Below are positions 1 through 64,000 of a DNA stretch of 64,000 bases, piece after piece. A program made the translations under genes and the position numbers. The notes beneath the pieces were generated by a model. That model made no database searches, was not told the DNA's origin, and saw only the letters and a list, made by a program, of their open reading frames with translations. Positions within the stretch are counted from its first letter, which is position 1; each line of letters opens with the position of its first letter. This DNA is from Candidatus Omnitrophota bacterium (lineage in GTDB: Bacteria; Omnitrophota; Gorgyraeia; B26-G9): contig JAHITE010000123.1 in assembly GCA_018817585.1 (NCBI GenBank), positions 1,280-65,279 on the forward strand, in the 5' to 3' direction.

Positions 1-241
1 TGCCAAAAACCGATATCTCGGCGCATTGGCGGTATTTTTCCACACTGAGCACAACATGTATATCAATAATGCTATTTAGATATTTCTCGAAACCCTCAAC
101 TTTTTTACTAACATATTCCTTTAACGCAGTGGTTATGTCAAAGTTGCGACTGCTGATTCTAAGTTCCACTATTAATCCTCCTTTTTTTAATAACAATGCA
201 GTAATAATATCACTATTTAGGACAAACGTCAAGGATGTCCT

Positions 242-970
242 CTACATAGCAAAACCTTCTCCCAGATATATCTTTTTAGCCTCGGGATTATTGATAAGTT
301 CCTGAGCTGTTCCAGACAAAAGTATTCTGCCTTCAGTCATAATATAACTTCGATCTGTAATGCTTAAAGTTTCCCGTACATTATGATCTGTTAACAATAT
401 GCCTAAACCTTTTTTCTTTAAATCAGCAATGATCTGCTGCACTTCGAATACAGCAATCGGATCAACTCCGCTAAACGGTTCATCCAAAAGAATAAACGAA
501 GGATTGGTAACCAGACAGCGGGTTATCTCCAGGCGGCGGCGTTCTCCGCCAGAAAGTGTATAAGCCTTGCTTTTTGCCAACTGAGTCATTCTCAGCTCTT
601 CCAGCAGCTGTTCCAATCGCTGCTTTCTTTCTTTTTTAGAAATTTTCAGGGTTTCCAGAACAGCCATTATATTTTCTTCAACAGTTAATTTACGAAAAAT
701 CGAAGGATCCTGGGCTAAATAACCAATACCGCAGCGCGCTCGTTTATACATAGCCATATGGGTGATTTCTTTATTATCAAAAAATATTTTGCCTTTATCC
801 GGAGTAATTAGTCCAACAACCATATAAAAAGTAGTTGTCTTGCCCGCGCCATTGGGGCCAAGCAAACCCACGACTTCCGCTCGATGAATATTTATACTTA
901 CCTGATTAACAATCTGTCTTTTTTTGTATGATTTACAGATTAATTCAGTTCTTAAAAGATGCTCTTCCAT
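242..970 (-). CDS. lptB: LPS export ABC transporter ATP-binding protein LptB
   Basis: Walker A GPNGAGKTT, ABC signature LSGGERRRLE, Walker B ILLDEP; about 240 aa; lies just downstream of kdsC as in lpt/kds clusters. Confidence 0.85.
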   Translation of the reverse strand: MEEHLLRTELICKSYKKRQIVNQVSINIHRAEVVGLLGPNGAGKTTTFYMVVGLITPDKGKIFFDNKEITHMAMYKRARCGIGYLAQDPSIFRKLTVEENIMAVLETLKISKKERKQRLEQLLEELRMTQLAKSKAYTLSGGERRRLEITRCLVTNPSFILLDEPFSGVDPIAVFEVQQIIADLKKKGLGILLTDHNVRETLSITDRSYIMTEGRILLSGTAQELINNPEAKKIYLGEGFAM

Positions 971-984
971 GATCTCAATTCCTA

Positions 985-1500
985 TTATGAATACTTTTTA
1001 ACTAAATCATCCCATTTATTCTGAGCTTTGAGAATAAACTCAATTGCTTCTCTGACCGCTCCATATCCCGCGTCTTTAGCGGTAACATAATCAACACAAT
1101 GCTGAATATCATCACAAGCCTGCGGTACTGTCACGGCAAATCCCGCGACATTCAACACCGCCAAATCAAGCAGATCATCACCAATATAACACGCTTGCTC
1201 AGATTTTAGCTTATATTTTTTAAGAATTTTATTAAAAACGATTAATTTCTTATCGGTTTTCTGACAAACCATATTAATCTTTAATTCTTTGGCTCTTCTT
1301 TGCACAGCTTTAGAAGTTTTGCTGGTAATAATCGCTGATTTAATTCCCGCTTTGGACAAAAGAACAAAACCAAATCCGTCCTGCACATGAAATCTCCGAT
1401 AATCATCGTTATAATTACCATAGCCAATAGTGCCGTCGGTAAGAACGCCGTCAACATCGACAATTACGATTTTTATTTTTTTTGCTTTTTTTGTTTTCAT
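985..1500 (-). CDS. kdsC: KDO 8-phosphate phosphatase (HAD family)
   Basis: HAD motif I VDVDGVLTDG; about 170 aa; sits between kdsD and lptB. Confidence 0.85.
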   Translation of the reverse strand: MKTKKAKKIKIVIVDVDGVLTDGTIGYGNYNDDYRRFHVQDGFGFVLLSKAGIKSAIITSKTSKAVQRRAKELKINMVCQKTDKKLIVFNKILKKYKLKSEQACYIGDDLLDLAVLNVAGFAVTVPQACDDIQHCVDYVTAKDAGYGAVREAIEFILKAQNKWDDLVKKYS

Positions 1501-2465
1501 ACTACCCCGGCTTTAAGTAAGTCCTGAACATCCAGCAGCCCCACCGGATGTTTATTTTCATCAACAACCGGGATTTCATCAATTTTCTTTTCTTTAAAAG
1601 TTTTCAGAGCTTCCGCGGCAAGTTTATTTTTAAAAATAGTTGTCGGATTTTTAGTCATCACTTTCGATACAGGACAAGCCAGAATGTCAGATTCGGTTTC
1701 AATATGTCTTCTTAAATCGCCGTCAGTAAAAATCCCCACGACTTTTTTATTTTTATCAATAATTGTCGCGCAGCCTGCCCGCGATTTCGTAATCTGCAAT
1801 AAAACAGTTTTCACTTTATCTGACTGGAGAACAATTGGATTTTGCGCGCCTTTGCGCATCAGATCTTTTACTGTTAACAGTTTTTTGCCCAGACTTCCGC
1901 CAGGATGATAAAAAGCATAATCCTCGATTTTAAAACCTTTTTTTTCCAAAACCGCCACAGCTAAAGCATCGCCCATAGCTAAAGTAGCGGTAGTACTGGC
2001 AGTCGGCGCGAGATTAAACGGACAAGCTTCTTTTTTAACCCCCACATTCAAAACAACATCACTATATTCGGCAAGCACTGATTTCATATTTCCGGTAAAA
2101 CCAATTAACCGCACTCCGATCTTTTTAATAATCGGCAGCAATTTTGTCATTTCCTCGGTTTGGCCGCTATTGGATATGGCAATCACAATATCATCTTTTG
2201 TCACCCTGCCCAGATCGCCATGCACTGCTTCTCCAGGATGCAAAAACAAACTGGGAATCCCCAGGCTGGCCATGGTTGCTGATATTTTAATACCAATCAG
2301 TCCCGGTTTACCCATGCCGGTAATTACAACTCTACCCTTGCAATCAGCAATTAAATTTACAGCCTGATCAAAATTCTTATTAATTCTAGGGATTAAATCA
2401 ATTATCGCTTTTGCTTCAATTCTTAAAACTTGCCGAGCGATTTTTTGAAACATTGTATCAGACAT
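1497..2465 (-). CDS. kdsD: arabinose-5-phosphate isomerase (SIS domain plus tandem CBS)
   Basis: SIS domain (VVITGMGKPGLIGIKISATMASLG) followed by a CBS pair; about 320 aa; overlaps kdsA and kdsC by a few nt, consistent with an operon. Confidence 0.85.
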   Translation of the reverse strand: MSDTMFQKIARQVLRIEAKAIIDLIPRINKNFDQAVNLIADCKGRVVITGMGKPGLIGIKISATMASLGIPSLFLHPGEAVHGDLGRVTKDDIVIAISNSGQTEEMTKLLPIIKKIGVRLIGFTGNMKSVLAEYSDVVLNVGVKKEACPFNLAPTASTTATLAMGDALAVAVLEKKGFKIEDYAFYHPGGSLGKKLLTVKDLMRKGAQNPIVLQSDKVKTVLLQITKSRAGCATIIDKNKKVVGIFTDGDLRRHIETESDILACPVSKVMTKNPTTIFKNKLAAEALKTFKEKKIDEIPVVDENKHPVGLLDVQDLLKAGVV

Positions 2466-3318
2466 TTACAATCTCCCATATTTTTTTCGCCTTTATCAAT
2501 AATTTTTCCAGGTTTTTTACTGCCAGCATATTTGGACCATCACACTTGGCCTTATCCGGATTAACATGCACCTCCAGAAAAAGCGCGTTTGCTCCAGCGG
2601 CTATAGAACTAAGCGATAATGTTTCCACAAATTCCCGCTGCCCCAATGATTTCCCTTTACCAGCTCCTGGCAGCTGCACACTGTGAGTGGCGTCAAAAAC
2701 AACCGGATAACCAAATCTACGCATGATTGGCATTGAACGCATATCACTGACCAGATTATTATAACCAAAAGTATTGCCCCGCTCAGTAATAATAATCTTG
2801 CAATTACCCCTGCTTTTAATTTTATTCGCGGCATTTTCCATGTCTTGAGGCGCCATAAACTGCCCTTTTTTAACATTAACTATTTTTTGCGATTTAGCCG
2901 CGGCCACTAAGATATCAGTCTGGCGGGAAAGTAATGCTGGAATCTGAATAACATCAACCACTTGTTTGGCCTGAGCAACCTCAGCCGCATTATGAATATC
3001 AGTGATCACCGAAACTTTTATTTGTTGTTTGACTTTTTTAAGAATCTCGAGTCCGGATTTTATTCCCGGGCCGCGATAAGATTGCACTGAAGTCCGATTG
3101 GCCTTATCATAACTAGCTTTAAAAATAAAGGGAATCTCCAGTTTTGCGCACATGGTTTTCAATAAATCCGCGTGTTCTAAAGCCATTTTTTCAGATTCAA
3201 TAACACACGGTCCGGCAATAAGAAAAAAAGGGTACTTATTCTTTTTTTTGTTTGATTTAAAATCAAACATCGTTTCTGGAAATTTTTTCATATACTCTGA
3301 GTTTATCCTAAAGTACAA
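2458..3318 (-). CDS. kdsA: 3-deoxy-8-phosphooctulonate synthase
   Basis: FFLIAGPCVIESE at the N-terminus, DAHP/KDO8P synthase family, about 280 aa. The true start is probably an internal Met downstream of the annotated one. Confidence 0.85.
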   Translation of the reverse strand: MYFRINSEYMKKFPETMFDFKSNKKKNKYPFFLIAGPCVIESEKMALEHADLLKTMCAKLEIPFIFKASYDKANRTSVQSYRGPGIKSGLEILKKVKQQIKVSVITDIHNAAEVAQAKQVVDVIQIPALLSRQTDILVAAAKSQKIVNVKKGQFMAPQDMENAANKIKSRGNCKIIITERGNTFGYNNLVSDMRSMPIMRRFGYPVVFDATHSVQLPGAGKGKSLGQREFVETLSLSSIAAGANALFLEVHVNPDKAKCDGPNMLAVKNLEKLLIKAKKIWEIVNV

Positions 3319-3467
3319 AAAATTAAAAATTAAGTAATCTACGGAAAGATATTTCCCTTTGAATTAACGCGGAACAACAGCATTATGTTTATTAAATAAC
3401 TACTATAGTTTACAGCATAAGACTGATTAATTCAAGAAAAAACTGACAAACAAATATAAGAGAAACC

Positions 3468-3508
3468 TCCTGCTTTTAAAAAGCAGGAGGTTTCTCTTAT
3501 TCAATTAT
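3468..3508 (-). terminator. long perfect hairpin downstream of the giant YD-repeat gene (rho-independent terminator)
   Basis: AAGAGAAACCTCCTGCTTTT-AAAA-AGCAGGAGGTTTCTCTT is an approximately 18-bp perfect stem, with T-rich sequence following on the minus strand. Confidence 0.6.
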
Positions 3509-3538
3509 AACCCTTAGAATTAAAGTACATTACATCTA

Positions 3539-5962
3539 TTAACCATTTGATGTTGTTCTAGTCAAGAATCCATTAGGATCATAGTAGAAAATTCCTGACA
3601 AAACACCTTGAGCATTGTAGGAGAAATTCTGTCTTCCACTAACATCAAAGGTAACTGAAGAAGTGATTGCACCTTCATTGTAGTTAACAGATTTCAACAT
3701 AAATCCATTCTTATCATAAGAATACTTAGATTGTAATGCGCCCTGAATAAATGAACCGTCAGCTTGTTTGGTCATTAAATATGATTCTGTCTGTTGTCCA
3801 TACTTGTTAAAGTATGTTCTGGTTGTCTCAGAAGTCCAAGTACCAGAAGGAATCGGGTCACCCTGATCATTATATGCCTTCATCACGGCAAAGCTGGTTG
3901 TATAGTGTAAGAATCCTTGAGCAGAGTAGGTATACTGCTGAACAAGCGCGGAATTTCCTTCTGGCGTATGATTCCATACCTGATTAGGTCTGGAATAAAC
4001 ATCATAAGTAATATGACTGACCAAGCTGCCTTCTCGCCCATAACTATTGGTCTGGTCTATGCCGCCATAGATATTATAGATGTTTTCCTGGTTCTTAAAT
4101 CCGCCGCCTTCAGCAATAGAACCATCAGCATTCACAGAATAATTAGCTACAGCATTCGCATTATAGTCAGCTCCTTGCGGATCAGTACTTTGCGCGTACT
4201 GATAGCCATCTTTAGTACTAACCCCGGTAAACAGCTGATAAGTAGCAGTTGCTTTTGAGTAAACATCAAAGGTTGTATATGAAGTTTGCACACCATTATT
4301 ATAGTTTACTGTCTGAGCTAATTGACCTCTATCATTATAGTAGTATTGGGTTGTTGTTACTCCTTTGAAGTTCTGAGACTCGGTTGGTCTACCGGTATTA
4401 TCATATATCAGGGATCCAGTAACAGCTTTATCTTCACCATAGTTAGTGGTTTTAGCAATAAAACCGTTTGAAGTATAGTAATTTTTCGATGTCTGAACCC
4501 CAACCTGATTATAGGTTGTTTCCGGACGTCCGTATTTATTATATACGCTGGTTCCTGTGTATACAGAAACATCATCAGAGGTATCAGTTGCCGTACCATT
4601 TGTATTCATTGAATACATTACCGCGCCGGTAACAAACCCAGTATTCGATGATCCAGAGAATTCAGATTTCCCATCCCATTCTGTACTATAAACAAATACC
4701 TGAGACACTGATGCGACTCCATTGTAAACAGAATAAGATGATACTGGTCTGCTCTTGCTGTCATATTCAGTATATCCAACTACCTGATAATAACCATGCT
4801 CAGTAACTCCCGCGGCATTAGTTACATCAACTGCCCATTGGCCAGTAGCAGCAGCATCTTCCTGAAACGCGAGATTTGTGGATTTAATCATAAATCCTGC
4901 GTCATTATACTCAAAACTGCTTACTACATAACCTTCAGCATTATTGGTATGAGTTTGTTTTCCATAATCATTATAATAGGTTGTTCCAGTTACCGGACCT
5001 TTAGCTTCAGTGCCTGGATCACCATATGATGTACTGCTTGCCAGAAAACCATTATCATTATACTGAAAATCCTGAACAATCGCGTTTCTTTCATTATAAG
5101 CTGCTACTGGTCTGCCGTATTCATTAAAAACGGTTTTACCTGTATAGCTATTGTTAATCCCATAATTGTTTGTTTGGCTCATGAATCCAGCACGAGAATA
5201 TACAAATGCCGTTGTCTTTTCACCAAGTTCATTAAAGGATTTTTCCTGCTGACCATATTTATTAAATGTTGTGTATCCAGAAACCTCATTATTATCTCCA
5301 TAACTAACCGTCGCTGTTAAAAATCCAGTATTAGCTGCCTGACCAACTAGTCCAAGAGTACTTGTTTCACTGGAAGCATCTGTATTGTATATAAAATCCT
5401 GGACTTTTGTAGCTGTTCCTGATTCAGAAACAGTATAAGAACCAACTGGTCTACCCGCGCCATTATATTCTGTATATCCAGTTAAAACTTCATTATTACC
5501 ATAACTGTTTGCCTGAGTCATAAAGCCTTGCGTATCATACGCGTAATCAGCTACTTTTGCTCCGACTTCATTAGTCTGGTTAACAGCCTTACCATAAGCA
5601 TCATAAGTTGTTATTCCGGTTAAAGTCGGTGCCATTGCTCCATTCTGAAGACTTGGTTCACCATAAGTATTGCTTGATTCCATAGATCCGGTAAACGCGT
5701 TATAATTAAAATTCTGGACTAATGTTCTCCGATTATTATAACTTTCTTCCGGACGGCCAAGATCATTAAAAACAGTACTACCTGTGCTAGCATTATCTAG
5801 TCCGTAATTGTACGCTACATCCATGAAACCTTGACTTGAATAACGATACTTTGTTGTTGTTTCCCCAAATTCATTTTTAGAAATAAGCTGTCTTCCATAT
5901 TTGTCAAATTCTGTGCTTCCGGTAACAACTCCATCTTTTCCATAGTTACTTGTGCTAGTCAA
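3539..5962 (-). pseudogene. C-terminal 807-codon continuation of the giant YD/Rhs-like repeat protein; same frame as 6038..10315, separated only by one TAA
   Basis: The roughly 40-aa repeat (YxYNxxGFLxxTxxYGxxxxVTGxTxFDxYGRPxxxYN) runs straight across the stop. No ATG and no RBS: the ORF track begins it on a TTG. Frame phase matches (5962 and 10315 are both 1 mod 3). Confidence 0.6.
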
Positions 5963-6037
5963 GAATCCCTGTTGATAGACATATGTCTGGATAAGCGCTC
6001 CTTGACCTTCCCCTTGAGTATCCCAATAACACTGATA

Positions 6038-9000
6038 TTACTCTATCGGACGAGAATTATCATTAAACAAGGTATATCCGGTTACAGCATAAAAACCGCG
6101 CTGACTATCGCCGTTTGTCGAATCAGAAAGATCATTCAGATTATTATGAACAGCATTAACTGCCACTGAATCAGCTGCATAGCCTATCTCAGCAGTTGAA
6201 TCGGTTGTAGTATCTGCGACAAATGCCAATGATGTTGTTTTGGTCATAAATCCCTGAGAGTCGTATTCATAAGCAGATACAGTAATCCCCATATCATTTT
6301 CGCCTCTTAGCGCTTTACCATAACCATCGTATATTGTCTTTCCAGTCTTAGCCTGATTTTCCCCATAACTGGTACTTGCCTCTAAGAATCCGTATTGATT
6401 ATACTCAAATGTCTGAGTTAATCCCTTTAAACCAGTACCGCTTGAGGCCATATTAAAAGCTTCAGTCGGCCTGCCCATTTTATTAAACACGGTTTTTCCA
6501 GTATACGCGCCCTGCAGCCCATAGTTATTTGTCTGTTTAAGGAAACCTTGATTTGAATACACATATTTGGAGACAACAGCGTTGTCTTCATTATAAGTGA
6601 CGTTTTGTCTGCCATAATCATCAAATATTGTTTTTCCATTATCCACACCATTACGACCAAAGTTATTAGTCTGAACCATGAACCCATCTTTGTATACATA
6701 TTCCTGAACTTTTGCCGACTGCTGTCCGTTAACGCCGTCATTATAAACAGAATATGTAGCAACTGGTTTGGACTTTTCATTAAATTCCGTGTACCCAGTC
6801 AGAATAGTATTTACTGTAGACACTCCATCAACAGTAGTAACCATAATGTTACCATTTTCGTCTGTTTGCGCGCCATAGGACTCAGACTTTGTCATAAAAC
6901 CACGTTCATTATAGGCATATTGCTGAATTGTTACACCTTCCGCATTATCTACAGAAGTAGCTTTGCCATATTTATCATATTCAGTTTTACCTGTATATGT
7001 TGGCATATATTTAGCAGTTGCTGAAGTTGTTGATTTAGCAAACGCAATTAAATCTGTTCTATCAACATCACCATCTGAATCATAATCAAAACTAGCAACA
7101 TAATTAGCATCACCGGTAACTGATTTATAAGCAGCGCTAAAAGCAGTTGAACCGCTAAAAGAATCCTCAAACAAAGCCTGATCAGTCGCGTCAACAGCTC
7201 CGTCATCATTAAAATCAAAATCAGTAGAATAAGTTCTATCTCCTCTGACTGATCCAAGGGCCTCACTAAATTTATCCAATTTAGCAAGATCTACTACTGT
7301 TGCCTCGCCCCAAGTCATACTTGATTCAAGAAAACCATCATCGCCATAAACAAATGTTTGAGTTACCCCTTTTAAGTATGGCTGCCAAGCTGGATTATCC
7401 AGATCAGCTGAAGTTAATCCTTCGGAAAGAGCTGAAACAAGATCATCAGGAAGAGCAACTGCTTTAGAACCATAATTATTAAACGCGGCAACTGGTCTTG
7501 AAAAATTATCAAAAACAGTAAACCCGGTAACTCTTTTATTCGCTCCATAAGAAACTGTACTCGAAAGGAATCCGCCTGCAGAATAGTTATATTTTTGAAC
7601 TACTTGATCTGTTTCCCCAAGCGCTTCATCTCCTTTATTATAAGATTCGTTTTGTCGTCCATAGCTATCAAAAGTAGTATATCCAGTAACCGCCTGTTGA
7701 TCTTTATTCTCGCCACTAGTAGCAATTACGCCATCTCCATTTGAATCATAAAAATCACCAAAGGTTGTTGTTTTCTGAACAAAATTTGAATAATTTGTTG
7801 ATGTAACATTCACATAAATTGCTCTGCCATTGGCATCCACTTCACCAGTAGCTTGTTTTTCTGTTTTTTCATAAGAATATGAGAATCCCTGGGTTTTTGC
7901 GGTCTGAATACCCAAACTTGCCCCATTATCATCAAATCCCTCATACATTGAGTAAGAAGCCATTGGTTTGCCATCTCCGCCAAAAACAGTATAGCCTGTT
8001 ACTGTAGGAAGATTAACTGTTGGCAGATCCAGATCCCCAACAGGACGATCCGCGGAATTAGAAAGCTGCGCAACAGACCAATCAGTTACGTTTTCTACTG
8101 CTGTTCCCGCTGCATTCCAAGCCTGCGCTCCGCCAAATTCAGAAACCTGAACTTTATAAGCAGAAATAGCCGCACTGGAGTTTCCGTCTTGTTCTAAAGA
8201 CTGACCAAGCATATGATACGCAGTACCAACACTGTTGATTAAATATTCATTACCGCCTTTTGCTCCGTCACTAAACCACATAATTATTGTTAACGCGACC
8301 TTTTTAGTTAATTCAGCATCTCCTGAATTCCAAGCATTCCACATTGCGGACACAAAAGCACTGTCACTGAGATTTCCACCAGTAGCAGCAATAGCTTCTC
8401 CTGTATATGCCGGATCCCACAATGCTAAAATTGCTTCCTGATCAGCCATGGTTGAGGCAATAGATTCATTGACCCCTTCTGCCGCACTCATGGTAAAGCT
8501 TTGAACAAGCATCCCGCATTCATCATATACATATTTTTGCACTAAGCTTCCAGTGTGATTATAAACATCTGTTGGCTTACCCTTATCATTATATAATGTG
8601 GAACCGGTTGTAACTCCGTTTTCTCCGAGATTCTTTGTTTCGGTTAAGAATCCGTCCGCATTATAAATAAACAATTGGCTTCCTGAGCCTTGAGCATTGC
8701 TAGCAGTAGTTGGTCGGCTTAAACGATCAAATGTTGTCGTACCAGTAGTTTTACCACCAAAACCATAACTAACTGTTTGCGCAAGAAAACCATTGCTGTT
8801 ATATTTATACTCCTGTTGTTTTTCCATCACAGGATTACTGTCCGCATCCACAACAATATTACCCAAATCATCACGCACCAAAGCATAAACAGCTTCTGGT
8901 CTGCCTTTTTTGTCATATTCAGTTTTAGAAGTTGTAATGTACTGAAAATTACCACTTGCGTCTAAAACTGCCTCGCCATAAGCTACATCATTTTCATCAG

Positions 9001-10315
9001 TATTTCTAATAATACCCAGCGAATATGTGCTCTCTAATGTCCCGTTTGCTTTATACGCGTATTCCTGAATTTTTACTTTATTCCCGCCATCACCTAACTG
9101 CCAAACCTCATCCGGACGGCCTTGCCCGTCAAAAAGCGTCATCGAAGTTCTTGCCTGAGAGCCCAAAGAATTGATCGCGCCCAAAGAAAATGTCTGCTGT
9201 AAAAAGCCATGCTCATTATATTGATATTCCTGAACTTTGACTCCAACATGATTATATGTTCCGGAAACCTGTCCATACTCATTATAATCGGTCCAGCCAG
9301 TAACAATACCTTCTTCTCCTAAATTAGTAATTGAAGTGATATTATTCGCGGCGTCATAATTATAAGCACCGATTGGCACCAAATGATCAACTACTGTTTC
9401 CCCGGTTAAAGGATCAATAACTTCATTACCATCAGCATCAACTTGATTAACAACATCAAAAATAGTGGTATAATATCCATTAACCACTTCCGTGATTTGA
9501 TTTGAAATCACATCAGTAACTGAAACCAAGATCTCATTAGAATCATACTGAAATGTTTTAGTAATTGTACCCTCAAGATTTGTTACATAGGAAGGACGAA
9601 TACCGTCTTGTTCAAAATGAGTTGTATTCCCGTTCTGATCAATAAATGTTTCCAATATTCCTTTTGAATTATAAGTATAGTCCCCAACCTGCACAGCAGT
9701 TCCGTCCATATTTGTATACATAATATAATCAGGACGCTGATTAGAGTCGTATATTGTTTTATTTCCCCATTGATCAGTAGAGCTTACCATTATTTCAACG
9801 CCATTTTTATCCAAACCATATTCATACGTAATTAAACCTTGTGCTGACGTGGATAATAACTGGCCATATTGGCTATATTGTCTTGTTTCAACAAGCGCGC
9901 CATTTTCATTATAAAGCTTAACAGTCGCGCCATCAAGTTCATACTTATAAGTTAAACTTTCACCGGTTTCGTCATTTTTAACTTTAATAGTTGCTCCGTT
10001 TAAAGTATAACTAACCTCAGTATAACCTTCCGCGGTTTTACTTACCTGAGCCGAAGCCCCTTCTCCCGAGTAAATATAAAGATCACCATTGGAAGTGGTA
10101 ATTACCTTTGGGGGAGGCGCTACTTGCTGATTCAGATCAGCTGATTCACTTTGGTCTGCAACCTGACCGCCAAATACCCCTTGAATTACTTCCTGGGACA
10201 TTAGCATGTCTTCCATTGCAGTTATATCAAAAGCAAACGCGAGATTCATGGTTGTCACATTAACAATAAAACAAACAAGCACTAAATAACTATAAAAACG
10301 AATATATTTGTTCAT
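6038..10315 (-). CDS. giant secreted YD/Rhs-like repeat protein, N-terminal 1425 codons (signal peptide, YD-like repeats, non-repeat insert, dockerin-like Ca-binding module)
   Basis: N-terminal signal peptide MNKYIRFYSYLVLVCFIVNVTTMNLAFA; dozens of degenerate YD-type repeats; AGGAGA RBS ahead of the ATG; ends at TAA 6038-6040 in mid-repeat. Confidence 0.75.
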   Translation of the reverse strand: MNKYIRFYSYLVLVCFIVNVTTMNLAFAFDITAMEDMLMSQEVIQGVFGGQVADQSESADLNQQVAPPPKVITTSNGDLYIYSGEGASAQVSKTAEGYTEVSYTLNGATIKVKNDETGESLTYKYELDGATVKLYNENGALVETRQYSQYGQLLSTSAQGLITYEYGLDKNGVEIMVSSTDQWGNKTIYDSNQRPDYIMYTNMDGTAVQVGDYTYNSKGILETFIDQNGNTTHFEQDGIRPSYVTNLEGTITKTFQYDSNEILVSVTDVISNQITEVVNGYYTTIFDVVNQVDADGNEVIDPLTGETVVDHLVPIGAYNYDAANNITSITNLGEEGIVTGWTDYNEYGQVSGTYNHVGVKVQEYQYNEHGFLQQTFSLGAINSLGSQARTSMTLFDGQGRPDEVWQLGDGGNKVKIQEYAYKANGTLESTYSLGIIRNTDENDVAYGEAVLDASGNFQYITTSKTEYDKKGRPEAVYALVRDDLGNIVVDADSNPVMEKQQEYKYNSNGFLAQTVSYGFGGKTTGTTTFDRLSRPTTASNAQGSGSQLFIYNADGFLTETKNLGENGVTTGSTLYNDKGKPTDVYNHTGSLVQKYVYDECGMLVQSFTMSAAEGVNESIASTMADQEAILALWDPAYTGEAIAATGGNLSDSAFVSAMWNAWNSGDAELTKKVALTIIMWFSDGAKGGNEYLINSVGTAYHMLGQSLEQDGNSSAAISAYKVQVSEFGGAQAWNAAGTAVENVTDWSVAQLSNSADRPVGDLDLPTVNLPTVTGYTVFGGDGKPMASYSMYEGFDDNGASLGIQTAKTQGFSYSYEKTEKQATGEVDANGRAIYVNVTSTNYSNFVQKTTTFGDFYDSNGDGVIATSGENKDQQAVTGYTTFDSYGRQNESYNKGDEALGETDQVVQKYNYSAGGFLSSTVSYGANKRVTGFTVFDNFSRPVAAFNNYGSKAVALPDDLVSALSEGLTSADLDNPAWQPYLKGVTQTFVYGDDGFLESSMTWGEATVVDLAKLDKFSEALGSVRGDRTYSTDFDFNDDGAVDATDQALFEDSFSGSTAFSAAYKSVTGDANYVASFDYDSDGDVDRTDLIAFAKSTTSATAKYMPTYTGKTEYDKYGKATSVDNAEGVTIQQYAYNERGFMTKSESYGAQTDENGNIMVTTVDGVSTVNTILTGYTEFNEKSKPVATYSVYNDGVNGQQSAKVQEYVYKDGFMVQTNNFGRNGVDNGKTIFDDYGRQNVTYNEDNAVVSKYVYSNQGFLKQTNNYGLQGAYTGKTVFNKMGRPTEAFNMASSGTGLKGLTQTFEYNQYGFLEASTSYGENQAKTGKTIYDGYGKALRGENDMGITVSAYEYDSQGFMTKTTSLAFVADTTTDSTAEIGYAADSVAVNAVHNNLNDLSDSTNGDSQRGFYAVTGYTLFNDNSRPIE
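7045..7225 (-). other. dockerin-like / EF-hand pair Ca-binding module inside the YD-repeat protein
   Basis: Two 12-residue loops, DFNDDGAVDATD and DYDSDGDVDRTD, each followed by a hydrophobic helix (QALF / LIAF): the classic dockerin duplicated-loop pattern. Confidence 0.5.
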
Positions 10316-11058
10316 GACTGCTCTCCTTTCATAATTTTAAAATTATAAGTTGAAATAAAAAAGTGATAATCAGAATTTAATATTATAGTAATATGATTAA
10401 ATAATAATATCGTAAAATTTTTAGCCATCTAACAAACTCCCTCCTTTCCCTTTTATTTTTATAGACAAAATAATAGCCAAACTGCTTAATTTTCGTCAGC
10501 CCGGCTGTCATAGCTTATAGTCGCGTTGTCGGTGCGCTCGGCGATCATTGCTTCAGCTTTAGACCCGTAGCTTTGCCCCAGCTTTACTAGCCAGGTCCCG
10601 CCGCATTTTGGCGGGAGTCCCCATCTTTCAATGAGTTTGCCTTTTCGGATTACTCCAAAAAACTAAACTTATGAAAAGTCTTTAATTGTAGACATAATAA
10701 TTAATATTTATAAAAGACTAATCATTTAGCATCTCAGAGCTTAATTTGCGGATACAAATAGACTTAGATTTAGAGGACTGTTTTTTTCGAGGATAATAAA
10801 TTCGTATTTGGATAAAAATAGGGTTACAAGTATAAATATTTTATTTTGTTCCCTCTACGAAACAATCCAGTCCCTCTTGACCATTGCCATACACAAATTG
10901 GCGCTCTTTTACTTCTAATTAAATATACCATGAATTCAAAACTTTTGCAAATTTAATAAAATTTATTAAAACTACTATTATTAGTACATTACTAATTATA
11001 ATTAAAAACTGTTTTAATAACTTTTTAAGCATTATTTTAGTTTAAAAAACACTGACAA

Positions 11059-12273
11059 TTAAACTTGCTCCTGCCTGATAAAACAATCCATTAACTCATA
11101 CCCATTAGCAAAAATAAACTGGCTTTTTTTCGCTTCAAATTCATTATAAAAGCCAATATCATCTTTTGCCACACCGCTGCCATACATTAATAAACACACT
11201 GGATCTGAAGTATGAGTTTTTAAGGCAACCGGCGTAGGATGATCCGGCAGAATTAAAAGCCGATAATCTTTTACATCTTTAAGCCCAGCCAAAACAGTTC
11301 CCAACACCAGCTTATCAAAACTCTCGATTGCCGAAATTTTTGCTCTGGCATCGCCATTATGTCCAGCTTCATCAGGCGCTTCCACATGAATAAACACAAA
11401 ATCGTCTTTTTCCAGCGCTTTTAGCGCATACCTGGCTTTTGCTTCATAATCAGTATCATAATATCCGGTTGCGCCAGGAACATTGATTGCTTCTAAACCA
11501 GCAGCACAGCCAATACCTTTAATCAAATCAACCGCGGAAATAACCGCTCCGGACAAACCATATTTTTCCTTAAATGAAGGCAAAATAACTTTTTTACCCT
11601 GGCCCCATAACCAGATCATATTAGCCGGGCTTTCATTTAAATCCCGCCGCACTTGATTAATTTCCTGCAAATCCAGAATATCTCTAGAGCGCAGCATAAT
11701 ATCATTAATAACTCCGGCTTTTTTCTTATCCAGCATATATTTTTCAATTTTCTGGCCCATAATGTCATGCGGCGGATAACACTTCACTTTACAAAGTTCA
11801 TGATTTAAATCTTTAACAATCATTAAATGCCGATAACTAACCCCTGGATAAAATACTATACCTTGTTTTTTAAAATTCTTATTCAACACTTTTATAAGAA
11901 CCTGAGCTTCCTTAGTCGTAATATGACCAGCACTATAATCAACCAAATAACCATTGCCTTCAGTTATAAAATTACAGCGGAAAGCCACTTCATCTTCTTT
12001 AAGCTCTATGCCCAAATGCGTTGCCTCCAGCGGCGCTCTTCCGGAAAAATACTTATTGGGATCATAGCCGAAAATTGCCAGATTAGCCACATCACTGCCC
12101 GGAATCATTCCTTCAGGAACAAAAGAAGCCTGTCCGATTTTACCATCTTTGGCCAGCATATCCATATTTGGCGTACGGGCAACTTCCAAGGGAGTTCGCC
12201 CTGCCAGATCATCCAAAGGATAATCCGCCATGCCATCCGGGACCATAACTATGTATTTCATTTTTTTCGACAT
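11059..12273 (-). CDS. archaeal-type cofactor-independent phosphoglycerate mutase family (ApgM-like); in this context a candidate non-orthologous homoserine kinase
   Basis: N-terminus MKYIVMVPDGMADYP...RTPNMD is typical of the ApgM metalloenzyme family; about 400 aa; last gene of the hom-thrC operon, and no thrB is present. Confidence 0.7.
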   Translation of the reverse strand: MSKKMKYIVMVPDGMADYPLDDLAGRTPLEVARTPNMDMLAKDGKIGQASFVPEGMIPGSDVANLAIFGYDPNKYFSGRAPLEATHLGIELKEDEVAFRCNFITEGNGYLVDYSAGHITTKEAQVLIKVLNKNFKKQGIVFYPGVSYRHLMIVKDLNHELCKVKCYPPHDIMGQKIEKYMLDKKKAGVINDIMLRSRDILDLQEINQVRRDLNESPANMIWLWGQGKKVILPSFKEKYGLSGAVISAVDLIKGIGCAAGLEAINVPGATGYYDTDYEAKARYALKALEKDDFVFIHVEAPDEAGHNGDARAKISAIESFDKLVLGTVLAGLKDVKDYRLLILPDHPTPVALKTHTSDPVCLLMYGSGVAKDDIGFYNEFEAKKSQFIFANGYELMDCFIRQEQV

Positions 12274-12295
12274 TTTAATTTAACCTGTTTTATTT

Positions 12296-13360
12296 TTAGT
12301 CTAGTTTAATTTTTTCTAAAATAGCCTCAACCACCGGCGAAACATACTCCGGCTCTTTTATGCTGGAAATCGCTTGGTCCGGATCTTTTAAACCATGTCC
12401 GGTTAAAACACAGACAATATTTACTTTCTTTTTATTTTTAAAATATCCGGCTTTAGCTAATTTTATAATTCCGGCAACTGAGGCTGCTGATGCCGGCTCG
12501 ACAAACACACCTTCAGCTTGAGCCAGGAGTTTATACGCTTGTAAAATTTCCTCATCAGTTACGGCATTAATCAAACCCTTTGACTCATCACGCGCGGCTT
12601 CCGCGCTTTTCCAGCTGGCTGGATTGCCGATTTTAATTGCCGTGGCAATGGTTTTAGGATCGCTAACAATAGCACCGTTAACAATCGGAGCCGAACCTGC
12701 TGCCTGAAAACCAAGCATTACCGGCAGGTCAACAATTTTATTAGATTGTTTATACTGATTAAACCCCTTCCAATAAGCCGTAATATTACCCGCGTTACCC
12801 ACAGGAATAGCCAAATAATCCGGCGCTTTACCTAAGGAATCACAGACTTCAAAAGCAGCGGTTTTTTGACCTTCAATCCGAAATGGGTTTAAAGAATTTA
12901 CCAATGTTACTGGATAATTATCAGTGATTTCTCTGACCAGTTCTAAAGCTAGATCAAAATTACCATCAATTGCTAAAACTTCAGCTCCGTGAATCAAGGC
13001 CTGCGCTAATTTACCCAGAGCAATCGCGCCATGGGGAATCAGAACAATGCATTTTAAACCCGCGCGCGCGCTGTAAGCTGCTGCCGAAGCAGAGGTATTA
13101 CCAGTGGAAGCACACATAACTGCTTTTGCCCCAGCTTGTTTAGCTTTGGAAATAGCCATGGTCATCCCTCTATCCTTAAATGAACCAGTAGGATTAAGTC
13201 CCTCATATTTTAAAAATACATTGGCATTTTCATTGATTAAAGCACTGATTTTTGGCGCGAAAATTAAAGGAGTATTTCCTTCGTTTAAAGAAACTACCGG
13301 AGTATTGGCATCAACTGGTAATAATTCCCGATACTCCTCAATCAAACCTTTCCAACCCAT
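12296..13360 (-). CDS. thrC: threonine synthase
   Basis: PLP-lysine motif [11 protein letters not shown]-terminus [12 protein letters not shown], about 350 aa. The start is probably [10 protein letters not shown] (13360) rather than the upstream ORF-track start that overlaps hom. Confidence 0.85.
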
Positions 13361-13364
13361 GTGT

Positions 13365-14660
13365 TTAAATCCTTTCCGTACGAATTGCCACACTTTTTCT
13401 TTTTATAACCGGCAAATTATTAATCTCAAGCAAAGCCTGCGCAATGTCTTTTTCCTTGGCATCATGCGTCATCATTACCACATGAACTGATTGCTCTTGT
13501 CTTCTGCCTTTTTGAATAACACTGTAAATACTAATATTGTTTTTACCTAAGATAGCCGCGATCTGCGATAAAACCGCTGGTTCATCCAAAGCGGAAAATC
13601 TAAAATAATAACGGGTTTCAATATTATCTATTAAATTAACTTTTAACTTTTCAGGATCAATATTAACCAGACAATTATCTTGCCTTAATGAACCCTGCAT
13701 TTTTTGAGCAATAGAAATAATGTCCGAAACAACCGCGCTGGCTGTTGGTAATTGGCCGGCTCCCGGACCATGCAGCATTTGTTCACCGACAAAATCACTG
13801 CGTAAAAGTATCGCGTTGGAAACGCCGTCAACATTAGCCAATATATGCTTTTTCGGTAAAAGCGTGGGATGAACTCTTAATTGCACTGAACCTTCTGATT
13901 TTTTAGCAATTGCCAATAACTTTATACAATAGCCCATTTCCGCGGCATAACGAATATCACATAAATCTATATTTTCAATACCCTCAACATAAACATCTTT
14001 AAAATCAACTTCATGCCCAAAACTCAGTCTGGCGAGAATTGCGATTTTATGCGCCGAATCACCACCATTAATATCCAGACTGGGATCACTTTCCGCGTAT
14101 CCTTTTTTTTGCGCTTCTCTTAAAGCGATTTTAAAATCACAGCCTTTTTGCGCCATCTGGGAAAGAATATAATTGCTCGTTCCATTAATGATTCCATAAA
14201 CAGTTTCTACGCGATCAGCCACCAGCCCTTCTCTTAAAGTGCGGATAATGGGAATCGCCCCGCCAACACTGGCTTCATAATAAACATCCACCCCATTTGC
14301 TTTTGCCGCTTCAAATATTTCCGCGCCTTCTTCAGCCAGCAAAGCTTTATTGGCCGTAACCACAAATTTTTTATTTTTAAGCGCTTGGAGGATAAACTCT
14401 TTTGCCGGATGAATTCCGCCGATCAGCTCAACAACTATCTGAATATTTTGATCATTAAGTATTTTCTGAACATCCGATGTAAGAATATTCCGGTCAATAT
14501 CAAGCCCGCGAGTTGATTCAATATCTAAATCACATATCCAGGCAAGACTGATATTTAATCCCAGTTTTTTTTCCAGGGTTTTAGCCTTCTGCTGGAGAAC
14601 TTTAACCACTCCGCTGCCGATTGTGCCAAAACCAATTAAACCAACATTAATTTTGTTCAT
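13365..14660 (-). CDS. hom: homoserine dehydrogenase with C-terminal ACT domain
   Basis: NAD-binding [13 protein letters not shown], homoserine dehydrogenase catalytic core, C-terminal ACT regulatory domain; about 430 aa. Confidence 0.85.
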
Positions 14661-15079
14661 TTTTTCTCTTTGTCTATTTTTGCCGACAAATGAATTTTAT
14701 TATCTTCACTGGCGCAGTTTTTAATTGTCTGTTCAAGAATCAACAAATCCTTATCATCAACTTTTATAAATTTAATCCCAATATCAAATAATAATTTTTT
14801 ATTTTTTTCCTGTTGCACATAAACAACTTCTGCCAAAACCTCTACCAAATGAGCAACCTTAGGTAAACGTAAAGTCACATGGAGAATTGTTCCCATCGGG
14901 AAATTATAATCAGTGGTAAAACAAATACCGCCTAAACTCACATTACGGGTAAGCGTCATATCAGTTTTATTAATTTCGCCAGGATAAACATAATAACTAA
15001 CTACGAAGTTAGTGTTTATCCTGATAAATTGGCGTCTTTCCTGAGGAGTATAGTAACCACGAGAATCAGATGTTTGCAT
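14657..15079 (-). CDS. PilZ-domain protein (c-di-GMP effector), first gene of the threonine operon
   Basis: PilZ motifs RRQFIR (RxxxR) and NVSLGG (D/NxSxGG); 4-nt overlap with hom. Confidence 0.6.
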   Translation of the reverse strand: MQTSDSRGYYTPQERRQFIRINTNFVVSYYVYPGEINKTDMTLTRNVSLGGICFTTDYNFPMGTILHVTLRLPKVAHLVEVLAEVVYVQQEKNKKLLFDIGIKFIKVDDKDLLILEQTIKNCASEDNKIHLSAKIDKEKK

Positions 15080-15132
15080 TTTTACCCCGAATTGGCTTTA
15101 AAGTTAACTACAAGAATAATCACCTGTTAAAA

Positions 15133-15210
15133 TGGTCGGGGCGAGTGGACTTGAACCACCGACCTCTTGAACCCCATTCAAGCGCGCTAGCCAAACTGCG
15201 CCACGCCCCG
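15133..15210 (-). tRNA. tRNA-Pro (anticodon GGG)
   Basis: The reverse complement folds as a cloverleaf: acceptor CGGGGCG/CGCCCCG, D-arm GCGC/GCGC, anticodon stem CTTGA/TCAAG with loop AUGGGGU (U33, GGG, G37), T-arm GGTGG-TTCAAGT-CCACT, encoded CCA. Confidence 0.85.
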
Positions 15211-15382
15211 TATTGAATCTAAAACTTTGGATAAACTATCCGCAGATTCAATAAAAATATTAAACACTTTATTTTTAATAAAGTCTAAATTTTATAAAAA
15301 CAATTTAATTTCTTAGATAGATTACTACAAAGCAAGCTAAATTGCAAGCAAAATATTCTTTTTTATCGTCGAAAAAACTGAG

Positions 15383-16372
15383 TTATATCTCATTTTTCTT
15401 CTGTCTTTGCATCAATAAACGCATTGCCGAAATCGGCGCTACCTCTTGATACAAAACTTTATAAACAGCCTGGGTAATCGGCAAGACAACATTATATTTT
15501 TTAGCAAGCTTAAGCGCGGTTTTTGTGGTAAGCGCTCCTTCGACAACCATTGAGGTATTTTTAAGGATATCTGCCATTTTTTTTCCGCTGCCAATTTGTT
15601 CGCCAAACCAACGATTGCGGCTTCTCAGACTAAAACAAGTAGTTACCAGATCACCCATTCCCGCCAGACCATTAAAAGTCTTATAGCAAGCTCCCATTGC
15701 CACTCCCAGCCTGGTAATTTCCGCAAGCCCCCGCGTAAGCAAAGCGGCTTTTGTATTCACGCCAAAACCAAGCCCATCAGAAATTCCGCAGGCAATAGCA
15801 ATTATATTTTTAAACGCGCCGGCCAGCTCAATGCCATGCAAATCACTGGCCGTATAAACTCTAAACTCTGGAGTCATAAAAACATCCTGAACCATGCTTG
15901 CCAATTTTTTATTAGTTGACGCGCAGACAGCGGCTGAAGGAATAGCTTTAGCAACTTCATACGCGATATTCGGCCCGGACAAAGCAGCTAAGCGAATATT
16001 GCCCAACTCTTCTTTTATCACAACCGACATACATTTAGCCGTCGCGGCTTCAATGCCTTTAGCCACAGTCAGGTATCCGACTTTTTTTAGCTTATATTCC
16101 GCTATTTTTCTCAATACTGGCCGCATAAATTGCGAAGGCACTGCTAAAACAATCAGATTTGCCTGATCAAGGACTTTTCCCAAATCATTTGTAATTAAAA
16201 TTTCTGAAGGGATTTTAATCCCGGGAAGAAATTTTTTATTTTCTTGTTTTTTTACTAATTGATTTACATTTTCCGGAAACGCGCCCCATAAAGCCGTGCT
16301 TATCCCTTTATTTTGCGTAAGCACGGCCAAAGCCGTACCCCATCCGCCATCGCCGATTACTGCTACTTTCAT
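15383..16372 (-). CDS. gpsA: NAD(P)H-dependent glycerol-3-phosphate dehydrogenase
   Basis: MKVAVIGDGGWGTALA Rossmann motif; about 330 aa; overlaps plsY. Confidence 0.9.
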   Translation of the reverse strand: MKVAVIGDGGWGTALAVLTQNKGISTALWGAFPENVNQLVKKQENKKFLPGIKIPSEILITNDLGKVLDQANLIVLAVPSQFMRPVLRKIAEYKLKKVGYLTVAKGIEAATAKCMSVVIKEELGNIRLAALSGPNIAYEVAKAIPSAAVCASTNKKLASMVQDVFMTPEFRVYTASDLHGIELAGAFKNIIAIACGISDGLGFGVNTKAALLTRGLAEITRLGVAMGACYKTFNGLAGMGDLVTTCFSLRSRNRWFGEQIGSGKKMADILKNTSMVVEGALTTKTALKLAKKYNVVLPITQAVYKVLYQEVAPISAMRLLMQRQKKNEI

Positions 16373-16986
16373 TTTTTTACAAATACCTTTCTTTCTCTGC
16401 CGGTCAGCAGCCTATTTATATTCGCCTTGTGCTTAGCGACAATTATCACGCATAAAATTGAAGCCAGAATCACATAAGCATAAGGCGCTTTTAATCCCAG
16501 CATAAAAAACGGAATTAATATACTACAGACAATCGAGCCTAAAGATACATATTGGGTTATACCCACAACCAATAAAAAAACCAGCATACCCATTAAAACA
16601 GCAACCGGACTCAAACAAAGCAAAACCCCGGCGCTGGTGGCAACCCCTTTGCCGCCTTTAAACTGCAAAAACACATTAAAAACATGCCCGCAAACAACAG
16701 CAAGACCTAGCAATGTTTTGATTATCGGCAAGAATATTTCCACTCGCTGATCAATAAAGTTAGCAATAAACACAACCGCAATCACGCCCTTTAAGATATC
16801 AAATCCTAAAACCAGCAAACCCGGAAGTTTTCCTAAAACCCGGGCGGCATTAGTTGCTCCGGTATTACCGCTGCCGCATTCTCGGATATCTTCGCCCTTG
16901 AGCATTTTAACCAAAATATAAGCGGAAGAAACTGTTCCCAATAAATACGCCACGACAATACCTAATAAAACCAGAAAAATATTCAT
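16369..16986 (-). CDS. plsY: glycerol-3-phosphate acyltransferase PlsY
   Basis: GSGNTGATNAAR motif; multi-TM; about 200 aa. Confidence 0.9.
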   Translation of the reverse strand: MNIFLVLLGIVVAYLLGTVSSAYILVKMLKGEDIRECGSGNTGATNAARVLGKLPGLLVLGFDILKGVIAVVFIANFIDQRVEIFLPIIKTLLGLAVVCGHVFNVFLQFKGGKGVATSAGVLLCLSPVAVLMGMLVFLLVVGITQYVSLGSIVCSILIPFFMLGLKAPYAYVILASILCVIIVAKHKANINRLLTGRERKVFVKK

Positions 16987-18305
16987 CAGGAAATTCCTTT
17001 CTTTCTGACAATAATTTTAATTGGCGTGCCTTGAAAATTATAACTGCTTCTTAGCCTGCTTTCAATAAACCGTAAAAAAGGCGGTTTTACTAATTGCGGC
17101 TTATTAACAATCATCGCGAATACCGGAGGATTTACCCGCAGTTGAGTAATGTACTGAATTTTTAAATGCGGACTTTTCCCATCGCGGCGCTGATGTTCAT
17201 GAATCTTGTCCAGGGTTTCCGCTAAATGATTTTGTTTAATTTTCTTTTGTGAATTATTCCAGGCCTCATGCGCTAAAGCCAAAGCCGCATGCACATTTTT
17301 TCCGTTTTTCGCGGAACATAATATGCTAAAAGCAAAATTCATATAAAATGCTTGCGCGCTCAAAGTATGCTGACACTCCGCGATATCAAGTTTAACTAAA
17401 TCACATTTATTAATCGCGATAACACAGCATTTATCCTCTTCCTTGATCAAGCTTAAAATATGCAGATCATCCCGGCGTAAGCCGATTTGCGCGTCAATTA
17501 AAACAATGCAGACATCCGCGCGCTTAATCGCCTGAATTGTTCGGGAGCGGGAAAATAGATCAATAGCTTCTTTCGGCATTTTTTTTCTTTTGATTCCCGC
17601 GGTATCAATCATTAAATAATCATGCCCATCGATACTAACCCGCGTATCCACCGCATCCCGGGTTGTCCCCGGTACATCGGAAACAATAACTCTTTCTTCG
17701 TTTATCAGCGTATTAAAAAAAGAAGACTTGCCCACATTCGGTTTACCGATCAACGCGACTTTTAAAGCAGACTCTTCAACTTCTTTTTTGCTATCTCCTG
17801 GTTTTAAATGCTCCACAACCACATCCAGCAATTCATCAATATTTAAACCATGCAGCGCTGAAACAAACAACATTGGTTCAATCCCCAGCTCATAAAAATC
17901 AGTCAGCTGCGCGATTTTCGACATATCATCCACTTTATTCACAACCATAATAATTTTCCGATTGGCTTTTCTTAAAAAATTTAATATTCCCCAGTCTTCG
18001 GGAGTTAAACCAGCGGTTGAATCAACAATAAATAAAATCAGGCCAGCCTGCTCAATTCCTTTTTGCGCCTGCTTAATAATCTGATCAGACATTTGCGTTT
18101 TGGCTTCAAAATGAATTCCTCCGGTATCGACTAATTGAAATTCTTTTTTCCCCCAAGTCACAGTAGCATAAACCCGATCCCGCGTCACGCCGCTGGTTGG
18201 TTCAACAATCGACTGCCTTTTTCCCACCAGCCGGTTAAATAAGCATGACTTGCCGACATTCGGCCGCCCGGATATTGCCACCAGCATTTCTTTATCTATA
18301 TTCAT
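16986..18305 (-). CDS. der: ribosome biogenesis GTPase Der (EngA)
   Basis: Two tandem GTPase domains (GRPNVGKSCLFN and GKPNVGKSSFFN) plus a KH-like C-terminus; about 440 aa. Confidence 0.9.
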   Translation of the reverse strand: MNIDKEMLVAISGRPNVGKSCLFNRLVGKRQSIVEPTSGVTRDRVYATVTWGKKEFQLVDTGGIHFEAKTQMSDQIIKQAQKGIEQAGLILFIVDSTAGLTPEDWGILNFLRKANRKIIMVVNKVDDMSKIAQLTDFYELGIEPMLFVSALHGLNIDELLDVVVEHLKPGDSKKEVEESALKVALIGKPNVGKSSFFNTLINEERVIVSDVPGTTRDAVDTRVSIDGHDYLMIDTAGIKRKKMPKEAIDLFSRSRTIQAIKRADVCIVLIDAQIGLRRDDLHILSLIKEEDKCCVIAINKCDLVKLDIAECQHTLSAQAFYMNFAFSILCSAKNGKNVHAALALAHEAWNNSQKKIKQNHLAETLDKIHEHQRRDGKSPHLKIQYITQLRVNPPVFAMIVNKPQLVKPPFLRFIESRLRSSYNFQGTPIKIIVRKKGIS

Positions 18306-18339
18306 CTTTATCCCTGCTCTCTAAAAATCGTCGCGCAAA

Positions 18340-18891
18340 CTATTTGCCTGCACTGAGTAATCTATTGCTTTTGTAAATATAATCAAGACCCGAAGCAACG
18401 GTAATAACCGCCGCGACATCCCATAATAAAAAAGAATATGAGAATTGCAAAAGGATGCCAATCACAGTTGCCATTTGCGAAAAAGTCGTTAATTTTCCCC
18501 AGATGCTCGGCTCAATTTTCAAGTTACTGGTAGTCAGATGAACCAGCAATGAACCTAAAGCTAAAATCACATCCCGGGATATAAATAAAATCAGTACCCA
18601 GATCGGAAGTCTGATCTTAAAAGAGATACTATTGGCAAAAGCCAGCACAATAAAACTTGCGCTAAGCAAAAGTTTATCCGCCAGGGGATCTAAAAAAGAA
18701 CCTAACTTGGTTTGCATATTTCTCGTTCTGGCAATATATCCATCCAAAACATCACTAATCCCGGCAGCCAGGAATATTCCCACAGCCAAAAAACGCAAAT
18801 AATCTTTTTGCGGTGAGCAGTAAATAATGCTCCCCACAAAAAACGGGATTAACAGCACCCTGAATATTGAGATCCAATTAGCTAGATTCAT
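18340..18891 (-). CDS. pgsA: CDP-diacylglycerol--glycerol-3-phosphate 3-phosphatidyltransferase
   Basis: CDP-alcohol phosphatidyltransferase motif DVLDGYIAR...G...DPLADK; about 180 aa; membrane protein. Confidence 0.8.
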   Translation of the reverse strand: MNLANWISIFRVLLIPFFVGSIIYCSPQKDYLRFLAVGIFLAAGISDVLDGYIARTRNMQTKLGSFLDPLADKLLLSASFIVLAFANSISFKIRLPIWVLILFISRDVILALGSLLVHLTTSNLKIEPSIWGKLTTFSQMATVIGILLQFSYSFLLWDVAAVITVASGLDYIYKSNRLLSAGK

Positions 18892-18935
18892 AATTTTATA
18901 TTTAAGTTAGCTTTAATTTATACTTTTTTGAAAAA

Positions 18936-19475
18936 TTATTCAATTATCCGCATGCGATACGGCGGCCAATATACAAGCATTGCTTTGCCAATCAGATTTT
19001 TTCGCGGGACAAAGCCCCAATAACGTGAATCACGGCTATTGGCGCTATTATCGCCTAAAGCAAACAAGGCATCATCTGGAATCTCGATTTTCTGACCACC
19101 CTCACCATAATCACCGCGATTATAATAATAATTTTTTCTCAGATTTTTATCATCAATTATATTGTCATTAATAAAAATCCTGCCGTTTTTAATTTCTAAA
19201 GATTCATTACTCAGCCCGATTAATCTTTTAATAAAAGCCAGCTTAGTATCCTCAGGATATTTAAACACAATCACCTCGCCCCGTTTGGGATCGCGGAATT
19301 TGTAAATAAATTTATTAACCAGAATCCTATCGCCTTCAATCAATGTCGGGCGCATAGAACCCGTGGGGATTTTAAAAGCCTGCACTACAAAAGTTCTGAT
19401 AATCATTGCCAGGACAAAAGCAATCAACAAAGATTCCGCGTATTCTTTAATCACTGCCTTAACTTTATTATCCAT
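18936..19475 (-). CDS. lepB: signal peptidase I
   Basis: Catalytic Ser box GSMRPTL and box E GDNSANSRDSRYWGFV; about 180 aa. Confidence 0.9.
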   Translation of the reverse strand: MDNKVKAVIKEYAESLLIAFVLAMIIRTFVVQAFKIPTGSMRPTLIEGDRILVNKFIYKFRDPKRGEVIVFKYPEDTKLAFIKRLIGLSNESLEIKNGRIFINDNIIDDKNLRKNYYYNRGDYGEGGQKIEIPDDALFALGDNSANSRDSRYWGFVPRKNLIGKAMLVYWPPYRMRIIE

Positions 19476-19488
19476 TTAATCATCCTTT

Positions 19489-21285
19489 TTAATCATTGAT
19501 TTGTAATATAGCCCGAAAAGCTTCTTGAGGAATCTGGACCTTACCGAATTGCTTCATTCGCTTACGCCCCATTTTCTGCTTTTCCAAAAGCTTTCTTTTT
19601 CTGGAAATATCTCCACCATAGCATTTTGCCGTAACATTTTTCCCCATGGCTTTTACATTTTCCCGGGCAATAACTTTAGCGCCGATCGCCGCCTGAATCG
19701 CTACTTCATACAGCTGCCGGGGAATAAGCTCTCTAAGTTTCGATACAATTTGCCGGCCTTTATATTGCGCGTTATCGCGAAACACGAGAAATGACAAAGC
19801 ATCACAGGCTTCTCCATTAATCAGAATATCCAGCTTAACCAGCCGGGTTGCCCGATACCCGATAAATTCATAATCAAGCGAACCATATCCCCTGGTAATT
19901 GATTTTAGTTTATCAAAAAAATCAACAATCACTTCCCCTAAAGGAAATTCATAAGTAAGCATCACTCTTTGTTCATCAAGAAATTCTTTATTAACGTAAA
20001 TTCCCCGCTTAGATTGAGATAAAGACATGACCACACCCAAACAATCTTCCGGGACAATCATAAATGCTTTAATATAAGGTTCTTCAATATCCTCAATTTG
20101 TGTTGGTTCCGGAAATTTAGCCGGATTATCGATTTCAATCAGATCGCCGTTTGTTTTTAAAACACGATATACTACGCTGGGAGCTGTAGCAATTAAGTTA
20201 ATTTCAAATTCGCGCTCCAGTCTTTCCTGAACAATATCCATGTGCAAGAGCCCTAAAAATCCGCAGCGAAAGCCAAAACCCAGAGAAGGACTGCTTTCCT
20301 GCTCAAAAATAAAACCATAGTCAGTTAATTTAAGCTTATGCAAAGCATCCCGCAGATTATCAAAATCAACACTGCTGACTGGATATAATCCACAGAAAAC
20401 CAAAGGATGAACTTTTTTAAATCCCGGCAAAGGTTTTTCCGCCGGGTTCTTAAAATCAGTAACTGTATCACCAATTAAAACTTCCGCCGGATCCTTGATA
20501 TTACAAACAATATAGCCTACTTCACCACAGGATAATCTATCCACTTTTTCTGGCTTAGGATTAAAAATTCCGGTTTCCAACACTTCATATCTTTTACCTG
20601 AATCCATAAAGCTGACATGCATCTTTGGCTCAATAATCCCATTAACCACCCGCAAATAAACCACAACTCCCTTATAATTATCAAAAACCGAGTCAAAGAT
20701 TAAACACTGTAAAGGATTATCTTCGCTGCCGCCGGGATGCGGGATATCCCGCACAATCCTTTCCAGGATTTCCACAGCCCCTTTTCCATCTTTAGCGCTT
20801 GCCAGCAAAGCCTCTTCTTCAATGCATAGCACATCATGAATTTGATGCGCTACCACGTCCGGCTGCGCGTGCGGCAGATCAATTTTATTAATCACGGGAA
20901 TTATTTTTAAATTCTGCTCAGTGGCCAAATAAAAATTAGCCACTGTCTGGGCCTGAATTCCCTGGGCCGCGTCCACCAGTAATAAAGCGCCTTCACAAGC
21001 CGAAAGCGATTTAGCAACTTCATAACTAAAATCAACATGGCCAGGAGTATCAATAAGATTTAATTGATATCTTTGCCCGTCCTTTGAATTAAAATATATT
21101 CTTACCGCCGAAGCTTTGATCGTTATTCCCCGCTCCCGCTCAAGCTCCATATCATCGAGCATTTGATCATGAAACCCCCGCTTTTCAATTGATTGGGTTA
21201 TCTCCATTAAACGATCAGCCAAAGTTGATTTGCCATGGTCAATATGAGCAATAATACAAAAATTTCTAATGTTTTTTCTTTTCAT
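19489..21285 (-). CDS. lepA: elongation factor 4 (LepA)
   Basis: GTPase G1 [12 protein letters not shown]-like domains, LepA C-terminal domain; about 600 aa; directly upstream of lepB. Confidence 0.95.
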
Positions 21286-22661
21286 AATAATGCACAGCCA
21301 AAATCGATCAAGGCCTTTGTTCTTTTTAAGGTTTTTGATTCAGCGTAAATCCGCGCCACTGGTTCAGTTCCCGAAGAACGAATCAACAGCCAGCTTTCAT
21401 CACGCATAATAAATTTCGTACCGTCATATGTCTTAACTTCCACCACGTCCTGTCCTAAAATATTTTTCAGACGCGCTATCGGCTTAGTTACCTTTATTTT
21501 TAAATCGCGCCGCAAATAGAAAAATTTGCCAAATCGTTTTTGCATATCATTAATAATTTCAATTATCCCCTGTTTACGACAAGCCATTAATTCCAAAAGC
21601 AACAAACCGGAAAGCACCCCATCGCGTTCCGGCATATAGTTTTTAAACCCAATTCCCCCTGACTCTTCACCGCCGATCAGCACATCTTCTTTTATCATTT
21701 TCGCGGCGATATTTTTAAAGCCAACCGCTACTTCTTCCAACTCCAGATTGTAAAAAGCGGTAATTTTATCAACTAATGTAGTGGTGGTAATGCTTTTAAC
21801 AACCTTGCCTGTCATTTTTTTATTCTCCACAAAATGCAGCAAAATTAAACATATTGCCAGATGCGAACTAATCAGCTGCCCATCCGGACACATTGCCCCG
21901 ATTCGGTCCGCGTCACCATCTAAGGCAATAGCCAAATCATACGATTTAAGTTTCAAAGCTTTATCTAAAGCCAGCAAATTCTCGGCAATCGGCTCAGGAT
22001 TAACTCCGCCAAACAAAACATCATGATTTGCCCGAATCGTCTCCACTTGACAAAGGGAATTCTTTAAAACAGTTTCCACGATTCCAGCCCCGGCACCATG
22101 CATCGCGTCAACCAGAATTCGAAATTTATTTTTTCGAATAATCCCCATATCCAGATAATTTTTTAAAAAAACAATATAAGGCCTCAGCATATCAACATTC
22201 ATAATTTTTGCCGGCTTATCTGATTTCAGTCTGGGAACATTCAATCCGCCCCTGATTATCAGCTCGATTTCATTAGTCATGTCTTTAGACGCGGTTGCTC
22301 CGAATTCATCTTTAATTTTAAATCCGTTAAAATCATAGGGATTATGACTAGCAGTCAGGACAATCCCGCAAGCAAGCCGATTAGCGCGCACATACAAGCT
22401 GACTGCCTGAGTAGGAATCGGCTGCTCTGTTATAAAAACCGGCACACAATTTTGACTCAAAATATTTGCTGTTGCCTGAGCGAATTTATTTGATAAAAAA
22501 CGTTTATCATAGCCCAGAGCAATTCCCTTTTTATAACTTGACTGCTTATACTTTTTCAAGTACACAGACAAAGCCAGACTAATCCGCTGGACATTTTCAA
22601 AAGTAAAAGTATCCGCGATAATTCCCCGAAACCCGTCTGTTCCGAATTTAATTTCCTGCAT
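21282..22661 (-). CDS. phosphomannomutase/phosphoglucomutase family (alpha-D-phosphohexomutase)
   Basis: Active-site Ser loop [13 protein letters not shown] and metal-binding loop DGDADR; about 460 aa. Confidence 0.75.
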
Positions 22662-23304
22662 TTCTCAACCTTTCAATTGCCCGCGCTCTGTTTTTCGCTT
22701 TAAACACATAAGAACCGGCAACCAGCATATCCGCGCCATTAGCTACCACTAAAGGCGCGGTCTGATCAGTAATTCCGCCGTCAACTTCAATAATGCCTTT
22801 AAAAATTTTGCGCAGCCGGCTGATTTTCGGCAATACTCCAGGCATAAAACTCTGTCCGCCAAATCCCGGATTAACACTCATCACTAAAACCAAATCAGCA
22901 TAAGCTAAAAATTTTTTTATTTTACTCAAAGGCGTTGCCGGATTAAAACTGATTCCCAGCATGATCTTATGTTTATCCAGCTTTGCTTTAATTTTTTTAA
23001 TCAAACTCAAACAGGAAACTTCACAATGAACGGTTATAATTGAACTGCCGGCATTAATAAAATCATCCAAATAGAACCAGGGATCATCAATCATCAAATG
23101 CACATCTAAAGGAAGCTTTGTCCGTTTCTTAATGCTCGCGGTAACCGCGGAACCAATACTTATATTCGGCACAAAGTGTCCATCCATAACATCCACATGC
23201 ACCCAATCAGCGCCGGCTTTTTGAATTGAATTAACCTCTTTTTCCAAACAACTGAAATCCGCTGATAAAATTGAAGGCGCGATCAGCAGTTTTTTCTTTC
23301 GCAT
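22648..23304 (-). CDS. rpe: ribulose-phosphate 3-epimerase
   Basis: APSILSADF...HVDVMDGHFVPN; TIM barrel; about 215 aa. Confidence 0.9.
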   Translation of the reverse strand: MRKKKLLIAPSILSADFSCLEKEVNSIQKAGADWVHVDVMDGHFVPNISIGSAVTASIKKRTKLPLDVHLMIDDPWFYLDDFINAGSSIITVHCEVSCLSLIKKIKAKLDKHKIMLGISFNPATPLSKIKKFLAYADLVLVMSVNPGFGGQSFMPGVLPKISRLRKIFKGIIEVDGGITDQTAPLVVANGADMLVAGSYVFKAKNRARAIERLRNAGN

Positions 23305-24587
23305 TAAAACCTCCGTAAAATATTAATTAGTTTTTTCCGCTTTTGATCATCCACCGGGCCGACAACCGAAAGATTGAGCTTATTTTTAGTAAATATTTTC
23401 TTTGCCAAAAACTTTACTTCCTCAGCTGTGACCTTTTCTATACCTTGAATAACTTTTTCCACATATTGCGGCTTGCCATCAGTCATAATGCTTTCACCAA
23501 ACCAACTCATGTGTTCAAGAGTATCTTCCAAACCCATTAATAATTGTCCGCGGCAGTATATTTTAGCCCGGCTTAATTCGCTTTTTTTAACATTAACCTG
23601 AGAAATCTTTTTTAACTGTTCAAGAATTAAGTTTAAAGCATTTTCCGTATTCTTATTTACCACTCCGGCATGCACAATAAACGCGCCGGTATCACTGAAT
23701 CTTTTGGTTGCTGTGGCAATTTCATAAGCATAGCCGTTTTTCTCTCTGACTTCATTAAATAAACGGCTGGACATATTTGCTCCTAAAATAACATGCAGCA
23801 AGGTCATCGCGTGGCGCAGCGGATCTCTCCGGCGCAAAGCATGAAACCCTAGACATAAATGCGTCTGCTGTGTATCTTTTTTCAAAAAAACATAATTTGG
23901 CTTTTTCTGGTCAATAACCACCGGCGCGTAAGACAACTCTTGTCTTTTATTTAAATCATTGTTTTTATTTTTTAAAATTTTATTCAGATAATTTAATATC
24001 TGGCTGTGCGAAATATTTCCGCAAGCCGTAACTAAAACATTGCTCAAATCATAATATTTCTTCATAAACCTGAGCATAAAATCTTTATCAATTGCTTTTA
24101 AACTATCAAAATCACCTGCCAAATTTCGGCCTAACGCATGGTTTGGCCAGAGCAATTCTAGTAAGCGGTCATAAGCCAAGTGATTCGGCAAATCAAAATA
24201 CATTTTAATTTCTTCAAAAATTACCAAACGCTCCTTGGTAATATCGCTTTTTTTAAGCAAAGGGTTAGTAATTATATCCAACAAAACATCTAAAGTGCTT
24301 TGGCTATGCTTGTCTAGGACTTTAGCCATAAAGCAGGTTACTTCCTCGGAAGTAAACCCATTTAACAAACCGCCCAAACCTTCAATTGATTCTTTGATCT
24401 GGCGATAAGTACGTTTTTTTGTACCCTTAAAAACCATATGCTCAATAAAATGAGAAATACCGCTGGAGGATTTTGCTTCATATCTGCCGCCCACTCCGAT
24501 CCAAACACCCAGAGCAACACTTTTTGCTTCCGCTGCTCTACAAGTGGCAACTTTTAAACCGTTTTTCAATTCACTTATTTCATACAT
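23304..24587 (-). CDS. M16-family zinc peptidase (insulinase-like)
   Basis: Inverted zincin motif HFIEHMVFKGT (HxxEH) with downstream Glu; about 425 aa. Confidence 0.8.
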   Translation of the reverse strand: MYEISELKNGLKVATCRAAEAKSVALGVWIGVGGRYEAKSSSGISHFIEHMVFKGTKKRTYRQIKESIEGLGGLLNGFTSEEVTCFMAKVLDKHSQSTLDVLLDIITNPLLKKSDITKERLVIFEEIKMYFDLPNHLAYDRLLELLWPNHALGRNLAGDFDSLKAIDKDFMLRFMKKYYDLSNVLVTACGNISHSQILNYLNKILKNKNNDLNKRQELSYAPVVIDQKKPNYVFLKKDTQQTHLCLGFHALRRRDPLRHAMTLLHVILGANMSSRLFNEVREKNGYAYEIATATKRFSDTGAFIVHAGVVNKNTENALNLILEQLKKISQVNVKKSELSRAKIYCRGQLLMGLEDTLEHMSWFGESIMTDGKPQYVEKVIQGIEKVTAEEVKFLAKKIFTKNKLNLSVVGPVDDQKRKKLINILRRF

Positions 24588-24671
24588 ATATTATAAAAAT
24601 CATTCTGGTTTTATTTAATTTCAAATACTTAACTTATAGATTTTACTCAATTTAGACTAATATGTCAAACA

Positions 24672-24707
24672 AAAAAGCTCCTCAACTGGAGGAGCTTTAA
24701 AAAAAAT
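24672..24707 (-). terminator. rho-independent terminator (perfect hairpin + T-run) downstream of small ORF 24735..24932
   Basis: Stem GCTCCTCC-AGTT-GGAGGAGC followed by TTTTTTGTTTG on the minus strand. Confidence 0.7.
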
Positions 24708-24734
24708 CATAAAAATAGCTAAAATCTACTATGT

Positions 24735-24932
24735 TCAGTGTTTCATTAACTGCTTAATTTGTGCCTCGGTTTTTGTGAGCTTAACATTCAAAGCATACTT
24801 TGTAACATAAAGTTCATTGTTTTTATAAAAATAATAGGCTATATATAATGACCCGATAAAGTTGACCAACCCAGAATCTTGGTCTTGCTGAACCTGAAAT
24901 CTGCGCTGTATGAATAAATTATTATTATTCAC
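24735..24932 (-). CDS. small hypothetical protein (65 aa)
   Basis: A stand-alone ORF with its own terminator immediately downstream; no recognisable domain. Confidence 0.3.
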   Translation of the reverse strand: MNNNNLFIQRRFQVQQDQDSGLVNFIGSLYIAYYFYKNNELYVTKYALNVKLTKTEAQIKQLMKH

Positions 24933-25204
24933 AACAACCTCCTTTCCCTTTAATTTATATGTACATTTTAAAAGTGCTTAATAATATAACAATATAAATC
25001 TTATAACAAAAGTATACCATATGGAATTATTATGTGCAAGTCGTAAGACAGCGCTTAGCGGAAAGCGTTTAGTGAATAGATAATAATTATTAGTTATGAG
25101 TTATAAATTACGAATTGAAATAGTTTTTAGCTCTTAAATTGCGGATTAAAACATCTAATTTATCTTTTGCTTTAGCGCTATCCTCTAATCGCTATACTCT
25201 GCCC

Positions 25205-26179
25205 TTAGAATTTACAGGAAATGCCGAATTGGTGCAGATAATCCTCATTGCCTACCGCAGGATCCTGCCAATAAACAAACGTATAGTCAAAGTAATAACA
25301 TACAGGATGCGTTACAAAAAATTCCGCATACTGCCAGCCCAATCCCAAAGAGTAATATTTACTGGAATCCATGCTTGAATTAGGATTATGCGCTCCCAGC
25401 CTCAGAGAGAAATCGTCATTAAAATAATGTTCCATGCCCAAGCGTACATTTTGACTGTAATCAGATCCTCGATCCTGCGTATTACCAGTTAAATCATAAA
25501 TATCACAAGTTAATACAGTAGACTCATTCATATAATAAGCCAAACCCGGACGCCAGACTCTGATCAATCGACTATTTACCCCATGAATCGTAAAAGTCGG
25601 CTCATTAATATTTTCCACCAATAAACCCAAAGCCATTTTTTCCGACATATACCAGAGAAATCCCGCGTTTAAACTTATTGCTGTATCGCTGGAACTAATC
25701 CCGGGAATTTCTGATTTAAAATTAAAATAATTTAAAGAAACTCCCCAAGCCATATTTTCACTGGAAAAGAATTGACGGCCATAAGCAATACCTGGCTGCA
25801 TCAAAATTGTTTTACTGCGAGTTATTTCGTTTTCATAAGTACTGTTTTGATAATAGACCCCAACTGATCCGCTTTTAGAATCGGTCTGCCCCAGCTGCTT
25901 AGTATATACAATATAATCATCACTAATAAAATCACCAGTAATATAATCATTTCTCGCATTGATTGTTGCCGAAGCGCTAAATTCCTGGTCTTTTTGCCAG
26001 GCAAGACCAGCCGGATTCCAAGTACTGGCATTAGCATCATCAGCCAATGCGACAAATGCTCCGCCCATGGAAACCGGTCTGGCTCCGCCTTGAGCTGCCC
26101 AAACATTTTGATTACAAATAACCATTAACCCCATTATTAATAAAATAATAAAAAATCTTTTGCTTAAATATTTGCGCAT
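25205..26179 (-). CDS. outer-membrane beta-barrel protein, FadL/PorV-like
   Basis: Signal peptide; N-terminal motif RPVSMGGAFVALADDANASTWNPAGLA as in FadL/PorV-type barrels; alternating amphipathic strands; C-terminal Phe (..ISCKF). Stop/start abuts the peptidase gene. Confidence 0.55.
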   Translation of the reverse strand: MRKYLSKRFFIILLIMGLMVICNQNVWAAQGGARPVSMGGAFVALADDANASTWNPAGLAWQKDQEFSASATINARNDYITGDFISDDYIVYTKQLGQTDSKSGSVGVYYQNSTYENEITRSKTILMQPGIAYGRQFFSSENMAWGVSLNYFNFKSEIPGISSSDTAISLNAGFLWYMSEKMALGLLVENINEPTFTIHGVNSRLIRVWRPGLAYYMNESTVLTCDIYDLTGNTQDRGSDYSQNVRLGMEHYFNDDFSLRLGAHNPNSSMDSSKYYSLGLGWQYAEFFVTHPVCYYFDYTFVYWQDPAVGNEDYLHQFGISCKF

Positions 26180-28713
26180 TATAAATCACCTTTATTAAGC
26201 AGATCAGCTAATTTAACCAAAGAACTAAGACCATAGCGTACTGCTTTTTTAGCCGCGTCATTAGCTCTGATCATATCTGCCAGTTTTGGCCCAATTATAT
26301 AATAAACAGCCACAAATTCCCTGCCTCGATAATCAGCCATTAATTGTTTATCTCTAAATTTCCGCAGTAATACCACTTCCGGAGCTTGTTGGTCTCCATA
26401 GCAGGCTGTTGCCACAAAACAACTACTACTGCTGCTCGATGAATCAGCACTGCCTGAGCCTCCTAATACAGTTGTGCTGGCCCGGTTATTAGCAGCCACC
26501 GCTCCTTCATAAGTAGTCCCATTATAGCCAAAAGCAACATAATGATAAGTTGTATCAGCCTTAACATCAGTATGATTATAAGTTTCGGTTGTTCCTGGCG
26601 TAGCAGCCTTAGAAACCAGCAATGTACCGTCAGTCTCACTGGTAGGATAGGTTCCGTCCGTGCGATAGCGAATCATTACCTGAGTTAAATCCGCCCGGAT
26701 TGAATTTTTCCAGGATAAAGTCACCCAGCTGCTGTTGGCAAAAGCAATATTATTTGCTGTAAAATTTGTTGGTGATAAAAAAGCCGCGCTTAAAGGAGTT
26801 TGCGGATCGCCTAATAAATTAGTCGCGAAATAAGCCCAGCGCTCAGCATCATATGAGGCAACCAAGCCAATTGTTTCCTGCTTTGCCAATTGTAATGCTT
26901 TGCCGATATTTACATTTCCATCACGCACCACTGAGTCCCAGAATTCGCGATGAATCCGCTGCGATGCGCCATTAGTCCCTCCGGGATTATACCAGCCATA
27001 CCTTGAGTTGCCGATAAACGAAAATGCCCCATTAGCTTCTGTAGTAAAATGCTCTAAAATACAATCTGAAGCACCATAAATCCCGTCACTCTGCCGATTA
27101 TCAAAAGCTCCGGAATAACAGCCCTGAGTATAACCAAAAAAATACTCAGTGTTTGTTAAGCCATCAACATCAGCATTCGACATTGTCTTAGCAACTACAG
27201 TATTAGTAGCATGCCCCAAATGATTAATGACGTGAACACCCGCGTTAATAATTGCCACTAAACTGCTCGTAATCCAAGTAGCATCCTGATCATATAGATT
27301 ATTAAAACTAAAATAACCAGATTCTGACATACCGCTGGTGGAATAACCATTAGCGCTGGATCCATTACGAATTTCTTCCAAATATGGTTTTGCGTAAGTA
27401 TCTGTAACCAATTCACCCGCCATGCAAGCCCGGGTAAGATAATCCGCGTTAGAATTTTCATAAGCAATTGTTTTTTTTACAAAATTAGCCAACTCAGCCG
27501 TGGAATCAACCGGAGCCCGGCCAATATAGACCTCAGCAGTTAAATCAATACTCCCGCCGCCAGGCCCATCACCGATCTCTCCATATATCCCATTATTATT
27601 AAAATCAAAATCCCCATCAAAACAAGCATAATACATATCACAGGGAATATTATTATCAGGATCTAAATGTGCCGGGTAATCATTATTTACCTTGCCATAA
27701 AATCCTCTATAGGGAATTATCGGCGCTGCTTCGGTTTCTCCAGTAGCAATGCCACCGCCGTCAGCATCACCGACTAAAAGCACATATTGAGTTAAATTAT
27801 CTGTACAATAAGCAATAATAAAATCGCGCAGATTTCCCGCGTTATCCGATTTAGCAGTATAATTCGCATAAACCCAAGTTGTGTCAAATATTTCAGTAGA
27901 TATTCCCTTAGATTCTTTATGAGTTTTAAGATCATTCAGATTATTTACACCAACATAGTTTTTAAATCCTAAGCTCGTAATAATTAAATAATCGACCGTA
28001 GCTAAAGGAGCTGCCAATGAGGTTATAGCATTTTGACTATACGTACTAATATCTTCCGGATTATCTACAAAATCATTTACAGCCTTTTGATCAGCAGCAA
28101 TACCGCGATAAAACTTATTATTCGTACTCAGCGTCGCCAGCTCATCGGATAAGACAATATTAAGATTAAGATTATCATAATAAGCTAATTTACCAGTTGC
28201 CGGAATATATTCCACGGGAAAAAGATTAATAATCAGGATTTTATAACCACGCATTTCCTGCGTGGAAACAACTTTGTAGACAGATTCAGGATAAGCAGTA
28301 TTACGGCTATAGATTTCAGGATTAGGCAAAGTGGGATTAATCGGTCCCGCATAATCTGTTCGCGCTGGGGCTTGTGCCGGCTCAACAAAATAAGTACCGT
28401 AAACATATTTTTTACTGGTCCAGCCTAGAGTTACATTGCTGACTTTTTTCCCTTGAGGAATCAAATATTTTATGGTTTTAATTGGCAGCAAAGGTTCACC
28501 TGGTGCGGCAAAATTTTCCAAACCTTTAATTTTAACCCGATGATAATTATTTATTTTAGTAACTTCTACTGAATCAAGCTGTGTGCTAATCAGATTATTT
28601 TTAATTTTTAAAGAAAAACTCTGTTCTTCGCCAGCAGAATAAGCATTAAAATTAAATAAAAAAACAAAAACGCAAACACAGAAAAATATCCAGGTTGTTT
28701 TACTGCTGTACAT
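26179..28713 (-). CDS. secreted C25 (gingipain-like, clan CD) cysteine peptidase with FN3-like domain, poly-Ser linker and a conserved Cys-containing C-terminal domain
   Basis: Signal peptide; His-Gly/Cys dyad context INHLGHATNT ... GYTQGCYSGAFDN; FN3-like WxxLxW...Y..Y segment; SGSADSSSSSSS linker; C-terminal CFVATACYG...LLRKFRD...YY..GP..A domain. Confidence 0.6.
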   Translation of the reverse strand: MYSSKTTWIFFCVCVFVFLFNFNAYSAGEEQSFSLKIKNNLISTQLDSVEVTKINNYHRVKIKGLENFAAPGEPLLPIKTIKYLIPQGKKVSNVTLGWTSKKYVYGTYFVEPAQAPARTDYAGPINPTLPNPEIYSRNTAYPESVYKVVSTQEMRGYKILIINLFPVEYIPATGKLAYYDNLNLNIVLSDELATLSTNNKFYRGIAADQKAVNDFVDNPEDISTYSQNAITSLAAPLATVDYLIITSLGFKNYVGVNNLNDLKTHKESKGISTEIFDTTWVYANYTAKSDNAGNLRDFIIAYCTDNLTQYVLLVGDADGGGIATGETEAAPIIPYRGFYGKVNNDYPAHLDPDNNIPCDMYYACFDGDFDFNNNGIYGEIGDGPGGGSIDLTAEVYIGRAPVDSTAELANFVKKTIAYENSNADYLTRACMAGELVTDTYAKPYLEEIRNGSSANGYSTSGMSESGYFSFNNLYDQDATWITSSLVAIINAGVHVINHLGHATNTVVAKTMSNADVDGLTNTEYFFGYTQGCYSGAFDNRQSDGIYGASDCILEHFTTEANGAFSFIGNSRYGWYNPGGTNGASQRIHREFWDSVVRDGNVNIGKALQLAKQETIGLVASYDAERWAYFATNLLGDPQTPLSAAFLSPTNFTANNIAFANSSWVTLSWKNSIRADLTQVMIRYRTDGTYPTSETDGTLLVSKAATPGTTETYNHTDVKADTTYHYVAFGYNGTTYEGAVAANNRASTTVLGGSGSADSSSSSSSCFVATACYGDQQAPEVVLLRKFRDKQLMADYRGREFVAVYYIIGPKLADMIRANDAAKKAVRYGLSSLVKLADLLNKGDL

Positions 28714-30220
28714 CTGCTTTATCCTCCCACTCCCGCCATTTATAAACAGCCTGATCCAAAGCTTTTTTCATTGCCTGATCCCGCTTTTCTTTAATATCCA
28801 TTTCCCCTGTATTCTGATTAACAATATGCGGCGTAATAAAAACAACTATTTCTTTTTTCACATTCGACGTGCCCTGGCTTTTAAAAAACATTCCCAAAAC
28901 AGGAATACTGCCGAGTATCGGCACTTTTGATTGCGTCTGCGATACAGTATCTTTGATTAATCCGCCCAAAACAATTGTTTTTCCGTCCCGAACAATAACT
29001 GTGGTATCTGCCTGGGTTGTGTCCACTGCCAAGGAATTATTAACCTCAGCCACCCTTCTGGCGGAACTGACTTCCGGATGGATTTTAAGCGTAATAAAAC
29101 CATCATCACTGATTTTCGGAGTAACTGTAAGCTTTACGCCCACATCAATAAATTTAGTTTCTTCGGTCTGGGTATTTGAATCTTTATCAATATAAGTTAC
29201 TAAATATGGTTCCGAAGCACCCACCAGAATATTCGCCTCATTATTATTCATAACCGTAATCCGCGGATTAGAAAGGATATTTGTATCTGTCATGCTTTCC
29301 AAAGCCTGAATCGTGACTTGATATTGATCAGCGCTCAGAGTTCCGATTCTTAAAGTTCCGCCATTACTCACGCTCACGGGTAAAACAGCAGACACATTGA
29401 TCGTATCTCCGTCCGTATCATTAAGATATTCCCAATTTACACCCAGCCCCTTACTTTTGTCAACTGAAATCTCTAAGATTTTGGCTTCAATCAATACCTG
29501 CTTTGATCTTTGATCCCAGTTTTTTATCAACATATCAATTTTAGCAATTGTCTCAGCAATCACCCGAATAACTAAACTATTTGTTCTTTCATCAATAAAG
29601 ATTTCCCCTTCCTGCTTGGGAATTAATTCCGTAAGCTTGGCCATCATTTCCTTAGCATCAGCATAATTTAAGTTATAAACCTTGGTAATCATCTTATGAT
29701 CAAGCGCCGCGATTACTTCTTCAGCCTCAGCAATATTAGCCACTGTATCCGTAATAATAACCTGATTAGCCATTGAATTTATTTCTACTCTGCCGCGGGG
29801 AGATTTTGTGGAATTAAGCACTTGTCTTAAATCCGCGACTTTGACATTGCTTAAGAAAAATACCCGGCTGACTAATTTTTCAGTCTGTTCCTGCTGCAAA
29901 ACATCCTGCTGCGTCAAAACCCGGATAATTCCCTTGTCTTCAACAAATAAAAAATTATTCGCGGTTAAAATAGCATCCAACGCCTGGATAACCGTAATAT
30001 CATTAAGCTTGGCAGTTACCCTCCCCTGCACATTCCGGCTGGCAACAATATTAACCTGCCCCTGTTCAGCCAGCAATCTTAAGACATCAAGAATACTCAT
30101 ATTCTTAACATCCAGATCGATTTTAACTGTATTCATATCCGCGGCATACAAATGTTCAAAAGAACACAGCAGGCTTAATAGCGTTAATAATGTGACTAAA
30201 CATAAAAATTTATTTTTCAT
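28700..30220 (-). CDS. secretin (GspD/PilQ family), compact form
   Basis: Signal peptide; N-domains plus secretin domain with C-terminal hallmark KKEIVVFITPHIV; about 500 aa; overlaps the peptidase gene by 14 nt. Confidence 0.8.
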   Translation of the reverse strand: MKNKFLCLVTLLTLLSLLCSFEHLYAADMNTVKIDLDVKNMSILDVLRLLAEQGQVNIVASRNVQGRVTAKLNDITVIQALDAILTANNFLFVEDKGIIRVLTQQDVLQQEQTEKLVSRVFFLSNVKVADLRQVLNSTKSPRGRVEINSMANQVIITDTVANIAEAEEVIAALDHKMITKVYNLNYADAKEMMAKLTELIPKQEGEIFIDERTNSLVIRVIAETIAKIDMLIKNWDQRSKQVLIEAKILEISVDKSKGLGVNWEYLNDTDGDTINVSAVLPVSVSNGGTLRIGTLSADQYQVTIQALESMTDTNILSNPRITVMNNNEANILVGASEPYLVTYIDKDSNTQTEETKFIDVGVKLTVTPKISDDGFITLKIHPEVSSARRVAEVNNSLAVDTTQADTTVIVRDGKTIVLGGLIKDTVSQTQSKVPILGSIPVLGMFFKSQGTSNVKKEIVVFITPHIVNQNTGEMDIKEKRDQAMKKALDQAVYKWREWEDKADVQQ

Positions 30221-30723
30221 AGTCTTAACTCGAATATTTCATCATCTTTTTTCAGAATAACTCTGTCTGATTTAACTTCCTTAACAATAAAACCCTCAAC
30301 ATTTTCATTGCCATAACAGTAAAAAGAGCGATCATTAGTCACATTGCTGATTATTGCCTGAGGGCCTTGCGCTCCAGAAACAATACCCAAAAGCTGTAAT
30401 TGCCCGAGGCTTAAATCCGCTTGTTCGGTTTTTACCGCTAAATCTTTTTTTTGTCCGGAATTAATTCCAGATTGCGTGATAAATAATTTTCTGCGCGTAA
30501 GAATCCGTTCATAATATTTTTCTGATTTTTTTACTAGCTCTAAACTCGCTATTGCCGGCATTGTTTTTTTACCCATTTTAGTCTCAATATCCATATTCTG
30601 GACACTAAAAAATAATATGCTGAAATAAATCAGGATTAATCCCGCGAAAAACATTAATCCTATATTAACACGATTTATATATTTATCTTTAAAAATAATT
30701 CTATTCAATAAATCATTTGCCAT
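30217..30723 (-). CDS. PilP/GspC-like inner-membrane secretin-interacting protein
   Basis: N-terminal TM helix; C-terminal beta-domain ...LQLLGIVSG..PQAIISNV..GFIVKEVKSDRVILKKDDEIFELRL resembling PilP/GspC HR domain; 4-nt overlap with the secretin gene. Confidence 0.45.
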   Translation of the reverse strand: MANDLLNRIIFKDKYINRVNIGLMFFAGLILIYFSILFFSVQNMDIETKMGKKTMPAIASLELVKKSEKYYERILTRRKLFITQSGINSGQKKDLAVKTEQADLSLGQLQLLGIVSGAQGPQAIISNVTNDRSFYCYGNENVEGFIVKEVKSDRVILKKDDEIFELRL

Positions 30724-30732
30724 AATAAAAAA

Positions 30733-31254
30733 TTAGTCCTTCGCGAGAATAGCACTTAACAGTAACTGCACTTTTAAAGGCTCGCCTTCTGCCTGAGCAT
30801 TAATTTGCGTGTGTTTAATTGAAAACATATATGGCGATTTGTCTAAAGCATAAAAAAAACTGCCCAAATTTTTTAATTCACCTTCTGTTTCCAATTTAAA
30901 ATCAAATTCATTATAGATACCATCTTCTTTTAGCGGAAATGGCTTTACATTGGTCACATTAAGTCCTGCCATTCCGGCTTTACTTTTAACATCCTGTAAA
31001 ATATCTGTTAGCGCTGGCTTGCCGGAATTGGCCTGAAATTTTTGAACAAAATCATTATATTCTTTTTCAATCACTGTTTTGCCATTAAGGATCTGATTTA
31101 TTTGACTTAAACCTGTTTCCGCGGCCTGAATCTTTGAATTAATTATAGTATACCGAGGATAAGCAAACTGGAAAAAGAAAAAATACAAGCCAATGCCTAA
31201 AATAAGACATAAGTATAATGACATTAGAAATAATTCTCTGCGCATTAAGCTCAT
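30733..31254 (-). CDS. PilO/GspM-like bitopic membrane protein
   Basis: N-terminal TM helix, coiled-coil segment, C-terminal ferredoxin-like region; size and position match PilO upstream of PilP-PilQ. Confidence 0.4.
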   Translation of the reverse strand: MSLMRRELFLMSLYLCLILGIGLYFFFFQFAYPRYTIINSKIQAAETGLSQINQILNGKTVIEKEYNDFVQKFQANSGKPALTDILQDVKSKAGMAGLNVTNVKPFPLKEDGIYNEFDFKLETEGELKNLGSFFYALDKSPYMFSIKHTQINAQAEGEPLKVQLLLSAILAKD

Positions 31255-31889
31255 AAATAATTATTTTCTCGTGTTTCCTGGCTGATAGTTGTCGATGATC
31301 CATGCCCGGGAAAAACCAATGTTTGCGGATCCAACCCCTTTATCAGCTTCTGATTAATTGAATTAAGCAAGGCTTCAAAAGATCCGCCCGGTAAATCAGT
31401 TCGCCCGACTCCATGACAAAACAAAGTATCTCCGCTGAATAAGACATCCCTTACTTGCAGACAAATACCGCCGCGGGTATGTCCGGGAGTATGCAATACT
31501 TTAAGCTGTAAATCACCAATAGAAATAATATCATTGTCTTTTAAAATCTTTATTTTTGGCTTAAATTCCTGGCCGGTCCCAAAGCAGGCTGAAAGATTTT
31601 TTTCGCTGTTTACCAGCATTTCCGCGTCATCCGCGTGAATATAAACCGGCAAATCAAAATGATTCAAACATCCAATATGGTCATAATGCCCATGCGTTAA
31701 AACCACTGCTTTAAGCTTAAGTTTTTCCTGATTAACTACTGCCTTAATTTTAACTATATCCGCGCCCGGATCAATAATTACAGCATTAAGGGTATTACTG
31801 CAACCCAAAACATAACAATTAGTCTGCAAAGGACCAACAATGATTGTTCTGACGATTATTCCTTTATCCATGTTTTGACTTTTTCCCAA
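31251..31889 (-). CDS. MBL-fold metallo-hydrolase (glyoxalase II-like)
   Basis: HxHxDH motif VLTHGHYDHIGC; about 210 aa. Confidence 0.75.
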   Translation of the reverse strand: MGKSQNMDKGIIVRTIIVGPLQTNCYVLGCSNTLNAVIIDPGADIVKIKAVVNQEKLKLKAVVLTHGHYDHIGCLNHFDLPVYIHADDAEMLVNSEKNLSACFGTGQEFKPKIKILKDNDIISIGDLQLKVLHTPGHTRGGICLQVRDVLFSGDTLFCHGVGRTDLPGGSFEALLNSINQKLIKGLDPQTLVFPGHGSSTTISQETRENNYL

Positions 31890-32344
31890 GGATAATCCGC
31901 TTCCAGTTGTTTTTCAATATTATTTAATTGCTGTTTTATTCGAATAGTTTGAAATTTAGACAAGTTTATGTTTTTCAAATCACTAAGCAACGGTTTAATT
32001 ATATCTGAAACAGTTGCATACTCCTGCTTATATTCGTCTAAAGCTAATCCCTGCATTAGTTTAATATACTTAGAAGCATTATGTACCATGCGGTAAGTCC
32101 ACAGCTTATTTTCCTGAAATGAGGTTTGGGCTTCTTCCAAAGAAGATACTGCCAATAAATGATATTGATTGTAAAGTTCTTGACTGGATTTAGGGGCAGC
32201 AATCGTCTCTTCGTACTCAAGCACTGGGGTATTTGGTTCAGACAACTGCTTATCATCAGGGCCGCCGATTTCTACTCCGGCGACAAAACCGCATAAAAAT
32301 AATGCAGTTATAATAATACTGATCAAATATAAATATTTTTTCAT
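31856..32344 (-). CDS. hypothetical periplasmic/anchored protein (signal peptide), first gene of the secretin operon
   Basis: N-terminal hydrophobic signal/anchor; no conserved domain recognised. Confidence 0.35.
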   Translation of the reverse strand: MKKYLYLISIIITALFLCGFVAGVEIGGPDDKQLSEPNTPVLEYEETIAAPKSSQELYNQYHLLAVSSLEEAQTSFQENKLWTYRMVHNASKYIKLMQGLALDEYKQEYATVSDIIKPLLSDLKNINLSKFQTIRIKQQLNNIEKQLEADYPWEKVKTWIKE

Positions 32345-32418
32345 CGTCCCTGACCAAGCCTTTGCGCTAGATATTCAGCAATCCTTGCTTTCCTTATCTT
32401 AGTTTGAGCTTTAGGAAT

Positions 32419-32447
32419 ATTATAACTAATTCTTTTTATTTCCACAA
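32419..32447 (-). promoter_or_regulatory. near-consensus sigma-70-type promoter driving the secretin/peptidase operon
   Basis: On the minus strand: TTGTGG (-35, plus 32442-32447), 17-nt spacer, TATAAT (-10, plus 32419-32424), about 70 nt upstream of the ATG at 32344. Confidence 0.5.
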
Positions 32448-32458
32448 GTCTTTTTTTA

Positions 32459-32488
32459 GTGTCAGATACTGCAGTGTCAGATACTGCA
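32459..32488. repeat. perfect 2 x 15-bp tandem direct repeat GTGTCAGATACTGCA immediately upstream of the -35; candidate operator
   Basis: Read directly from the sequence: two identical adjacent 15-mers between the acyP stop (32491) and the promoter. Confidence 0.7.
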
Positions 32489-32490
32489 CC

Positions 32491-32766
32491 TTAAAAAGTT
32501 ATTTCAAAACCCTTAAAATCATTTCCAGCCTTATCCCAGGAAATTTGCTTATCCCGGACATACTGACTCAAAACCGCATCGATTTTTGCTAAAAAATCCA
32601 GAAGAGTTTGTTGTTTTGCTTCAGCAATTAATTCCACCCTTCCGTCAGCCAGGTTTCGCACTAAGCCCAGAACCGCGAACTCAGTAGCAATATTTCTTAC
32701 CTGATAACGAAAACCCACTCCCTGAACCATTCCTGAATAATAAACATGTATTTGTTTTGATCTCAT
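32491..32766 (-). CDS. acyP: acylphosphatase
   Basis: VYYSGMVQGVGFRY signature; 91 aa. Confidence 0.85.
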   Translation of the reverse strand: MRSKQIHVYYSGMVQGVGFRYQVRNIATEFAVLGLVRNLADGRVELIAEAKQQTLLDFLAKIDAVLSQYVRDKQISWDKAGNDFKGFEITF

Positions 32767-32891
32767 TATACCTTCTTTTCAACTTTGATTTATCAATTAT
32801 TTTAACAAATTAACCGCAAACACGTCAAGGGAACTTTATTTGCTTTACTAAAACTAATGATTTAGTGTAAAATAATTTAAAAGGATTTAAG

Positions 32892-33836
32892 ATGATAAAG
32901 AAAAATATATTTTCTATTGGTTTAGACAGTCAAACAATCGAATCGCTTTATGCTTATTTAGCTGATGGTTTTGATTTTATTCTTATTGAGACAGCCGAAG
33001 ACTTGATGAGTAAAATTAAAAAATACAAAGTAAGTTTAATGTTTTTAAACAATCATTTACCTGACTTTGATAACTGCCAAGAGCTGTGCATTGCTCTGCG
33101 TTCTCAGCCAAACACAGAAACAGTGCCTTTAATTGTCCTGACCAATGACCAGCCGGAATCACTTCAAAAAGAAAAAATCTCGCTGTTTCAAGCCGGGTTG
33201 ATTGACGGTTATTTTTCCATGCCCTTGAATGCTGAAGAAGTAACCGCGTACTCAAATGTTTTTCTACAGCGCCAGGCTTTACAAGAAGAACTGGAAGAAA
33301 CAAATAAACTGCTGTCCCAAATTTCTACCACTGATGAATTAATGCAAATTTATAACCGCCGCTATTTAATCCATCGCTTAGAAGATGAGCTGCTCAGAAT
33401 AAAACGCTATAATTATCCGCTTTCGGCAATTATGATTGATTTAGATTATTTTAAAAAGATAAATGACCAGTATGGGCACGCCCAGGGGGACAAAGCACTC
33501 AAAGGATTAGCGCTTTTTTTAAAGCAAAACATTCGGGCAATGGATATTCTTTGCCGCTATGGAGGCGAAGAAATTGTGATTCTCCTGCCCCACACCAATG
33601 CCAAAGGCGCTTCGCTGACTGCGGAACGCCTTCGTAGCCACATCAAGGCGCATAATTTTGGAGATAGCGACAATCCGCTCTGCTTTACTGTAAGTATTGG
33701 CCTGGTTACTTTTGACAGACAAGATGACCTCAATGTCGACAAAGTTATCAGCGCTCTTGATATCCAGCTTTATAAAGCCAAAAATAGCGGCCGAAATAAG
33801 GTTTGTGAAGTTCTATACAAAGACACTATCTTGTAA
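32892..33836 (+). CDS. diguanylate cyclase (GGDEF) with N-terminal phosphorylation-incompetent pseudo-receiver domain
   Basis: GGDEF domain with RYGGEEI active-site variant, I-site RAMD five residues upstream, substrate-binding region around KINDQYGH; the REC-like N-terminus has Asn where the phospho-acceptor Asp should be (LMFLNNHLPDFD). Confidence 0.75.
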   Translation: MIKKNIFSIGLDSQTIESLYAYLADGFDFILIETAEDLMSKIKKYKVSLMFLNNHLPDFDNCQELCIALRSQPNTETVPLIVLTNDQPESLQKEKISLFQAGLIDGYFSMPLNAEEVTAYSNVFLQRQALQEELEETNKLLSQISTTDELMQIYNRRYLIHRLEDELLRIKRYNYPLSAIMIDLDYFKKINDQYGHAQGDKALKGLALFLKQNIRAMDILCRYGGEEIVILLPHTNAKGASLTAERLRSHIKAHNFGDSDNPLCFTVSIGLVTFDRQDDLNVDKVISALDIQLYKAKNSGRNKVCEVLYKDTIL

Positions 33837-34038
33837 ACCCTAATTGATCCCTATTAAATCAGATACAAGTCACCAGGGTTATGGTTATGGTAACGATGCC
33901 CGTTTCGTTTTAGGGCAACGTCTATCGGCTTAAAATTTTTAACCGTGACCGTTAAGCGTTACAGATACGGGCTTCGTCACCAACTACCCTTTACCCGTTC
34001 TTTTTCTATATTCGGTTCTCTGTCTTCCTAAGCGTAAT

Positions 34039-34338
34039 TCACATCCCTGGAATTTTAAGATCACCCATAACTGACTTTAATTGTTCAGCAGCAACCTTCT
34101 GGACTTTATCTGACGCCGCGTTAATGCCGTTAACCAGTTCTTTTTCCAAGCGCTCCTTTTTATCCGCGACAAGCAAAGCCTCATTAATCACTACTGCGAT
34201 TACTCTTTGAGTTCCGCTCATTGTAATTTTAATTTGGCCTTGAGCTGTTTCATGATCAATAATAACTTTTTCCAAACCTTTTTTAATATCATTCATCTTT
34301 TTCTGTGCTTCAAAAATATTTTTTAATTTACCCAGCAT
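34039..34338 (-). CDS. ybaB: nucleoid-associated protein YbaB/EbfC
   Basis: MLGKLKNIFEAQKKMNDIKKGLEK... YbaB family. Start set at the MLGKL Met; the ORF track extends 16 codons further upstream (to 34386). Confidence 0.8.
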   Translation of the reverse strand: MLGKLKNIFEAQKKMNDIKKGLEKVIIDHETAQGQIKITMSGTQRVIAVVINEALLVADKKERLEKELVNGINAASDKVQKVAAEQLKSVMGDLKIPGM

Positions 34339-34506
34339 TACCGCCTCCTTATTGGTTGTTTCGCGTTTACGCGTTCTGTTTTTCACTTTATAACTTTACA
34401 AACTTTCTACTATGTACTTCTGCCTTGAAGTTAGTATCATAATACATTTTGAAATATTTTTCAATTATTTATTGTCAATAAAAAAACCCTATGTTAACAT
34501 ATTAAT

Positions 34507-35544
34507 ATGAAACAAAATTTAAAAATCTTAATCAATCAGCAATTACGCTCTTTTATCCTGGCCCGATTAAAAAACTATAAACTTAATCGGATCAACAGCG
34601 TCCTGGATAAAAGCATTAAAGAATTTATTTTTCGCGATGGTAAAAGAGTCAGGCCGATATTTTTTCTTTTAGCCTACAGCGGTTATTCCCGCAAGAAACA
34701 ACTGAGCGATGATCTAATTCAAACTTCCTTAGCCTTTGAGTTATTGCATGACTTCCTTTTGGTACATGATGATATTATTGATAATGCTGATACCCGCCGC
34801 GGCAAACCAACCATGCACCGAATGCTTCAAAAAGCCCTGAAACAGCCGGAAAAAATCGGAAAAGATTTAAGCATTATTGTCGGAGATATCATTTATGCTT
34901 TAGCCCTTGAAGCCTTTCTTATGGCAAAAGCTATTCAGACAAATAAAGAAGCTGCTTTACATATCTTTCTCAGTTCCACCATCCTGACCGGAGCTGGAGA
35001 GTTTATTGATGTTCTCAATGGCTTAAGTCCAATCACCAAAGTAGGCTTAAAGCATATCCGAATGAATTATTTATTAAAAACTGCTGAATACACATTTAAA
35101 TCACCGTTGGCCTGTGGTTGCGTGCTGGCCGGAGCACCGAGAACCGAAGTAAAAAAACTGCTCCAGCTCGGTGAATTTCTTGGTGAGGGTTTCCAGATAA
35201 ACGATGATTTAATCGGAATTTTCAGCCAAAGCAAAAAAATCGGAAAATCTGTTTTAAGTGATATTATTGAAGCAAAAAAAACTCTCCCCTTATTCTTAGC
35301 TTATAAAAAAGCCTCTTTATCTGATAAAGCTTTTATTAATAAATCTTTGGGTAATACAAATCTTAAATACTCGGATCTGCAGAAAATCCGAAAAATAATT
35401 ATTGATACTGGCGCTTACGCGCGGACAAAACAAGCAATAAACAAACTAATCGAAAAATCAGAAACATTAATTGACTCTTTAAAAATGCATACAAGTCAAA
35501 AACAATTGTTTAAAAATTACATTCTTTCCTTTATTAAAAACTAG
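34507..35544 (+). CDS. polyprenyl diphosphate synthase (trans-isoprenyl diphosphate synthase family)
   Basis: First Asp-rich motif LLVHDDIIDN and second FQINDDLIG; about 345 aa. Confidence 0.75.
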   Translation: MKQNLKILINQQLRSFILARLKNYKLNRINSVLDKSIKEFIFRDGKRVRPIFFLLAYSGYSRKKQLSDDLIQTSLAFELLHDFLLVHDDIIDNADTRRGKPTMHRMLQKALKQPEKIGKDLSIIVGDIIYALALEAFLMAKAIQTNKEAALHIFLSSTILTGAGEFIDVLNGLSPITKVGLKHIRMNYLLKTAEYTFKSPLACGCVLAGAPRTEVKKLLQLGEFLGEGFQINDDLIGIFSQSKKIGKSVLSDIIEAKKTLPLFLAYKKASLSDKAFINKSLGNTNLKYSDLQKIRKIIIDTGAYARTKQAINKLIEKSETLIDSLKMHTSQKQLFKNYILSFIKN

Positions 35545-35552
35545 GTTTACTT

Positions 35553-36392
35553 ATGAAAACTATCACAATCACAAAAAGCGCGGGATTTTGCTTTGGAGTT
35601 CGCCGGGCATTACAATTAGCCGAGCAAACAGCCAGCGCTAATAAAAAAGTCTACATGCTCGGAGAAATTGTCCACAATCCCCGGGTTGTCAATGACATTA
35701 AAAAAACCGGGGTTATTAAAATTAATGAACTGCGCCCGCAGCACAACGGTATTCTTCTAATCCGGGCGCATGGAGCGCCAAGGGAAACTTATAAAAAAGC
35801 GGAAAAGCTGGGATATACAATCATTGATGCTACCTGCCCGATGGTAAAAGAAATCCATTCCATTGCCCGGGAATACGAACAGAAAAAGTTCAAGATTATT
35901 ATTATTGGCGATAAAAAACACGATGAAGTTATCGGAATTAAAGGTAATTTAGAAACCGAACCAATCATTATTGCCAAAAAAAAGGAAATCACGCCAAAAG
36001 CATTTTACCGGGTTAGCAAAGCAGCCGTGGTTGTTCAATCAACCCAGAATATTGACAAAGTATTAGATATTGTGGAGAAGCTGGAAAAACACATTAAAAA
36101 AGTAGTATTCTGCAATACTATTTGTCTGCCCACCCGCTTAAAACAGCAAGAAATTCAGGAGCTTCCGGCAACACAGGATATGATGATTATTATTGGCGCA
36201 AAAAGCAGCGCGAATACCAAACGTTTGTATGAATTATCCAAAAAAATAAATCCTAATACTTATTGGGTAAATTCAAAAACTGATATTCGAAAAAGCTGGT
36301 TTAAAAACAAACAAAAAATCGGAATTGGCGCCGGCGCCTCAACTCCCGAATACATTATTAAAGAAATTGCTTCTTATATCCGCTCAATTTGA
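35553..36392 (+). CDS. ispH: 4-hydroxy-3-methylbut-2-enyl diphosphate reductase
   Basis: GFCFGVRRAL N-terminal Cys motif, VHNPRV, LytB fold; about 280 aa. Confidence 0.9.
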   Translation: MKTITITKSAGFCFGVRRALQLAEQTASANKKVYMLGEIVHNPRVVNDIKKTGVIKINELRPQHNGILLIRAHGAPRETYKKAEKLGYTIIDATCPMVKEIHSIAREYEQKKFKIIIIGDKKHDEVIGIKGNLETEPIIIAKKKEITPKAFYRVSKAAVVVQSTQNIDKVLDIVEKLEKHIKKVVFCNTICLPTRLKQQEIQELPATQDMMIIIGAKSSANTKRLYELSKKINPNTYWVNSKTDIRKSWFKNKQKIGIGAGASTPEYIIKEIASYIRSI

Positions 36393-36398
36393 ATAATA

Positions 36399-36799
36399 AT
36401 ATCACAAGGTCACAATGACACCAGGTCACAAGAGATAAGTTATTAGTTGTTTGACTTGGCAAAAACACATCTTTTCGCTAAGCCTGAGTCTGCATCGTGC
36501 AGGCCCAGCCGCGCGTTCTCACTATTTTGACATCCCTGTCAAAATTACGCTCGAAAGCGCCGCTCAAAGAGAATTTTTGCCAATGCGTCCTTCGTCCTAG
36601 CGTAGCGATCGTCTTTCATCATTCGGTCTTCCGCAATACGCGATACTCACGACGCAATACAGAAACATAGGTTTAATTTTTTTTAGAGTTTATATTTTTG
36701 GATTTATTTAGGATTTAGAGTTTAGAGTTTTTTAAAAAAAGTGTCAACTATTTTATGTAGCTTTTAACTTGTGTCCTTGTGACTTGTGTCTTTGTGACC
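36399..36799. mobile_element. MITE-like non-autonomous element: about 32-bp imperfect terminal inverted repeats (GTCACAAG-rich) flanking a GC-richer non-coding core
   Basis: Left end ATCACAAGGTCACAATGACACCAGGTCACAAG (36399-36430). Right end CTTGTGTCCTTGTGACTTGTGTCTTTGTGACC (36768-36799), whose reverse complement is GGTCACAAAGACACAAGTCACAAGGACACAAG. The element sits between the ispH stop (36392) and the HIT stop (36800); no ORF inside. Confidence 0.5.
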
Positions 36800-37219
36800 T
36801 TATACAAGGATGCCTCTGATTTTTTCAGTAATCGCCGCGACTTCGGATTCAGGATAGGCTTCTTTTTGCTGATTGCCCCAAACAACATTCGGCCAGCAAT
36901 AATCAGTGGGATTGCGCCCGACAATATGGATATGCATTTGACTGACAATATTCCCAATTGCCGCCACATTCAGTTTGCTTACTTGCGGATAAGCTGATTT
37001 AACAAAATTCGATATTAGATTTATTTCATTTAAAAGTACGGTTTGCTGATTTTGATTTAACTCACAGAGCTCTTTGCTATCAGTTTGCGGAACCAGAATA
37101 AACCAAGGCACAAGCTGATTATTCATCAATAATAAGACGCTCAAATCCAGTTTTCCCAAAACAAAACAGTCAGCAGCCAACCTCGGGTCTAAAATAAAAT
37201 TATTTAGCTTTAAATCCAT
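36800..37219 (-). CDS. HIT-family (histidine triad) nucleotide hydrolase
   Basis: Histidine triad SQMHIHIVGR; about 139 aa. Confidence 0.75.
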   Translation of the reverse strand: MDLKLNNFILDPRLAADCFVLGKLDLSVLLLMNNQLVPWFILVPQTDSKELCELNQNQQTVLLNEINLISNFVKSAYPQVSKLNVAAIGNIVSQMHIHIVGRNPTDYCWPNVVWGNQQKEAYPESEVAAITEKIRGILV

Positions 37220-37233
37220 ATTCTCCGCGCTTT

Positions 37234-37476
37234 CTAAATAATAACTTTGAATTTTTTATTTTCAAATTCAATAATATCGCCGGTAACAATTTTTTTGGCT
37301 TTACGGGTTTCTATCTGATTATTAACCTTAACATGCCCCTGCGATATTTCCAATTTAGCATGACCGCCGCTTTGCACCAAATCATGCAGTTTAAGGATCT
37401 TACATAATTCACAAGGCTGATGCGCTAATTTGATGGTTTTATATTCTTCCATATTCCCTCTTTGATTTTCAATCAT
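37234..37476 (-). CDS. S4-domain RNA-binding protein (YaaA-like)
   Basis: Matches B. subtilis YaaA: LHDLVQSGGHAKLEISQGHVKVNNQIETRKAKKIVTGDIIEF; 80 aa. Confidence 0.7.
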   Translation of the reverse strand: MIENQRGNMEEYKTIKLAHQPCELCKILKLHDLVQSGGHAKLEISQGHVKVNNQIETRKAKKIVTGDIIEFENKKFKVII

Positions 37477-37487
37477 TTATATCTTTT

Positions 37488-37518
37488 AAAAAAAAGGGAA
37501 GCGTTAAAGCGTCCCTTT
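37488..37518 (-). terminator. rho-independent terminator downstream of the 1115-aa gene
   Basis: On the minus strand, hairpin GGGACGCTTTAACGCTTCCC followed by TTTTTTTT. Confidence 0.6.
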
Positions 37519-37551
37519 AAAAACAATAAATCAAATTAATTCTGATTAATT

Positions 37552-40500
37552 TTAGCCCAACTGGACATCGATCCTGCTGATCTTACCGTCTCTGAGCATT
37601 TGCGCGTATTCACTATCCAGCACACTGCTTTCCACATTTACCCGATTGCCATTATCCAAAGCAATCCGCATTGATAAAGGCTTTACTCCGCCTTTACCAT
37701 AAGTATTTTTATTCTTAGGATTATGATAAATAACTAAAGTCGAATTTAAGAATTTAAAAGCATATGAGTTTTTCGGCAAATCAATAATCACATGCTTATC
37801 CTTGCCCAAGCAATACTCAAAAACTGCTTCTTCCTGAGTAAACATCCACGCTGGCAAAGCTGGCTCAAACCGCGCGATCAAGCCCTTGTTTTCATTTAAG
37901 CGAAAAGGATTTTGCCCAACATTCATCCACAACCACATGGTAATAAACTCAGCAGTAGAACCGCTTAGGCGGGCCACAAATCCATTACCGTGCAGGGTTT
38001 TATCAGGAAAAGCACTGCTAACCAGAAATGAGGAGTTTTCCAAAATACTTCGGCCGTATCTTTCCGCCGGCTGGAATGGTATCAGCACGTTTTTAAACTC
38101 AGTAAAAAACTCTTCATATAAACCATTGCGTAATAATTCCAAGATGAACTTATATTCCATATGCAGCCAGATTGACTCATTTTCCAACCATCCGGGAGTA
38201 AATACTCTGGCGCGACCAATATCTTTAGTCACTTTTTCCAAAGAAGCATTTACTTTAAACATTTTCAATGGTTTATCATACAAAGCGCTCTTTCGGGTAT
38301 TAGCATAAAGCGCTTTTACTTTTTTAGCATCCTGAACGCATCTTAAAGCATGAACCTGCGCTTCTAAAAACAAGGGCAAGGGTTTTTGTTTAAACTGTTT
38401 TGGCTGCACGCAGAAAAGACCATCTTTGCTTTTTTTAAATCCATCGCGGGTTTTAATTTTATTAAATTTAGTTACTTCATTTATAAAATAAGTATGATAT
38501 AAACCGGTTTTTTTATCTTTAGAATTAGCCAGGCTTATTTCCAGCTTTGCTGACATCTTCATTAAAATTGCTTTAATTTCTTTAATTTTCAAATCAACTA
38601 ATTTGCCATTAATTCCTCGGGAGATTTGTTTACGGTAAGTTTCTTTAAGCGCGTAAGACTTATCCCAATAAAGCATTTCCCGACTCTTGGTCTTGCTCTT
38701 AAGATAATTATTAACTAATCCCACAAGCCCTTGAATAAAATCATCCAATTCTTTCGGAACACTGACCAGTAAATCAGATTCGAGTTTCAGCTGCTCTATA
38801 CAGTTTAAAATAAAATCAATCAACCGCTTAAGCTCAAAGGTTTCGCATACCGATGAACCAAACAATCCGGGCAGACCATTTAAAGCATCATACCAACCCG
38901 GCTTATTCGCTTCCATTTCAATTCCACAGCCAAAAGCATCCAAAGATGCCATTTTATTAGTCAGCAGACAAAGCATTTTACTCAGTAATGTGGTTTTATA
39001 AATACTGCCGTTTCCCTGCTCAGTTCTAATTGCCCAATCATCACTGTTTTTCGCTCGGCAAAATTCAGATTCATCTTTAACGCCGTCTAAACCAACCGCG
39101 TGATACTGCCGAACCATATCATTATAAAGAATATATTTTTCATCACGGTTTTTAACTTTCACACAGTTATTAAAATAAACAAATTGTTTTTTATTCAACA
39201 GAATATCACTGAGTCTTTCCGGATAAATTGCCAGATAAGACTCCAAAGCATCCAGATTATAAGTCCAATGATCAACCCAGAATCCTTCACCGTGTTCCGC
39301 GTTTTGCTGACGTTTGCAGCTGGAAAGCAATTCAGTAAGAAATTTTTCTTTGCTTACCTTTAAATTAATCCCATTAATCTCTAAAAATATAAATAAATCG
39401 CCCAAAGCAAATTGTTTTTTAATAAACTTTTCTACTCTTAGCGCGTCGCTTTTCTTTTCCAGCACTACTTTGATATTTTTAAATGACTGATTGTCTTTAA
39501 GCTTAAATCTATCACCATAAACAACCAGAGGATTAAACCCATCCAGCTGAATAAGATTAAAAAAAACAATTATATTGGCATCCTGAACCATAGGATTAAA
39601 CCAAACATCATCCCGCCGATTCTGATTAACATCCCGGTAATTTCCATTTCCCTGCGACAAATATGTCGGCTCTATTAAGAAATTATTATAATCCCGCTCC
39701 AGATCCCCATGCTTACGGGAATAAACATGATAAACATGTGATTTCTCCTTACCCTCCAGAGTTATTGCCAATCCGCCTCTTAAAACATTGTCCAGATATG
39801 TTTGCTTACAATAAAGATCATATGTCGAATTTCCGCTCTTAGTAAAAATATTACTCTGAACTTTGGCGACTTCTTGCTTATATTCACAAGCTTTATTGAT
39901 TAAAAAATCATTATTATTTGCTTTAGCGATCAATGCCTGCAATTGCGCTTCTTCCCGGGCATAGCCGATCAAGCTGGTAATTGTCACTTCTTCCTGCGGC
40001 TTTAAAACCAGATCAATATAACTAAACGCCGAAGGAGTTTTGCTGGAAGTTATCTGCTCCTGTGGTACTTTAAAGTTTTTTTGACAGAAAAAACGCGGAT
40101 ACTGAAAGGTTTTATTTTGACCAAATACCACATCCGGATCAACAATAAACTCAGTTTTCTTATTAGAATTATTAGTATTGGCGTAACTATAATAGAAATT
40201 TCCACCTTTTATATACAGGACTTGCGGACTGTCCGAAGGATCAACCGCCAATTTATAAAACGGTGCTTTAAATTTTGTCACAAACTCTACCTGCATCCAG
40301 GCTTCAATTGTCCTGCCAATATCTTTTAAAAAACGGTCATTGGCGCCGCAAGGAATCACCTGCGCTAATCCATCGATAATTTCCAAAGATTTAGGCTTAT
40401 TTGAAATATTTTTTATGGTTAAATTACGCACCAGACAGCCCAGAGGCTCATTGGACATAGTAAAATATTTTGCTTCGATTTTTAAACCAATTGTCCGATT

Positions 40501-40899
40501 ATCTTCCTGAACACTGAAATCTTCCGGACTGATAAACATCTTGCGTTCTAAGAGAGTTTGCTGATTTTGCAGCTGATTACGAAAAGGTTCATAACAGGAA
40601 TTTTCTTTATCATTTATGCTTTTAATAAATGTTCTAAAACCGCGTCGGGAAGCAAACTGCCAGGCTTTATTCGCCGGAAAAAACTCAAGAATCGCGTTTT
40701 TCTTACTTTCCACGCCAAAACTGGCAATACCTTGACCGCGATTCACATAAAAAACCCACATCGGAATACCAAATAAGCCCGCAATCCCTGGAAAGAAACT
40801 TGCAAACGGTTTAGCCAAGTCATAATTGGTAATTACAAATTTTCCGTCATCCTGCAAATAGTATTCGACATTACGATCTTTCTTCACGCTTGCTCCCAT
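37552..40899 (-). CDS. large (alpha/alpha)6-type glycoside hydrolase/phosphorylase-like protein (GH94-related?), 1115 aa
   Basis: N-terminal beta-sandwich-like region FFPGIAGLFGIPMWVFYVNRGQGIASFG; central motif GNGNYRDVNQNRRDD resembling the catalytic Asp region of GH94/GH65-type phosphorylases; size similar to beta-glucan phosphorylases. Family assignment is tentative. Confidence 0.35.
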   Translation of the reverse strand: MGASVKKDRNVEYYLQDDGKFVITNYDLAKPFASFFPGIAGLFGIPMWVFYVNRGQGIASFGVESKKNAILEFFPANKAWQFASRRGFRTFIKSINDKENSCYEPFRNQLQNQQTLLERKMFISPEDFSVQEDNRTIGLKIEAKYFTMSNEPLGCLVRNLTIKNISNKPKSLEIIDGLAQVIPCGANDRFLKDIGRTIEAWMQVEFVTKFKAPFYKLAVDPSDSPQVLYIKGGNFYYSYANTNNSNKKTEFIVDPDVVFGQNKTFQYPRFFCQKNFKVPQEQITSSKTPSAFSYIDLVLKPQEEVTITSLIGYAREEAQLQALIAKANNNDFLINKACEYKQEVAKVQSNIFTKSGNSTYDLYCKQTYLDNVLRGGLAITLEGKEKSHVYHVYSRKHGDLERDYNNFLIEPTYLSQGNGNYRDVNQNRRDDVWFNPMVQDANIIVFFNLIQLDGFNPLVVYGDRFKLKDNQSFKNIKVVLEKKSDALRVEKFIKKQFALGDLFIFLEINGINLKVSKEKFLTELLSSCKRQQNAEHGEGFWVDHWTYNLDALESYLAIYPERLSDILLNKKQFVYFNNCVKVKNRDEKYILYNDMVRQYHAVGLDGVKDESEFCRAKNSDDWAIRTEQGNGSIYKTTLLSKMLCLLTNKMASLDAFGCGIEMEANKPGWYDALNGLPGLFGSSVCETFELKRLIDFILNCIEQLKLESDLLVSVPKELDDFIQGLVGLVNNYLKSKTKSREMLYWDKSYALKETYRKQISRGINGKLVDLKIKEIKAILMKMSAKLEISLANSKDKKTGLYHTYFINEVTKFNKIKTRDGFKKSKDGLFCVQPKQFKQKPLPLFLEAQVHALRCVQDAKKVKALYANTRKSALYDKPLKMFKVNASLEKVTKDIGRARVFTPGWLENESIWLHMEYKFILELLRNGLYEEFFTEFKNVLIPFQPAERYGRSILENSSFLVSSAFPDKTLHGNGFVARLSGSTAEFITMWLWMNVGQNPFRLNENKGLIARFEPALPAWMFTQEEAVFEYCLGKDKHVIIDLPKNSYAFKFLNSTLVIYHNPKNKNTYGKGGVKPLSMRIALDNGNRVNVESSVLDSEYAQMLRDGKISRIDVQLG

Positions 40900-41051
40900 C
40901 CTGTTTTAAATTTTCAGTTTTCAGTCCCGGAAAGTATTTTTTTACCATGAAAATGATTTTTGTAAAGCCAATTAAGAACTTAAGCTACCAGATATTAAGC
41001 GGATGCCCAGACTATTAAACTGGATATAAAGCAGGTTTATTATACTTTTAG

Positions 41052-41402
41052 TCATGGATTCTGCACTTTTAAAAAATTTTCTAAGTACGCTTTGTCCTGT
41101 TTATCCATATAAGTAACTTCAACACCCGCCAGATAAGTTGTTTTCCCCGAAACAGGATCAATGCTTTTTTCTCCAATCCATCTAACATTGCCTTCTGCTA
41201 CTGTCATATCCGGATTATTCGGTACATCAATATTAAGTTCAAGATTATCATTTAAATTTAAGCTTGAAGACGAAGTAATCTTTACGCCCTCCAAACTAAT
41301 ATCCTGAGTAAAAGCTTCATGTTTTTGTTCCGGCTGGCCTTCAAAGTTAAATCTAATAAAAACCGATGATAAAGCTCTTTGGGCTTGGCGTCTTTCTTTC
41401 AT
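41052..41402 (-). CDS. PilZ-domain protein (c-di-GMP effector)
   Basis: RRQAQR (RxxxR) and DISLEG (DxSxxG) motifs; 116 aa. Confidence 0.55.
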   Translation of the reverse strand: MKERRQAQRALSSVFIRFNFEGQPEQKHEAFTQDISLEGVKITSSSSLNLNDNLELNIDVPNNPDMTVAEGNVRWIGEKSIDPVSGKTTYLAGVEVTYMDKQDKAYLENFLKVQNP

Positions 41403-41545
41403 AACATTCTCCTTGTCTAACCATAGATTATAAAACCATATAAAAACTCAAGTTTTACATCATTTTATTTTCAGATATATTCTACCATCACTCTGACATT
41501 TTATCAAGAAAAAGAGAAATTAAATAAATTAGCGATATTCTTTTA

Positions 41546-41920
41546 TTAATGCCCACATCCGCCGCCATGACCAGCACAGCCATGTTCTGCTTTTAATTCT
41601 GTTTGTTTCTTATCTGTAAATAAATCTATATTAAACTTCACAGTCCCTTGCCGCGCTCGATAAACCTTAACTCCCTTACTGTTTAATTTATTAATCGCTC
41701 CCGCACCGATACCGCCGACCACAATCGCATCCACAGTCTTTCCATCTAAGGCTTTCAGCGGATTACACATACCATGGTCATGACCTAAGTCTTGATTATC
41801 TACAGTTTCCAATGCTTTTGTTTGTGTGTCAAAAACCAAAAAAGCCGGAGCTAAACCAAAATGACCAAACACCTGACTATCTAATCCCTTATCCTCTTCC
41901 ACCGAAAAACATATTTTCAT
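41546..41920 (-). CDS. dinitrogenase FeMo-cofactor-binding (NifX/NifB C-terminal) family protein with Cys/His-rich tail
   Basis: Family-typical MKICFSVEE...GHFGLAPAFLVFD...AIVVGGIGAGAINKL; C-terminus HGCAGHGGGCGH. Confidence 0.65.
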   Translation of the reverse strand: MKICFSVEEDKGLDSQVFGHFGLAPAFLVFDTQTKALETVDNQDLGHDHGMCNPLKALDGKTVDAIVVGGIGAGAINKLNSKGVKVYRARQGTVKFNIDLFTDKKQTELKAEHGCAGHGGGCGH

Positions 41921-42172
41921 CGCGTTTCTCCCATCTGTTTTAGTTTATTGAGTTTTAAAACGGTTAAGACATAAACCTATTCATTTAATCATGCGCGGTT
42001 ATTATAACATAAAAAATCATTTAAATTAAATATGCTCCGCTGGTTTATATTTATCCTGATTTTTTCTGTTTATTTATGCTCTGGATATTTTTCCTTTACC
42101 ACTACTGCGCCTTTGGATACAGACATGCGGGTTTTATTGTTCTGAAAAATAAAAGACTCTTTACAGTACAGA

Positions 42173-42841
42173 TTAAATTGCCGCAAAACGCTCTAAGGAT
42201 TTTTTAACTAAACAAGCTGTTCCGTTATTAATGATATCTTTTATCTGCTCGAGGGTTAGACCTGCGCCTAAGGCAATATTTGTTGCCTTTTCCCGGGTAA
42301 TTAAGTTGTCTGGACCATGACTATCTGTATTTACAACAAAGCCTGTTCCATACTGCAAGCCAAGCCTAGCCACATGGCCATTACCCAGGCAATGCCCAGC
42401 CCTGGCGCTGATTTCCAGATAAATACCTTTACTGGCAGCCAGTTTAACATCATCAGCAGTAATCAATCCAGGATGGGCCACAATATCCACACCAGCCTCA
42501 ATTGCCGCGCGATTAGTGCCAGAGATAACTGGCTCAGACAGAGTCTCCCCATGACCAATAACCAAACAAGCGCCTAAACTCCGAGCATAGGCAGTTAAAT
42601 CCTTAAAATCTTCTAAAGGAATATGGGTAAGTTCCACCCCGGGAATTAATTTAATATCGACTTTTTTCGATAAATCTTTGCATACTTTCACTAAGGCAGA
42701 TAAAACATGTTCAATATTTGAGCGGTCCACATGATCTGTTATCCCCAATACTTTATAGCCCATAACATGGGCCCTTCTGACTAGTTCAGAAGGAACTAAA
42801 CAGCCGTCACTAAGAATAGTATGTGTATGTAAATCAATCAT
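42173..42841 (-). CDS. PHP-family phosphoesterase
   Basis: MIDLHTHTILSDG...LGITDH metal-binding motifs. Start moved to MIDLHT (42841) because the longer ORF-track version overlaps tRNA-Arg. Confidence 0.75.
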   Translation of the reverse strand: MIDLHTHTILSDGCLVPSELVRRAHVMGYKVLGITDHVDRSNIEHVLSALVKVCKDLSKKVDIKLIPGVELTHIPLEDFKDLTAYARSLGACLVIGHGETLSEPVISGTNRAAIEAGVDIVAHPGLITADDVKLAASKGIYLEISARAGHCLGNGHVARLGLQYGTGFVVNTDSHGPDNLITREKATNIALGAGLTLEQIKDIINNGTACLVKKSLERFAAI

Positions 42842-42858
42842 TTTGACCTCATGAATTA

Positions 42859-42935
42859 TTGGTGCCCCTGAGACGAATCGAACGTCTGGCACTTGGTTTA
42901 GGAAACCAATGCTCTATCCTTCTGAGCTACAGGGG
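42859..42935 (-). tRNA. tRNA-Arg (anticodon CCU)
   Basis: Reverse complement GCCCCTGTAGCTCAGAAGGATAGAGCATTGGTTTCCTAAACCAAGTGCCAGACGTTCGATTCGTCTCAGGGGCACCA: 7-bp acceptor, D-arm GCTC/GAGC, anticodon stem TTGGT/ACCAA with loop UUCCUAA, T-loop TTCGATT, encoded CCA. Confidence 0.85.
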
Positions 42936-43058
42936 CAGCATGATAGTTGTACTTTCCGTAGCTTCTTATCCCGCCGCATTTTGGCAAGGGCTACACTTTT
43001 TCGATTTAGGTTTTGGCTATTATTTTGCGGCACAATTCCTCTTAAATTTAATTTTCAG

Positions 43059-44006
43059 TTATTTTTTTAAAGATTTTGCTTTTTCTTTTTCATACCTTGC
43101 TTTTATTTTATCCAGTTTTTCTAAATTGCTGATTATCGTCTGTTTTCGAAAATCATCGCTTTTATCTAAAACTTTATAAAAATAAATTCCCGCGTCATAA
43201 AAATTTTTTTCAATTAACTTAAAATCATCCTGCGCGAATAAATTTACCAAATCAAAATTATACAAGCCCAGCATATAAAAAATATCATCCTCCGGATATT
43301 CGCGGGCTAATGCTTCTAATTGCTCGATTGCTTTTTGATAGGACAGATATCCTTCTCCGGCAATTGCTGTAAAAATTCCATATCTTGCTGTTTGTTCATC
43401 GATCCCCTGAGCGGAATCAAGAAAAAAATCCTCACGCTGCGAAGCGCGTAAATACTGCTTATAATAATCCAGCATATTAGCCCTATCACCCTGCTCATAA
43501 TAAACCGCTGCCAGTTCAGCCAAAGCTCTTTTTACACTGCGGGAATCCGGGCCTTTTAATTTTTTAAATACTCTTTTGTTCTTAGGATAATTCTTAAGAA
43601 CTTCTTCATAATTTTCCAATGCTTTAACATAATCCTTCTTAATATAATACAAAAAAGCAACATACCGGATTAGTTCAATTTTGCCAGGCTCCATAGACAG
43701 TATGCCCTTACCTAAATTTATGGTCTTATCGATTTCTTCCGGAGTTTTAGTCTTAAGAAACTGCGCGATGAAATTATTTTTCGCTTGATTAAAATCAGTA
43801 ATTAAATAGGTATTATCCTGTCTTGAACCGCTTTTTTTAAATGAAGAGCCAGTATCAAACATCATCGCAATAAAGCTCCGAATATTTGAATTAAAAGCAG
43901 CATCAATCTCTTGCCACTTGGGAATAACAACCGTAAACAGTAAAATTATGCCAATTATCGCGCAGACAATCTTTGCAATAAATACAACTGTTTCTCTATC
44001 CATCAT
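43059..44006 (-). CDS. TPR-repeat protein with N-terminal membrane anchor
   Basis: One N-terminal TM helix followed by several TPR-like helical pairs (..ALENYEEVLKNYPKN.., ..ELAAVYYEQGD..). Confidence 0.5.
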   Translation of the reverse strand: MMDRETVVFIAKIVCAIIGIILLFTVVIPKWQEIDAAFNSNIRSFIAMMFDTGSSFKKSGSRQDNTYLITDFNQAKNNFIAQFLKTKTPEEIDKTINLGKGILSMEPGKIELIRYVAFLYYIKKDYVKALENYEEVLKNYPKNKRVFKKLKGPDSRSVKRALAELAAVYYEQGDRANMLDYYKQYLRASQREDFFLDSAQGIDEQTARYGIFTAIAGEGYLSYQKAIEQLEALAREYPEDDIFYMLGLYNFDLVNLFAQDDFKLIEKNFYDAGIYFYKVLDKSDDFRKQTIISNLEKLDKIKARYEKEKAKSLKK

Positions 44007-44054
44007 ATTTAACCTGCGTTTAGCGTTTAGTCAATGGTCAATTAATTTTAAAAA

Positions 44055-44152
44055 TCGTAGGGGCGCTGCTTGCCTGCGCCCGTTTATTAATAATTTCATT
44101 TGTTTTTGGTAATTGTATATTATTACGGGCCGGGACAAGCGCGGCCCCTACC
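44055..44152. repeat. pair of GC-rich hairpins that together form an imperfect inverted repeat around an AT-rich spacer
   Basis: Hairpin 1: TCGTAGGGGCGCTGCTTGCCTGCGCCCGT. Hairpin 2: ACGGGCCGGGACAAGCGCGGCCCCTACC, whose reverse complement resembles hairpin 1. About 40-bp AT-rich spacer. Lies between the apt terminator and the TPR gene. Confidence 0.5.
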
Positions 44153-44194
44153 TAGTGTTTTTCTTTTATTTTAGCATTTTATCCAAAGAAAAGC

Positions 44195-44233
44195 AAAAAA
44201 AAGGGTACGGATAATCTGTCCGCGCCCTTTTGG
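44195..44233 (-). terminator. rho-independent terminator of apt
   Basis: On the minus strand, hairpin CCAAAAGGGCGCGGACAGATTATCCGTACCC followed by TTTTTTTT, about 20 nt after the apt stop. Confidence 0.55.
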
Positions 44234-44252
44234 TTTAATATCTAAGCAAACA

Positions 44253-44777
44253 TTAATATTTGATCAAGGAAGTAATTGAATATCCTTTAAGTTTTTTTCT
44301 GCCTTTCAGGAACTCCAGCTCGATCAAAAAACCTATGCCTGCTATTTTAGCTTTAGATTTTTTTAACAGCTGACAAACAGCATTAATCGTCCCGCCAGTT
44401 GCCAAAACATCATCCACAATCAGGACGCTGCCTTGCGCTTTGATCGCGTCTTGGTGAATTGCCAAGGTATCTTGCCCGTACTCTAAGTCATAAGTAACTT
44501 CATAGGTTTTATAAGGCAATTTACCCTTTTTTCTTACCAATACCAATCCAGCATTAAGCTTATAAGCTAAAACTGCTCCAAAAATAAATCCGCGGGCCTC
44601 GACACAAACAACCGCATCGATTTTTTTTCCTTTATACTGCTTATACATTGTATCCACTGTTTGTTTAAACCGTTTAGGGTCTTTTAACAAGGTAGTAATG
44701 TCTTTAAACATTATCCCTTTTTTAGGAAAATCCGGAACATCTCTGATTGATTGGGCAAGTAAGGCTAATGTTTTCAT
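44253..44777 (-). CDS. apt: adenine phosphoribosyltransferase
   Basis: PRPP-binding VLIVDDVLATGGT; 174 aa. Confidence 0.9.
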   Translation of the reverse strand: MKTLALLAQSIRDVPDFPKKGIMFKDITTLLKDPKRFKQTVDTMYKQYKGKKIDAVVCVEARGFIFGAVLAYKLNAGLVLVRKKGKLPYKTYEVTYDLEYGQDTLAIHQDAIKAQGSVLIVDDVLATGGTINAVCQLLKKSKAKIAGIGFLIELEFLKGRKKLKGYSITSLIKY

Positions 44778-45586
44778 TGATCAGCTTCCTCCATAAAACC
44801 CTTAAGTTTTTTCAAAGCATTGTTTTCTATCTGTCTGACGCGCTCCCGGCTGATTTTAAAACTCTTAGCTGTTTCTTCTAATGTCCGAAAAGTTCCATCT
44901 TGCAGTCCATATCGAAGAACTAATATCTGTCTTTCCCGCTCAGACATTTTTTCCAAAAGCTCAGCAATTTTTTCCTGCCTAAGCATTCGGCTTAATTCTT
45001 CAAAAGGGGAAACTACAGATTCATCTTCGATTAAATCCATAAATTCCCCTGAAGAATCTTCACCAATTGGTTTGTGCAATGAAGTTGTCCGCGTCACAAT
45101 CTCGCTTAAACCCTGCGCTTTTTTAATTGTTATCCGCATCTTCTTGGCAATTTCCTTAATCGCCGGAGTTCGCCCTAATTTCTGAGTCAACTGCTCAGTA
45201 ATCCGTTTCCACTTGGTGATGGTTTCAGTCAAGTAGACAGGAACGCGGATAGTTTTACTTTGATTAGCAATTGCTCTGGTTATGAATTGACGGATCCACC
45301 ACGCCGCGTAAGTACTAAATCTATAGCCTTTGCTTGGTTCAAATTTCTCAACCGCGCGCATCAGCCCTAAATTTCCTTCTTCAATCAAATCCGTAATTGG
45401 CACGCCCAAAAAACTGTATTTTTTGGCGATGTTAACTACCAATCGTAGATTTGAATTAATCATTAACTTACGAGCATTAGCATCACCACGTTTTGCTTTT
45501 TTAGCAACCTTCATCTCATCTTCCGGAGATAAAAGTGGGATGTTTTTTATATCTTTTAGATATAATCGGATCGGATCCATCACCAT
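44774..45586 (-). CDS. sigA: compact sigma-70-family RNA polymerase sigma factor (probable primary SigA/RpoD by synteny)
   Basis: Region 2 YAAWWIRQFITRAI, region 3, region 4 TLEETAKSFKISRERVRQIENNALKKL; only 270 aa; position after glyQS...ppdK mirrors the Firmicute sigA locus. Confidence 0.75.
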   Translation of the reverse strand: MVMDPIRLYLKDIKNIPLLSPEDEMKVAKKAKRGDANARKLMINSNLRLVVNIAKKYSFLGVPITDLIEEGNLGLMRAVEKFEPSKGYRFSTYAAWWIRQFITRAIANQSKTIRVPVYLTETITKWKRITEQLTQKLGRTPAIKEIAKKMRITIKKAQGLSEIVTRTTSLHKPIGEDSSGEFMDLIEDESVVSPFEELSRMLRQEKIAELLEKMSERERQILVLRYGLQDGTFRTLEETAKSFKISRERVRQIENNALKKLKGFMEEADQ

Positions 45587-45592
45587 AATTTA

Positions 45593-48286
45593 TTATTTCT
45601 TTCCTTTGCTTTCTTCTAAAGCAGCCTGAGCCGCGGCTAAGCGAGCTATCGGTACCCTAAAAGGAGAACAGCTAACATAGTTAAGGCCAACACGATGACA
45701 AAATTTTACTGATTCAGACTCTCCACCATGTTCTCCACAGATTCCGCATTTTAAATTCGGCTTAATTTTTCTGCCTAAATTAACTGCTGTCTGAACAAGC
45801 TTACCAACACCGTTCTGGTCAATCGTCATAAACGGATCATCAGATAATATTTTCTTTTCAATATAATCCGGCAAGAAAACTCCCGCGTCATCACGACTGT
45901 AACCAAATGTCATCTGAGTTAAATCATTAGTTCCAAAAGAGAAGAACTCGGCTTTTTCCGCTATTTCATCAGCAGTAAGCGCGGCCCGAGGAATTTCAAT
46001 CATTGTTCCCACCATGTATTTAACTTGGGATTTTGCTTTACTGATAATCGCGTCCGCAGTCTCTCTGACAATCGGTTCTAAGAAATCAAATTCCGCTTTA
46101 GTTCCAATTAAAGGAATCATGATTTCCGGAAGAACTTTAATTCCCTTTTTCGCCATATTAACCGCTGCTTCAATAATCGCGGTTGTCTGCATTACACACA
46201 ATTCAGGATAGGTGATTGACAGACGGCATCCGCGATGTCCCAGCATTGGGTTTAATTCATGCAGCTTAGTTACATATTCAAGAACCTTAGCTGTAGAGAT
46301 GTTTAAACGCTTTGCCATTTCTTTCTGTCCAGCAGCATCATTCGGTAGGAACTCATGTAATGGCGGATCAAGTAGACGAATAGTTACTGGGAATCCGTTC
46401 ATTTCTTTAAAAATTCCTTCAAAATCTTTCCGCTGGTAAGGCAGAAGTTTTTTCAATGCTTTTTGGCGGCCTTCAGTATCCTGCGCAAGAATAAACTCGC
46501 GAATTGCCCAAATTCTCTCACCTTCAAAAAACATATGCTCGGTTCTGGTTAAGCCAATACCTTCAGCGCCTAATCTGCGCGCAGCCAATGAATCTTTCGG
46601 AGTATCGGAATTGGTTCTTACGCTGAGCTTGCGATACTGATCAGCCCATTGCATAACCTGTACAAACATCTTATAAATCGGATCTTTCTTTGCCTGCGCA
46701 TTATTTTCAACAACCCCAGAGATTACCGGGCTTGATGAAGTTTTAATATGGCCTAACATAACTTCTCCAGTTGTTCCATCCAAAGAAATCCAATCGCCCT
46801 CTTTAATTACTAATTTACCCACAGTTATCTGCTTTTTAGCATAGTTGATATTTAAAGCGCTGCAACCGGCAATACAGCATTTACCCCAGCCGCGAGCCAC
46901 AACTGCTGCATGAGAAGTTACACCACCTGTTGAGGTAAGAATTCCCTCAGCCGCTGCCATTCCAGCAACATCTTCCGGTGAAGTCTCATGACGCACCAAA
47001 ATAACATTCTTGCCTTTTTGTTTCCAAGCCACTGCTGCATCAGCAGTAAAAACTACCTGACCTGAGGCTGCCCCTGGACCTGCAGGCAAACCTTTAGCGA
47101 TTTTTTTAGCAGCTGCACTAGCTTTAAGATCGAAAATCGGAAACAAAAGCTGATTTAACTGATCGCCCTCAATCCGCATCAAAGCTTCATCAGGTGTAAT
47201 CATTTTTTCTTTAACCATGTCCACAGCTATTTTAACTGCAGCCAGGCCGGTACGTTTTCCGGTACGAGTCTGAAGCATAAACAATTTGCCTTCCTGAATC
47301 GTAAACTCAACGTCCTGCATATCTTTATAATGTGTTTCTAATTTATTCCGGATATCATTGAGTTCTTTATAAATTGCTGGCCATTCTTTTTTAAGATCAC
47401 TGATCGGCTCTGGAGTTCTGATCCCGGCAACAACGTCTTCTCCTTGAGCATTAATTAAAAATTCGCCAAAAAATTCAGTACCGCCATTAGAAGGATTACG
47501 AGTAAAAGCAACCCCTGTTCCTGAAGTATCACCCATATTACCAAATACCATTGCCTGTACGTTCACGGCAGTACCAAGTAACCCGGTAATTTTATTAATT
47601 CTTCGGTAGATTACCGCTCTCGGAATATTCCAGGAACCAAATACAGCATTAACTGAAGCCATTAACTGTTCTTTGGCGCTGGATGGAAAAGGTTTTTTTA
47701 CATGTTTCTCATAAACCTTTTTATATTCTCCACAAAGCTCTTTAAGTTGATCTGCGTTTAGATCATTATCTAACTTGGCTTTGTATTTTTTCTTTATTGC
47801 CGATAGTTTTTCTTCAAAATGTTCATGATGCACTCCCATAACTACATCGCCGAACATATCAATAAACCGACGATAAGCGTCCCAGGCAAGTCTTGGATTA
47901 TTTGTCTTTTTAGCCATACCTTCGACTGCCGCATCATTAAGTCCAAGATTAAGAACAGTGTCCATCATTCCCGGCATAGATGCCGCAGCACCGCTTCTAA
48001 CTGATACTAACAACGGATTATTAGCATCGCCTAATTTAGCATCCATTGTTTTTTCCAGCTTAGCGATATTTTCATCAATCTGCTTTTGAAGTTCATCCGG
48101 ATATTTATTACCATTTTTATAGTAATAATCACAAACTTCGGTTGAAATCGTAAACCCAGGAGGAACCGGAACACCGATACTTGCCATTTCCGCAAGATTA
48201 GCACCTTTACCACCGAGAAGAGCCTTCATGGATTTGTCGCCTTCGGATTGTCCTTTACCAAAAAAATACACATACTTTTTTGCCAT
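45593..48286 (-). CDS. ppdK: pyruvate, phosphate dikinase
   Basis: N-terminal ATP-grasp (GGKGANLAEM), central phospho-His domain (TSHAAVVARGWG), C-terminal PEP-utilising TIM barrel; about 900 aa. Confidence 0.95.
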   Translation of the reverse strand: MAKKYVYFFGKGQSEGDKSMKALLGGKGANLAEMASIGVPVPPGFTISTEVCDYYYKNGNKYPDELQKQIDENIAKLEKTMDAKLGDANNPLLVSVRSGAAASMPGMMDTVLNLGLNDAAVEGMAKKTNNPRLAWDAYRRFIDMFGDVVMGVHHEHFEEKLSAIKKKYKAKLDNDLNADQLKELCGEYKKVYEKHVKKPFPSSAKEQLMASVNAVFGSWNIPRAVIYRRINKITGLLGTAVNVQAMVFGNMGDTSGTGVAFTRNPSNGGTEFFGEFLINAQGEDVVAGIRTPEPISDLKKEWPAIYKELNDIRNKLETHYKDMQDVEFTIQEGKLFMLQTRTGKRTGLAAVKIAVDMVKEKMITPDEALMRIEGDQLNQLLFPIFDLKASAAAKKIAKGLPAGPGAASGQVVFTADAAVAWKQKGKNVILVRHETSPEDVAGMAAAEGILTSTGGVTSHAAVVARGWGKCCIAGCSALNINYAKKQITVGKLVIKEGDWISLDGTTGEVMLGHIKTSSSPVISGVVENNAQAKKDPIYKMFVQVMQWADQYRKLSVRTNSDTPKDSLAARRLGAEGIGLTRTEHMFFEGERIWAIREFILAQDTEGRQKALKKLLPYQRKDFEGIFKEMNGFPVTIRLLDPPLHEFLPNDAAGQKEMAKRLNISTAKVLEYVTKLHELNPMLGHRGCRLSITYPELCVMQTTAIIEAAVNMAKKGIKVLPEIMIPLIGTKAEFDFLEPIVRETADAIISKAKSQVKYMVGTMIEIPRAALTADEIAEKAEFFSFGTNDLTQMTFGYSRDDAGVFLPDYIEKKILSDDPFMTIDQNGVGKLVQTAVNLGRKIKPNLKCGICGEHGGESESVKFCHRVGLNYVSCSPFRVPIARLAAAQAALEESKGKK

Positions 48287-48336
48287 TTCTAAAACTACCC
48301 CTTTCCATCATTTAACAATTAACAACATTAATAAAA

Positions 48337-49662
48337 TTAACCTAATTTTTCCTGCAAATATTTATCCAACTGATCTAAGCTTATTCTTTCCTGCAGCATA
48401 GTATCGCGATCCCGGATTGTAATCATATTATCTTCTGTAGACTGAACATCCACGGTAAGACAATACAAAGTACCGATTTCATCTTGACGGCGATAAAGCT
48501 TGCCAATTGAAGCAGTATCGTCGTATTTTACCACATAATTTTTCTTTAAGCCACTAATAATTTTTTTAGCCATTTCAACAATTTGTGGGTTCTTTTTTAG
48601 CAGCGGTAATACAGCGATTTGAAACGGGCAAAGCTCTTTATGCAAGCCCAAGACAACCCTTGTTGCTCCTTTCACCGCCTCTTCACGATAAGCGTCAACC
48701 AAAAATGCGAGTGTTGCTCGGTCAACACCACCGGACGGCTCAATAACATGCGGCAGATATTTCAGATTAGCCGCTTGATCAAAGTACTGCAGATCTTTAC
48801 CACTTTGTTTTGCATGTTGGCTTAAATCAAAGTTTCCTCGATTAGCAATTCCTTCTAACTCTGACCAGCCGAAAGGAAATTCATATTCGATGTCAGTACA
48901 GCCGCTGGCATAATGCGCCAGTTCATCATCAGCGTGAATCCGCAGCTGTAGTTTTTCTTTTTTTATTCCATATTCCTGATACCAGGCAAATCTTTGCTCA
49001 ACCCATTGTTTATATGCTTCTGAAGCATTATCCGGATTTACAAAATATTCGATTTCCATCTGCTCAAATTCCCGGGTGCGAAATGTAAAATTACCGGGAG
49101 TGATTTCATTGCGGAAACTCTTACCAATCTGAGCAATCCCGAACGGTAATTTTCTGTGCCGGGAATTAACCACATTTTGAAAATTAACAAAAATTCCCTG
49201 CGCTGTTTCCGGTCTTAAATAAGTAATCGCGCTTTCATCTTCAATTGGCCCAAGAAATGTTTTTAGCATCAGATTAAACAAACGCGGCGGATTTTTAATC
49301 AAATCTATTTCTGCCTGACAATCCGGACATTTACGCAGATCCCCGGATCCCGGCAAGTGATCAACCCGAAAACGTTTTTTACAGGCTTTGCAGTCAACCA
49401 AAGCATCAGTAAAACCATCCGTATGTCCGGAAGCTTTCCAAGTCGCTGGATGCATTAGGATCGCCGCGTCCAGGCCTTCCATATCATCTCTGTGATGCAC
49501 CACTGAATTCCACCAAGCCTGTTTTACATTGCGTTTTAATTCAACACCCAAAGGACCATAATCCCAGGTACTGCCCAATCCGCCGTAGATTTCAGAACTG
49601 GGAAAAATAAACCCACGGCGTTTACATAAAGAAACAATTGTATCCATTGTTACATTAGACAT
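48337..49662 (-). CDS. glyQS: glycine--tRNA ligase (dimeric class II GlyQS type)
   Basis: N-terminus FIFPSSEIYGGLGSTWDYGPLG; class II motifs; about 440 aa. Confidence 0.9.
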   Translation of the reverse strand: MSNVTMDTIVSLCKRRGFIFPSSEIYGGLGSTWDYGPLGVELKRNVKQAWWNSVVHHRDDMEGLDAAILMHPATWKASGHTDGFTDALVDCKACKKRFRVDHLPGSGDLRKCPDCQAEIDLIKNPPRLFNLMLKTFLGPIEDESAITYLRPETAQGIFVNFQNVVNSRHRKLPFGIAQIGKSFRNEITPGNFTFRTREFEQMEIEYFVNPDNASEAYKQWVEQRFAWYQEYGIKKEKLQLRIHADDELAHYASGCTDIEYEFPFGWSELEGIANRGNFDLSQHAKQSGKDLQYFDQAANLKYLPHVIEPSGGVDRATLAFLVDAYREEAVKGATRVVLGLHKELCPFQIAVLPLLKKNPQIVEMAKKIISGLKKNYVVKYDDTASIGKLYRRQDEIGTLYCLTVDVQSTEDNMITIRDRDTMLQERISLDQLDKYLQEKLG

Positions 49663-50413
49663 TAGCTAACCTCAACTTCTTTAAAAATTCAAGACTCTTA
49701 AATTGTATTCCCAAATGAAAATCAATAAACCTTCGCAAAATCTGTTCTAATTCAACACTGATACTGCTGATTATTTTAAATGACTGCAAATCTTCTAATT
49801 TTGTTTTTTCAATATGCTCAATTGTCGCCACTGTTCCCTGCATTAAATTATGAGCATTAATATCAAAATTGTAGCATTTTTCGCACAGCAAACCGCCCAA
49901 AACATAACTGAATTTGCTCATTGTAAACATCTGACTGGTACAATGCACACAATAATCAAGGCGCGGCTTAAATCCGGAAAGATCCAAAAACTTTATTTCA
50001 AAGATTTGCGCAATGTTATTTATTTTATCGTTTTTATCAAGAAATTTCAAGAACTTCATTACTAAATCGAAAATTTCTCGATTCTTTTCACCAAAAGGAA
50101 TTGCCGCGCTGATCAATTCAATAATATAACTGGCTAATCCGAATTTTTCCACATTTTTGTCAATATTCGGAAAATGTTCAATTAGATCAGCCTGGCTGAC
50201 AATATGCAAATCGCTTTTCAGACTTTCATAAAAAACAATTGCATTATGAGTAATCGGACTAAAACTTGAACCAAATTTATCAATTTTTCTTCTTGCGCCT
50301 TTTGCCTGTGCATGAATTTTGCCAAAATCAGAAGTAAACAAGCTAACCAAATAACTTGTCTCGCGATAATCTCTTCTATTTAGCACTATGGCATCAGTTT
50401 TATGTATCAGCAT
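49655..50413 (-). CDS. recO: DNA repair protein RecO
   Basis: N-terminal OB fold (GIVLNRRDYRETSYLV), C4 zinc motif CVHC...CEKC; about 250 aa. Confidence 0.8.
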   Translation of the reverse strand: MLIHKTDAIVLNRRDYRETSYLVSLFTSDFGKIHAQAKGARRKIDKFGSSFSPITHNAIVFYESLKSDLHIVSQADLIEHFPNIDKNVEKFGLASYIIELISAAIPFGEKNREIFDLVMKFLKFLDKNDKINNIAQIFEIKFLDLSGFKPRLDYCVHCTSQMFTMSKFSYVLGGLLCEKCYNFDINAHNLMQGTVATIEHIEKTKLEDLQSFKIISSISVELEQILRRFIDFHLGIQFKSLEFLKKLRLANV

Positions 50414-50414
50414 C

Positions 50415-51119
50415 TTATAATCTTAAAAGGAAAAATATTAAACTGGTTAAGCCTAAACCAACCAAAGACCCGGCAATTACTTCTTTTAAACTGTGAAACC
50501 CTGGTCGGATTCTGCTTTGCGCGACCAGCAAAGCCAAAATAAATATCAGAACAATCAGCAGTTTACTGGGAGATAAAAAAAGAGTTATTGACCAGACGGA
50601 AAAAGCCAATGCGGAATGACCCGAGGGCATTCCGCCGCGCAAAGGCTGGCCTCTGCCGATTTTCGCTTTGGAAAATATAACTGTTAAGAGTACAATCAAA
50701 AAAGAAATAAAGGTTATGTGCAAAGGATTATTCCGAATATAATCAATGCTCGTTTGAATCGTATTTTTTGGTAAATTGGTCAAAAATAAAAGATAACCGA
50801 CAAATACCGAATTAATTGCCGCTACCAAGACTGATCCGGCAGCAATATCTTTGATAATTCTCGCCAAAGGATGAAACTCATCAGTAATCAGATCAATGAT
50901 CAGCTCAGTGGCAGTATTCAGCATCTCAGCCAGCAGCACAAACGATATCGTAATCAGTAATAATATAAGTTCTGGTTTTGACAAGTTGCAATACAAACCT
51001 AAAAGCAGCATAATAATGCCCGCCAGAAAATGAAAACGCATATTTCTTTGGGTTTTCAGAACATAAAGAATCCCTTCAATCGCGTAATTAAAACTGTCAA
51101 ACAATCGGCGTTTATGCAT
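50415..51119 (-). CDS. dgkA: fusion of prokaryotic diacylglycerol/undecaprenol kinase (DgkA) with a PAP2 lipid phosphatase domain
   Basis: N-terminal half is DgkA-like (3 TM, ..AEMLNTA.E..). C-terminal half carries PAP2 motifs KxxxxxxP, PSGH, SRxxxxxH (KIGRGQPL / PSGHSA / SRIRPGFHS). Confidence 0.65.
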   Translation of the reverse strand: MHKRRLFDSFNYAIEGILYVLKTQRNMRFHFLAGIIMLLLGLYCNLSKPELILLLITISFVLLAEMLNTATELIIDLITDEFHPLARIIKDIAAGSVLVAAINSVFVGYLLFLTNLPKNTIQTSIDYIRNNPLHITFISFLIVLLTVIFSKAKIGRGQPLRGGMPSGHSALAFSVWSITLFLSPSKLLIVLIFILALLVAQSRIRPGFHSLKEVIAGSLVGLGLTSLIFFLLRL

Positions 51120-51576
51120 ACCTTTCCATCAGCTCCTCTTGCATTTTTTTCATTTGCTTAAATTCTAATTTAGTTTTATCGCTGAATCCTAATAAATGGA
51201 GTATGCCATGAATAAGGTAGAGATTTACTTCCGATTCAATGCTCAACTTTAATCGGCTGGCTTGAGATTGGGCAGTTTCCACAGATAATATTACGTCCCC
51301 GAGAATTTGCGGATTAATTTTTCCAAATTCACCATCAGACATTCTAAAGGCCAGCACATCAGTCGGCGAATTCTTATTTAAATAACGTTTATGCAAATCC
51401 GTAATCTGTGGATCATCAACTAAAACAATGCTTAATTCCCCGGAATCAATTCCCCGAGATCTAAGCACATTATTTGCCAAAGTTTTCAGTTTACGGCTGT
51501 TTATTTTTATTTTTTTCTGAAGATTCTTTATGCTTATTTTGTTCATTAGTAAATTGTTTAATGTCCGGATATTCAA
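51112..51576 (-). CDS. ybeY: rRNA maturation endoribonuclease YbeY
   Basis: HGILHLLGFSD zinc-binding motif; about 150 aa. The N-terminus given by the ORF track overlaps pgpH, so the true start is probably an internal Met. Confidence 0.85.
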   Translation of the reverse strand: MNIRTLNNLLMNKISIKNLQKKIKINSRKLKTLANNVLRSRGIDSGELSIVLVDDPQITDLHKRYLNKNSPTDVLAFRMSDGEFGKINPQILGDVILSVETAQSQASRLKLSIESEVNLYLIHGILHLLGFSDKTKLEFKQMKKMQEELMERYA

Positions 51577-53149
51577 TCCTTGTGTGAAAAATACCGTTTA
51601 GAATATGGATAAAAACATTTGATATTGTATGCAAATCTTTCAAGGTTAAATCGCAGCCGTCTAATTGTCCGTCAATAAATTTATTATTAATCAGGCGATT
51701 GACAATGGCCTTGATTTTCACTGGAGTGGGAGCCGGCATGGCCCGGGATGCTGCCTCAACCGCGTCAGCCAGCATGACAATAGCCGCTTCTTTTGACTGC
51801 GGTTTTGGTCCGGGATAGCGAAAATCTTCAGCCTGCACACTGTTTTTTTCCTGACCATTCTGTTCCAGCGCCCGATGATAAAAAAACTGAACAATATCAT
51901 CCCCATGATGCTGCACAATAATATCATTAATTGCTGATCCCAATTTATATTTTTTAGCCAGGTCTGAACCTTCTTTAACATGATTAATGATTATCAGACT
52001 GCTGATTGTCGGACTTAAATTTTCATGTTTGTCTTCTGAATGCGCTTGATTTTCCGTAAAATAAGGAGCCATGCGTAATTTTCCGATATCATGAAAATAA
52101 CCTCCCACCCGCGCCAGTAAAGTATTTGCCCCCACTGCTTCAGCCGCTGATTCAGCTAAATTACCGACAACTAAACTATGATGATAAGTCCCCGGAGCTT
52201 TTAACACTAATTCCTTTAATACCGGCTGATTCAAATCTGATAATTCCAGCAAACTAACATTAGTCGTTATCCCAAACAAGACTTCAAACACCGGCAAAAA
52301 CGCGGTAACAATAACTCCGGAAATAATTCCACTGGCCAAGCCCCAGGCTCCCTGCTTAATAATATAATTAATTGAAATAAAATTTATCATCCCCATCGCC
52401 ACAATCGAAATCATATTAGTTAAACCAATTAAAATTCCGGCTTTGGTCAAATCTCTTCTTCTGCGGACATTGATCACCGAATAAATACTTACAATCCCGC
52501 CGGCAAGCATAGCCACCATTACATCCAATCTAACACCAGTTAAAACTCCGATAAAAATACTCAAAATAACCGTAGCCATCAAAGAAACACCTGGATCAAC
52601 CAAAATAGCCACCAGCATTGAGACACTGGCAATCGGAATTAAATAAACGCTCCAACCTGATAATATTATGGCTTTAGCCCCTAAAATCAGGAGCAATGAC
52701 ACTAAACACAATAATACAACATTTTTTAATTCAGTCAGAACCTTAAGCTTGCGGATAGTTTGATAAGTAACAGTTATAACACAAAATATAATCATTAGCA
52801 GTAAAATCCCCAGAATATAATAAAGATTTTTCGGCTGTTTTTTATTTTTTTTCAGCTCAGTATTTGCCAGATGCTGGGTTTTATTGATCTTTTGTCCGCG
52901 TTCAACAATAATTTCATCCTTTTTAACATTGATTTCTTTTCCGTCAATATCAATAAACGAGAATTCAAACGGCGCGTATATATCCTGCTGAGATATCTGT
53001 CCGACTTCAACTGCCGGCTGGGGAACTAAAAAACCCTTGCCCATAAAAATAGTTGCCGCGACAGTCAAAAAAACAAAAATAGCAATAATCAGATTTATCG
53101 CGCTCTGATTATTGCTATTATCTTTTTGAGCTATACTGTTTTTATTCAT
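51491..53149 (-). CDS. pgpH: 7TM receptor with intracellular HD hydrolase (PgpH-like c-di-AMP phosphodiesterase family)
   Basis: Extracellular N-domain, 7 TM helices, HD domain (HHSLVVGNLAE...FHDIGK); operon position upstream of ybeY-dgkA as in Firmicutes. Confidence 0.8.
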   Translation of the reverse strand: MNKNSIAQKDNSNNQSAINLIIAIFVFLTVAATIFMGKGFLVPQPAVEVGQISQQDIYAPFEFSFIDIDGKEINVKKDEIIVERGQKINKTQHLANTELKKNKKQPKNLYYILGILLLMIIFCVITVTYQTIRKLKVLTELKNVVLLCLVSLLLILGAKAIILSGWSVYLIPIASVSMLVAILVDPGVSLMATVILSIFIGVLTGVRLDVMVAMLAGGIVSIYSVINVRRRRDLTKAGILIGLTNMISIVAMGMINFISINYIIKQGAWGLASGIISGVIVTAFLPVFEVLFGITTNVSLLELSDLNQPVLKELVLKAPGTYHHSLVVGNLAESAAEAVGANTLLARVGGYFHDIGKLRMAPYFTENQAHSEDKHENLSPTISSLIIINHVKEGSDLAKKYKLGSAINDIIVQHHGDDIVQFFYHRALEQNGQEKNSVQAEDFRYPGPKPQSKEAAIVMLADAVEAASRAMPAPTPVKIKAIVNRLINNKFIDGQLDGCDLTLKDLHTISNVFIHILNGIFHTRIEYPDIKQFTNEQNKHKESSEKNKNKQP

Positions 53150-53161
53150 ATATGCACCTTT

Positions 53162-53404
53162 TTATCCTGTATAAAAAATTCCGCGTTTTTTAATCAGCCA
53201 ACGACCCAAAATGCCTGCCTTTAACCATTCAGTTAATCCTCTGGCCAAAACCATGCTGCATTTTTCACCTATTTTTGAAAGAGTTTGCTTGCGGGCTATT
53301 AAATTTATGGGGAGTTTTTTGTTTAAAAATTCTAAATTCGCATCAACCCTGTTAAAAAGCATATTATTTTCCTGATAATCATGAAGTTTATCGGCTATTA
53401 TCAT
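53162..53404 (-). CDS. small hypothetical protein (80 aa)
   Basis: An ORF immediately upstream of pgpH in the same orientation; no recognisable domain. Confidence 0.25.
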   Translation of the reverse strand: MIIADKLHDYQENNMLFNRVDANLEFLNKKLPINLIARKQTLSKIGEKCSMVLARGLTEWLKAGILGRWLIKKRGIFYTG

Positions 53405-53434
53405 ACTTTTTAACTCTAAAAATTATCCTGAAAA

Positions 53435-54082
53435 TTATTCCGGAATCTTGATCATTTGTCCAGGATATATTTTGTTAGGATTTTTTAGAGAATCTTGATT
53501 AAAATCATAAATCTTTTTCCATTTTGTACTTGTTCCGTAAACATTTTTGGAAACTTTTTGTAAGGTATCACCTGGTTTTATTTTGTACATAGAAAAAGAA
53601 GTTTGAGTTTGAGCTTGAGTTTGAGCTTGAGTTTGAGCTTGAGCTGGCTTTGGCAGAACAACTTCCTGCTCAATTGCTTCTTCAGTTACCGTATAGCTTT
53701 TTTCATCTGGTAAAACTATTTCTTCGACAGCAGTTTCTTCTGTTGATTTGGACTGCCGCTGATTCATACTCGCTGGTCCGCCATAAATATAACCTCTATT
53801 GCCCCAGATTTCTTTGTCCGGGGTTGACTCAGACTGTCTAAAGTTTTTCCACTCCGGATATGGCGGAACCTCCATGGTAACTTGATAAACTTTTCTGGTA
53901 GTAACCCGCTGTTTTGCCTGATCTTCAGGAGGAATTGAACCAGAAATAAACCCTTTATTTCCGCTAATATCCTGATCTACTCTCGGCTCGTCTACTGTAA
54001 CCATAGAAAATCGCTTAACACAACCGCTTATATTTAAACTCAGCACTGATAAAATTATAATCAACGGCAACATTTTTTTCAT
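53435..54082 (-). CDS. LysM-domain lipoprotein with (QAQT)n low-complexity linker
   Basis: Lipobox LNISGC; C-terminal LysM YKIKPGDTLQKVSKNVYG...IYPGQMIKIP; AQAQTQAQTQAQTQ repeat. Confidence 0.7.
   Translation of the reverse strand: MKKMLPLIIILSVLSLNISGCVKRFSMVTVDEPRVDQDISGNKGFISGSIPPEDQAKQRVTTRKVYQVTMEVPPYPEWKNFRQSESTPDKEIWGNRGYIYGGPASMNQRQSKSTEETAVEEIVLPDEKSYTVTEEAIEQEVVLPKPAQAQTQAQTQAQTQTSFSMYKIKPGDTLQKVSKNVYGTSTKWKKIYDFNQDSLKNPNKIYPGQMIKIPE
53601..53646. repeat. tandem hexanucleotide repeat (TTGAGY)n, about 7 units, encoding the QAQT linker
   Basis: tttgagtttgagcttgagtttgagcttgagtttgagcttgagctgg, read directly from the sequence. Confidence 0.8.
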
Positions 54083-54157
54083 TTTTCAGACCTCCTGCAA
54101 TCAGTAGCAAACAATCTTCAATTTTTATTATTTATTTAAAGCATTTTTTATTATAAT

Positions 54158-55918
54158 CTATTCCTCTTTTATTGTCAAATGCAGCTCATCCAGCTGCGCT
54201 TGAGCAATTTTCGACGGAGCTGAGGTCAAAGGACAAAATGCTTTTTGGGTTTTAGGAAAAGCAATAACATCTCGGATACTGCTGCTGCCAGTCATCAGAG
54301 TTAATAAACGATCCATCCCCGGAGCAAAACCACCATGAGGAGGCGCCCCATATTTAAATGCCTTGAGCAAGAATCCGAACTTGGCTTCAATTTCTTCTTT
54401 ACCCAAGCCTAAAATAGAAAATATTTTTTCCTGCAATTCAGGATTATGAATACGAATACTACCACTACCGAGTTCCGTTCCATTGACAACCAGATCATAA
54501 GCGCAGGATCTTACTCTCGCTCTATCGGTATCCAAAAACTCCAGGTCTTCTGGTTTAGGAGACGTAAACGGATGATGTTCGGAATCCCATCTTTTCTCCT
54601 CTTCATTATATTTAAACAGCGGAAAATCAGTTACCCATAAAAAATTAAAATCATCGCTTTGATCAAGTTTCAACATTCCGGCAACATTAACCCGCAACTG
54701 CCCGAGAACACTCAATGCGGTTTTCTGTTTATCCGCAACCAAAAGTAAAAGATCTCCTGGTTTTGTTTTAAATTCAACTGTTAAATTTTTTAATAAGGAA
54801 TCGCCTAAATGTTTTTTTACCGGCGACTGAAAATCATTTTCCTGAACTTTTATCCAAACCAAGCCTTTGGCTCCCAAATCAATTGCCTGTTTGGTCAGAT
54901 CATCGAGCTGTTTAAGCGTAAACTGCGCGCCGCCCGGAGCTTTCAAACCCATGATCTTGCCTTTAGACTCTATAACTTTTTTAAACACCATAAACTCGCT
55001 TGATTCGGCTAAAGAATTAAGATCTTTTAATTCCAGATCATAACGTGTATCCGGTTTATCTGAGCCAAAACAAAGGATTGCCTGCTCATGAGTTACACGC
55101 AAAAAAGGCGTTACTAGTTTTTTATTCATGGTTTTTTGAAAAACTTCAGCTAGAAGCCGCTCTAAAAGATCATATATTTCCTCTTCTTCGACAAAAGACA
55201 TTTCCATATCCAGCTGAGTGAATTCCGGCTGACGGTCTTTACGCAAATCTTCATCGCGAAAACATTTGGCAATCTGATAATATTTATCAAACCCGGAAAC
55301 CATTAAAATCTGTTTAAATAATTGGGGTGACTGCGGCAAAGCAAAAAACTCTCCATTATTCAATCGGCTGGGGACAAGATAATCACGCGCTCCCTCAGGA
55401 GTGCTTTTAGTCAAAATCGGAGTTTCAATTTCTAGAAAACCCTGCTCACAAAGAAAACTGCGGATCACATTAAACACCTTAGAGCGCAGAATCAGATTAT
55501 CTTTCATTTTTTTTCTTCTTAAATCCAAATAGCGATAAGCCAGTCTCAGTTCTTCGCCAACATCCTTATCATCATTTACTTCAAAAGGCAAAGCCTGCGC
55601 TTTATTTAGAACCTCTAATTGCTCAATGATTATTTCAATCTGTCCGGTTGCGATTTTTGGATTAATTGTACCTTCTGGTCTAGCGCTGACTTTTCCCTGC
55701 ACTGAAATAACAAATTCACTGCGCAAAGACTGCGCTAATTCATGCACTGACGAATTGACCTGAGGGTCAAAAACAATCTGAGTAAGCCCTTCTCGATCGC
55801 GCAGATCAATAAAAATCAATCCTCCATGATCGCGGCGCGAATTAACCCAACCACTTAAAACAACCTGTTTATTTTCATCTTTCAGATTCAGCTGACCACA
55901 ATTATGAGTTCTTTGCAT
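54158..55918 (-). CDS. aspS: aspartate--tRNA ligase
   Basis: N-terminal OB anticodon-binding domain, class II motifs (FRDEDLR.DRQPEFTQLD, GGxxxGxDR); about 590 aa. Confidence 0.9.
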   Translation of the reverse strand: MQRTHNCGQLNLKDENKQVVLSGWVNSRRDHGGLIFIDLRDREGLTQIVFDPQVNSSVHELAQSLRSEFVISVQGKVSARPEGTINPKIATGQIEIIIEQLEVLNKAQALPFEVNDDKDVGEELRLAYRYLDLRRKKMKDNLILRSKVFNVIRSFLCEQGFLEIETPILTKSTPEGARDYLVPSRLNNGEFFALPQSPQLFKQILMVSGFDKYYQIAKCFRDEDLRKDRQPEFTQLDMEMSFVEEEEIYDLLERLLAEVFQKTMNKKLVTPFLRVTHEQAILCFGSDKPDTRYDLELKDLNSLAESSEFMVFKKVIESKGKIMGLKAPGGAQFTLKQLDDLTKQAIDLGAKGLVWIKVQENDFQSPVKKHLGDSLLKNLTVEFKTKPGDLLLLVADKQKTALSVLGQLRVNVAGMLKLDQSDDFNFLWVTDFPLFKYNEEEKRWDSEHHPFTSPKPEDLEFLDTDRARVRSCAYDLVVNGTELGSGSIRIHNPELQEKIFSILGLGKEEIEAKFGFLLKAFKYGAPPHGGFAPGMDRLLTLMTGSSSIRDVIAFPKTQKAFCPLTSAPSKIAQAQLDELHLTIKEE

Positions 55919-55949
55919 GTTATTCCTTTTAGCTTAATTTTATTAAAAA

Positions 55950-57110
55950 TTATTTACCCATTCCCACTCTTTGCGCCTGCTGGAATATTTTTCCTTCGGT
56001 TTGAATTGAAGGGGCAATTATGATTTCAGTTAGGTTCATTTCTTTAATTGTTTTCGCGCCAAGCGATCCCATCGAAAGCTGCAAAGCTCCCATAAGATTC
56101 TGAGATCCATCATCCAGCCGGGCCGGGCCAAAAAGGATTTCTTCTAATGTTCCGGTTGTCCCTACGCGGATTCTTGTGCCTCTGGGCAAATTCGCGTGCG
56201 GCGTAGCCATACCCCAATGAAAACCGCGCCCCGGAGCTTCTTTGGTTCTGGCAAAAGCTGAACCAACCATAACCGCGTCAGCACCGCTGGCAAAAGCTTT
56301 GCAGATATCTCCGCCGGAACGCATTCCGCCGTCGGTTATAATCGGCACATATCTGCCGGTTTTTTTCATATAATAATCCCGCGCTTCAGCACAATCACAG
56401 GTTGCAGTTACTTGCGGAACACCGATCCCTAAAACCCCGCGGGTAGTACACGCAGCCCCAGGTCCAATCCCTACAAGCAGAGCACTTATTCCTGCTTCAA
56501 AAAGCTCAAGCGCTACATCATGCGTAACACAATTTCCCACAACCACAGGAATTTTCATTTTAGAACAGAATTTTCCAATATCCAGCACTTCATATTCTGA
56601 AGAAACATGCTGGACTGATGTAACTGTTGACTGAACCACAAAAATATCAGCTCCAGCTTCCTGTGCTAAAGCGCCAAATCTTTCTGCCCGCTGAGGAATC
56701 GCGCTTACAATACAAGGAACTTTTGCTTTTTTAATCTGTTCAATTCTTACTGATACTAATTCTTCTTTAATCGGCTCATTATATATGCCCTGAACCAGCT
56801 TGGTTGCTTCTTCCGGCGTTGCATTAGCAATTCTATCCAAAACCTCATTAGGGTTTTTATATCGTGTCTGAACGCCTTCTAAATTTAAAACCGCGAGTCC
56901 GCCGAGTTTTCCCATGGCTATAGCAAAATTAACATCAACAACTCCATCCATCGCCGCGGCAATAATCGGAACCTTATACTTAACACCACCCAGAATGAAA
57001 CTGGAATCAACTTCATTAGGATTGATCGTAACCATTCCCGGGACAAGTGCGATCTCATCAAATCCATAACAGCGACGTGCTTTTCTGCCTTTTCCGATAA
57101 ATTCTGCCAT
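55950..57110 (-). CDS. IMP dehydrogenase / GMP reductase family protein lacking the CBS subdomain
   Basis: Catalytic Cys loop GIGPGAACTTR, phosphate-binding GGxxxGxDxxKA; 386 aa; no CBS pair insertion. Confidence 0.7.
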   Translation of the reverse strand: MAEFIGKGRKARRCYGFDEIALVPGMVTINPNEVDSSFILGGVKYKVPIIAAAMDGVVDVNFAIAMGKLGGLAVLNLEGVQTRYKNPNEVLDRIANATPEEATKLVQGIYNEPIKEELVSVRIEQIKKAKVPCIVSAIPQRAERFGALAQEAGADIFVVQSTVTSVQHVSSEYEVLDIGKFCSKMKIPVVVGNCVTHDVALELFEAGISALLVGIGPGAACTTRGVLGIGVPQVTATCDCAEARDYYMKKTGRYVPIITDGGMRSGGDICKAFASGADAVMVGSAFARTKEAPGRGFHWGMATPHANLPRGTRIRVGTTGTLEEILFGPARLDDGSQNLMGALQLSMGSLGAKTIKEMNLTEIIIAPSIQTEGKIFQQAQRVGMGK

Positions 57111-57250
57111 TGTTTTTACCTCCCCTTATGCTCTTAACCAATTATTTAATAACAGTTTGTAATATATACATAATAAACTATTACTTATAGAAATTTTGAG
57201 AGTTTAATATAGCATAGAATCGAGTATGTGTCAATTACTTAAACTTAAGA

Positions 57251-57766
57251 TTACTTAAACTTAAGAGACAAATCAGCGTATAACTTATCAAACATCAGAA
57301 ATGTTTTCTCAAATCCCTGTTCCGAGCTGGTCGATGCCTGCAGCACTGCTGCGACTTCCTGTTTAAACTCAACTATTTTTGAGTTTGGTTCCTGCGCCCA
57401 ATAATTTATCTCTATTTCATGAATAAGTTTGCCGATTTCTTTTACTCCATCATCAGAAATTTTATATTTATTTATTACAGTCTCAAAGGCGCAAAACTCG
57501 GCTGTTCTTCTAAACTCAGCATCCGGAGTATCAAAAGCAATTCCTTCGCTAATGATCTCTCCCTTTGGATAAAATTTAAATATCGCGTTCTTATCTACAA
57601 AATTCTTGATCAGCCAGGCAGTCGCGCAAGTATCCACTTCTAATGTATCCCAGGTTGAGTATACTGAAGCTTTAGTTTGCCCAAAAACAACAGTCGGCAA
57701 AAATAATAAGCCGATTATTCCCACCAACACAGGTATAATTAGTTTACTTTTTTTAGAATAAATCAT
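57251..57766 (-). CDS. hypothetical exported protein
   Basis: N-terminal signal/anchor; no recognisable domain; directly upstream of the ABC transporter genes. Confidence 0.3.
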   Translation of the reverse strand: MIYSKKSKLIIPVLVGIIGLLFLPTVVFGQTKASVYSTWDTLEVDTCATAWLIKNFVDKNAIFKFYPKGEIISEGIAFDTPDAEFRRTAEFCAFETVINKYKISDDGVKEIGKLIHEIEINYWAQEPNSKIVEFKQEVAAVLQASTSSEQGFEKTFLMFDKLYADLSLKFK

Positions 57767-57768
57767 TT

Positions 57769-58461
57769 TTATTTTACTCCCATGAATTTTTTCACAAACA
57801 GATTATTCGGACTATTTCTGATCTCCGTCAAACTGCCTTTTTGCTCGATTTTACCTTGATGCAGCAAAATAACATTATCAGTTATTTGAGCCGCTTCAGC
57901 CTGATCATGGGTGACATAGATCATAGTTATATGCGTATTTTTCCGCAAATCAAGAATCAGTTTTATTAAATCATCTTTTAGTAAAGGGTCGATACTGCTC
58001 AAAGGTTCATCCAGTAAGAGTATTTTAGGATTAGATATCAGGCTTCTTGCCAAAGCCAGTCTTTGTTTTTCACCGCCGGAAAGCTGCTGCGGATATGCCT
58101 TTGCTTTATCCAGCAAACCAACCGCGCTAAGCATATCAGTTACTTCGGTTTTAGTGTTTTTCTTATTCAAGCAAAAAGCCAAATTTTCTCTAACGCTCAT
58201 ATGCGGCCATAAGGCCAGATCCTGAAACACCATACTTACCTGGCGTTTTGAAGCAACGGCATTATTCATATTTTTCCCGTCAAATAATATCTGCCCCTGT
58301 TCCGGAGCATCCAATCCAGCAATCAACCTGAGAATTGTTGTCTTGCCGCTGCCCGATGGGCCAAGGATTACTAATCTATCCGCCTTTTTAACCGCGAAAG
58401 AAATATCTTCCAGAATCTTATTTTGCTGTTTAGATTTGCTGATGTTTTTTAATTCAATCAT
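57769..58461 (-). CDS. ABC transporter ATP-binding protein (Fbp/Thi-type importer)
   Basis: Walker A GPSGSGKTT, signature LSGGEKQRL, Walker B LLLDEP; 230 aa. Confidence 0.85.
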   Translation of the reverse strand: MIELKNISKSKQQNKILEDISFAVKKADRLVILGPSGSGKTTILRLIAGLDAPEQGQILFDGKNMNNAVASKRQVSMVFQDLALWPHMSVRENLAFCLNKKNTKTEVTDMLSAVGLLDKAKAYPQQLSGGEKQRLALARSLISNPKILLLDEPLSSIDPLLKDDLIKLILDLRKNTHITMIYVTHDQAEAAQITDNVILLHQGKIEQKGSLTEIRNSPNNLFVKKFMGVK

Positions 58462-60023
58462 ATTTCTCCATTGATTAAAAGTTTATGCTTATATTTATTA
58501 TACATCAAATATAGTACTAAAATCGGCAGCATAATAATTAAAACTAAAATCACAGATAAGCCGCAGACAAGTTTATGCGCCCCATAATGCATCAAAGTAT
58601 ATATTCTTATCGGCAGAGTTGCCTCACCTGCCGGGATAACCAATAATGTCACACCCAGCTCAGCCATGCAAAGCGCGAAGCACAAAACCCAGCTGGAAAT
58701 TATCCCGGGCCATGCCATAGGTAATAAAATAGTTCTCAACCTTTTTGTCCAGGATGCGCATGCAAGCTCTGCTGATTCTTCAAGATTGCGATTGATCTGA
58801 TTAATATTTGAACTAATCGCTCTTATCGCGAAAGCCGCGAACCTGGCGGTATAGCCAAAAATTAAAACCAGAGATGTCTGATAGATAATTGATGTTAGGG
58901 GTCTATTCCAAAAGCGGATCATTGCCACCCCGAATATTGCCGAAGGAATAGCAAACGGGATAATTGAACACAGATCAATAAATAAAGACATCTTCCTTCC
59001 CGCGCGAGAAAGCGCGTACCCCAGAGGAAATCCAATCAGACAAATAAAAGTTGCCGATACACTTGAGAAAAACAAACTGTTTCTAATTTGCGGCCAGGCT
59101 GTTTTAAACGCGGTTGCATAGGTTGACAGGCTACCCGCGCCTTTAATCAGCATAAACATCGGAAATCCTACTGATAAAATAAATATCAGCGTACAAAATA
59201 ATACTGCTAAGATTTTCCACCTGTCTAAGTTAAAAACTATTTTATCAGCATTTTTTGCTCTTAAAGTTACATATGATTTATTGTTCATGAGATACCTCTG
59301 CCAAAGTACCAGTAAAAGACAAACCCCAACCATGGGTAAGGATAATAATACTGCCTTTGTTGTATCATAAAACGCGCTAAACTGAACAAATATCTCAACC
59401 GGATAAGTATTTAAACGAAGCAAGTCAGGCACCCCATAATTAGACACACTAAACACAAATACCAGAATTGCGCCGGATACAATATATGAGTTAATCAAAG
59501 GCAAAGTTATTTTAGTAATTATCTGTGCTTTCGAATGAGTTAAAGCAGCTGCTTCCTCTAACCTGCTATCAACTGAATTTAAACCGGTTATAGTCATTAT
59601 CATAATAAACGGAAAGTAAGCCAGTCCAAGAATAAAACTAACTCCCAGCCAACTATAAATCAATGAATTTCCTGCTAACCCACAACCCGTGATCAGCTTT
59701 ATCCAGCCAATTGATGTTATATGCGCAGGAATAAATAAAGGTAACAAGCCGGAAAACAAGAAGAACTTTTTAAAAGGAATATCACTGCGGCTGATAAAAA
59801 AACCATATCCCACACCTAAGACGAGAGCAAACACCACACTCCCCAATCCAACCAGCATACTGTTCTTAAAAAGCGCGATTTGCCTGGCATTTAATAAAAA
59901 AGCCTCCGCGATATTATCTACAGAAGCTAAACACTCAGCAAAAATAAGCAATAAAGGCCCAAGAACTATAATCAAAAATAGGACAAGACAAAAAACAATT
60001 ATTGGTTTAGGCAAAAAACTCAT
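58458..60023 (-). CDS. ABC transporter permease with two fused transmembrane domains (iron(III)/thiamine-type)
   Basis: 521 aa, about 12 TM helices in two repeated permease modules; overlaps the ATPase gene by 4 nt. Confidence 0.75.
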   Translation of the reverse strand: MSFLPKPIIVFCLVLFLIIVLGPLLLIFAECLASVDNIAEAFLLNARQIALFKNSMLVGLGSVVFALVLGVGYGFFISRSDIPFKKFFLFSGLLPLFIPAHITSIGWIKLITGCGLAGNSLIYSWLGVSFILGLAYFPFIMIMTITGLNSVDSRLEEAAALTHSKAQIITKITLPLINSYIVSGAILVFVFSVSNYGVPDLLRLNTYPVEIFVQFSAFYDTTKAVLLSLPMVGVCLLLVLWQRYLMNNKSYVTLRAKNADKIVFNLDRWKILAVLFCTLIFILSVGFPMFMLIKGAGSLSTYATAFKTAWPQIRNSLFFSSVSATFICLIGFPLGYALSRAGRKMSLFIDLCSIIPFAIPSAIFGVAMIRFWNRPLTSIIYQTSLVLIFGYTARFAAFAIRAISSNINQINRNLEESAELACASWTKRLRTILLPMAWPGIISSWVLCFALCMAELGVTLLVIPAGEATLPIRIYTLMHYGAHKLVCGLSVILVLIIMLPILVLYLMYNKYKHKLLINGEI

Positions 60024-61045
60024 TTCAGAAAAAGTCCTGTTAAAAATTCCCCGGAGTCTTTTAATTTATGAGCTACTGCTTCAAAATCAACAGCCATTAC
60101 AGCCAGCGCGTCATAATCCGGCACATGCTTTGGTTTTTTAACATCTTTGCGCAGTGGTATCTGCATACTCTGTGAAAAAGCCAGCTTTTGCTCAACTTCT
60201 CTACTTAAGATATAATCAATCAGCTGCCTTGCCTCATCAGGATGCGGAGCGTTCTTTATCAAACAAACTGTATTTGGAATAAGTAAAGTTCCTATACCCC
60301 CGGCATCAGGATATATCATCCCCACATTCTTTCCTTCACTGATTGCCACCCAGGCATCATCAGTATCGGTAAACCCAATAGCTAATTCCCCATCAACCAC
60401 CCGGTCACGGGAAACTGAGTTGCCGGGAACCATCACTACCCCATTAGCCTCTAAAGATTGAAAATACTGTTTGGCTTTCTCATCACCTAAAGCCACAAAC
60501 AATGCCGCGCAATGAGTCGCCGTTGTCCCAAACAATGGATTAGCCAGGGCAAATTTACCATTCCATTTCACATCACTTAAATCAAAAATAGATTTTGGCA
60601 GATCATCAGCCTTGACTAAATCCTTATTATAGATCAAAACCCGAGCACGCGCTGCAAACCCTGTCCAGAACCCGTCTTTATCTTTAAATTGCTCAGGAAT
60701 ATCCGCGGCTTGAATAGATAAATATGGAGCAAGTATTCCTTTATCCTTTAATAAAATACTCCTGGCTATCTCATTATTCCAAAACACGTCAGCATTAGAA
60801 TTGTCTTTTTCCGCGATTAAACGGTTCACCAATCCTGTTGTTTTAGCTGCTTCTGTATCATAAACAACTTTTACCTTTATCCCAGTTTTCTGTTCAAAAT
60901 CCTGGATAATCGGTTCAGAAAATATCTGATCCAATGCTGTATATAATACTACTTGTTTTTGTTGCTCTGCTCTTACCTGAACCCCAGATACTGCAACGAT
61001 CCCAATAACTAAAAATAAGCTAATTATATTCCGTAAATTTATCAC
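60020..61045 (-). CDS. periplasmic substrate-binding protein of the iron(III)/thiamine ABC importer family
   Basis: Signal peptide; family-typical N-terminal VVLYTALDQ...; about 340 aa; overlaps the permease gene. Confidence 0.7.
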   Translation of the reverse strand: MINLRNIISLFLVIGIVAVSGVQVRAEQQKQVVLYTALDQIFSEPIIQDFEQKTGIKVKVVYDTEAAKTTGLVNRLIAEKDNSNADVFWNNEIARSILLKDKGILAPYLSIQAADIPEQFKDKDGFWTGFAARARVLIYNKDLVKADDLPKSIFDLSDVKWNGKFALANPLFGTTATHCAALFVALGDEKAKQYFQSLEANGVVMVPGNSVSRDRVVDGELAIGFTDTDDAWVAISEGKNVGMIYPDAGGIGTLLIPNTVCLIKNAPHPDEARQLIDYILSREVEQKLAFSQSMQIPLRKDVKKPKHVPDYDALAVMAVDFEAVAHKLKDSGEFLTGLFLK

Positions 61046-61071
61046 TTATCTTCCCCCTTTAGAATTTTATC

Positions 61072-61542
61072 TTAAACTGGGTTTGCCTCTTTATTCCCCG
61101 GATAATAATTTTTTATCCACTTCTGAATTTTAGGATCATCAGGCTTATGGGAAAAATATTTCTTAGATACAAGTTTTTTAAATTCTTCGTAAGGATCTTT
61201 TTTATCTCCGGCTTTGCGTAAATGTTTTTCGTCATTCAAGTATAGATATAAAATAAGCTTTGGCTGGCTAGAAAAACAAAAAAATAATCTATACCGCTGC
61301 AGGCCCTGCTTATAACGACGATATTTTTTAAGCTCATCGCGCAGGCGATATTCTTCCCGGTTTGGATCCTGAGGAATAATTTCTTGATCAGCTTTACGGA
61401 TACGATAAGCAAGTTTTACAATCTCATGTTGCTGAAATTCTTCATTACCAAGTTTGCTGCGCAATTCTATTACTTGTTCTTTTAATTTTGCTATCCGTTG
61501 AAAGTAAAAATCATGGTATTTTAAAAGATAACTACTCTTCAT
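61072..61542 (-). CDS. yhaV: YhaV-family type II toxin (ribonuclease)
   Basis: C-terminal segment RYRLFFCFSSQPKLILYLYLNDEKHLRKAGDKKDPYEEFKKL aligns with E. coli YhaV GRYRLFFRYSEKEKVIILGWMNDENTLRTYGKKTDAYTVFSKML. Start set at an internal Met so the protein is about 156 aa. Confidence 0.75.
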   Translation of the reverse strand: MKSSYLLKYHDFYFQRIAKLKEQVIELRSKLGNEEFQQHEIVKLAYRIRKADQEIIPQDPNREEYRLRDELKKYRRYKQGLQRYRLFFCFSSQPKLILYLYLNDEKHLRKAGDKKDPYEEFKKLVSKKYFSHKPDDPKIQKWIKNYYPGNKEANPV

Positions 61543-61834
61543 CGGCAGCAGTAACTCCCTTAAGAAGTTCGTCCCATTCCTTATCCCAAACCTCTTTTGC
61601 CGCATGAAGTTTTTCTGGATGTTTCATAGCGTCAACTGTCAACGCGTTAATAAATTTAGAAAACAACGATTCTGATTCAATAGTATCCAATTCTGTTTTG
61701 TGACGAATGCTTAATTTCTTTGAAGTACCTTCTAAAATAACTTCAATAGTGTCTGCGTTTTTAACAAAATCCATTGGGATATCTACCGCGTAACTACCAC
61801 CATGTTTAAATAATTTTCTCACAAATACATTCAT
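61532..61834 (-). CDS. prlF: PrlF/SohA-like AbrB-fold antitoxin
   Basis: N-terminal swapped-hairpin motif KHGGSYAVDIPMDFV; segment FSKFINALTVDAMKHPEKL resembles PrlF FLRFLDADIQNNPQK; acidic C-terminus; overlaps the toxin start. Confidence 0.6.
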   Translation of the reverse strand: MNVFVRKLFKHGGSYAVDIPMDFVKNADTIEVILEGTSKKLSIRHKTELDTIESESLFSKFINALTVDAMKHPEKLHAAKEVWDKEWDELLKGVTAADEE

Positions 61835-61842
61835 AATATATT

Positions 61843-61883
61843 CCTCCTGCTATAAGTATACATAAAAATATACACTTTGTCAA
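61843..61883 (-). promoter_or_regulatory. consensus promoter, palindromic operator candidate and strong RBS for the prlF-yhaV operon
   Basis: On the minus strand: TTGACA, 17-nt spacer, TATACT, then AGGAGG 5 nt before the ATG. A GTATA...TATAC palindrome overlaps the spacer and -10. Confidence 0.55.
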
Positions 61884-62061
61884 CAGCACGCACACGCACA
61901 AATCCTTACCATAATGAAACTTTGAGTATCAGTAACACTCTCTCTATAAGCCTAAATGTGCCGTCCTGGTTATGATGCCGTTTCCAAACCCGCATTGGAT
62001 TGTGATTGTATCTTCCACTCATGCCAACTACTTTCTAATGTAGAGGTCTGGAGTTCCCCTC

Positions 62062-62382
62062 TTATTTTCCCCAGACAATAATAGTGGGTGGAGTTCCAGG
62101 TATTGAAAGTTCTAAAAATTCAAGTCCGTTCGATCCCTCTTCTGTTAAATCAATATGCACTAATATATTATTAGAAAAAAATATTTCTATACTATCCTCT
62201 TCTTCTTTGATTTTTTTTACAACTAAATTTTGAATGGAACAAATTTTTTTATCATCTGATAAGTAATATTCGTTATAAATATTTAATATTATACCTCTCT
62301 CAAAAAATATTTGAGTATAATCATGGATTTCTAAAATTTTATTCACCGTAAGTCCTTCTAATATTTTCAATTGAGATTCCAT
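62062..62382 (-). CDS. putative immunity protein for the adjacent Rhs-CT toxin (106 aa)
   Basis: Small acidic cytoplasmic ORF starting 10 nt after the toxin-domain ORF: the typical toxin/immunity arrangement. No recognisable domain. Confidence 0.35.
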   Translation of the reverse strand: MESQLKILEGLTVNKILEIHDYTQIFFERGIILNIYNEYYLSDDKKICSIQNLVVKKIKEEEDSIEIFFSNNILVHIDLTEEGSNGLEFLELSIPGTPPTIIVWGK

Positions 62383-62391
62383 AATTTACTC

Positions 62392-63120
62392 CTAATTAAT
62401 ATTGTAGTGTGTTTCTGCAAAAGAACCAGTTCTTCCCGTATAAGGATTTACGCCTTGATTGTAGCCATTTGAATATTTTATATAACCTTTTGGAGCACGT
62501 AATGTAGCGTCCATTATTCTCATTGTTGATACTTGTCCATTAGTACCTCCTTTACCTCCTGTAAAAGCAGCCCCAGTTATATTTCTCGATTCGTTTATAA
62601 CTGCGGTTGGCCCTATTGCTCCTTTTGGAACGGGATACACTGTCCCATCAGAGGAAACAACAAAATCAGGAGCAGGTGCTTTTGTTGCAGACTTAGAAGA
62701 GTTGGTTGAAGTGCTAGAACCTCCAGCAGCAGACAAACCTACAGATAAAATAGTAGCAACAAGCGAAACATCCGTTAGCATCCCTGGCGCAGTCTGCCAG
62801 GAAGGATTTGACATAAACGTACCAGTACCTTCACCTAAATGACCTATTGCTGCCGGAGTTTGAAATACTCCCATCCCAAATTCCATCACCGTAGTAATTA
62901 CTGTGGCCTCATATATCCCTGCAGCATCTGTGGCCATACCGGAAATAATAATATCCTTAGCCTCTTCCGTTTGCATAGATGCCCACAAGGCAAGCCTGTC
63001 ATACCACAACCCTTTTTCCCCGCACAACCCCATCGGATCGACATAATTCAAGGGGTTATTGGAGACGTAGGAATAAAGATTAATCCCTCCATAATATCCT
63101 ATAGGATCGGTTTGCAGCAA
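62392..63120 (-). CDS. orphan Rhs C-terminal cassette: end of the Rhs core (..DPIGYYGGINLYSYVSNNPLNYVDPMGL) plus a variable C-terminal toxin domain; lacks an ATG start
   Basis: The canonical Rhs core terminus PxxxxDPxGL (autoproteolysis site) is followed by about 210 aa of unrelated sequence. The frame opens right after a TGA, with only TTG/CTG at its head. No rhs body upstream. Confidence 0.65.
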   Translation of the reverse strand: MLQTDPIGYYGGINLYSYVSNNPLNYVDPMGLCGEKGLWYDRLALWASMQTEEAKDIIISGMATDAAGIYEATVITTVMEFGMGVFQTPAAIGHLGEGTGTFMSNPSWQTAPGMLTDVSLVATILSVGLSAAGGSSTSTNSSKSATKAPAPDFVVSSDGTVYPVPKGAIGPTAVINESRNITGAAFTGGKGGTNGQVSTMRIMDATLRAPKGYIKYSNGYNQGVNPYTGRTGSFAETHYNIN

Positions 63121-63205
63121 TACACGGTACGTTCATTTTGAAAAAATTTCGTAACTGCCGATACCTATACCAGTTAAAAATATTCAGCTAAAAATCAAAG
63201 AGCGG

Positions 63206-63550
63206 TTAAATACCTATTTTTTCTTCTACTTTTGTTATTCTTTTTTCGTGGTTATCTATATTAGTATCAAGTTTCTTCTCGACCCGGTCTATTTTTCTGC
63301 TATTTTCCATTACCGCCATTTTTACCGTACCTAACTCTGACTCCACATTGCCAAGCCTTGTTTTTATTTCGCCGATATTCTTATTCATTTCTCCATGCTG
63401 CTCAGCAATAAGACTAATGCTTTTATTGACCTGCTCCAGCAATACTCTGGTCTCCCGCTCCGAATCGTATGCCGGGGTTTTTCCCTTTTTCCCTGCCATC
63501 TTCTTGTTCCTCCTGTTACCTTTGTTAATACTAAAAGTATATCCCATCAC
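63206..63550 (-). CDS. small coiled-coil hypothetical protein
   Basis: Heptad-rich sequence (..IGEIKTRLGNVESELGTVKMAV..VEKKLDTNIDNHEKRITKVEEKI); sits between the integrase and the Rhs-CT cassette. Confidence 0.3.
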   Translation of the reverse strand: MMGYTFSINKGNRRNKKMAGKKGKTPAYDSERETRVLLEQVNKSISLIAEQHGEMNKNIGEIKTRLGNVESELGTVKMAVMENSRKIDRVEKKLDTNIDNHEKRITKVEEKIGI

Positions 63551-63572
63551 TCATACTAATTCAATGCTCTTT

Positions 63573-64000
63573 TTAAACCACTCTCATTCTTTCCCGGGGA
63601 TGGTACCGGCTAATCGCGGTTTTTAATTCCTGGGGCACGATGCGCGTATATATTTCCGTGCTTCTTGGACTGGTGTGTCCAAGTAGCTGCTGAATGATTC
63701 TTAGATTACTGCCGTTTTCTAAAAGATGCGTAGCACAGCTGTGCCTGATGCTGTGTACTCCAATGTTTTTATCCAGCCTTAGTTTTCTGATGTATTTTTT
63801 TACCAGGTAACGTAATGCCTTTTGCGTTATCCGGGTTCCGCTTAAACTAATAAAGACTGCTTTTTCTCTTACGTGTTTGCATAGTTTCATGCGGCTGGTT
63901 AAAAGATAGTTCTCTACGGCTTGTTTTGCTTTTTCTCCGATGGGCACGATCCTGTCTTTACGGTTTTTCGGGATTCTGATATGAATGCTTCTATCTTTTA
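63573..64000 (-). CDS. tyrosine recombinase/phage-type integrase, catalytic C-terminal domain (ORF continues past the window edge)
   Basis: Box II HSIRHSCATHLLENG...LLGHTSPRSTEIYTRI with catalytic His/Arg/Tyr. The reading frame is open upstream to position 64000, so it is truncated by the window and not necessarily by a stop. Confidence 0.75.
   Translation of the reverse strand, partial: KDRSIHIRIPKNRKDRIVPIGEKAKQAVENYLLTSRMKLCKHVREKAVFISLSGTRITQKALRYLVKKYIRKLRLDKNIGVHSIRHSCATHLLENGSNLRIIQQLLGHTSPRSTEIYTRIVPQELKTAISRYHPRERMRVV

Follow-up and report, generated by a model that had tools for sequence, protein, structure and literature searches.

A single reading frame interrupted by one TAA codon

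The stretch of DNA analysed here, hereafter the window, comprises 64,000 nucleotides of a metagenome-assembled genome (MAG) from a Candidatus Omnitrophota bacterium. It carries a long gene on the minus strand (3539-10315), flanked by kdsA, kdsD, kdsC, and lptB on one side; the opposite flank holds apgM, thrC, hom, and a PilZ gene. The preliminary description of this gene, as two ORFs in the same frame that are split by one TAA at 6038-6040 and encode about 2,250 aa if read through, agrees with both the coordinates and the translation. Translating 3539-10315 (−) gives 2,259 codons, including the terminal TAA at 3539-3541, and therefore one reading frame of 2,258 codons with a single internal TAA (6038-6040, codon 1426, context TAA-T). 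The first ORF (6038-10315) begins with ATG, and its 1425 codons (6041-10315; NCBI MBU1088106.1, KKD05_11400) would be the portion translated from the TAA allele. The second ORF (3539-5962) shares its frame and belongs to the 832 codons of the same gene that lie downstream of the TAA (3542-6037); NCBI annotates it from a TTG at 5962 as a protein of 807 aa (MBU1088105.1, KKD05_11395). The translated junction runs from ...YTLFNDNSRPIE through the stop to YQCYWDTQGEGQGALIQTYVYQQGFLTSTSNYG..., giving the peptide ...SRPIE[X]YQCYWDTQGEGQGALIQTYVYQQGFLTSTSNYGK when the stop codon is written as X.

The downstream 832 codons contain no stop in the gene frame, the two alternative frames having 34 and 115, and the whole 2,258-aa frame is collinear with orthologs that are single ORFs, so the two-piece arrangement is not a product of chance. 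The gene frame has stayed open over these codons although, in this gene, 5% of the single substitutions would produce a stop codon. No other broken gene was found among the remaining window ORFs; further overlapping ORF pairs were examined as candidates and rejected, each consisting of separate intact genes.

A convincing translation start signal is found at the first piece only. A Shine-Dalgarno-like AAAGGAGAG (10321-10329, −) lies 5 nt before the ATG at 10315, and its position is kept in the orthologs (AAAGGAGC, GAGGAGG, and similar). As had been noted before, the downstream piece has neither an ATG nor a ribosome-binding site: there is no in-frame ATG, and the first in-frame start is the TTG at 5962, which lies 25 codons past the TAA and is preceded only by cAGGGAttc at a spacing of 3 nt, not a convincing ribosome-binding site. 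Re-initiation at this TTG to give a functional C-terminal protein was considered and rejected, since a Shine-Dalgarno sequence is missing and the resulting protein would carry no signal peptide.

The stop position is a sense codon in all relatives that cover it

At eight syntenic loci of Omnitrophota, this gene lies between apgM and kdsA as one uninterrupted ORF of 2,166-2,306 aa; in two of them (L005 and L008) it is cut by the contig end and only partly visible. The neighbouring genes show the same synteny in the orthologous loci. The upstream 1425 codons align collinearly with the first ~1430 residues of the single-ORF orthologs, and in a search of 1.84 billion representative proteins, which contained only 18 related clusters, the downstream piece matched the C-terminal third of proteins of 2,115-2,284 aa. 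At the column of the TAA, a sense codon is present in 10/10 relatives covering the site, including two at ~80% identity: Ser in seven (TCT, TCA, TCG, TCT, TCC, TCG, and TCT), Thr in two (ACT and ACC), and Ala in one (GCT). The close relative L004 has TCA TAT CAG at this place, from which one C>A substitution yields the TAA TAT CAG of the window. The comparison with orthologs proposed in the preliminary description thus gave a uniform answer, and its view of one gene carrying a nonsense codon is strongly supported by the single-ORF orthologs and their sense codons at this position.

Two loci have irregular C-terminal thirds. The L001 ortholog is called as two ORFs; its split is a frameshift at another place, a 1-nt loss in the run AACAAACCGG located ~135 codons beyond the window TAA position, and looks like a homopolymer error. 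The L002 ORF ends ~200 codons beyond the window TAA position with a non-repeat tail, for which, as for the start of the following gene, we found no match in any locus; this may reflect a chimeric contig or a truly truncated gene.

The annotation of two proteins, MBU1088106.1 and MBU1088105.1, together with the two ORFs called in the L001 relative, could be taken to mean that two truly separate genes exist here. However, the L001 split is a frameshift located elsewhere, the downstream piece has no ATG, Shine-Dalgarno sequence, or signal peptide of its own, and the stop falls inside a β-strand of the repeat. With one ORF at eight loci, the architecture of the orthologs contradicts the notion of separate genes.

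No intact allele of the same species was found in the databases searched, which are visibly incomplete for this gene family. When JGI metagenome contigs were scanned for the exact junction pattern, with the stop codon written as NNN, no match and hence no conspecific allele came up. The central non-repeat region, used as the query of a word-indexed protein search, likewise found nothing and missed even the window's own upstream protein, indicating that the index is poor for this family. Both ORF products, of 1,425 and 807 aa, are on record for an NCBI MAG contig of 67,741 nt as well as for a JGI/IMG contig of 75,332 nt, an agreement seen at the level of ORF products between records that possibly derive from the same reads.

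The interrupted gene encodes a divergent YD/RHS-repeat protein

The repeat had been described as a ~40-aa unit running across the stop. It does continue across it, but the unit is ~45-46 aa long, with the consensus YxYxxxGF[LM]..[ST]xNYG.....TGxTxF[DN]xxG[RK][PQ]xx[ST][YF]N. Within the 'RPxx[ST]Y' motif, the TAA takes the place of [ST], and in a structure model of an ortholog spanning the site the affected Ser is placed in a β-strand amid an uninterrupted array of hairpins rather than at a domain boundary.

The Pfam family RHS_repeat (PF05593) matched the downstream piece with 28.9 bits against a cut-off of 22, the full-length L003 protein with 55.6 bits, and 4/10 orthologous C-terminal thirds (best E = 2.1e-13). 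For the upstream 1425 aa alone, Pfam returned no RHS_repeat match. An AlphaFold2 model of the downstream piece consists entirely of β-hairpins (pLDDT 76.8, pTM 0.47), arranged as an array of 6-7-residue strands and 5-residue turns; since the structure models were built from shallow alignments, their global shape is unreliable. No PDB relatives of the C-terminal third were recovered by sequence profile. With Foldseek, the best 45 PDB matches of the model were all Rhs, teneurin, Tc-BC, or SGS1 proteins (E down to 5e-30, probability 1.00), with TM-scores of 0.12-0.24 and an rmsd of ~30 Å, values that indicate agreement of the local fold for a model with pTM 0.47. The protein is a divergent YD/RHS-repeat protein that, judged from the models, adopts a local hairpin fold of the Rhs/teneurin type.

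We compared these features with those of known RHS-repeat systems, namely the Rhs effectors of the type VI secretion system (7q97 RhsA and 8qja), the Tc BC components (4o9x and 4igl), and the teneurins (6fb3). Common to all are an RHS_repeat match above the cut-off and Tyr- and Gly-rich hairpins with a GRP/GRQ turn. Unlike in these proteins, the repeat unit of the window protein is a fixed double hairpin of ~45 aa, and at global TM-scores of only 0.12-0.24 the evident likeness is that of local hairpins, in an array that may form either a closed cocoon or an open ribbon. The window protein also differs from Rhs and Tc-BC in its apparatus. NCBIfam scans of both pieces found no families and thus no RHS core domain; a regular-expression search for the autoproteolysis motif PxxxxDPxGL found neither DPxG[LWIV] nor PxxxxDP; there is no C-terminal toxin, the protein ending with ...FYYDPNGFLTRTTSNG inside a repeat as the orthologs likewise do; and no immunity gene, VgrG, PAAR, or TcA occurs among the neighbours, the flanking genes being kdsA and apgM. 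The earlier label 'YD/Rhs-like' is therefore apt for the repeat (Pfam) and the local fold (Foldseek) and fails for the features of an Rhs toxin.

The upstream 1425 aa carry two further features. The first residues (MNKYIRFYSYLVLVCFIVNVTTMNLAFA/FD; 10226-10315, −) comprise basic residues, a hydrophobic core, and an AxA motif, a pattern kept in the orthologs, and probably form a signal peptide. Residues 1034-1089 (7049-7216, −) correspond to the module previously called dockerin-like, in which two loops resembling the DxDxDGxxDxxD calcium-binding pattern (DFDFNDDGAVDATD and DYDSDGDVDRTD) are visible. The Dockerin_1 (PF00404) match of this module is below the 22.9-bit cut-off in the window (18.9 bits, E = 0.0018) and in L003 (18.3 bits), and above it only in the homologous segment of L009 (28.5 bits).

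No sign of recoding, phase variation, or decay downstream of the stop

Reassignment of TAA through an alternative genetic code was rejected, as 37/56 window ORFs end in TAA. TAA is the main stop among these ORFs and TAAT the commonest stop context (19/56). The preliminary description had pointed to a readthrough-promoting context or a suppressor tRNA as signs to look for, and neither was found: the context is TAAT, the RNA downstream of the TAA folds no better than shuffled sequences (z = −0.16), and the only tRNAs within the window are tRNA-Pro(GGG) and tRNA-Arg(CCT), with no suppressor tRNA. Conservation of the stop, by which readthrough can be recognised, is likewise missing, the position being a sense codon in 10/10 relatives.

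Programmed readthrough, or a leaky termination exploited by the cell, would yield both a truncated and a full-length product. Such a reading is in keeping with a downstream frame free of stops and conserved to the same degree as the upstream part, and with a truncated part that retains the signal-peptide-like N-terminus and the dockerin-like module. We nevertheless consider it very improbable, given the absence of the stop from every relative covering the site, two of them at ~80% identity, the use of the commonest natural terminator context in the window, and the lack of both a stable downstream structure and any window tRNA other than those for Pro and Arg. TAA-T is the most efficient termination signal in Escherichia coli, and we know of no natural TAA-decoding system comparable to those for Sec or Pyl. 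Because readthrough is unsupported, the dual truncated and full-length product once thought plausible for this gene is unsupported too.

No homopolymer or short tandem repeat was found at or near the TAA in the surrounding CGTCCGATAGAGTAATATCAGTG, and the locus thus does not have the simple sequence repeat that marks the switching site of phase-variable loci. A phase-variable on/off site or, for the reasons given above, a pair of genuinely separate genes is to us scarcely credible.

The downstream 832 codons show no decay in the form of extra window-specific divergence. In a relative-rate test, window-specific amino-acid changes were 76/1413 upstream and 35/783 downstream, a ratio of 0.83 compared to 1.2-1.25 in L003 and L004, and the nonsynonymous/synonymous counts in the window were 49/123 upstream and 19/44 downstream. 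Since no extra divergence has accumulated downstream, the lesion either arose very recently or is a variant of the metagenome assembly, at strain or consensus level, and the missing decay fits an assembly artefact equally well as a recent mutation. Of the four causes named in the preliminary description, two therefore stay in play, a recent pseudogenisation and a variant from sequencing or assembly; phase variation (no simple repeat) and programmed readthrough (an unconserved stop, TAAT, no structure, and no suppressor tRNA in the window) do not.

The TAA might thus stem from an error in base calling or consensus building, or from a minority strain whose variant entered the contig, with cells making the full 2,258-aa protein. 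The source is a MAG, and the intact downstream codons without relaxed constraint are what would be expected if most cells lack the stop. The L001 gene, from another assembly, also has a single lesion (the 1-nt loss in AACAAACCGG), suggesting that long genes collect such artefacts. Against this explanation, two contigs of different length (NCBI and JGI/IMG) list the products of 1,425 and 807 aa, no other window ORF is broken, and substitution errors are rare in a short-read consensus. We regard an artefact as rather unlikely, yet as the most serious competitor of a real allele.

A predicted c-di-GMP-I riboswitch precedes the gene

The aptamer of a predicted c-di-GMP-I (GEMM-I) riboswitch lies in the 5′ leader ~175 nt upstream of the ATG (10492-10651, −; Rfam RF01051). 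Its score of 42.2 bits is above the gathering score of 35, and two of its stems contain large insertions. RF01051 was also found upstream of the ortholog in 6/6 loci that include upstream DNA (42-63 bits), so that, with the window, the riboswitch stands ahead of the gene at 7/7 loci. The preliminary description does not mention this riboswitch, which we consider the most interesting feature of the locus. At the other end, an intrinsic terminator with a 20-bp stem followed by a T-rich tail (3456-3500, −) is located ~40 nt past the final stop and hence after the second piece; no other terminator-like site occurs on the minus strand of the unit.

Genes for surface and adhesion proteins controlled by c-di-GMP-I riboswitches are known from Vibrio, Clostridioides, Geobacter, and Bdellovibrio. 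The present gene resembles these in having, at 7/7 loci, an RF01051 aptamer in the leader of a gene for a protein of secreted or surface type, and differs from them in the host phylum, Omnitrophota, and in its cargo, a YD-repeat protein of ~2,250 aa. The library we searched contained no literature tying a c-di-GMP-I riboswitch to a YD-repeat protein in Omnitrophota.

Discussion

The results suggest that the TAA is probably an unprogrammed, lineage-specific, and very recent nonsense allele in a single conserved gene. Within a repeat, a single C>A substitution would have turned a Ser codon, most simply TCA, into TAA. Transcription would start from the leader carrying the c-di-GMP-I riboswitch and end at the one terminator past the second piece, and ribosomes would terminate efficiently at TAA-T, yielding a product of 1,425 aa without the last 37% of the repeat array. 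Rho-dependent polarity acts on untranslated RNA in bacteria, and from this general biology the remaining 2.5 kb, being untranslated, would be exposed to it. We infer that the allele is really present in cells and not just in the consensus, and the truncated product, with its signal-peptide-like N-terminus, would presumably be exported. As for the role of the protein, a c-di-GMP-gated cell-surface or contact protein appears likeliest.

In the C-terminal third of the family, lesions or truncations occur as the TAA of the window, the L001 frameshift (~135 codons on), and the L002 ORF end (~200 codons on). These lie behind another reading, in which the C-terminal third of an Omnitrophota-specific, c-di-GMP-riboswitch-gated contact or attachment protein is recurrently shortened or switched off under selection, for example in escape from a phage or host that recognises it, so that the three would be more than noise. 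Omnitrophota are suspected of an epibiotic or predatory lifestyle. We hold this reading to be improbable.

As a recent nonsense allele, the case resembles ordinary nonsense pseudogenes and split MAG annotations, with one point change creating a stop, two 'hypothetical proteins', and intact orthologs, and nothing material sets it apart from them. The stop codon thus reveals nothing new about decoding, and MBU1088106.1 and MBU1088105.1, being halves of one gene, are best annotated together as one interrupted gene. Of more use is the protein family itself, which is rare, ~2,250 aa long, and built of YD repeats with a dockerin-like insert, and which occupies a fixed genomic position in Omnitrophota with the riboswitch always ahead of it. 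Very long proteins of Omnitrophota have been predicted to form a long antiparallel β-helix that the authors liken to RHS repeat proteins (West-Roberts et al. 2023, bioRxiv 10.1101/2023.11.21.568195); the window protein comes from the same phylum, but has ~2,250 aa and not tens of thousands. The family also makes clear that arrays of YD repeats exist where the toxin and immunity apparatus of Rhs systems is absent. For Omnitrophota, a phylum for which we know of no cultured model, the riboswitch ahead of this gene offers a testable candidate link from c-di-GMP signalling to a large protein predicted to be secreted.

One reading frame interrupted by a single stop codon

Translation of positions 3539-10315 (minus strand) gave 2,259 codons with a single internal stop, the TAA at 6038-6040, besides the terminal TAA. 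The preliminary description was right in its coordinates and in placing the ORFs 6038..10315 (1425 codons, starting with ATG) and 3539..5962 of this strand in a shared frame. It was also right that the repeat runs across the stop (GYTLFNDNSRPIE*YQCYWDTQGEGQGALIQTYVYQQGFLTSTSNYG), but the unit, put there at about 40 aa, is instead about 45-46 aa long, with the pattern YxYxxxGF[LM]..[ST]xNYG.....TGxTxF[DN]xxG[RK][PQ]xx[ST][YF]N. The internal TAA occupies the [ST] position of the motif RPxx[ST]Y within this unit. Over the 832 codons that follow it, the gene's frame contains no stop, while the two alternative frames contain 34 and 115. The earliest in-frame start 3' of the internal TAA is the TTG at 5962, before which no convincing Shine-Dalgarno sequence was seen; AAAGGAGAG precedes the true start, the ATG at 10315. 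The only terminator-like site on that strand in the unit lies 3' of the downstream piece, a very strong intrinsic terminator at 3456-3500 (minus strand; 20-bp stem, GAGAAACCTCCTGCTTTT...) about 40 nt past the gene's final stop. This terminator divides the giant gene from the downstream kdsA.

The public record annotates the two pieces as two hypothetical proteins. The downstream and upstream ORFs are identical to NCBI MBU1088105.1 (KKD05_11395) and MBU1088106.1 (KKD05_11400), respectively, both on a 67,741-nt MAG contig of 'Candidatus Omnitrophica bacterium', and both products are also recorded on a 75,332-nt JGI/IMG contig. Two public records, possibly built on shared reads, therefore contain the TAA.

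Relatives carry a sense codon at the stop column

The initial protein search returned 3 relatives. Locus L001 (ENA ERZ25039527 contig_79060, 48.7 kb) is syntenic (hom-thrC-apgM, the gene, kdsA-kdsD-kdsC-lptB), and its ortholog is collinear with the full 2,258-aa window frame, at 49% identity on either side of the stop column. In locus L002, a 1.7-kb JGI contig with 55% identity, the frame continues through the site without a stop. Scanning the junction-region alignment against GTDB genomes and JGI metagenomes yielded ten further loci, all from Omnitrophota except one MAG whose record says Planctomycetia. After the duplicate pairs L003/L012 and L007/L010 were merged, all eight loci showed a single uninterrupted ORF of 2,166-2,306 aa at the same genomic position, two of them partially, since L005 (last 1,287 aa only) and L008 (without the 5' end) are cut by a contig end. 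In the window the flanks lie at 242-3318 (KDO/LPS genes) and 11059-14660 (apgM-thrC-hom), both on the minus strand, and the position between kdsA, kdsD, kdsC and lptB on one side and apgM-thrC-hom on the other was constant wherever both flanks were included.

Every relative covering the TAA column (10/10) has a sense codon there: serine (TCT in L002, L003 and L006; TCG in L001 and L005; TCA in L004; TCC in L011), threonine (ACT in L008, ACC in L009) or alanine (GCT in L007). Together with the single ORFs of the orthologs, this bears out the earlier claim of one gene carrying a nonsense codon. At about 80% amino-acid identity, L004 has TCA TAT CAG in place of the window's TAA TAT CAG, and a single C>A transversion explains the stop.

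In an exhaustive HMMER search with the C-terminal third, only 18 related clusters among 1.84 billion representative proteins matched at E <= 1e-3; those that are full-length (2,115-2,284 aa) match the window's downstream piece with their C-terminal third. These 18 include P0011, of 2,981 aa, and the distant P0017, of 2,260 aa and 30% identity.

Two relatives carry lesions of their own. The L001 ortholog is called as 1,568 + 678 aa owing to one base missing in the run AACAAACCGG (L001 about 9980-10000). This split lies about 135 codons past the TAA column, so that lesion and place both differ from the TAA, and the base loss could be a homopolymer error of long-read assembly. The L002 ORF departs from the repeat about 200 codons past the TAA column (L002 1490-1669) into a non-repeat tail (pLDDT below 35), after which comes an unrelated gene start (MKKISADSAILIV...) without a match in any locus; either the contig end is chimeric or the ORF is truncated. 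The three defects differ from one another and lie within one third of the gene; with eight loci intact, they are most simply read as noise in a 6.8-kb repetitive gene. These results indicate a single conserved gene whose premature stop is unprogrammed and confined to this lineage, or else a variant of the assembly.

No sign of a programmed stop

Programmed readthrough, which the preliminary description had entertained, found no support. Of the window's 56 ORFs, 37 end in TAA, and the most frequent four-base context is TAAT (19/56), which makes TAA an ordinary and probably efficient stop signal here. The 160 nt spanning and following the internal stop folded no better than shuffles (z = -0.16), the only tRNAs within the window are tRNA-Pro(GGG) and tRNA-Arg(CCT), and no simple repeat was found at the internal TAA. 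Since the stop is missing from all relatives covering the site, it is no conserved recoding site. In an AlphaFold2 model of an ortholog fragment (P0002), Ser269, which matches the stop position, sits in strand 266-271 within a hairpin of an unbroken array (mean pLDDT 87 for residues 261-270), and the stop is accordingly placed by the model in mid-repeat, not at a domain boundary.

Age and reality of the stop

We compared the window with L003 and L004 in a three-taxon relative-rate test. Unique amino-acid changes in the window numbered 76 of 1413 columns (5.4%) upstream of the stop and 35 of 783 (4.5%) downstream (down/up 0.83), in L003 107 (7.6%) and 71 (9.1%; 1.2), and in L004 128 (9.1%) and 89 (11.4%; 1.25). 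Window-specific nonsynonymous/synonymous codon changes were 49/123 upstream and 19/44 downstream, and neither analysis gave any sign of relaxed constraint past the stop. About 5% of all single substitutions in the gene would make a stop codon; a long unselected period would therefore add further stops, and none is present. The mutation is either very recent or absent from most cells. A consensus artefact or a minority strain variant, which would leave the downstream frame equally unmarked, is less likely; no other broken genes were seen among the window's remaining ORFs. A real, recent nonsense allele is the reading we consider probable.

A YD-repeat scaffold distinct from Rhs toxins

The YD/Rhs-like label given earlier fits the repeat and its local fold, but not the hallmarks of Rhs toxins. 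Pfam RHS_repeat scored above cut-off in the window's downstream piece (28.9 bits) and reached 55.6 bits in L003. AlphaFold2 modelled the downstream 832 aa (pLDDT 76.8, pTM 0.47) as an unbroken run of 6-7-residue strands and 5-residue turns. The best 45 PDB matches in Foldseek were all Rhs T6SS effectors, teneurins, Tc-toxin BC components or SGS1 (E down to 5e-30), and no PDB relative was found with a sequence profile. The model thus supports a local YD fold, whereas TM-scores of just 0.12-0.24 for those matches speak neither for nor against a closed Rhs-type shell. Unlike Rhs toxins, the giant protein has no RHS core domain detected in either piece, no PxxxxDPxGL motif, no C-terminal toxin, because it ends in a repeat, and no adjoining immunity or delivery genes. 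It works like a YD-repeat scaffold but falls outside the Rhs toxin family.

The N-terminus, where basic residues and a hydrophobic core are followed by AFA, keeps its pattern in the orthologs and looks like a Sec signal peptide. The dockerin-like module proposed at residues 1034-1089 scores below the Pfam cut-off in the window; only the L009 ortholog exceeds it.

Elsewhere in the window, all on the minus strand, lie a 1,115-aa ORF (37552-40899) with no Pfam match at E <= 1e-3, an 844-aa protein (26179-28713) with Peptidase_C25 (gingipain-type) and Propeptide_C25 domains, and a YhaV-type toxin (61072-61834; Pfam E = 4.3e-27) overlapped on its upstream side by a 100-aa ORF, probably a YhaV/PrlF-like toxin-antitoxin pair.

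A conserved c-di-GMP riboswitch precedes the gene

The 5' leader of the giant gene contains a c-di-GMP-I riboswitch aptamer (Rfam RF01051) at 10492-10651 (minus strand), about 175 nt 5' of the ATG, which the preliminary description had passed over. It scores 42.2 bits against a gathering score of 35, with insertions of 49 and 37 nt in two stems. RF01051 also lies 170-260 nt 5' of the ortholog in 6/6 loci with upstream DNA (42-63 bits; L001 4993-5083, L003 6213-6396, L006 6282-6404, L007 6996-7118, L009 6288-6412 and L011 6546-6666), and so is kept in 7/7 with the window counted. A small gene for a PilZ-domain c-di-GMP receptor (14657-15079, minus strand; Pfam E = 3.5e-12) adjoins hom about 4 kb 5' of the giant gene's ATG and is present also in L001 (700-1113).

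In the searchable literature, the two papers on long proteins of Omnitrophota mention neither riboswitches nor c-di-GMP, a search for Omnitrophota and c-di-GMP returned nothing relevant, and no paper ties this riboswitch to Omnitrophota or to YD-repeat proteins. In other phyla, c-di-GMP-I riboswitches control adhesion and surface genes. What is new here is the gene family with its conserved riboswitch; the internal stop, probably real, is ordinary. By analogy with those phyla, the giant protein would most likely be a c-di-GMP-gated surface or contact protein.

Follow-up and report, generated by a model that had tools for sequence, protein, structure and literature searches.

The stretch of DNA considered here, a window of 64,000 nucleotides from a Candidatus Omnitrophota bacterium, carries on its minus strand a long gene of the YD-repeat type, which is interrupted by one in-frame TAA (Table 1). 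The first part of this gene encodes 1425 amino acids followed by a stop and is identical to the NCBI protein MBU1088106.1, recorded as 'hypothetical protein KKD05_11400 [Candidatus Omnitrophica bacterium]'. When both parts are joined the gene amounts to 2259 codons, and it is colinear with orthologs that have no interruption and measure about 2160-2300 amino acids. The protein begins with a putative signal peptide that is followed by repeats, its C-terminus falls within a repeat, and a search for known sorting domains within it found none. The gene order PilZ-hom-thrC-iPGM-[YD gene]-kdsA-kdsD-kdsC-lptB is shared by all eight loci examined, namely the window and seven related loci, where the order at L001 comes from a map of open reading frames and that at the six others from precomputed Pfam lists. 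An earlier note on this DNA had taken the organism to be a diderm, which agrees both with the kdsA, kdsD, kdsC and lptB genes that adjoin the YD-repeat gene and with the Omnitrophota lineage.

Table 1. Features of the YD-repeat locus (positions within the window; residues are those of the first part of the gene).
Feature	Position	Strand	Remarks
Continuation of YD-repeat gene	3539..6037	-	In frame; 833 codons including the final stop
In-frame TAA	6038..6040	-	Single stop interrupting the YD-repeat gene
Host open reading frame, first part	6038..10315	-	Encodes loop 1 DFNDDGAVDATD and loop 2 DYDSDGDVDRTD
YD unit split by module, C-terminal half	6944..7003	-	Residues 1105-1124; strand 1101-1113 exits the module
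Dockerin-type module	7022..7294	-	Residues 1008-1098; from Dockerin_1 score, AF2 and family profile
Predicted Ca-binding loop 2 DYDSDGDVDRTD	7052..7087	-	Residues 1077-1088
Predicted Ca-binding loop 1 DFNDDGAVDATD	7181..7216	-	Residues 1034-1045
YD unit split by module, N-terminal half	7265..7360	-	Residues 986-1017; strand 996-1009 leads into the module
Helical insert, about 160 aa	8009..8491	-	Residues ~609-769; conserved in the family
Predicted Sec-type signal peptide MNKYIRFYSYLVLVCFIVNVTTMNLAFA, followed by FD	10232..10315	-	Judged by eye; segment conserved in L001
Terminator-like hairpin and U-rich tract	10461..10511	-	Hairpin 10470-10511; 5' arm 10495-10511 inside aptamer
c-di-GMP-I riboswitch aptamer (RF01051)	10492..10651	-	5' leader; 42.2 bits against a gathering score of 35
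PilZ	14657-15079		c-di-GMP signalling near the gene
GGDEF	32892-33836		c-di-GMP signalling near the gene
7TMR-HD	51491-53149		c-di-GMP signalling near the gene

With an iterative HMM the protein resolves into some 34 self-similar YD-like units, a regular double hairpin of 41-46 amino acids. RHS_repeat (PF05593, cut-off 22) scores 29 bits in the downstream part and 23 bits in an N-terminal piece, while TIGR01643 (cut-off 15.8) reaches 15.6 bits in the window protein and 20.7 bits in the ortholog P0061. Two of the units are split by inserted domains, which shows that the loops of YD-repeat hairpins can host whole domains. The first of these is the helical insert, which looks TPR-like by eye, has no match in Pfam or NCBIfam over residues ~609-769, and separates residues 593-608 of its unit from residues 770-789 at the same loop position as is occupied by the second domain, the dockerin-type module. 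The earlier note had described a non-repeat insert of approximately 150 amino acids just before this module; such an insert exists, but farther upstream, at a distance of about 240 residues and with some 2.5 repeat units in between. The module itself had been thought to sit between blocks of YD repeats, whereas it interrupts a single unit at its hairpin loop.

The module is defined by two 12-residue Asp-rich loops, and these were rightly recognised from the outset, along with the helix that follows each of them (residues 1043-1052 and 1086-1096 in the AF2 model). Both are read from the minus strand, the plus-strand translation of positions 7045-7225 being riddled with stops. Both loops end in Asp at position 12, and 43 residues separate their starts. 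A chance origin of the motifs is ruled out, since a protein of the same composition is expected to contain 5.7e-4 occurrences of the pattern D.[ND].DG..D..D, and none of 20,000 shuffles held two or more such loops; across the six frames of the window, moreover, loops 1 and 2 are the only matches to it. Since a helix and a GDxxY motif come before each loop, the module is longer than was first described, spanning residues ~1008-1098 in the order helix 0, GDxxY, Ca loop 1, helix 1, helix 2, GDxNY, Ca loop 2 and helix 3. This layout is not that of a textbook type I dockerin, given the additional N-terminal helix with its GDxxY and the spacing between the loop starts.

A structural model was obtained with AF2 from an 18-row family alignment, which was used in place of a single-sequence prediction of residues 944-1160 that gave an unusable pLDDT of 38. 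In this model, which has a mean pLDDT of 87.6 and was calculated calcium-free, the module forms four helices in confident loop-helix pairs (pLDDT 92-97) and is flanked by the antiparallel strands 996-1009 and 1101-1113. The model is confident here, and in it the module sits on a YD beta-hairpin, at its tip. A Foldseek search with the composite model gave no match at E<=1e-3, and among matches with E-values of 0.03 or worse the best outside the YD proteins are dockerin chains (5m0y_B, probability 0.99, E 0.1), while RhsA, teneurins and Tc BC are also matched with weak E-values.

How far, then, does the module belong with the dockerins rather than with other calcium-binding folds? The Pfam family Dockerin_1 (PF00404) has a gathering cut-off of 22.9 bits, and in the whole 1425-residue open reading frame it scores only 18.9 bits, such that scoring of the whole protein misses the dockerin. 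In excised segments, however, it scores 28.3 bits (79 aa), 31.0 bits (93 aa) and 25.1 bits (517 aa), and it is the sole Pfam family to exceed its cut-off in the excised module. The best of the EF-hand models, EF-hand_6, reaches 16.6 bits against a cut-off of 25, with EF-hand_1, EF-hand_5 and EF-hand_7 at 11 bits or less. Among the family modules, 20 of 21 match Dockerin_1 at E<=0.01. When a profile built from these 21 orthologous modules was searched against the PDB, the five best matches were dockerins (3e-6 to 6.5e-5), including 2y3n_B at 3e-6, 5k39_B/5m0y at 9.7e-6 and 2vn5_B at 2.3e-5, followed by a small margin by the first EF-hand protein, secretagogin, at 6.8e-5. Positions 1-47 of the profile cover, from one end to the other, the stretch of a type II dockerin made up of linker helix, GDxxY, loop 2 and helix 3. 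Other folds were also considered. A thrombospondin type-3-like repeat is ruled out by a scan of the segment in which neither PF02412 nor PF18884 appears at a threshold as loose as E<=10, and an FG-GAP/VCBS propeller repeat by the lack of an FG-GAP match and by the presence of helices, not strands, after the loops. As judged from these profiles, the earlier assignment stands, in that the module is a real dockerin/F-hand type duplicated Ca2+-binding module, slightly ahead of plain EF-hands, and both loops probably bind Ca2+ on the strength of their motif.

Since EF-hand proteins come so close behind the dockerins in the profile search, the distinction is a matter of degree, and the module might instead be a generic EF-hand-type Ca2+ sensor or switch, whose Ca2+ occupancy would alter the conformation of the YD scaffold, binding no partner and unrelated to dockerins. 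The sub-threshold matches to EF-hand_6, _5, _1 and _7 and the appearance of EF-hand proteins from E 7e-5 would be in keeping with this, as would the four predicted helices, which make a helix-loop-helix twice over and resemble an EF-hand pair, and the related proteins that consist of the module only, which match Dockerin_1 in 22 of 27 cases and EF-hand models in 12-19 of 27. We nevertheless consider it unlikely, for it is Dockerin_1 and none of the EF-hand models that scores over its own cut-off, the GDxxY before the loop and the linker helix align specifically with the second repeats of dockerins, and position 12 of the loops is Asp. Classical EF-hands favour Glu at this position, whereas dockerins have Asp. 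Extracellular Ca2+, furthermore, is normally saturating, which would favour a structural over a sensing role.

The dockerin-type module is found within a family that was assembled by an exhaustive HMMER search together with an alignment-seeded search and that has about 20 full-length members, of ~2,160-2,300 amino acids, in the Omnitrophota/PVC. The family is small, vertically inherited and specific to Omnitrophota; its next-best relatives in the databases are classical RHS proteins, with E-values of 1e-51 and weaker and identities of 22-35%. A precomputed PF00404 match and a dockerin name at NCBI are attached to only one of these members, P0061. In the 21 modules of the family D1 and D12 of loop 1 are invariant, as are the D and Y of GDxxY and the Gly after helix 1, while N3, D5 and G6 each reach 90% conservation or more and positions 10-11 of the loops differ between orthologs. 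Loop 2 has a more eventful history, being intact in 13/23 members, truncated in 8/23 and absent in 2/23, with at least two deletions, one in a clade of six members and another independently in P0003. Two members lack the module altogether, and one of them, P0006, nests among members with two loops. The deletions of loop 2 and the loss of the module imply that the module is accessory and evolutionarily dispensable. The unit of helix, GDxNY, loop and helix is also encountered in unrelated small proteins, in arrays of 2-20 copies that include odd numbers.

Known dockerins sit at the ends of cellulosomal enzymes or scaffoldins of Firmicutes, and their cohesin partners have been demonstrated. The best profile matches of the module, with E-values of 3e-6 to 2e-3, are of this kind, namely the type II X-dockerin of Clostridium thermocellum (5k39_B/5m0y_B) and type I dockerins (2y3n_B, 2vn5_B, 1ohz_B), and the linker helix, G(D/x)xxY, 12-residue loop and helix are common to the module and these solved structures. 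In contrast to them, the module is internal, belongs to a diderm, has the 43-residue loop spacing and possesses a second loop that is dispensable in relatives. A cohesin was sought and not found, there being no match to Pfam Cohesin among the ~50 open reading frames of the window, nor in the Pfam annotations precomputed for the regions that flank six related loci. Dockerin-like modules (PF00404) outside cellulosomes were reportedly described by Peer et al. in 2009.

It had been proposed that the module stands for cohesin-mediated surface assembly, and the corresponding explanation is that a functional dockerin binds a cohesin whose gene lies in another part of the genome or in a host cell, docking the YD scaffold to a surface or recruiting proteins in a cellulosome-like assembly in a diderm. 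The resemblance to bona fide cohesin-binding dockerins speaks for this, as does the integrity of both loop-helix repeats in the window and in the 13 relatives with two loops. Loop positions 10-11 are the specificity positions in known dockerins, and co-evolution with a partner would be expected to make them vary between orthologs, as they do. At least one other non-Firmicute candidate phylum, the Cloacimonadota, has also been inferred to possess cohesin-dockerin systems (PMC8542988). Even so, such docking seems improbable in view of the negative cohesin searches, and the Omnitrophota papers cited here, which report dockerins, report no Pfam cohesin modules. In addition, the loop-2 deletions and the loss of the module from P0006 are hard to square with an essential docking device, and the occurrence of the unit in odd-numbered arrays also tells against it. 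With no cohesin found in the window or the related flanks, a Ca-stabilised knob for adhesion or structure is likelier than a cellulosome-like assembly.

What controls the gene is suggested by its 5' leader, in which a c-di-GMP-I riboswitch aptamer with two expanded hairpins is followed by a terminator-like hairpin. An aptamer of the c-di-GMP-I class lies upstream of the gene and above the gathering score at seven of the eight loci (6/7 of the related ones), with scores at related loci of 42.2, 48.2, 62.3, 64.1, 50 and 67.9, the last as RF03167. The aptamer at L005 is best scored as the c-di-GMP-I-GGC variant, and at L007 no riboswitch was detected upstream of the ortholog. The terminator hairpin in the window folds with -14.9 kcal/mol (z -3.2) and was found by manual inspection and folding, a simple terminator scan having missed it because its loop of 9-10 nt is longer than 8 nt. 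An equivalent hairpin is present in L001, L002 and L003, and the terminator overlaps the 3' strand of the aptamer in 4/4 loci folded. The aptamer competes with this intrinsic terminator, so that high c-di-GMP should switch the gene ON; the hairpin would thus be the expression platform of an ON switch, with the ligand response predicted from the fold.

Riboswitch control by c-di-GMP is well established for adhesins, for instance gbpA of Vibrio cholerae (Vc1) and CD2831/CD3246 and pilA1 of Clostridioides difficile (c-di-GMP-II). As in systems of the gbpA/CD2831 type, a c-di-GMP-I-class aptamer here precedes a large, secreted, repeat-rich gene in a terminator layout compatible with ON control, but the phylum is another, the protein family is unrelated, the polarity of the switch is predicted, and one ortholog has the GGC variant and one no aptamer. 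A search of the literature for c-di-GMP riboswitches tied to YD/Rhs proteins or to Omnitrophota found nothing relevant. The riboswitch would tie the YD protein to a sessile or attached programme.

These strands can be drawn together into one account, which we hold to be somewhat on the probable side, whereby the module is a Ca2+ knob at the tip of a hairpin in a c-di-GMP-induced YD adhesin or scaffold that requires no cohesin partner. High c-di-GMP would turn the gene ON through the riboswitch and the protein would be exported by the Sec route, after which extracellular Ca2+ would fill the two DxNxDGxxDxxD loops, folding and rigidifying the four-helix knob. The knob would then project from the YD beta-sheet beside the second, helical domain inserted into a loop, and, within an adhesin or envelope-associated scaffold whose production c-di-GMP induces, may stabilise the structure or act as a contact surface, be it towards other cells, a host or the matrix; a dedicated cohesin partner would not be needed. 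The adhesive role is suggested by context. It matches the proposal, made for other Omnitrophota proteins, that non-cellulosomal dockerins in giant open reading frames are adhesins (PMC10066038; bioRxiv 10.1101/2023.11.21.568195), and dockerin domains in such giant open reading frames are also described elsewhere (10.64898/2026.06.07.730766). The two cases share the duplicated DxNxDGxxDxxD loop-helix, the phylum, a secreted, repeat-rich and non-enzymatic host protein, a proposed role in adhesion and the lack of any reported cohesin partner. They differ in that the giant proteins (>30 kaa) have arrays of 9-15 copies together with TSP3 repeats, whereas here there is a single copy inside a YD hairpin of a 2.26-kaa protein, with riboswitch control, fixed synteny and the extra N-terminal helix and GDxxY.

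Why should such a module matter? Members of the Omnitrophota have not been cultured, are mostly ultra-small and seem to depend on hosts, and how they attach to their partners is the question on which the module bears. The earlier proposals of giant dockerin adhesins came without regulatory or partner evidence, and the conserved 2.26-kaa YD protein with its one well-defined dockerin module offers a smaller and more tractable case, in which the natural two-site, one-site and no-module variants could be used for comparative partner prediction. If the module is only a Ca2+-stabilised decoration, its recognition amounts to a modest improvement in annotation. A bolder idea, to which we would give a slim chance, is that the protein represents a new class, a c-di-GMP-switched, toxin-less YD surface scaffold whose dockerin and helical insert dock in a Ca2+-dependent manner on a non-canonical cohesin-like partner or on the surface of a host or prey. 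If true, ultra-small, host-dependent bacteria would be attaching through a c-di-GMP-gated, cohesin-dockerin-like interaction in a diderm.

The in-frame TAA also has a bearing on the Ca2+ knob, as the interruption may have left the gene without function in this genome, a pseudogene, and the module within it part of a decaying remnant with no current role. In each of the 21 relatives that align at the TAA, its place is taken by a codon for Ser, Thr or Ala (TCT in L001), and the product predicted by NCBI is only the 1425-residue one. Such decay is nonetheless quite improbable: the 2259 codons show no lesion besides the TAA, the 833 codons downstream have neither stop nor frameshift and evolve with a dN/dS of 0.23 against L001 (0.225 for the module and 0.18 gene-wide in the same comparison), and the gene keeps an intact riboswitch, terminator, RBS and signal peptide. 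The module, moreover, is upstream of the TAA and would still be made, and a MAG consensus or sequencing error is possible as the source of the stop. The product would either end after residue 1425 with the module kept, or the TAA would be an artefact of assembly or strain. An alternative genetic code or readthrough was also considered and rejected, as TAA is an ordinary stop in other open reading frames of the window and the relatives have a sense codon.

The protein remains to be set against the Rhs/YD proteins that it resembles. It shares the beta-hairpin repeat YxYxxxGxL...TG.T.FD..GR with T6SS Rhs effectors, Tc BC, teneurins and WapA, but is devoid of the core aspartyl-protease motif, encapsulated toxin, plug and delivery domains. 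The earlier note's statement that it has no Rhs core or DPxGL terminus extends to both parts of the gene, as neither these parts nor P0061 match the RHS core (TIGR03696/PF03527) in NCBIfam or Pfam and the patterns DP.GL and P....DP.G are absent from both parts. Likewise, no C-terminal toxin, N-terminal plug, PAAR, delivery domain, PF25023 or PF20148 was found in the protein, and no immunity gene, VgrG or PAAR near the locus. That the protein is a polymorphic Rhs/YD toxin of the classical kind, or a Tc-like cocoon, whose toxin or core has been overlooked, as the RHS_repeat and YD_repeat_2x matches, the RHS relatives and the Foldseek matches to RhsA, teneurins and Tc BC might suggest, is extremely improbable given these absences, a C-terminus within a repeat and a locus that is conserved and syntenic. 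The view that this is not a classical Rhs toxin is therefore upheld, for it is a single, riboswitch-controlled gene in conserved synteny, and its product is better described as a toxin-less YD-repeat protein of ~2,260 amino acids that is probably secreted, going by the predicted signal peptide. In further contrast to the Rhs/YD proteins, it accommodates large domains in its hairpin loops, and its single, conserved gene keeps a fixed place in the genome and does not lie in a polymorphic hotspot.

The best-supported reading of the YD-repeat gene of the window, held with modest confidence, is that it encodes a secreted, toxin-less scaffold which would be induced at high c-di-GMP, and which would be decorated at its hairpin tips by domains (a dockerin-type Ca knob and a helical insert) that supply stabilised contact surfaces for attachment or for the organisation of envelope or matrix. 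Here we infer Ca2+ binding, the export route, the polarity of the switch and the adhesive role; the signal peptide is a putative one, assigned by eye.

Both Ca loops of the gene match the dockerin/EF-hand pattern D-x-N/D-x-D-G-x-x-D-x-x-D, and the description in the earlier note of two 12-residue Asp-rich loops at 7045-7225, each with a helix behind it, holds in the structural model (helices 1043-1052 and 1086-1096). The plus strand of this segment is non-coding, with several stops on translation. The pattern has a chance expectation of 5.7e-4 in a protein of the composition of the YD open reading frame (ORF), two copies arise in 0 of 20,000 shuffles of that ORF, and a six-frame scan of the 64-kb window finds it only at these two sites. 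The pair is real and non-random.

What type of Ca module do these loops form? On the whole ORF Pfam Dockerin_1 scores 18.9 bits, below its cut-off of 22.9, and on excised segments of 79, 517 and 93 aa it scores 28.3, 25.1 and 31.0 bits, respectively, so that the proposed dockerin is recovered above the cut-off from the excised module; EF-hand Pfam models all fall under theirs (the best, EF-hand_6, at 16.6 against 25) and TSP3 models give no match on the segment even at E<=10. Searched singly against PDB sequences, the module has the C. cellulolyticum dockerin 2vn5_B as its top, weak match (E 0.033), and with a family profile built from 21 orthologous modules the top PDB matches are all dockerins (2y3n_B, 3e-6; 5k39_B/5m0y, a type II X-dockerin, 9.7e-6; 2vn5_B/2vn6_B, 2-3e-5), EF-hand proteins (secretagogin) entering the list from about 7e-5. 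Profile positions 1-47 align without a break to 'INMVDVMEISKVFGTRAGDEEYVAELDLNMDGAINLFDIAIVIRHFN' of a type II dockerin, and because of this continuity the pre-loop helix and GS..GDxxY represent the linker-helix/second-repeat signature of dockerins, not an accident. AF2 gave a pLDDT of 38 from the single sequence; rerun on residues 955-1165 with an 18-row family alignment, it gave a mean pLDDT of 87.6 and a pTM of 0.71, with the module at 92-97 and with helices 1010-1019 and 1056-1062 in addition to those that follow the loops, all bracketed by antiparallel strands 996-1009 and 1101-1113. Foldseek found no strong match to this composite of YD strands and module, the top list being mixed: strands to RhsA, teneurins and Tc BC, helices to dockerin chains (5m0y_B, probability 0.99, E 0.1; 5k39_B, 4u3s_B and 3kcp_A). 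It was concluded that the module is a dockerin type of F-hand pair, by a small margin over EF-hands. A pure EF-hand sensor is less likely than the scaffold reading, indeed unlikely. What sets the module apart from dockerins is an added N-terminal helix with GDxxY and the wider separation of its loops (43 residues).

An iterative self-HMM defines 34 YD units of 41-46 aa, with the consensus QxYxYxxxGFLxxxxxYG-[loop]-TGxTxFDxxGRPxxxYN. The module had been placed between YD-repeat blocks; it instead interrupts a single unit (986-1017 and 1105-1124) at the YG...TG hairpin loop, and is therefore a domain grafted on a hairpin tip. Several further units have insertions of 18-40 aa at this position. 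The non-repeat insert of about 150 aa noted ahead of the module does exist (about 160 aa), although it lies some 240 residues upstream rather than adjacent. This helical insert is conserved across the family, with two copies in the member P0007, and has no Pfam or NCBIfam match; by eye its pattern AW.AL..GD.EKA...ALK looks TPR-like.

Module states were scored in 23 aligned family members. Unit 1, comprising helix, GDxxY, loop 1 and helix 1, is present in 21. Invariant among these are D1 and D12 of loop 1, both D and Y in the GDxxY motif and the Gly that follows helix 1, and N3, D5 and G6 of loop 1 are conserved at >=90%. Loop 2 is intact in 13 members, while in eight its DxDxD half has been deleted and the helix after it retained; in P0006 and P0009 the entire module is absent and the YD hairpin closes directly. 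A neighbour-joining tree that leaves out the module columns covers seven one-loop members; six of these group as a single clade, with P0003 apart, and P0006 falls among two-loop members, placements which imply at least two losses of the second Ca site and at least one of the module. Scaffold, locus and riboswitch were kept through these losses. The module is accessory, though under purifying selection where present. The cohesin-docked surface assembly proposed in the earlier note is weakened by this repeated loss, and also because no cohesin turns up in the available sequence: Pfam Cohesin is missing from the roughly 50 window ORFs of >=120 aa scanned and from the precomputed lists for the flanks of six related loci (L002-L007). 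Omnitrophota dockerin proteins have been described as non-cellulosomal and probably adhesive (PMC10066038; bioRxiv 10.1101/2023.11.21.568195), with no Pfam cohesin modules reported (the same two sources and 10.64898/2026.06.07.730766). Cohesin docking is unlikely. Such non-cellulosomal dockerins are documented, and one ortholog (P0061) is named 'dockerin type I domain-containing protein' at NCBI. The literature searched does not describe a lone dockerin set in the hairpin of a YD protein that lacks core and toxin, a conserved control of this family by a c-di-GMP riboswitch, or a natural two-site/one-site/no-module series.

Searched exhaustively with HMMER, 1.84 billion cluster representatives yielded only 48 matches, about 10 of them long relatives (36-46% identity) and the others mostly proteins of 190-250 aa with two to four tandem dockerin units (F..AFGS..GD.NY...D.D.DG.I..D...F); one of 2049 aa has about 20 such loops. 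Among 27 array proteins Dockerin_1 matches 22, and the main EF-hand models 12-19. This unit occurs widely as a self-contained Ca module and is not confined to pairs, and the array proteins are an uncharacterised family. These proteins (P0019-P0048 and P0012) are metagenomic, mostly unnamed and variable at the N-terminus, one coming from a Gammaproteobacteria MAG.

The NCBI annotation of the gene stops at the 1425-aa product MBU1088106.1, 'hypothetical protein', and beyond the TAA 833 in-frame codons are stop-free. In the closest genome match, a Candidatus Omnitrophota MAG (JAHITY010000059.1, locus L001), the ortholog is a single uninterrupted 2262-aa ORF, colinear and 80% identical, and the stop column is occupied by Ser, Thr or Ala in all 21 aligned relatives (TCT in L001). 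Measured against L001, dN/dS is 0.225 in the module, 0.16 for the codons before the stop and 0.23 for those after it. On these grounds the gene has one nonsense change, presumably recent, or an assembly error. That it is a dead pseudogene is far less likely than the scaffold reading.

An alignment-seeded search of 90% clusters recovered about 20 members at full length (2160-2303 aa), every one of them from an Omnitrophota/PVC MAG. After these, the best matches belong to classical RHS proteins that carry TEN_YD-shell and DUF6531 domains, at 22-35% identity and E 1e-51 or weaker. As the earlier note had stated for this protein, RHS core (TIGR03696) and DPxGL are missing; the family lacks both, and plug and toxin as well, and the C-terminus falls within a repeat. 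The gene order PilZ, hom, thrC, iPGM (sometimes cstA), YD gene, kdsA, kdsD, kdsC, lptB is common to all eight loci (the window plus L001-L007; protein identity 42-82%). The YD gene belongs to the core genome and is inherited vertically, unlike a mobile toxin cassette; a classical Rhs toxin, already doubted in that note, is scarcely credible beside the scaffold reading.

The 5' leader of the gene contains a c-di-GMP-I aptamer, a class kept in seven of the eight loci. Ortholog leaders score 42.2 (L001), 48.2 (L002), 62.3 (L003), 64.1 (L004) and 50 (L006) bits; that of L005 (5690-5811, plus strand) scores best as the c-di-GMP-I-GGC variant RF03167 (67.9 bits), and that of L007 (5636-6000) has no aptamer even at E<=1. 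The family may have undergone shifts in ligand specificity or in regulation. In all four leaders folded (window, L001-L003) a stable hairpin forms with a U-rich tract behind it (in L002, -24.3 kcal/mol, z -6), and the 5' arm of this hairpin coincides with the aptamer's 3' strand. Since the ligand-stabilised aptamer would sequester this arm and prevent termination, the riboswitch would act as a transcriptional ON switch. The literature search found no report that connects riboswitches of this class with YD-repeat genes or with Omnitrophota.

Features of the window and leader elements of related loci
Feature	Position	Strand	Remarks
YD-gene ORF, first part	6038..10315	-	1425 aa; holds both Ca loops
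In-frame TAA	6038-6040	-	sole interruption of otherwise intact 2259-codon YD gene
Module	7022..7294	-	residues 1008-1098
Ca loop 2 DYDSDGDVDRTD	7052-7087	-	residues 1077-1088; dockerin/EF-hand loop pattern
Ca loop 1 DFNDDGAVDATD	7181-7216	-	residues 1034-1045; dockerin/EF-hand loop pattern
Helical insert, ~160 aa	8009-8491	-	residues ~609-769; splits YD unit 593-608 / 770-789, same loop position as module
Predicted terminator hairpin	10470-10511	-	leader region 10461-10651; fold -14.9 kcal/mol, z -3.2
c-di-GMP-I riboswitch aptamer	10492-10651	-	YD-gene 5' leader; Rfam 42.2 bits vs gathering score 35
Riboswitch leader elements, related loci	L001 9645-9828; L002 9618-9742; L003 9819-9939; L004 5699-5819; L006 5711-5833		
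PilZ protein	14657-15079		c-di-GMP signalling
Peptidase_C25, gingipain-like	26179-28713	-	with propeptide; in cluster 25205-31254
Secretin	28700-30220	-	in cluster 25205-31254
GGDEF cyclase	32892-33836		c-di-GMP signalling
7TMR-HD phosphohydrolase	51491-53149		c-di-GMP signalling
YhaV-family toxin	61072-61605	-	window edge
ORF without family	62392-63120	-	window edge
Phage-integrase-family ORF, truncated	63573-63947	-	window edge

Elsewhere in the window, the minus-strand cluster 25205-31254 also has T2SS-C-like and PilO/T2SS-M-like proteins and a TraF_2-like ORF, and is possibly a secretion or pilus module that includes a surface protease; Peptidase_C25 also occurs in one module-only dockerin protein elsewhere. 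The segment 61072-63947 may mark the edge of a mobile element. A large, uncharacterised ORF of 1115 aa (37552-40899, minus strand) has no Pfam match at E<=0.01 and no obvious repeats, and looks cytoplasmic by eye. Almost every gene is on the minus strand, and GC skew stays negative throughout the 64 kb (-0.09 to -0.24), which together indicate strong co-orientation with one replichore.

Follow-up and report, generated by a model that had tools for sequence, protein, structure and literature searches.

An operon linking a T2SS-type secretin module with a CFI-box-tagged C25 peptidase and a PorV-like barrel in Omnitrophota

The Omnitrophota comprise very small bacteria that are abundant and uncultured and are thought to live attached to other cells or to prey on them, so that surface proteins would be central to their lifestyle. 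A block of seven genes in a 64,000-nucleotide stretch of a Candidatus Omnitrophota contig (JAHITE010000123.1; the whole stretch is called the window here) raises the question of why a secretin module, a C25 cysteine peptidase and a PorV-like outer-membrane barrel are encoded together. No description of this combination was found in the literature searched, which agrees with the preliminary description of this DNA. We suggest, giving it an even chance of being right, that the locus is a clade-specific derivative of a compact T2SS/T4P-like Omnitrophota operon which exports a tagged C25 peptidase and holds it at the cell surface. In this clade, a T2SS-type secretin module would then have been put to the service of a tagged cysteine protease.

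Gene content and conservation of the operon

All seven predicted ORFs of the block were confirmed at their coordinates and lie on the minus strand. Their order along that strand is the reverse of the following list, from the 162-aa protein to the barrel.

24674..24698, minus strand: terminator-like hairpin, a 10-bp stem then a T-run, from a consensus scan only, downstream of the barrel gene
25205..26179, minus strand: 324-aa PorV-like / FadL-superfamily outer-membrane beta-barrel with a signal peptide and an N-terminal 'DDA..NPAGL' hatch motif
26179..28713, minus strand: 844-aa C25 cysteine peptidase precursor with signal peptide, pro-domain, catalytic domain, Ig-like domain, Ser/Gly linker and CFI box
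28700..30220, minus strand: compact 506-aa secretin with signal peptide, N0/STN, two Secretin_N and the secretin core (Pfam/NCBIfam)
30217..30723, minus strand: 168-aa GspC HR-domain / PilP-like protein with an N-terminal TM helix and without PDZ (Pfam T2SSC)
30733..31254, minus strand: 173-aa PilO/GspM-like bitopic inner-membrane protein
31251..31889, minus strand: 212-aa MBL-fold hydrolase, GloB-like, without signal peptide (Lactamase_B, 101.9 bits)
31856..32344, minus strand: first gene, a 162-aa protein with an N-terminal hydrophobic segment and then helices (ORF list)

The genes had been described as abutting or overlapping by 4 to 14 nt; the junctions are equally tight, but their spread is slightly wider, with overlaps of 34, 4, 4, 14 and 1 nt and a single 9-nt gap. 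The hairpin is the probable end of the operon; between it and the barrel gene, neither an ORF assignable to a family nor an Rfam match was found.

The block is syntenic in about 10 Omnitrophota species. Because all seven genes, the adjacency of peptidase and barrel included, are syntenic in the relatives L002-L009, with C25 protein identities of 50-73%, the block is not a chance arrangement. However, the housekeeping flanks (acylphosphatase, M16 peptidase) are likewise syntenic within the clade, and the conserved gene order could, taken alone, be due to common descent. One operon member, the cytoplasmic MBL hydrolase, seems unrelated, so that a shared function does not follow from a place in the operon. 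It could therefore be proposed that the genes are not functionally coupled: the PilO-like, GspC-like and secretin proteins would serve a T4P, a T2SS or a polysaccharide exporter encoded elsewhere, with the C25 and barrel genes as co-inherited neighbours in one clade. This proposal also draws on the barrel homologs outside the clade, which stand in unrelated gene contexts, on the approximately 66 of 70 C25 loci that have no secretion genes nearby, and on the use of compact secretin paralogs in other contexts. Nevertheless, we consider it rather unlikely, given that the secretin ORF overlaps the C25 ORF by 14 nt and the C25 ORF overlaps the barrel ORF by 1 nt, that barrel orthologs were recovered only on contigs equal in length to those with the operon's secretin and C25 orthologs, and that linkage of C25, CFI box and T2SS recurs independently in L010, L081 and probably L157.

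The MBL protein scored 89.5 bits with the GSH_gloB model, under its cut-off, and its gene also precedes the three secretin-module genes in the more distant L169. The first gene is kept in L002-L009 and missing from L169; its product has no Pfam or NCBIfam match, and profile comparison showed it to be similar neither to the PilO-like gene nor to any solved structure. A lipoprotein identity was considered for it and rejected, as Cys18 is not conserved.

The secretin module and the rest of the machine

The PilO-like ORF exceeded the Pfam cut-offs for both PilO (29.4 bits, cut-off 22) and T2SSM_b (22.4 bits, cut-off 21.7) and supplies the GspM-type bitopic protein of a T2SS. The next ORF, previously called PilP-like, scores instead as a GspC HR-domain protein (T2SSC, 32.9 bits against a cut-off of 27, residues 75-163), with weak matches to the NCBIfam GspC models, and its sequence has no lipobox cysteine. 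The secretin was above cut-off for Secretin (165.4 bits) and, over two stretches, for Secretin_N (80.5 bits), with a weak STN/N0 match. It fell below the NCBIfam cut-offs for both GspD (TIGR02517, 269 bits against 351) and PilQ (263 bits against 284) and is equidistant from the solved GspD and PilQ structures. The domain assignments of the preliminary description were upheld and refined at two points, the GspC-type score of the PilP-like ORF and the CFI-box tag of the C25 peptidase.

The window shares with a T2SS a secretin, a GspC HR-domain partner and a GspM/PilO-type partner, and its order of PilO-like protein, small HR-domain protein and secretin is that of pilO-pilP-pilQ, with a secretin that scores nearly equally as PilQ. 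Unlike the PilMNOPQ system, it has a TM-anchored, GspC-matching protein in place of the PilP lipoprotein, protease and barrel genes after the secretin, no PilM/PilN matches in the window and no pilin or PilB/C nearby. It also differs from a T2SS, in that only these three machine genes are at the locus. Pfam scans, in which all other large ORFs were housekeeping only, and tblastn with the full T2SS protein set agreed with the preliminary description that the 64-kb window has no pilin, PilM/N, pseudopilin (GspG-K) or ATPase (GspE); GspF and GspL were not found in it either. Neither was an ATPase, platform protein or pseudopilin found within 10 kb in the eight relatives L002-L009.

This absence would fit the suggestion, made in the preliminary description, of a minimal secretin-based route dedicated to the export and anchoring of a single protease, here taken as self-sufficient, with neither ATPase nor pseudopilus. 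The 506-aa secretin belongs to a large Omnitrophota family, in which paralogous compact secretins head polysaccharide (Wzx/Wzy) clusters without any T2SS partner; secretins of this phylum are thus not tied to protein export, and the compact type can apparently be deployed as a modular pore. However, among characterised secretin systems we know of none that does without an inner-membrane machine driven by an ATPase, and the observed lack of an ATPase covers 64 kb only. Furthermore, the retained PilO-like and GspC-like genes encode the parts that join the secretin to the platform in complete operons, and a peptidase of this type lies within the complete T2SS of L010. We therefore regard a self-sufficient pathway as very improbable.

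Complete Omnitrophota operons, in L170 and L171, encode GspG, PilMN-like proteins, PilO-like and GspC/PilP-like proteins, the secretin, GspE and GspF, and resemble the T2SS-like loci that have been reported near giant genes (bioRxiv 10.1101/2023.11.21.568195). The three machine genes of the window are homologous to three consecutive genes in the same order in both. Local HMMs of the PilO-like and GspC-like proteins matched the genes two positions and directly upstream, respectively, of the compact secretin in L169, L170 and L171, the latter HMM also matching longer GspC+PDZ proteins there. Judged by this homology, the triad is a fragment of the complete Omnitrophota operon, with the C25 and barrel genes in place of GspE and GspF, which does not support the notion of a minimal dedicated pathway. 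Unlike the window, the L170/L171 operons add GspG, PilMN-like, GspE, GspF and GspC+PDZ genes, are followed by exosortase/PEP-CTERM genes and have no C25 and no barrel. A 2084-aa CFI-box adhesin is encoded upstream of the T2SS-like operon in L171.

The tagged C25 peptidase and its association with T2SS genes

The peptidase precursor is built from the following domains.

26215..26421, minus strand: CFI-box-CTERM tag, residues 765-833 of 844 (NF041770)
26470..26769, minus strand: Ig/FN3-like beta-sandwich, residues 649-748 (structure-model strands, pLDDT ~78-88; weak Pur_ac_phosph_N match)
26794..27990, minus strand: C25 catalytic domain, residues 242-640, with catalytic H501 and C532 (Peptidase_C25, PF01364, 192.8 bits)
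28111..28629, minus strand: gingipain-type pro-domain, residues 29-201 (Propeptide_C25, 38.6 bits; pLDDT 80-90)

Membership of family C25 follows from the above-cut-off Pfam score and the conserved His/Cys dyad: H501 and C532 do not vary among 15 orthologs, and in an alignment with gingipain R (1cvr) they coincide with its catalytic residues, in GH and AC. The pro-domain matched that of Kgp (5mun) in profile comparison (E = 7e-6), and both dyad and pro-domain are intact in the sequence. The peptidase thus resembles the C25 gingipains RgpB and Kgp in having a pro-domain, a His/Cys dyad and then an Ig-like domain, but differs from them in its very low sequence similarity (profile E = 4e-8), its non-Bacteroidota host and the CFI box that replaces the T9SS C-terminal domain.

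The CFI tag was absent from the preliminary description. NF041770 matched it with 79.4 bits (cut-off 40). The box starts at an invariant Cys765 (CF[IV]AT motif) after a Ser-rich low-complexity linker, as seen in motif scans and alignments, and is predicted to be helical (helices 766-840 of the structure model) with no trailing TM helix; boxes of the Omnitrophota type have neither the TM helix nor the basic tail that canonical members possess. No publication on CFI-box-CTERM proteins was found in the literature searched. The box occurs in 20,391 protein clusters, including lipases and adhesins, and the domains upstream of it in 42 long CFI proteins were GDSL lipases, PKD and VesB-like Ig domains, with C25 peptidases in two of the 42. 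The CFI box is therefore a generic C-terminal tag, shared by more than 20,000 clusters, and the peptidase is most likely tagged cargo; the idea of a pathway for a single protease is not supported by this.

Surface-retained hydrolases are T2SS cargo in other bacteria, for example PulA of Klebsiella and SslE of E. coli. As in systems with operon-encoded cargo, the cargo gene of the window is linked to secretion genes, and surface retention would be expected. A tagged protease that is exported by the T2SS and kept on the surface is exemplified by VesB of Vibrio cholerae, with its GlyGly-CTERM and rhombosortase (PMC6219818). The window likewise encodes a protease zymogen with a Sec signal and a C-terminal tag after a Gly/Ser-rich linker. 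However, its tag is a CFI box of about 70 residues without TM helix rather than a short tripartite signal, the locus showed no enzyme of the rhombosortase type, and a PorV-like barrel is additionally co-encoded.

The link between C25, CFI box and T2SS was also found outside the clade. In the unrelated lineage of L010, gspD-E-F-G-H-I-J-K, a pro-domain-only gene, a CFI-tagged C25, gspL and gspM lie on one strand, and L081 contains the string C25, two CFI-box proteins, then GspC. These two loci make the functional link between secretin and C25 peptidase, as proposed in the preliminary description, a plausible one. A T2SS was found alongside in 3 of 4 C25 lineages with a CFI box nearby, compared with 2 of 66 C25 loci without (Fisher p = 7e-4). 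In 80 CFI-seeded metagenome loci, T2SS genes were within 10 kb in seven and immediately adjacent in five (co-directional in L120, L149 and L157, convergent in L112 and L159), an enrichment that was not significant against a small empirical control (p = 0.09-0.14). At least 10 loci further to L010 have CFI-tagged proteins beside T2SS genes. As this recurs in several bacterial lineages, the CFI box becomes testable as a T2SS-linked surface-sorting tag.

Based on these data, we propose the following route. The locus would retain the envelope-spanning outer sub-assembly of PilO/GspM-like protein, GspC-HR/PilP-like protein and 506-aa secretin. The peptidase, exported by Sec through its predicted signal peptide, would fold as a zymogen with its pro-domain, by homology with gingipains, and may then cross the outer membrane through the secretin, as the operon linkage and the T2SS association of CFI-tagged proteins elsewhere suggest. 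Export would be driven by an ATPase and a pseudopilus, which are probably encoded elsewhere in the genome. The absence of their genes from the window and from the 10-kb surroundings in L002-L009 speaks against this route, as do the missing TM helix and basic tail of the tag and the compact secretin paralogs without T2SS partner. The route gives no part to the MBL hydrolase or to the 162-aa protein. By analogy with VesB-type T2SS cargo and with PorV-PorU, the CFI-box-CTERM tag, the PorV-like barrel or both may retain the peptidase at the surface.

The PorV-like barrel and comparison with the T9SS

In the T9SS, PorU is held at the cell surface by PorV and cuts off the C-terminal sorting domain (PMC5562754). 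The window similarly encodes a C25-family enzyme beside a PorV-like barrel of 14 strands that belongs to the FadL superfamily. The barrel is PorV-like, as noted earlier, with a sub-threshold match to the NCBIfam PorV/PorQ family (62.4 bits against a cut-off of 90). As a FadL/TodX transporter it reached 18 bits with Pfam Toluene_X, under the cut-off of 29.7. The analogy with the T9SS that had been drawn amounts to distant homology only. The host belongs to Omnitrophota, the conduit is a secretin and not SprA/Sov, no T9SS genes (SprA/Sov, PorKLMN) were found in the window, and Por_Secre_tail and other T9SS families of Pfam and NCBIfam had no match on the C25 protein. The PorU sortase equivalog NF033707 scored 48.7 bits against a cut-off of 420 on it, covering only the shared C25 core, and the peptidase, unlike PorU, has a gingipain-type pro-domain.

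It is possible, albeit unlikely, that the C25 protein is a PorU-like sorting enzyme docked on the PorV-like barrel, which cleaves and possibly transfers the CFI tags of secretin-exported proteins, giant adhesins included, as a T9SS-style attachment step on a T2SS conduit. This reading is less likely than that of the peptidase as tagged cargo. In its favor, the gene pair parallels PorU:PorV, CFI-tagged proteins in both L032, with two giant ORFs, and L081 have untagged C25 genes as immediate neighbors, the C25 gene of L010 lies between gspK and gspL, a position usually of machine components, and the Gly/Ser-rich linker followed by the invariant Cys that opens the CFI box resembles a processing site. 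However, the C25 protein of the window itself bears the tag and a zymogen pro-domain, as cargo would, and the tag family is far larger than the C25 subfamily. Neither a C25 catalytic domain nor a barrel homolog was found near any of the 80 CFI-seeded loci, sensitive searches included, and no barrel homolog was found in L010. CFI boxes also occur in archaeal loci, that is, without an outer membrane. If the sorting-enzyme reading were true, it would give a function to the C-terminal tag of more than 20,000 protein clusters, and the attachment step would possibly decorate ultra-small, host-dependent cells with giant adhesins and hydrolases.

For the barrel, the pairing with a C25 peptidase is restricted to a single clade. 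Since it lies outside the T9SS phyla, the pair bears on the origin of the PorU-PorV attachment module.

Composition of the operon and its surroundings

The window belongs to a Candidatus Omnitrophota metagenome-assembled genome, and its C25 protein shows 100% identity to an NCBI Omnitrophica entry on a 75-kb contig. The seven minus-strand genes of the operon encode, in order, a 162-aa hypothetical protein (Hyp162), an MBL hydrolase, a PilO-like protein, a GspC-like protein, a 506-aa secretin, a C25 peptidase, and an outer membrane barrel. Calculated from the ORF coordinates, their junctions are overlaps of 34, 4, 4, 14, and 1 nt and a single gap of 9 nt.

25205-32344, minus strand: the seven operon ORFs
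24698-24674, 3' of the last operon gene: terminator-like hairpin (consensus scan)

The Rfam scan of the operon region gave no family match, and promoter-like sites were no more frequent than in shuffled sequence. Pfam and NCBIfam bore out the preliminary assignments of the MBL hydrolase, the PilO/GspM-like protein, the C25 peptidase, and the compact secretin, in which N0/STN, two Secretin_N domains, and the secretin core are present. For the ORF previously described as PilP-like, the family matched above the cut-off is Pfam T2SSC (GspC), and its anchor is a TM helix rather than a lipobox. The barrel does match PorV/PorQ and FadL, as had been suggested, but both matches are below threshold.

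The C25 peptidase has an invariant H501 and an invariant C532, which correspond in alignment to the catalytic His and Cys of gingipain R, and its pro-domain is of the gingipain type, matching that of Kgp. The C-terminal end, which was overlooked in the preliminary description, is a CFI-box-CTERM domain (CFI box; NF041770, 79.4 bits, residues 765-833), a C-terminal tag. No T9SS C-terminal domain was found on the protein by Pfam or NCBIfam. The full-length structure prediction has a mean pLDDT of 62.5 with a low-confidence catalytic core and is reliable only for the pro-domain, an Ig-like domain (649-748), and the helical CFI box.

No relatives of Hyp162 were detectable beyond the operon of this clade. 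It was rejected as a pilotin, as its cysteine is not conserved and it is not a lipoprotein, and as a PilN-like partner, with an hhalign probability of 0.6% against the PilO-like profile and no solved-structure match. The MBL hydrolase carries no signal peptide, and an MBL gene is also found 5' of the PilO-like, GspC-like, and secretin genes (the triad) in the more distant locus L169.

The remaining sizeable ORFs of the window are housekeeping genes or encode large proteins without a secretion-system family match, and a search with the full T2SS protein set gave no further matches in the window; the earlier statement that the window contains no pilin or ATPase therefore holds. An 807-aa ORF with an RHS-repeat match (3539-5962, minus strand) lies next to a 1425-aa ORF (6038-10315, minus strand), which has no Pfam match but shows visible YD/RHS-like repeats and a signal-like segment at the N-terminus; neither carries a CFI box. 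A 1115-aa ORF (37552-40899) has neither a Pfam match nor an obvious signal peptide. Two small stand-alone PilZ-domain proteins (14657-15079 and 41052-41402) and a divergent ORF beside the operon (32892-33836), in which a receiver-like N-terminus and a 'GGEEI' diguanylate-cyclase-type motif can be read by eye, hint at possible c-di-GMP signalling around the operon. A YhaV-type toxin gene (61072-61605) and a truncated phage-integrase-family ORF (63573-63947) suggest a mobile-element boundary near the window end. GC skew is negative in all 2-kb bins (1-64000) and the minus strand carries almost all genes, as would be expected of a single replichore whose genes strongly favour one strand.

Origin of the secretin module and the barrel

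A scan of the genome collection seeded on C25 orthologs yielded 80 loci. In the clade relatives (L002-L009), the seven operon genes are kept in order, with identities of 50-73% for the C25 peptidase and 69-94% for the secretin. Synteny extends to the flanking acylphosphatase and M16 peptidase genes, so that gene order within the clade does not suffice to tell functional coupling from shared descent, and evidence from beyond the clade is needed. That the genes are mere neighbours without functional coupling, which this shared synteny would accommodate, we consider quite improbable. In L008 (HY810 MAG), the GspC-like gene was not detected, leaving a gap of about 170 nt between the PilO-like and secretin ORFs (8280-8446), and the barrel is spread across two reading frames (12475-13223); these anomalies could be module decay or assembly error.

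The compact secretin is one member of a large family in Omnitrophota. Its assignment to GspD or PilQ specifically was abandoned, the scores against solved structures and NCBIfam being essentially tied. The genomic contexts sampled fall into three types.

Genomic contexts of the secretin family
Type i (L170, L171): GspG, PilMN-like, a gene of about 170 aa, a gene of about 160-190 aa, secretin, GspE, GspF
Type ii (L167 8971-20467, L168 10001-21491, L172 10001-13607): Wzx/Wzy polysaccharide cluster with the secretin as gene one
Type iii (the window): the triad, then C25 peptidase and barrel

Type i operons are flanked by GspC+PDZ upstream and by exosortase/PEP-CTERM genes downstream. Local HMMs of the PilO-like and GspC-like proteins from the window match exactly the two small genes 5' of the type i secretin, and we therefore interpret the triad as a retained fragment of the type i operon, in which GspE and GspF are replaced by the C25 peptidase and barrel genes. 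This origin counters the idea of a "minimal self-sufficient" machine, the retained genes being those that normally link a secretin to an inner-membrane platform. A truly autonomous minimal pathway, in which the operon alone would accomplish export, is very improbable.

In L170 (7219-21527) and L171 (7127-18781), exosortase EpsH/EpsI and several PEP-CTERM proteins directly follow the T2SS-like operon, placing a second C-terminal sorting system beside a T2SS-type machine; L171 also encodes a 2084-aa CFI-tagged adhesin just upstream of the operon. In type ii, the secretin is followed by a GNVR/Wzz co-polymerase, a BY-kinase-like ATPase, a flippase, glycosyltransferases, and Wzy. No Wza/OPX gene was called in L167, L168, or L172. 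The type ii secretins are 47-50% identical to that of the window, and two of them are paralogs in genomes that also hold the C25 operon. Secretins have been reported to be required for slime secretion (PMC12475490).

The barrel is PorV-like and belongs, as a divergent member, to the FadL superfamily. Its structure model is confident (pLDDT 82.7), and Foldseek returned FadL as the top match (E = 1.4e-10) and PorV as the match of highest sequence identity (18%). PorV was also the sole solved-structure match of the family sequence profile (E = 6e-10), with an NCBIfam PorV/PorQ score below the cut-off. Orthologs are confined to this clade, where the contigs that carry them agree in length with those of the secretin and C25 orthologs. 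The next homologs, at about 30% identity, lie in contexts that lack both C25 and secretin genes, namely an Skp/LpxD outer-membrane biogenesis cluster and the vicinity of cytochromes, and the barrel was thus dismissed as a widely conserved C25 partner.

The most likely explanation, at roughly even odds, is that a CFI-tagged C25 zymogen is expressed together with a T2SS-derived outer sub-assembly. Export of this zymogen would proceed through the secretin, its retention on the cell surface would depend on the tag and/or the PorV-like barrel, and the energy and pseudopilus would be supplied by another locus. The closest functional precedent is VesB, a tagged protease that is T2SS dependent and stays surface bound (PMC6219818).

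C25 peptidases, CFI boxes, and T2SS genes in other lineages

The association of the tag with T2SS genes extends to other lineages.

Loci with C25, CFI-box, or T2SS genes
L010 (unclassified bacterium), one strand: GspD, GspE, toxin-antitoxin insert, GspF, GspG, pseudopilin, GspI, GspJ, GspK; then a pro-domain-only protein, a 942-aa C25 with CFI box, a PilM/GspL fusion, GspM
L081 (uncultured bacterium), co-directional: TolB-like propeller protein, C25 peptidase, two CFI-box proteins, GspC
L032 (a different Omnitrophota lineage): giant ORFs 20-10231 and 13455-22241, C25 gene 10367-13273
L120: CFI protein, GspC, GspD, adjoining
L149: 3304-aa CFI protein, then GspF-G-H
L157: CFI protein, then GspL
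L112, L159: CFI and T2SS genes convergent and abutting

At the lineage level, T2SS genes accompany C25 in 3/4 cases with a CFI box nearby vs 2/66 without (Fisher p = 7e-4). The control comprised about 66 C25 loci lacking a nearby CFI box; in both exceptions with a T2SS-like gene within 10 kb, that gene is on the opposite strand, several kb from C25.

In L032, the untagged 968-aa C25 peptidase is flanked by giant ORFs listed as 3403 aa and 2928 aa, both terminating in a CFI box, which may tie the CFI tag to the 'giant genes' described for the phylum. Papers on Omnitrophota note T2SS-like loci close to giant genes and make no mention of C25, gingipain, secretin, or PorV. The toxin-antitoxin insert of L010 (4272-5304) is a nucleotidyltransferase/HEPN pair between gspE and gspF. 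Directly upstream of its C25 gene lies the C25-pro-domain-only gene (9917-10585), and in the Methanothrix loci L011, L013, and L014 second pro-domain-like matches precede the C25 genes by about 2.3 kb; such a stand-alone pro-domain could act in trans as an inhibitor or chaperone.

For the converse test, we used 80 metagenome loci seeded on the CFI box. In the T9SS, the C25-family sortase PorU is anchored to the cell surface by PorV (PMC5562754), and it is from this that the idea of a PorU/PorV-like sorting or attachment module arises. However, despite 19 diverse C25 queries, neither a C25 catalytic domain nor a barrel homolog was found in any of the 80 loci (0/80). A dedicated CFI-box sortase role for C25 thus failed the adjacency test and is downgraded to a rival explanation, and we regard the sorting module as unlikely. 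T2SS genes are present in 7/80 of these loci and directly adjoin the CFI gene in five. Since part of the set is archaeal, the bacterial share with T2SS is higher than 7/80. Enrichment relative to the C25 control loci was not significant against this small empirical control (p = 0.09-0.14).

The CFI box as a protein family

An exhaustive search with the 90-residue tag of the window (E <= 1e-3) recovered 20,391 representative clusters, and a literature search for "CFI-box" returned zero papers. Upstream domains in 42 long CFI proteins include GDSL lipases, PKD, VesB-like Ig, propellers, and similar domains, with C25 peptidases in only two (2/42). Among the 120 best C25 homologs, apart from the orthologs in Omnitrophota, only the L010 protein and one other carry the tag. 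Our conclusion is that extracytoplasmic proteins bear the CFI box as a generic C-terminal tag and that in bacteria it repeatedly neighbours T2SS genes; the peptidase of the window appears to be one of many tagged cargos. This testable link between a very large family and the T2SS is the most valuable by-product of the analysis.

In its canonical form, the tag has a Gly-rich linker and an invariant Cys, then a helical domain of about 70 residues, and finally a TM helix plus basic tail; the CFI boxes of Omnitrophota and L010 have neither the TM helix nor the tail. Canonical members with both are encoded on the archaeal-looking contigs L105 and L091, which carry the markers tetraether lipid synthase (Tes) and HdrA2, respectively, and the tag is therefore not confined to two-membrane bacteria. 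Some long proteins (P0323, P0324, P0332, and P0337) contain two CFI-box stretches, the best-scoring one being mid-protein rather than terminal; fusion or read-through in the gene calls may explain them, as may a tandem arrangement of tagged modules.

Follow-up and report, generated by a model that had tools for sequence, protein, structure and literature searches.

The C-terminus of an Omnitrophota C25 peptidase is a CFI-box-CTERM domain with a possible role in membrane-proximal retention

A peptidase of the gingipain family, C25, ends in a cysteine-containing module behind a serine-rich linker, and the original prediction saw in this module a candidate recognition or anchoring tag for the secretion genes at the same locus. 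What is the module, and does it serve those genes? The window, the whole 64-kb stretch of DNA that was analysed, encodes the 844-residue peptidase at 26179..28713 (minus strand, as are all features given here; stop codon at 26179-26181), as located from the list of open reading frames, the translation and the Pfam Peptidase_C25 match. The protein is 100% identical to one from a Candidatus Omnitrophica MAG at NCBI. A putative Sec-type signal peptide, MYSSKTTWIFFCVCVFVFLFNFNAYS|AGE (residues 1-27, 28633..28713), was assigned from the n-h-c organisation of the translation. It is followed by Propeptide_C25 (PF08126, residues 29-201, 28111..28629; 38.6 bits, cut-off 22) and by the Peptidase_C25 catalytic domain (PF01364, residues 242-640, 26794..27990), which covers positions 1-373 of the 374 in the model at 192.8 bits, the gathering cut-off being 23 bits. 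This score and a conserved His/Cys pair place the protein in family C25. Of 120 homologues, 118 have His501 (in HLGHA) and 117 have Cys532 (in QGCYSG); these two residues are the putative catalytic pair, assigned by motif only, because phmmer gave no match between the peptidase and the solved gingipain structures. A weak Pfam match (PF16656, E 0.1) suggests an FN3-like beta domain at about residues 656-731 (26521..26748). Homologues of the peptidase carry fn3 or PF16656 at this position, and the protein P0128 has both the FN3-like region and the C-terminal module in common with it.

The translation of the C-terminus, ...GGSGSADSSSSSSS-CFVATACYGDQQAPEVVLLRKFRDKQLMADYRGREFVAVYYIIGPKLADMIRANDAAKKAVRYGLSSLVKLADLLNKGDL*, is identical to the sequence quoted in the original prediction. 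It comprises the low-complexity Gly/Ser linker GGSGSADSSSSSSS (residues 751-764, 26422..26463), the module itself (residues 765-833, 26215..26421; bounded by profile match, AlphaFold2 model and column conservation) and the end of the fourth helix with a short tail, ..KLADLLNKGDL (residues 834-844, 26182..26214), which orthologue alignment and hydrophobicity analysis show to lack a transmembrane (TM) helix. Cys765 begins at base 26421, and 80 residues run from it to the end of the protein. In the Pfam search only the upstream regions were matched (Propeptide_C25 and Peptidase_C25) and the tail was not. The profile search of NCBIfam identified it: NF041770, "CFI-box-CTERM", matches at 79.4 bits with the whole protein and 84.6 bits with the tail alone (E 1e-22 to 3e-24), over model positions 1-69 of 69 and against a curated cut-off of 40 bits. 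Residues 765-844 are thus a genuine CFI-box-CTERM domain. The predicted linker and Cys-initiated module of 80 residues are therefore real, at scores that exclude chance, and the accompanying statement that the module could not be assigned to a named family has to be withdrawn.

The diagnostic elements of the family are all found in the peptidase: CFVATACYG, LRKFRD, G797, YYxxGP and R826. Across 268 CFI-box instances the signature residues C1, F2, A4, T5, R23, D24, L27, G33, Y40, Y41, P45 and R62, every one of them in the peptidase tail, are 96-100% conserved, with near-absolute invariance of Cys1, Thr5, Arg23-Asp24, Tyr40-Tyr41 and Pro45. Like the family at large, the peptidase tail is C-terminal, starts with CF(I/V)ATAxYG and has the FRD, YY..(S/G)P and Arg elements; unlike most members it is a minority two-Cys variant, with Cys at position 7 and Gly in place of Ser at 44. 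The question whether both cysteines are conserved has a divided answer: Cys1 is invariant (268/268), and only a quarter (25%) of the instances have the second Cys. Members of the two-Cys subclass are for the most part cytoplasmic and have no TM helix; the peptidase copy shares the latter property but, in contrast to most two-Cys copies, rides on a secreted protein. The tail is kept in 14 of 14 Omnitrophota orthologues (50-73% identity), and the alignment shows a common ending L-x-(K/G)-G-(D/N). The 64-kb window contains no second CFI-box. The family is already in NCBIfam and relatives are already named "CFI-box-CTERM domain-containing protein" at NCBI, so a standard NCBI annotation run would name the tail and this copy, an ordinary one, is not a discovery. 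The family carries no assigned function, and our literature searches found no paper or experiment on the domain.

Among the portable C-terminal modules of uncultured bacteria and archaea, the domain ranks with the more abundant. More than 17,000 matches (17,114 protein clusters at 50% identity, E ≤ 1e-3) are spread over many bacterial phyla and archaea, among them Parcubacteria, Saccharibacteria and Chloroflexota; these three groups and the archaea are not known to have an outer membrane or secretins. Of the 150 best matches, nearly all have the CFI-box at the C-terminus. Its passengers, among which beta-rich repeats (PKD, fn3, propellers, beta-helices) predominate, span 104 Pfam families in 70 host proteins, and NF041770 scores above cut-off in ten different architectures. 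A signal-peptide-like N-terminus is seen in 51 of 70 complete hosts; the domain also occurs on zinc-ribbon, L7/L12-like and HNH proteins that have no signal peptide. Among 83 genome-derived hosts, 40 (48%) have a Gly/Ser-rich linker before the CFI-box and 39 have a TM helix and basic tail directly after it. Genomes carry several paralogues, sometimes as tandem genes. It is therefore a portable cassette that a flexible Gly/Ser linker connects to a great variety of unrelated passengers in bacteria and archaea, and the expectation of a conserved, soluble, portable module behind a flexible linker is borne out.

The AlphaFold2 model of the CFI-box (pLDDT 93.1) has helices at 2-8, 14-27, 31-52 and 55-76, and no significant fold match was found among the solved structures searched with it. 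The model describes a small, strongly basic four-helix module. In it the CF(I/V)ATA(A/C)YG segment forms the short first helix, which would pack on three amphipathic helices bearing LR-x-FRD, Gly, YY-x-x-(S/G)P and Arg. The predicted structure is compact and soluble-looking, with helices too weakly hydrophobic to enter a membrane. Copies without a TM helix are more basic than those with one (+4.26 versus +2.90, Mann-Whitney p=1.8e-4, for related and hence non-independent sequences). The hydrophobic moment of helix 4 is 0.42, compared to 0.27 for shuffled sequence; in the peptidase copy it is 0.53 and the charge is +5. Hydrophobicity analysis of the peptidase tail found no hydrophobic segment and no hydrophobic 17-mer. 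A tail predicted to be all-helical, with no hydrophobic stretch, fits neither the beta-sandwich of a T9SS CTD nor a sorting signal of the TM type, and both were ruled out as its identity. The profiles agree: no Por_Secre_tail/TIGR04183-type CTD matched the tail in Pfam or NCBIfam at E ≤ 1, nor did any NCBIfam model of the PEP-CTERM, PGF-CTERM, GlyGly-CTERM or LPXTG type, and the protein ends in ..LLNKGDL. On this point the original prediction was right.

The peptidase gene overlaps both of its neighbours. Upstream lies a 506-aa secretin gene of GspD/PilQ type (28700..30220; Pfam Secretin at 165 bits with Secretin_N and STN, the NCBIfam GspD and PilQ matches being under cut-off), the end of which overlaps the peptidase start by 14 nt. 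A GspC-like gene (30217..30723; Pfam T2SSC, 32.9 bits) and a PilO/GspM-like gene (30733..31254; Pfam PilO, 29.4 bits) lie upstream of the secretin gene. Downstream, the ATG of a gene for a putative outer-membrane barrel protein of 324 aa (25205..26179) overlaps the peptidase stop codon (TAATG). Its product matches the PorV/PorQ family NF033709 over positions 11-305 of 326 with 62.4 bits (E 5e-17), a score under the cut-off of 90, which indicates a probable distant PorV/PorQ relative. By its gene context, namely the overlap with the secretin gene and the position of a distant homologue (P0016) in a gsp operon, where gspK and gspL flank it, the peptidase is a candidate type II secretion cargo. 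The locus also recalls PorU/PorV of the T9SS of Bacteroidota, in that a C25 peptidase gene adjoins a PorV/PorQ-like barrel gene and the protease carries a C-terminal module of about 80 residues; porU and porV are neighbours in Porphyromonas gingivalis. The two differ in that the machinery beside the peptidase is a secretin and the module is all-helical. The PorU sortase model NF033707 gives 48.7 bits, far under its cut-off of 420, and this score appears to reflect shared C25 homology only. No other T9SS gene was found among the ORFs scanned, which are a part of those in the window.

Is the CFI-box then a recognition or docking tag of this local secretion module, either GspC/secretin or the barrel, that targets or tethers the peptidase as PorV handles T9SS CTDs? 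The order secretin, peptidase, barrel and the overlapping stop and start codons are kept in orthologues of 50-54% identity, which favours this idea. At loci L002-L005 a 329-aa gene, by position a putative counterpart of the barrel, follows the peptidase; one further orthologous locus keeps secretin and peptidase and then has a 205-aa product. The placement of P0016, GspC-PDZ genes directly downstream of giant CFI-box proteins (L072, L032, L076) and, upstream of two other CFI-box genes (L056, L050), PilO/PilP/secretin or secretin and pilins argue in the same direction. The C25-CFI family is thus found repeatedly inside type II secretion clusters, and a local link is therefore possible. However, GspC, secretin or pilin genes are near the CFI-box gene in only 5 of 80 other loci; three of the five encode homologous giant proteins and may therefore represent one event. 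A barrel homologue adjoins the CFI-box gene at none of these 80 loci, the housekeeping genes around the Omnitrophota operon are equally syntenic, and the association may be due to the C25 passenger and not to the tail. We consider the local tag unlikely. A recognition tag specific to the secretin/PorV-like pair is rejected, because copies are present in secretin-less lineages and on cytoplasmic proteins. Of the tag originally proposed, the general form falls with those lineages, with the missing barrels and with the finding that no neighbour family is shared by more than 6 of the 80 loci, the local form keeps the conserved gene order, the gspK/gspL placement and the 5 of 80 loci, and an anchoring role in a general sense is what remains our best guess.

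Overall we favour, with a probability of roughly 40%, the reading that the CFI-box serves for retention or anchoring close to a membrane, where it would keep its passenger at the membrane surface. In about half the family the domain would do so by sitting directly on the TM helix with its basic tail; in the TM-less copies the more basic bundle and the amphipathic last helix may attach to an anionic lipid surface or to a partner on it. The peptidase would probably leave via the co-transcribed type-II-like secretin and then stay on the cell surface. In place of the CFI-box, homologous C25 peptidases have tails that are dockerin-like, T9SS-CTD-like, SLH, PGF-like TM or MYXO-like. The CFI-box may act like the dockerin, SLH, T9SS-CTD-like or TM tails among these, and the shared slot supports retention by analogy. 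Dockerin and SLH modules, likewise small, portable and attached through linkers, serve to localise a variety of enzymes. They have no sequence or fold kinship with the CFI-box, which lacks a known receptor corresponding to cohesin or pyruvylated polymer and is also carried by cytoplasmic proteins. Since copies are not restricted to one compartment, we infer that the ligand would be available on both membrane faces. The invariance of Cys1, Thr5, Arg-Asp, Tyr-Tyr and Pro45 exceeds the needs of unspecific membrane binding and hints at a particular chemistry or partner. This speaks against retention, as do the two-Cys form of the peptidase copy, whose other bearers are mostly cytoplasmic, and the compact model, which offers no membrane-inserting helix.

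Alternatively, the CFI-box could be an assembly module, either an oligomerisation domain or an intramolecular chaperone, possibly self-cleaving at Gly/Ser|Cys1 in the manner of phage tailspike auto-processing domains. The domain opens with an invariant nucleophile, Cys, right after a flexible Gly-rich linker, the passengers are mostly beta-rich, and the domain works in cytoplasmic and exported settings alike, all consistent with this proposal. The best fold match in BFVD is to a phage "intramolecular chaperone auto-processing domain" protein (probability 0.85, TM 0.63, rmsd 2.7 Å, 25% identity over 69 columns); at E=1.3 it is not significant, the aligned segment of the 492-aa phage protein is undefined and small helical bundles match easily. 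The tailspike chaperone domain (Peptidase S74) is also C-terminal, partly helical and placed after a beta-rich passenger, but the CFI-box lacks its Ser-Lys dyad, and column conservation reveals no His, Ser or Lys as catalytic partner. Phage copies are very rare: they turned up in 1 of 50,697 records and at 9 IMG/VR loci, with no obvious tail fibre among them. What look like internal copies are tandem genes that have fused, and no polyproteins. We regard assembly as doubtful, to the same degree as the local tag. A more far-reaching version of retention, in which the CFI-box would be a near-universal envelope-localisation device working through Cys1 chemistry (self-cleavage, lipid attachment or covalent capture at Gly/Ser|Cys), is quite unlikely; in two-membrane bacteria it would mark type-II/type-IV-filament-like cargo for surface retention, and the C25-CFI protein with the barrel would be the Omnitrophota counterpart of the PorU-PorV attachment complex.

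Could the CFI-box instead be the substrate signal of a dedicated sorting enzyme comparable to exosortase, archaeosortase or rhombosortase, with Cys1 as the site of cleavage and of lipid or glycan attachment? GlyGly-CTERM (as in Vibrio VesB), PEP-CTERM, PGF-CTERM and LPXTG are likewise C-terminal sorting elements on secreted hydrolases, with links to surface retention and type II secretion. About half of the CFI-box family resembles them in ending with a TM helix and basic tail; the extreme invariance of the motif, the several paralogues per genome and the tandem genes would fit as well. For the secretion link there is a precedent, since rhombosortase processes GlyGly-CTERM proteins before the type II system exports them. 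Those signals, however, are short motifs abutting the TM helix, whereas the CFI-box is a folded 70-residue domain whose motif lies about 70 residues from the helix; half the family, the peptidase included, has no such helix, and most of the two-Cys subclass is cytoplasmic. Near the peptidase gene no sorting enzyme was found, and no candidate enzyme recurs at the 80 other loci. A sorting signal is very unlikely. Binding of a metal, cofactor or redox partner via Cys1 (with Cys7 in the two-Cys subclass), Arg-Asp and Tyr-Tyr, suggested by the invariant polar Cys, Thr, Arg-Asp and Tyr-Tyr in a 70-residue domain and by the concentration of the two-Cys form in small cytoplasmic proteins, often adjoining zinc ribbons, is highly improbable given a single Cys in most copies, no His or CxxC-type geometry, and no homologue or fold match found to a known metal- or cofactor-binding domain.

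Behind the database name stand an invariant Cys, a confidently predicted fold with no significant match among solved structures, and a literature silent where it could be searched. If surface retention or processing is indeed the role of the CFI-box, it would account for the way in which many large proteins, adhesin-like or hydrolytic, stay on the cell in Omnitrophota, Nitrospirota, Desulfobacterota, CPR bacteria and some archaea, and engineering would gain a compact anchoring tag. A concrete, testable starting point is the recurrence of C25-CFI genes in type II secretion clusters.

The 844-residue C25 peptidase of the window (26179..28713, complementary strand) begins with a signal-peptide-like segment, as read from the translation. 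A Pfam scan located Propeptide_C25 at residues 29-201 and Peptidase_C25 at residues 242-640 (192.8 bits); a weak FN3-like stretch lies between the latter and a linker, GGSGSADSSSSSSS, which sits directly before Cys-765. Within Peptidase_C25, His-501 is kept in 118 of 120 homologues and Cys-532 in 117 of 120. An NCBI entry that derives from a Candidatus Omnitrophica metagenome-assembled genome matches the protein at 100% identity; a phmmer search of the PDB with the full-length peptidase returned no relatives. The tail, at the 3′ end of the ORF, comprises the 80 residues from Cys-765 (base 26421); the original prediction had quoted this Cys-containing segment accurately. Its view that the tail could not be assigned to a named family did not hold. 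The NCBIfam model NF041770, “CFI-box-CTERM domain-containing protein”, covers residues 765-833 with model positions 1-69 of 69; the whole protein scores 79.4 bits and the tail by itself 84.6 bits, where the curated cut-off is 40 bits. The same model scored above cut-off in all ten architectures tested (71-106 bits). Pfam offered no match to the tail at E≤1, and no papers on the CFI-box were found by name, motif or accession in the full-text literature. The tail is an ordinary member of this named but functionally uncharacterised family, rather than of a well-characterised one with an unrelated function. The Gly/Ser-Cys at its start was rejected as a lipobox, the Cys being about 760 residues away from the signal peptide.

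The pattern CFxATxCYG...LRxFRD...YYxxGP is retained in all 14 Omnitrophota orthologues (50-73% identity). Across 268 profile-aligned CFI-boxes, which as top-scoring matches are biased towards the consensus, C1, F2, A4, T5, R23, D24, L27, G33, Y40, Y41, P45 and R62 are 96-100% conserved. Conservation of the two cysteines therefore holds for the first but not the second, position 7 being mostly Ala (67%), with Cys at 25% and Val at 7% of these instances. Position 7 sets two subclasses. The Ala type is found mostly on exported hosts (signal-peptide-like N-terminus in 74 of 106), and half of the Ala-type copies have a TM helix behind the domain (101 with, 108 without). Hosts of the Cys type mostly lack a signal peptide (in 48 of 57 both a signal peptide and TM helices are absent), and a TM helix follows the domain in 1 of 67. 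The copy in the window pairs the two-Cys form with a clear signal peptide, an unusual combination.

The domain is not unique to this peptidase: when 1.84 billion representatives were searched exhaustively with phmmer, 17,114 clusters matched at E≤1e-3. Its position is terminal, starting 73-82 residues before the protein end in the best 150 of the 17,114 clusters; a second group begins about 96-115 residues before the end, mostly with a hydrophobic helix and basic tail behind the domain. Pattern scanning, with each species represented by one genome, confirmed at least 585 loci. Among the loci listed are Parcubacteria, Saccharibacteria, Bacteroidota, Gemmatimonadota, Nitrospirota, Desulfobacterota, Proteobacteria (including the cultured Paracoccus lichenicola and a Bdellovibrio), Chloroflexota, Bacillota, Planctomycetota, NC10, Omnitrophota and Methanophagales archaea; Woesearchaeota were added by separate data. 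The module is portable, with 104 Pfam families on 70 hosts and passengers that include PKD, fn3, GDSL lipase, beta-propellers, TPR, the eCIS core and the L7/L12 C-terminal domain. A Gly/Ser-rich linker is present in 40 of 83 host ORFs and a TM helix directly behind the domain in 39 of 83. Occurrence is independent of compartment. Among the 70 hosts whose N-terminus is complete, 51 appear to be exported. A minority of hosts are small proteins with no signal peptide, and hosts of this kind join the CFI-box to a zinc ribbon (112-118 residues, also in Woesearchaeota), to L7/L12-like repeats or, on viral contigs, to HNH-like or TPR-like segments. We note that in a Gemmatimonadaceae locus (L008:4195-6273) the domain ends a protein starting, by eye, with a HELAHTVQQ-type (eCIS-core/DUF4157-like) motif, and in Paracoccus lichenicola (L017:3709-6249) an RTX-repeat protein without a signal peptide; the CFI-box is thus also used on toxin-like or type-I-secretion-type proteins.

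We infer that the CFI-box is a membrane-proximal retention or anchoring module, with a probability of roughly 0.4. This role is favoured because a TM helix physically tethers half of the family, and because the TM-less CFI-boxes are more basic (charge +4.26 versus +2.90, p=1.8e-4) and have an amphipathic helix at their end. It is also favoured by the homologous C25 peptidases, which have other tails in the same slot (dockerin-like, T9SS-CTD-like, SLH or TM). Of the ligands considered, a lipid surface alone reaches both exported and cytoplasmic copies in both bacteria and archaea. Our confidence stays modest since the invariant Cys/Thr/Arg-Asp/Tyr-Tyr set suggests that the domain may do something more specific than unspecific membrane binding.

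The original prediction had seen in the tail a candidate recognition or anchoring tag for the local secretion module. The peptidase is indeed locally coupled to a secretin: the secretin gene (28700..30220) and the start of the peptidase gene share 14 nt, and GspC-like and PilO/GspM-like genes lie upstream of the secretin. On the other side, the ATG of a 324-residue barrel gene overlaps the peptidase stop (TAATG); the barrel aligns nearly full-length with the PorV/PorQ family model but, at 62.4 bits, stays below the cut-off of 90. The order secretin, C25 peptidase with CFI-box, barrel is retained at orthologous loci (50-54% identity), as are the housekeeping genes flanking the Omnitrophota operon. 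At one orthologous locus, L087, the secretin and C25 genes are followed by a shorter product (9535-10152, called at 205 residues versus about 329), and that assembly may carry a truncated or frameshifted barrel. More telling than orthologue synteny is the placement of P0016, a more distant C25 peptidase with CFI-box (942 residues), between gspK and gspL in a cluster with gspE, F, G, I, J, K and L. This locus (L086:1-12507, GCA_030615855.1) also has a separate 214-residue Propeptide_C25 gene preceding P0016, the pair sitting between gspK and gspL, and a nucleotidyltransferase/HEPN pair inserted after gspE. At three of the 80 other CFI-box loci, GspC-PDZ genes lie directly behind giant CFI-box proteins, and at two a secretin with PilO/PilP or with pilins lies upstream; these 5 of 80 are a raw count. 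The giant proteins (about 2,000 residues or more; L072:343-7021, L032:1-7334 and L076:2-1610) come from Omnitrophota, Brocadiaceae and a proteobacterium and are mutually homologous. An Omnitrophota relative, L077, has no GspC gene. A tag specific to the secretion module draws weak support from the gsp cluster of P0016 but none from the barrel, no homologue of which occurs near CFI-box genes at any of the 80 other loci, and we regard it as unlikely. The role of the CFI-box and the repeated embedding of such C25 genes in type II secretion clusters are worth following.

An assembly or auto-processing module is likewise doubtful. The AlphaFold2 model (pLDDT 93.1, 16-sequence alignment) consists of four helices, at residues 2-8, 14-27, 31-52 and 55-76. 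Foldseek found no solved structure resembling it (best E 7.3), and the CFI-box profile gave only noise against PDB sequences (best E 0.4). In a viral structure library the best match was a phage protein annotated with an intramolecular chaperone auto-processing domain (probability 0.85, TM 0.63, rmsd 2.7 Å, 25% identity), but with E=1.3 this predicted resemblance would serve as a lead only. The CFI-box is almost absent from phages (1 match in 50,697 phage records, 9 IMG/VR loci), and a phage origin was rejected on these counts. Hint domains of the Hedgehog/intein type have a conserved His; the helical CFI-box, of about 70 residues, has none, which argues against ‘GG|CF’ autoprocessing. Internal cleavage of polyproteins was also rejected for proteins with two or three CFI-boxes (P0122, P0123, P0148, P0162; loci L047, L052). 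Behind every internal copy come a TM helix, a basic tail and a new signal peptide with no intervening stop; these proteins are therefore fused tandem genes and suggest gene-calling or genetic-code problems in those assemblies.

We consider it quite improbable that the CFI-box is the substrate of an unknown sorting enzyme. When 714 flanking ORFs from the 80 loci were clustered, no family emerged as a conserved partner; those that recur are generic only (ABC ATPase, histidine kinase, sigma-54 activator; each at 6 loci or fewer). That the domain, with its near-invariant first cysteine, is a metal or cofactor site appears very improbable.

Elsewhere in the window, the ORFs at 6038..10315 (1,425 residues) and 37552..40899 (1,115 residues), both on the complementary strand, have no Pfam match at E≤1e-3; an 807-residue ORF near the first (3539..5962) has a weak RHS-repeat match only. 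An unannotated 65-residue ORF (24735..24932, complementary strand) lies between the barrel gene and an M16 peptidase gene, and the orthologous loci L002, L003, L004, L005 and L087 each have a 65-residue gene call at the corresponding position. The archaeal C25 homologues P0018-P0027 and P0072 (Methanothrix-type) end in an acidic repetitive C-terminus (..FE.F.DM.F.F.DMGSG..), unlike all the C-terminal modules recognised, which may be another uncharacterised tail.
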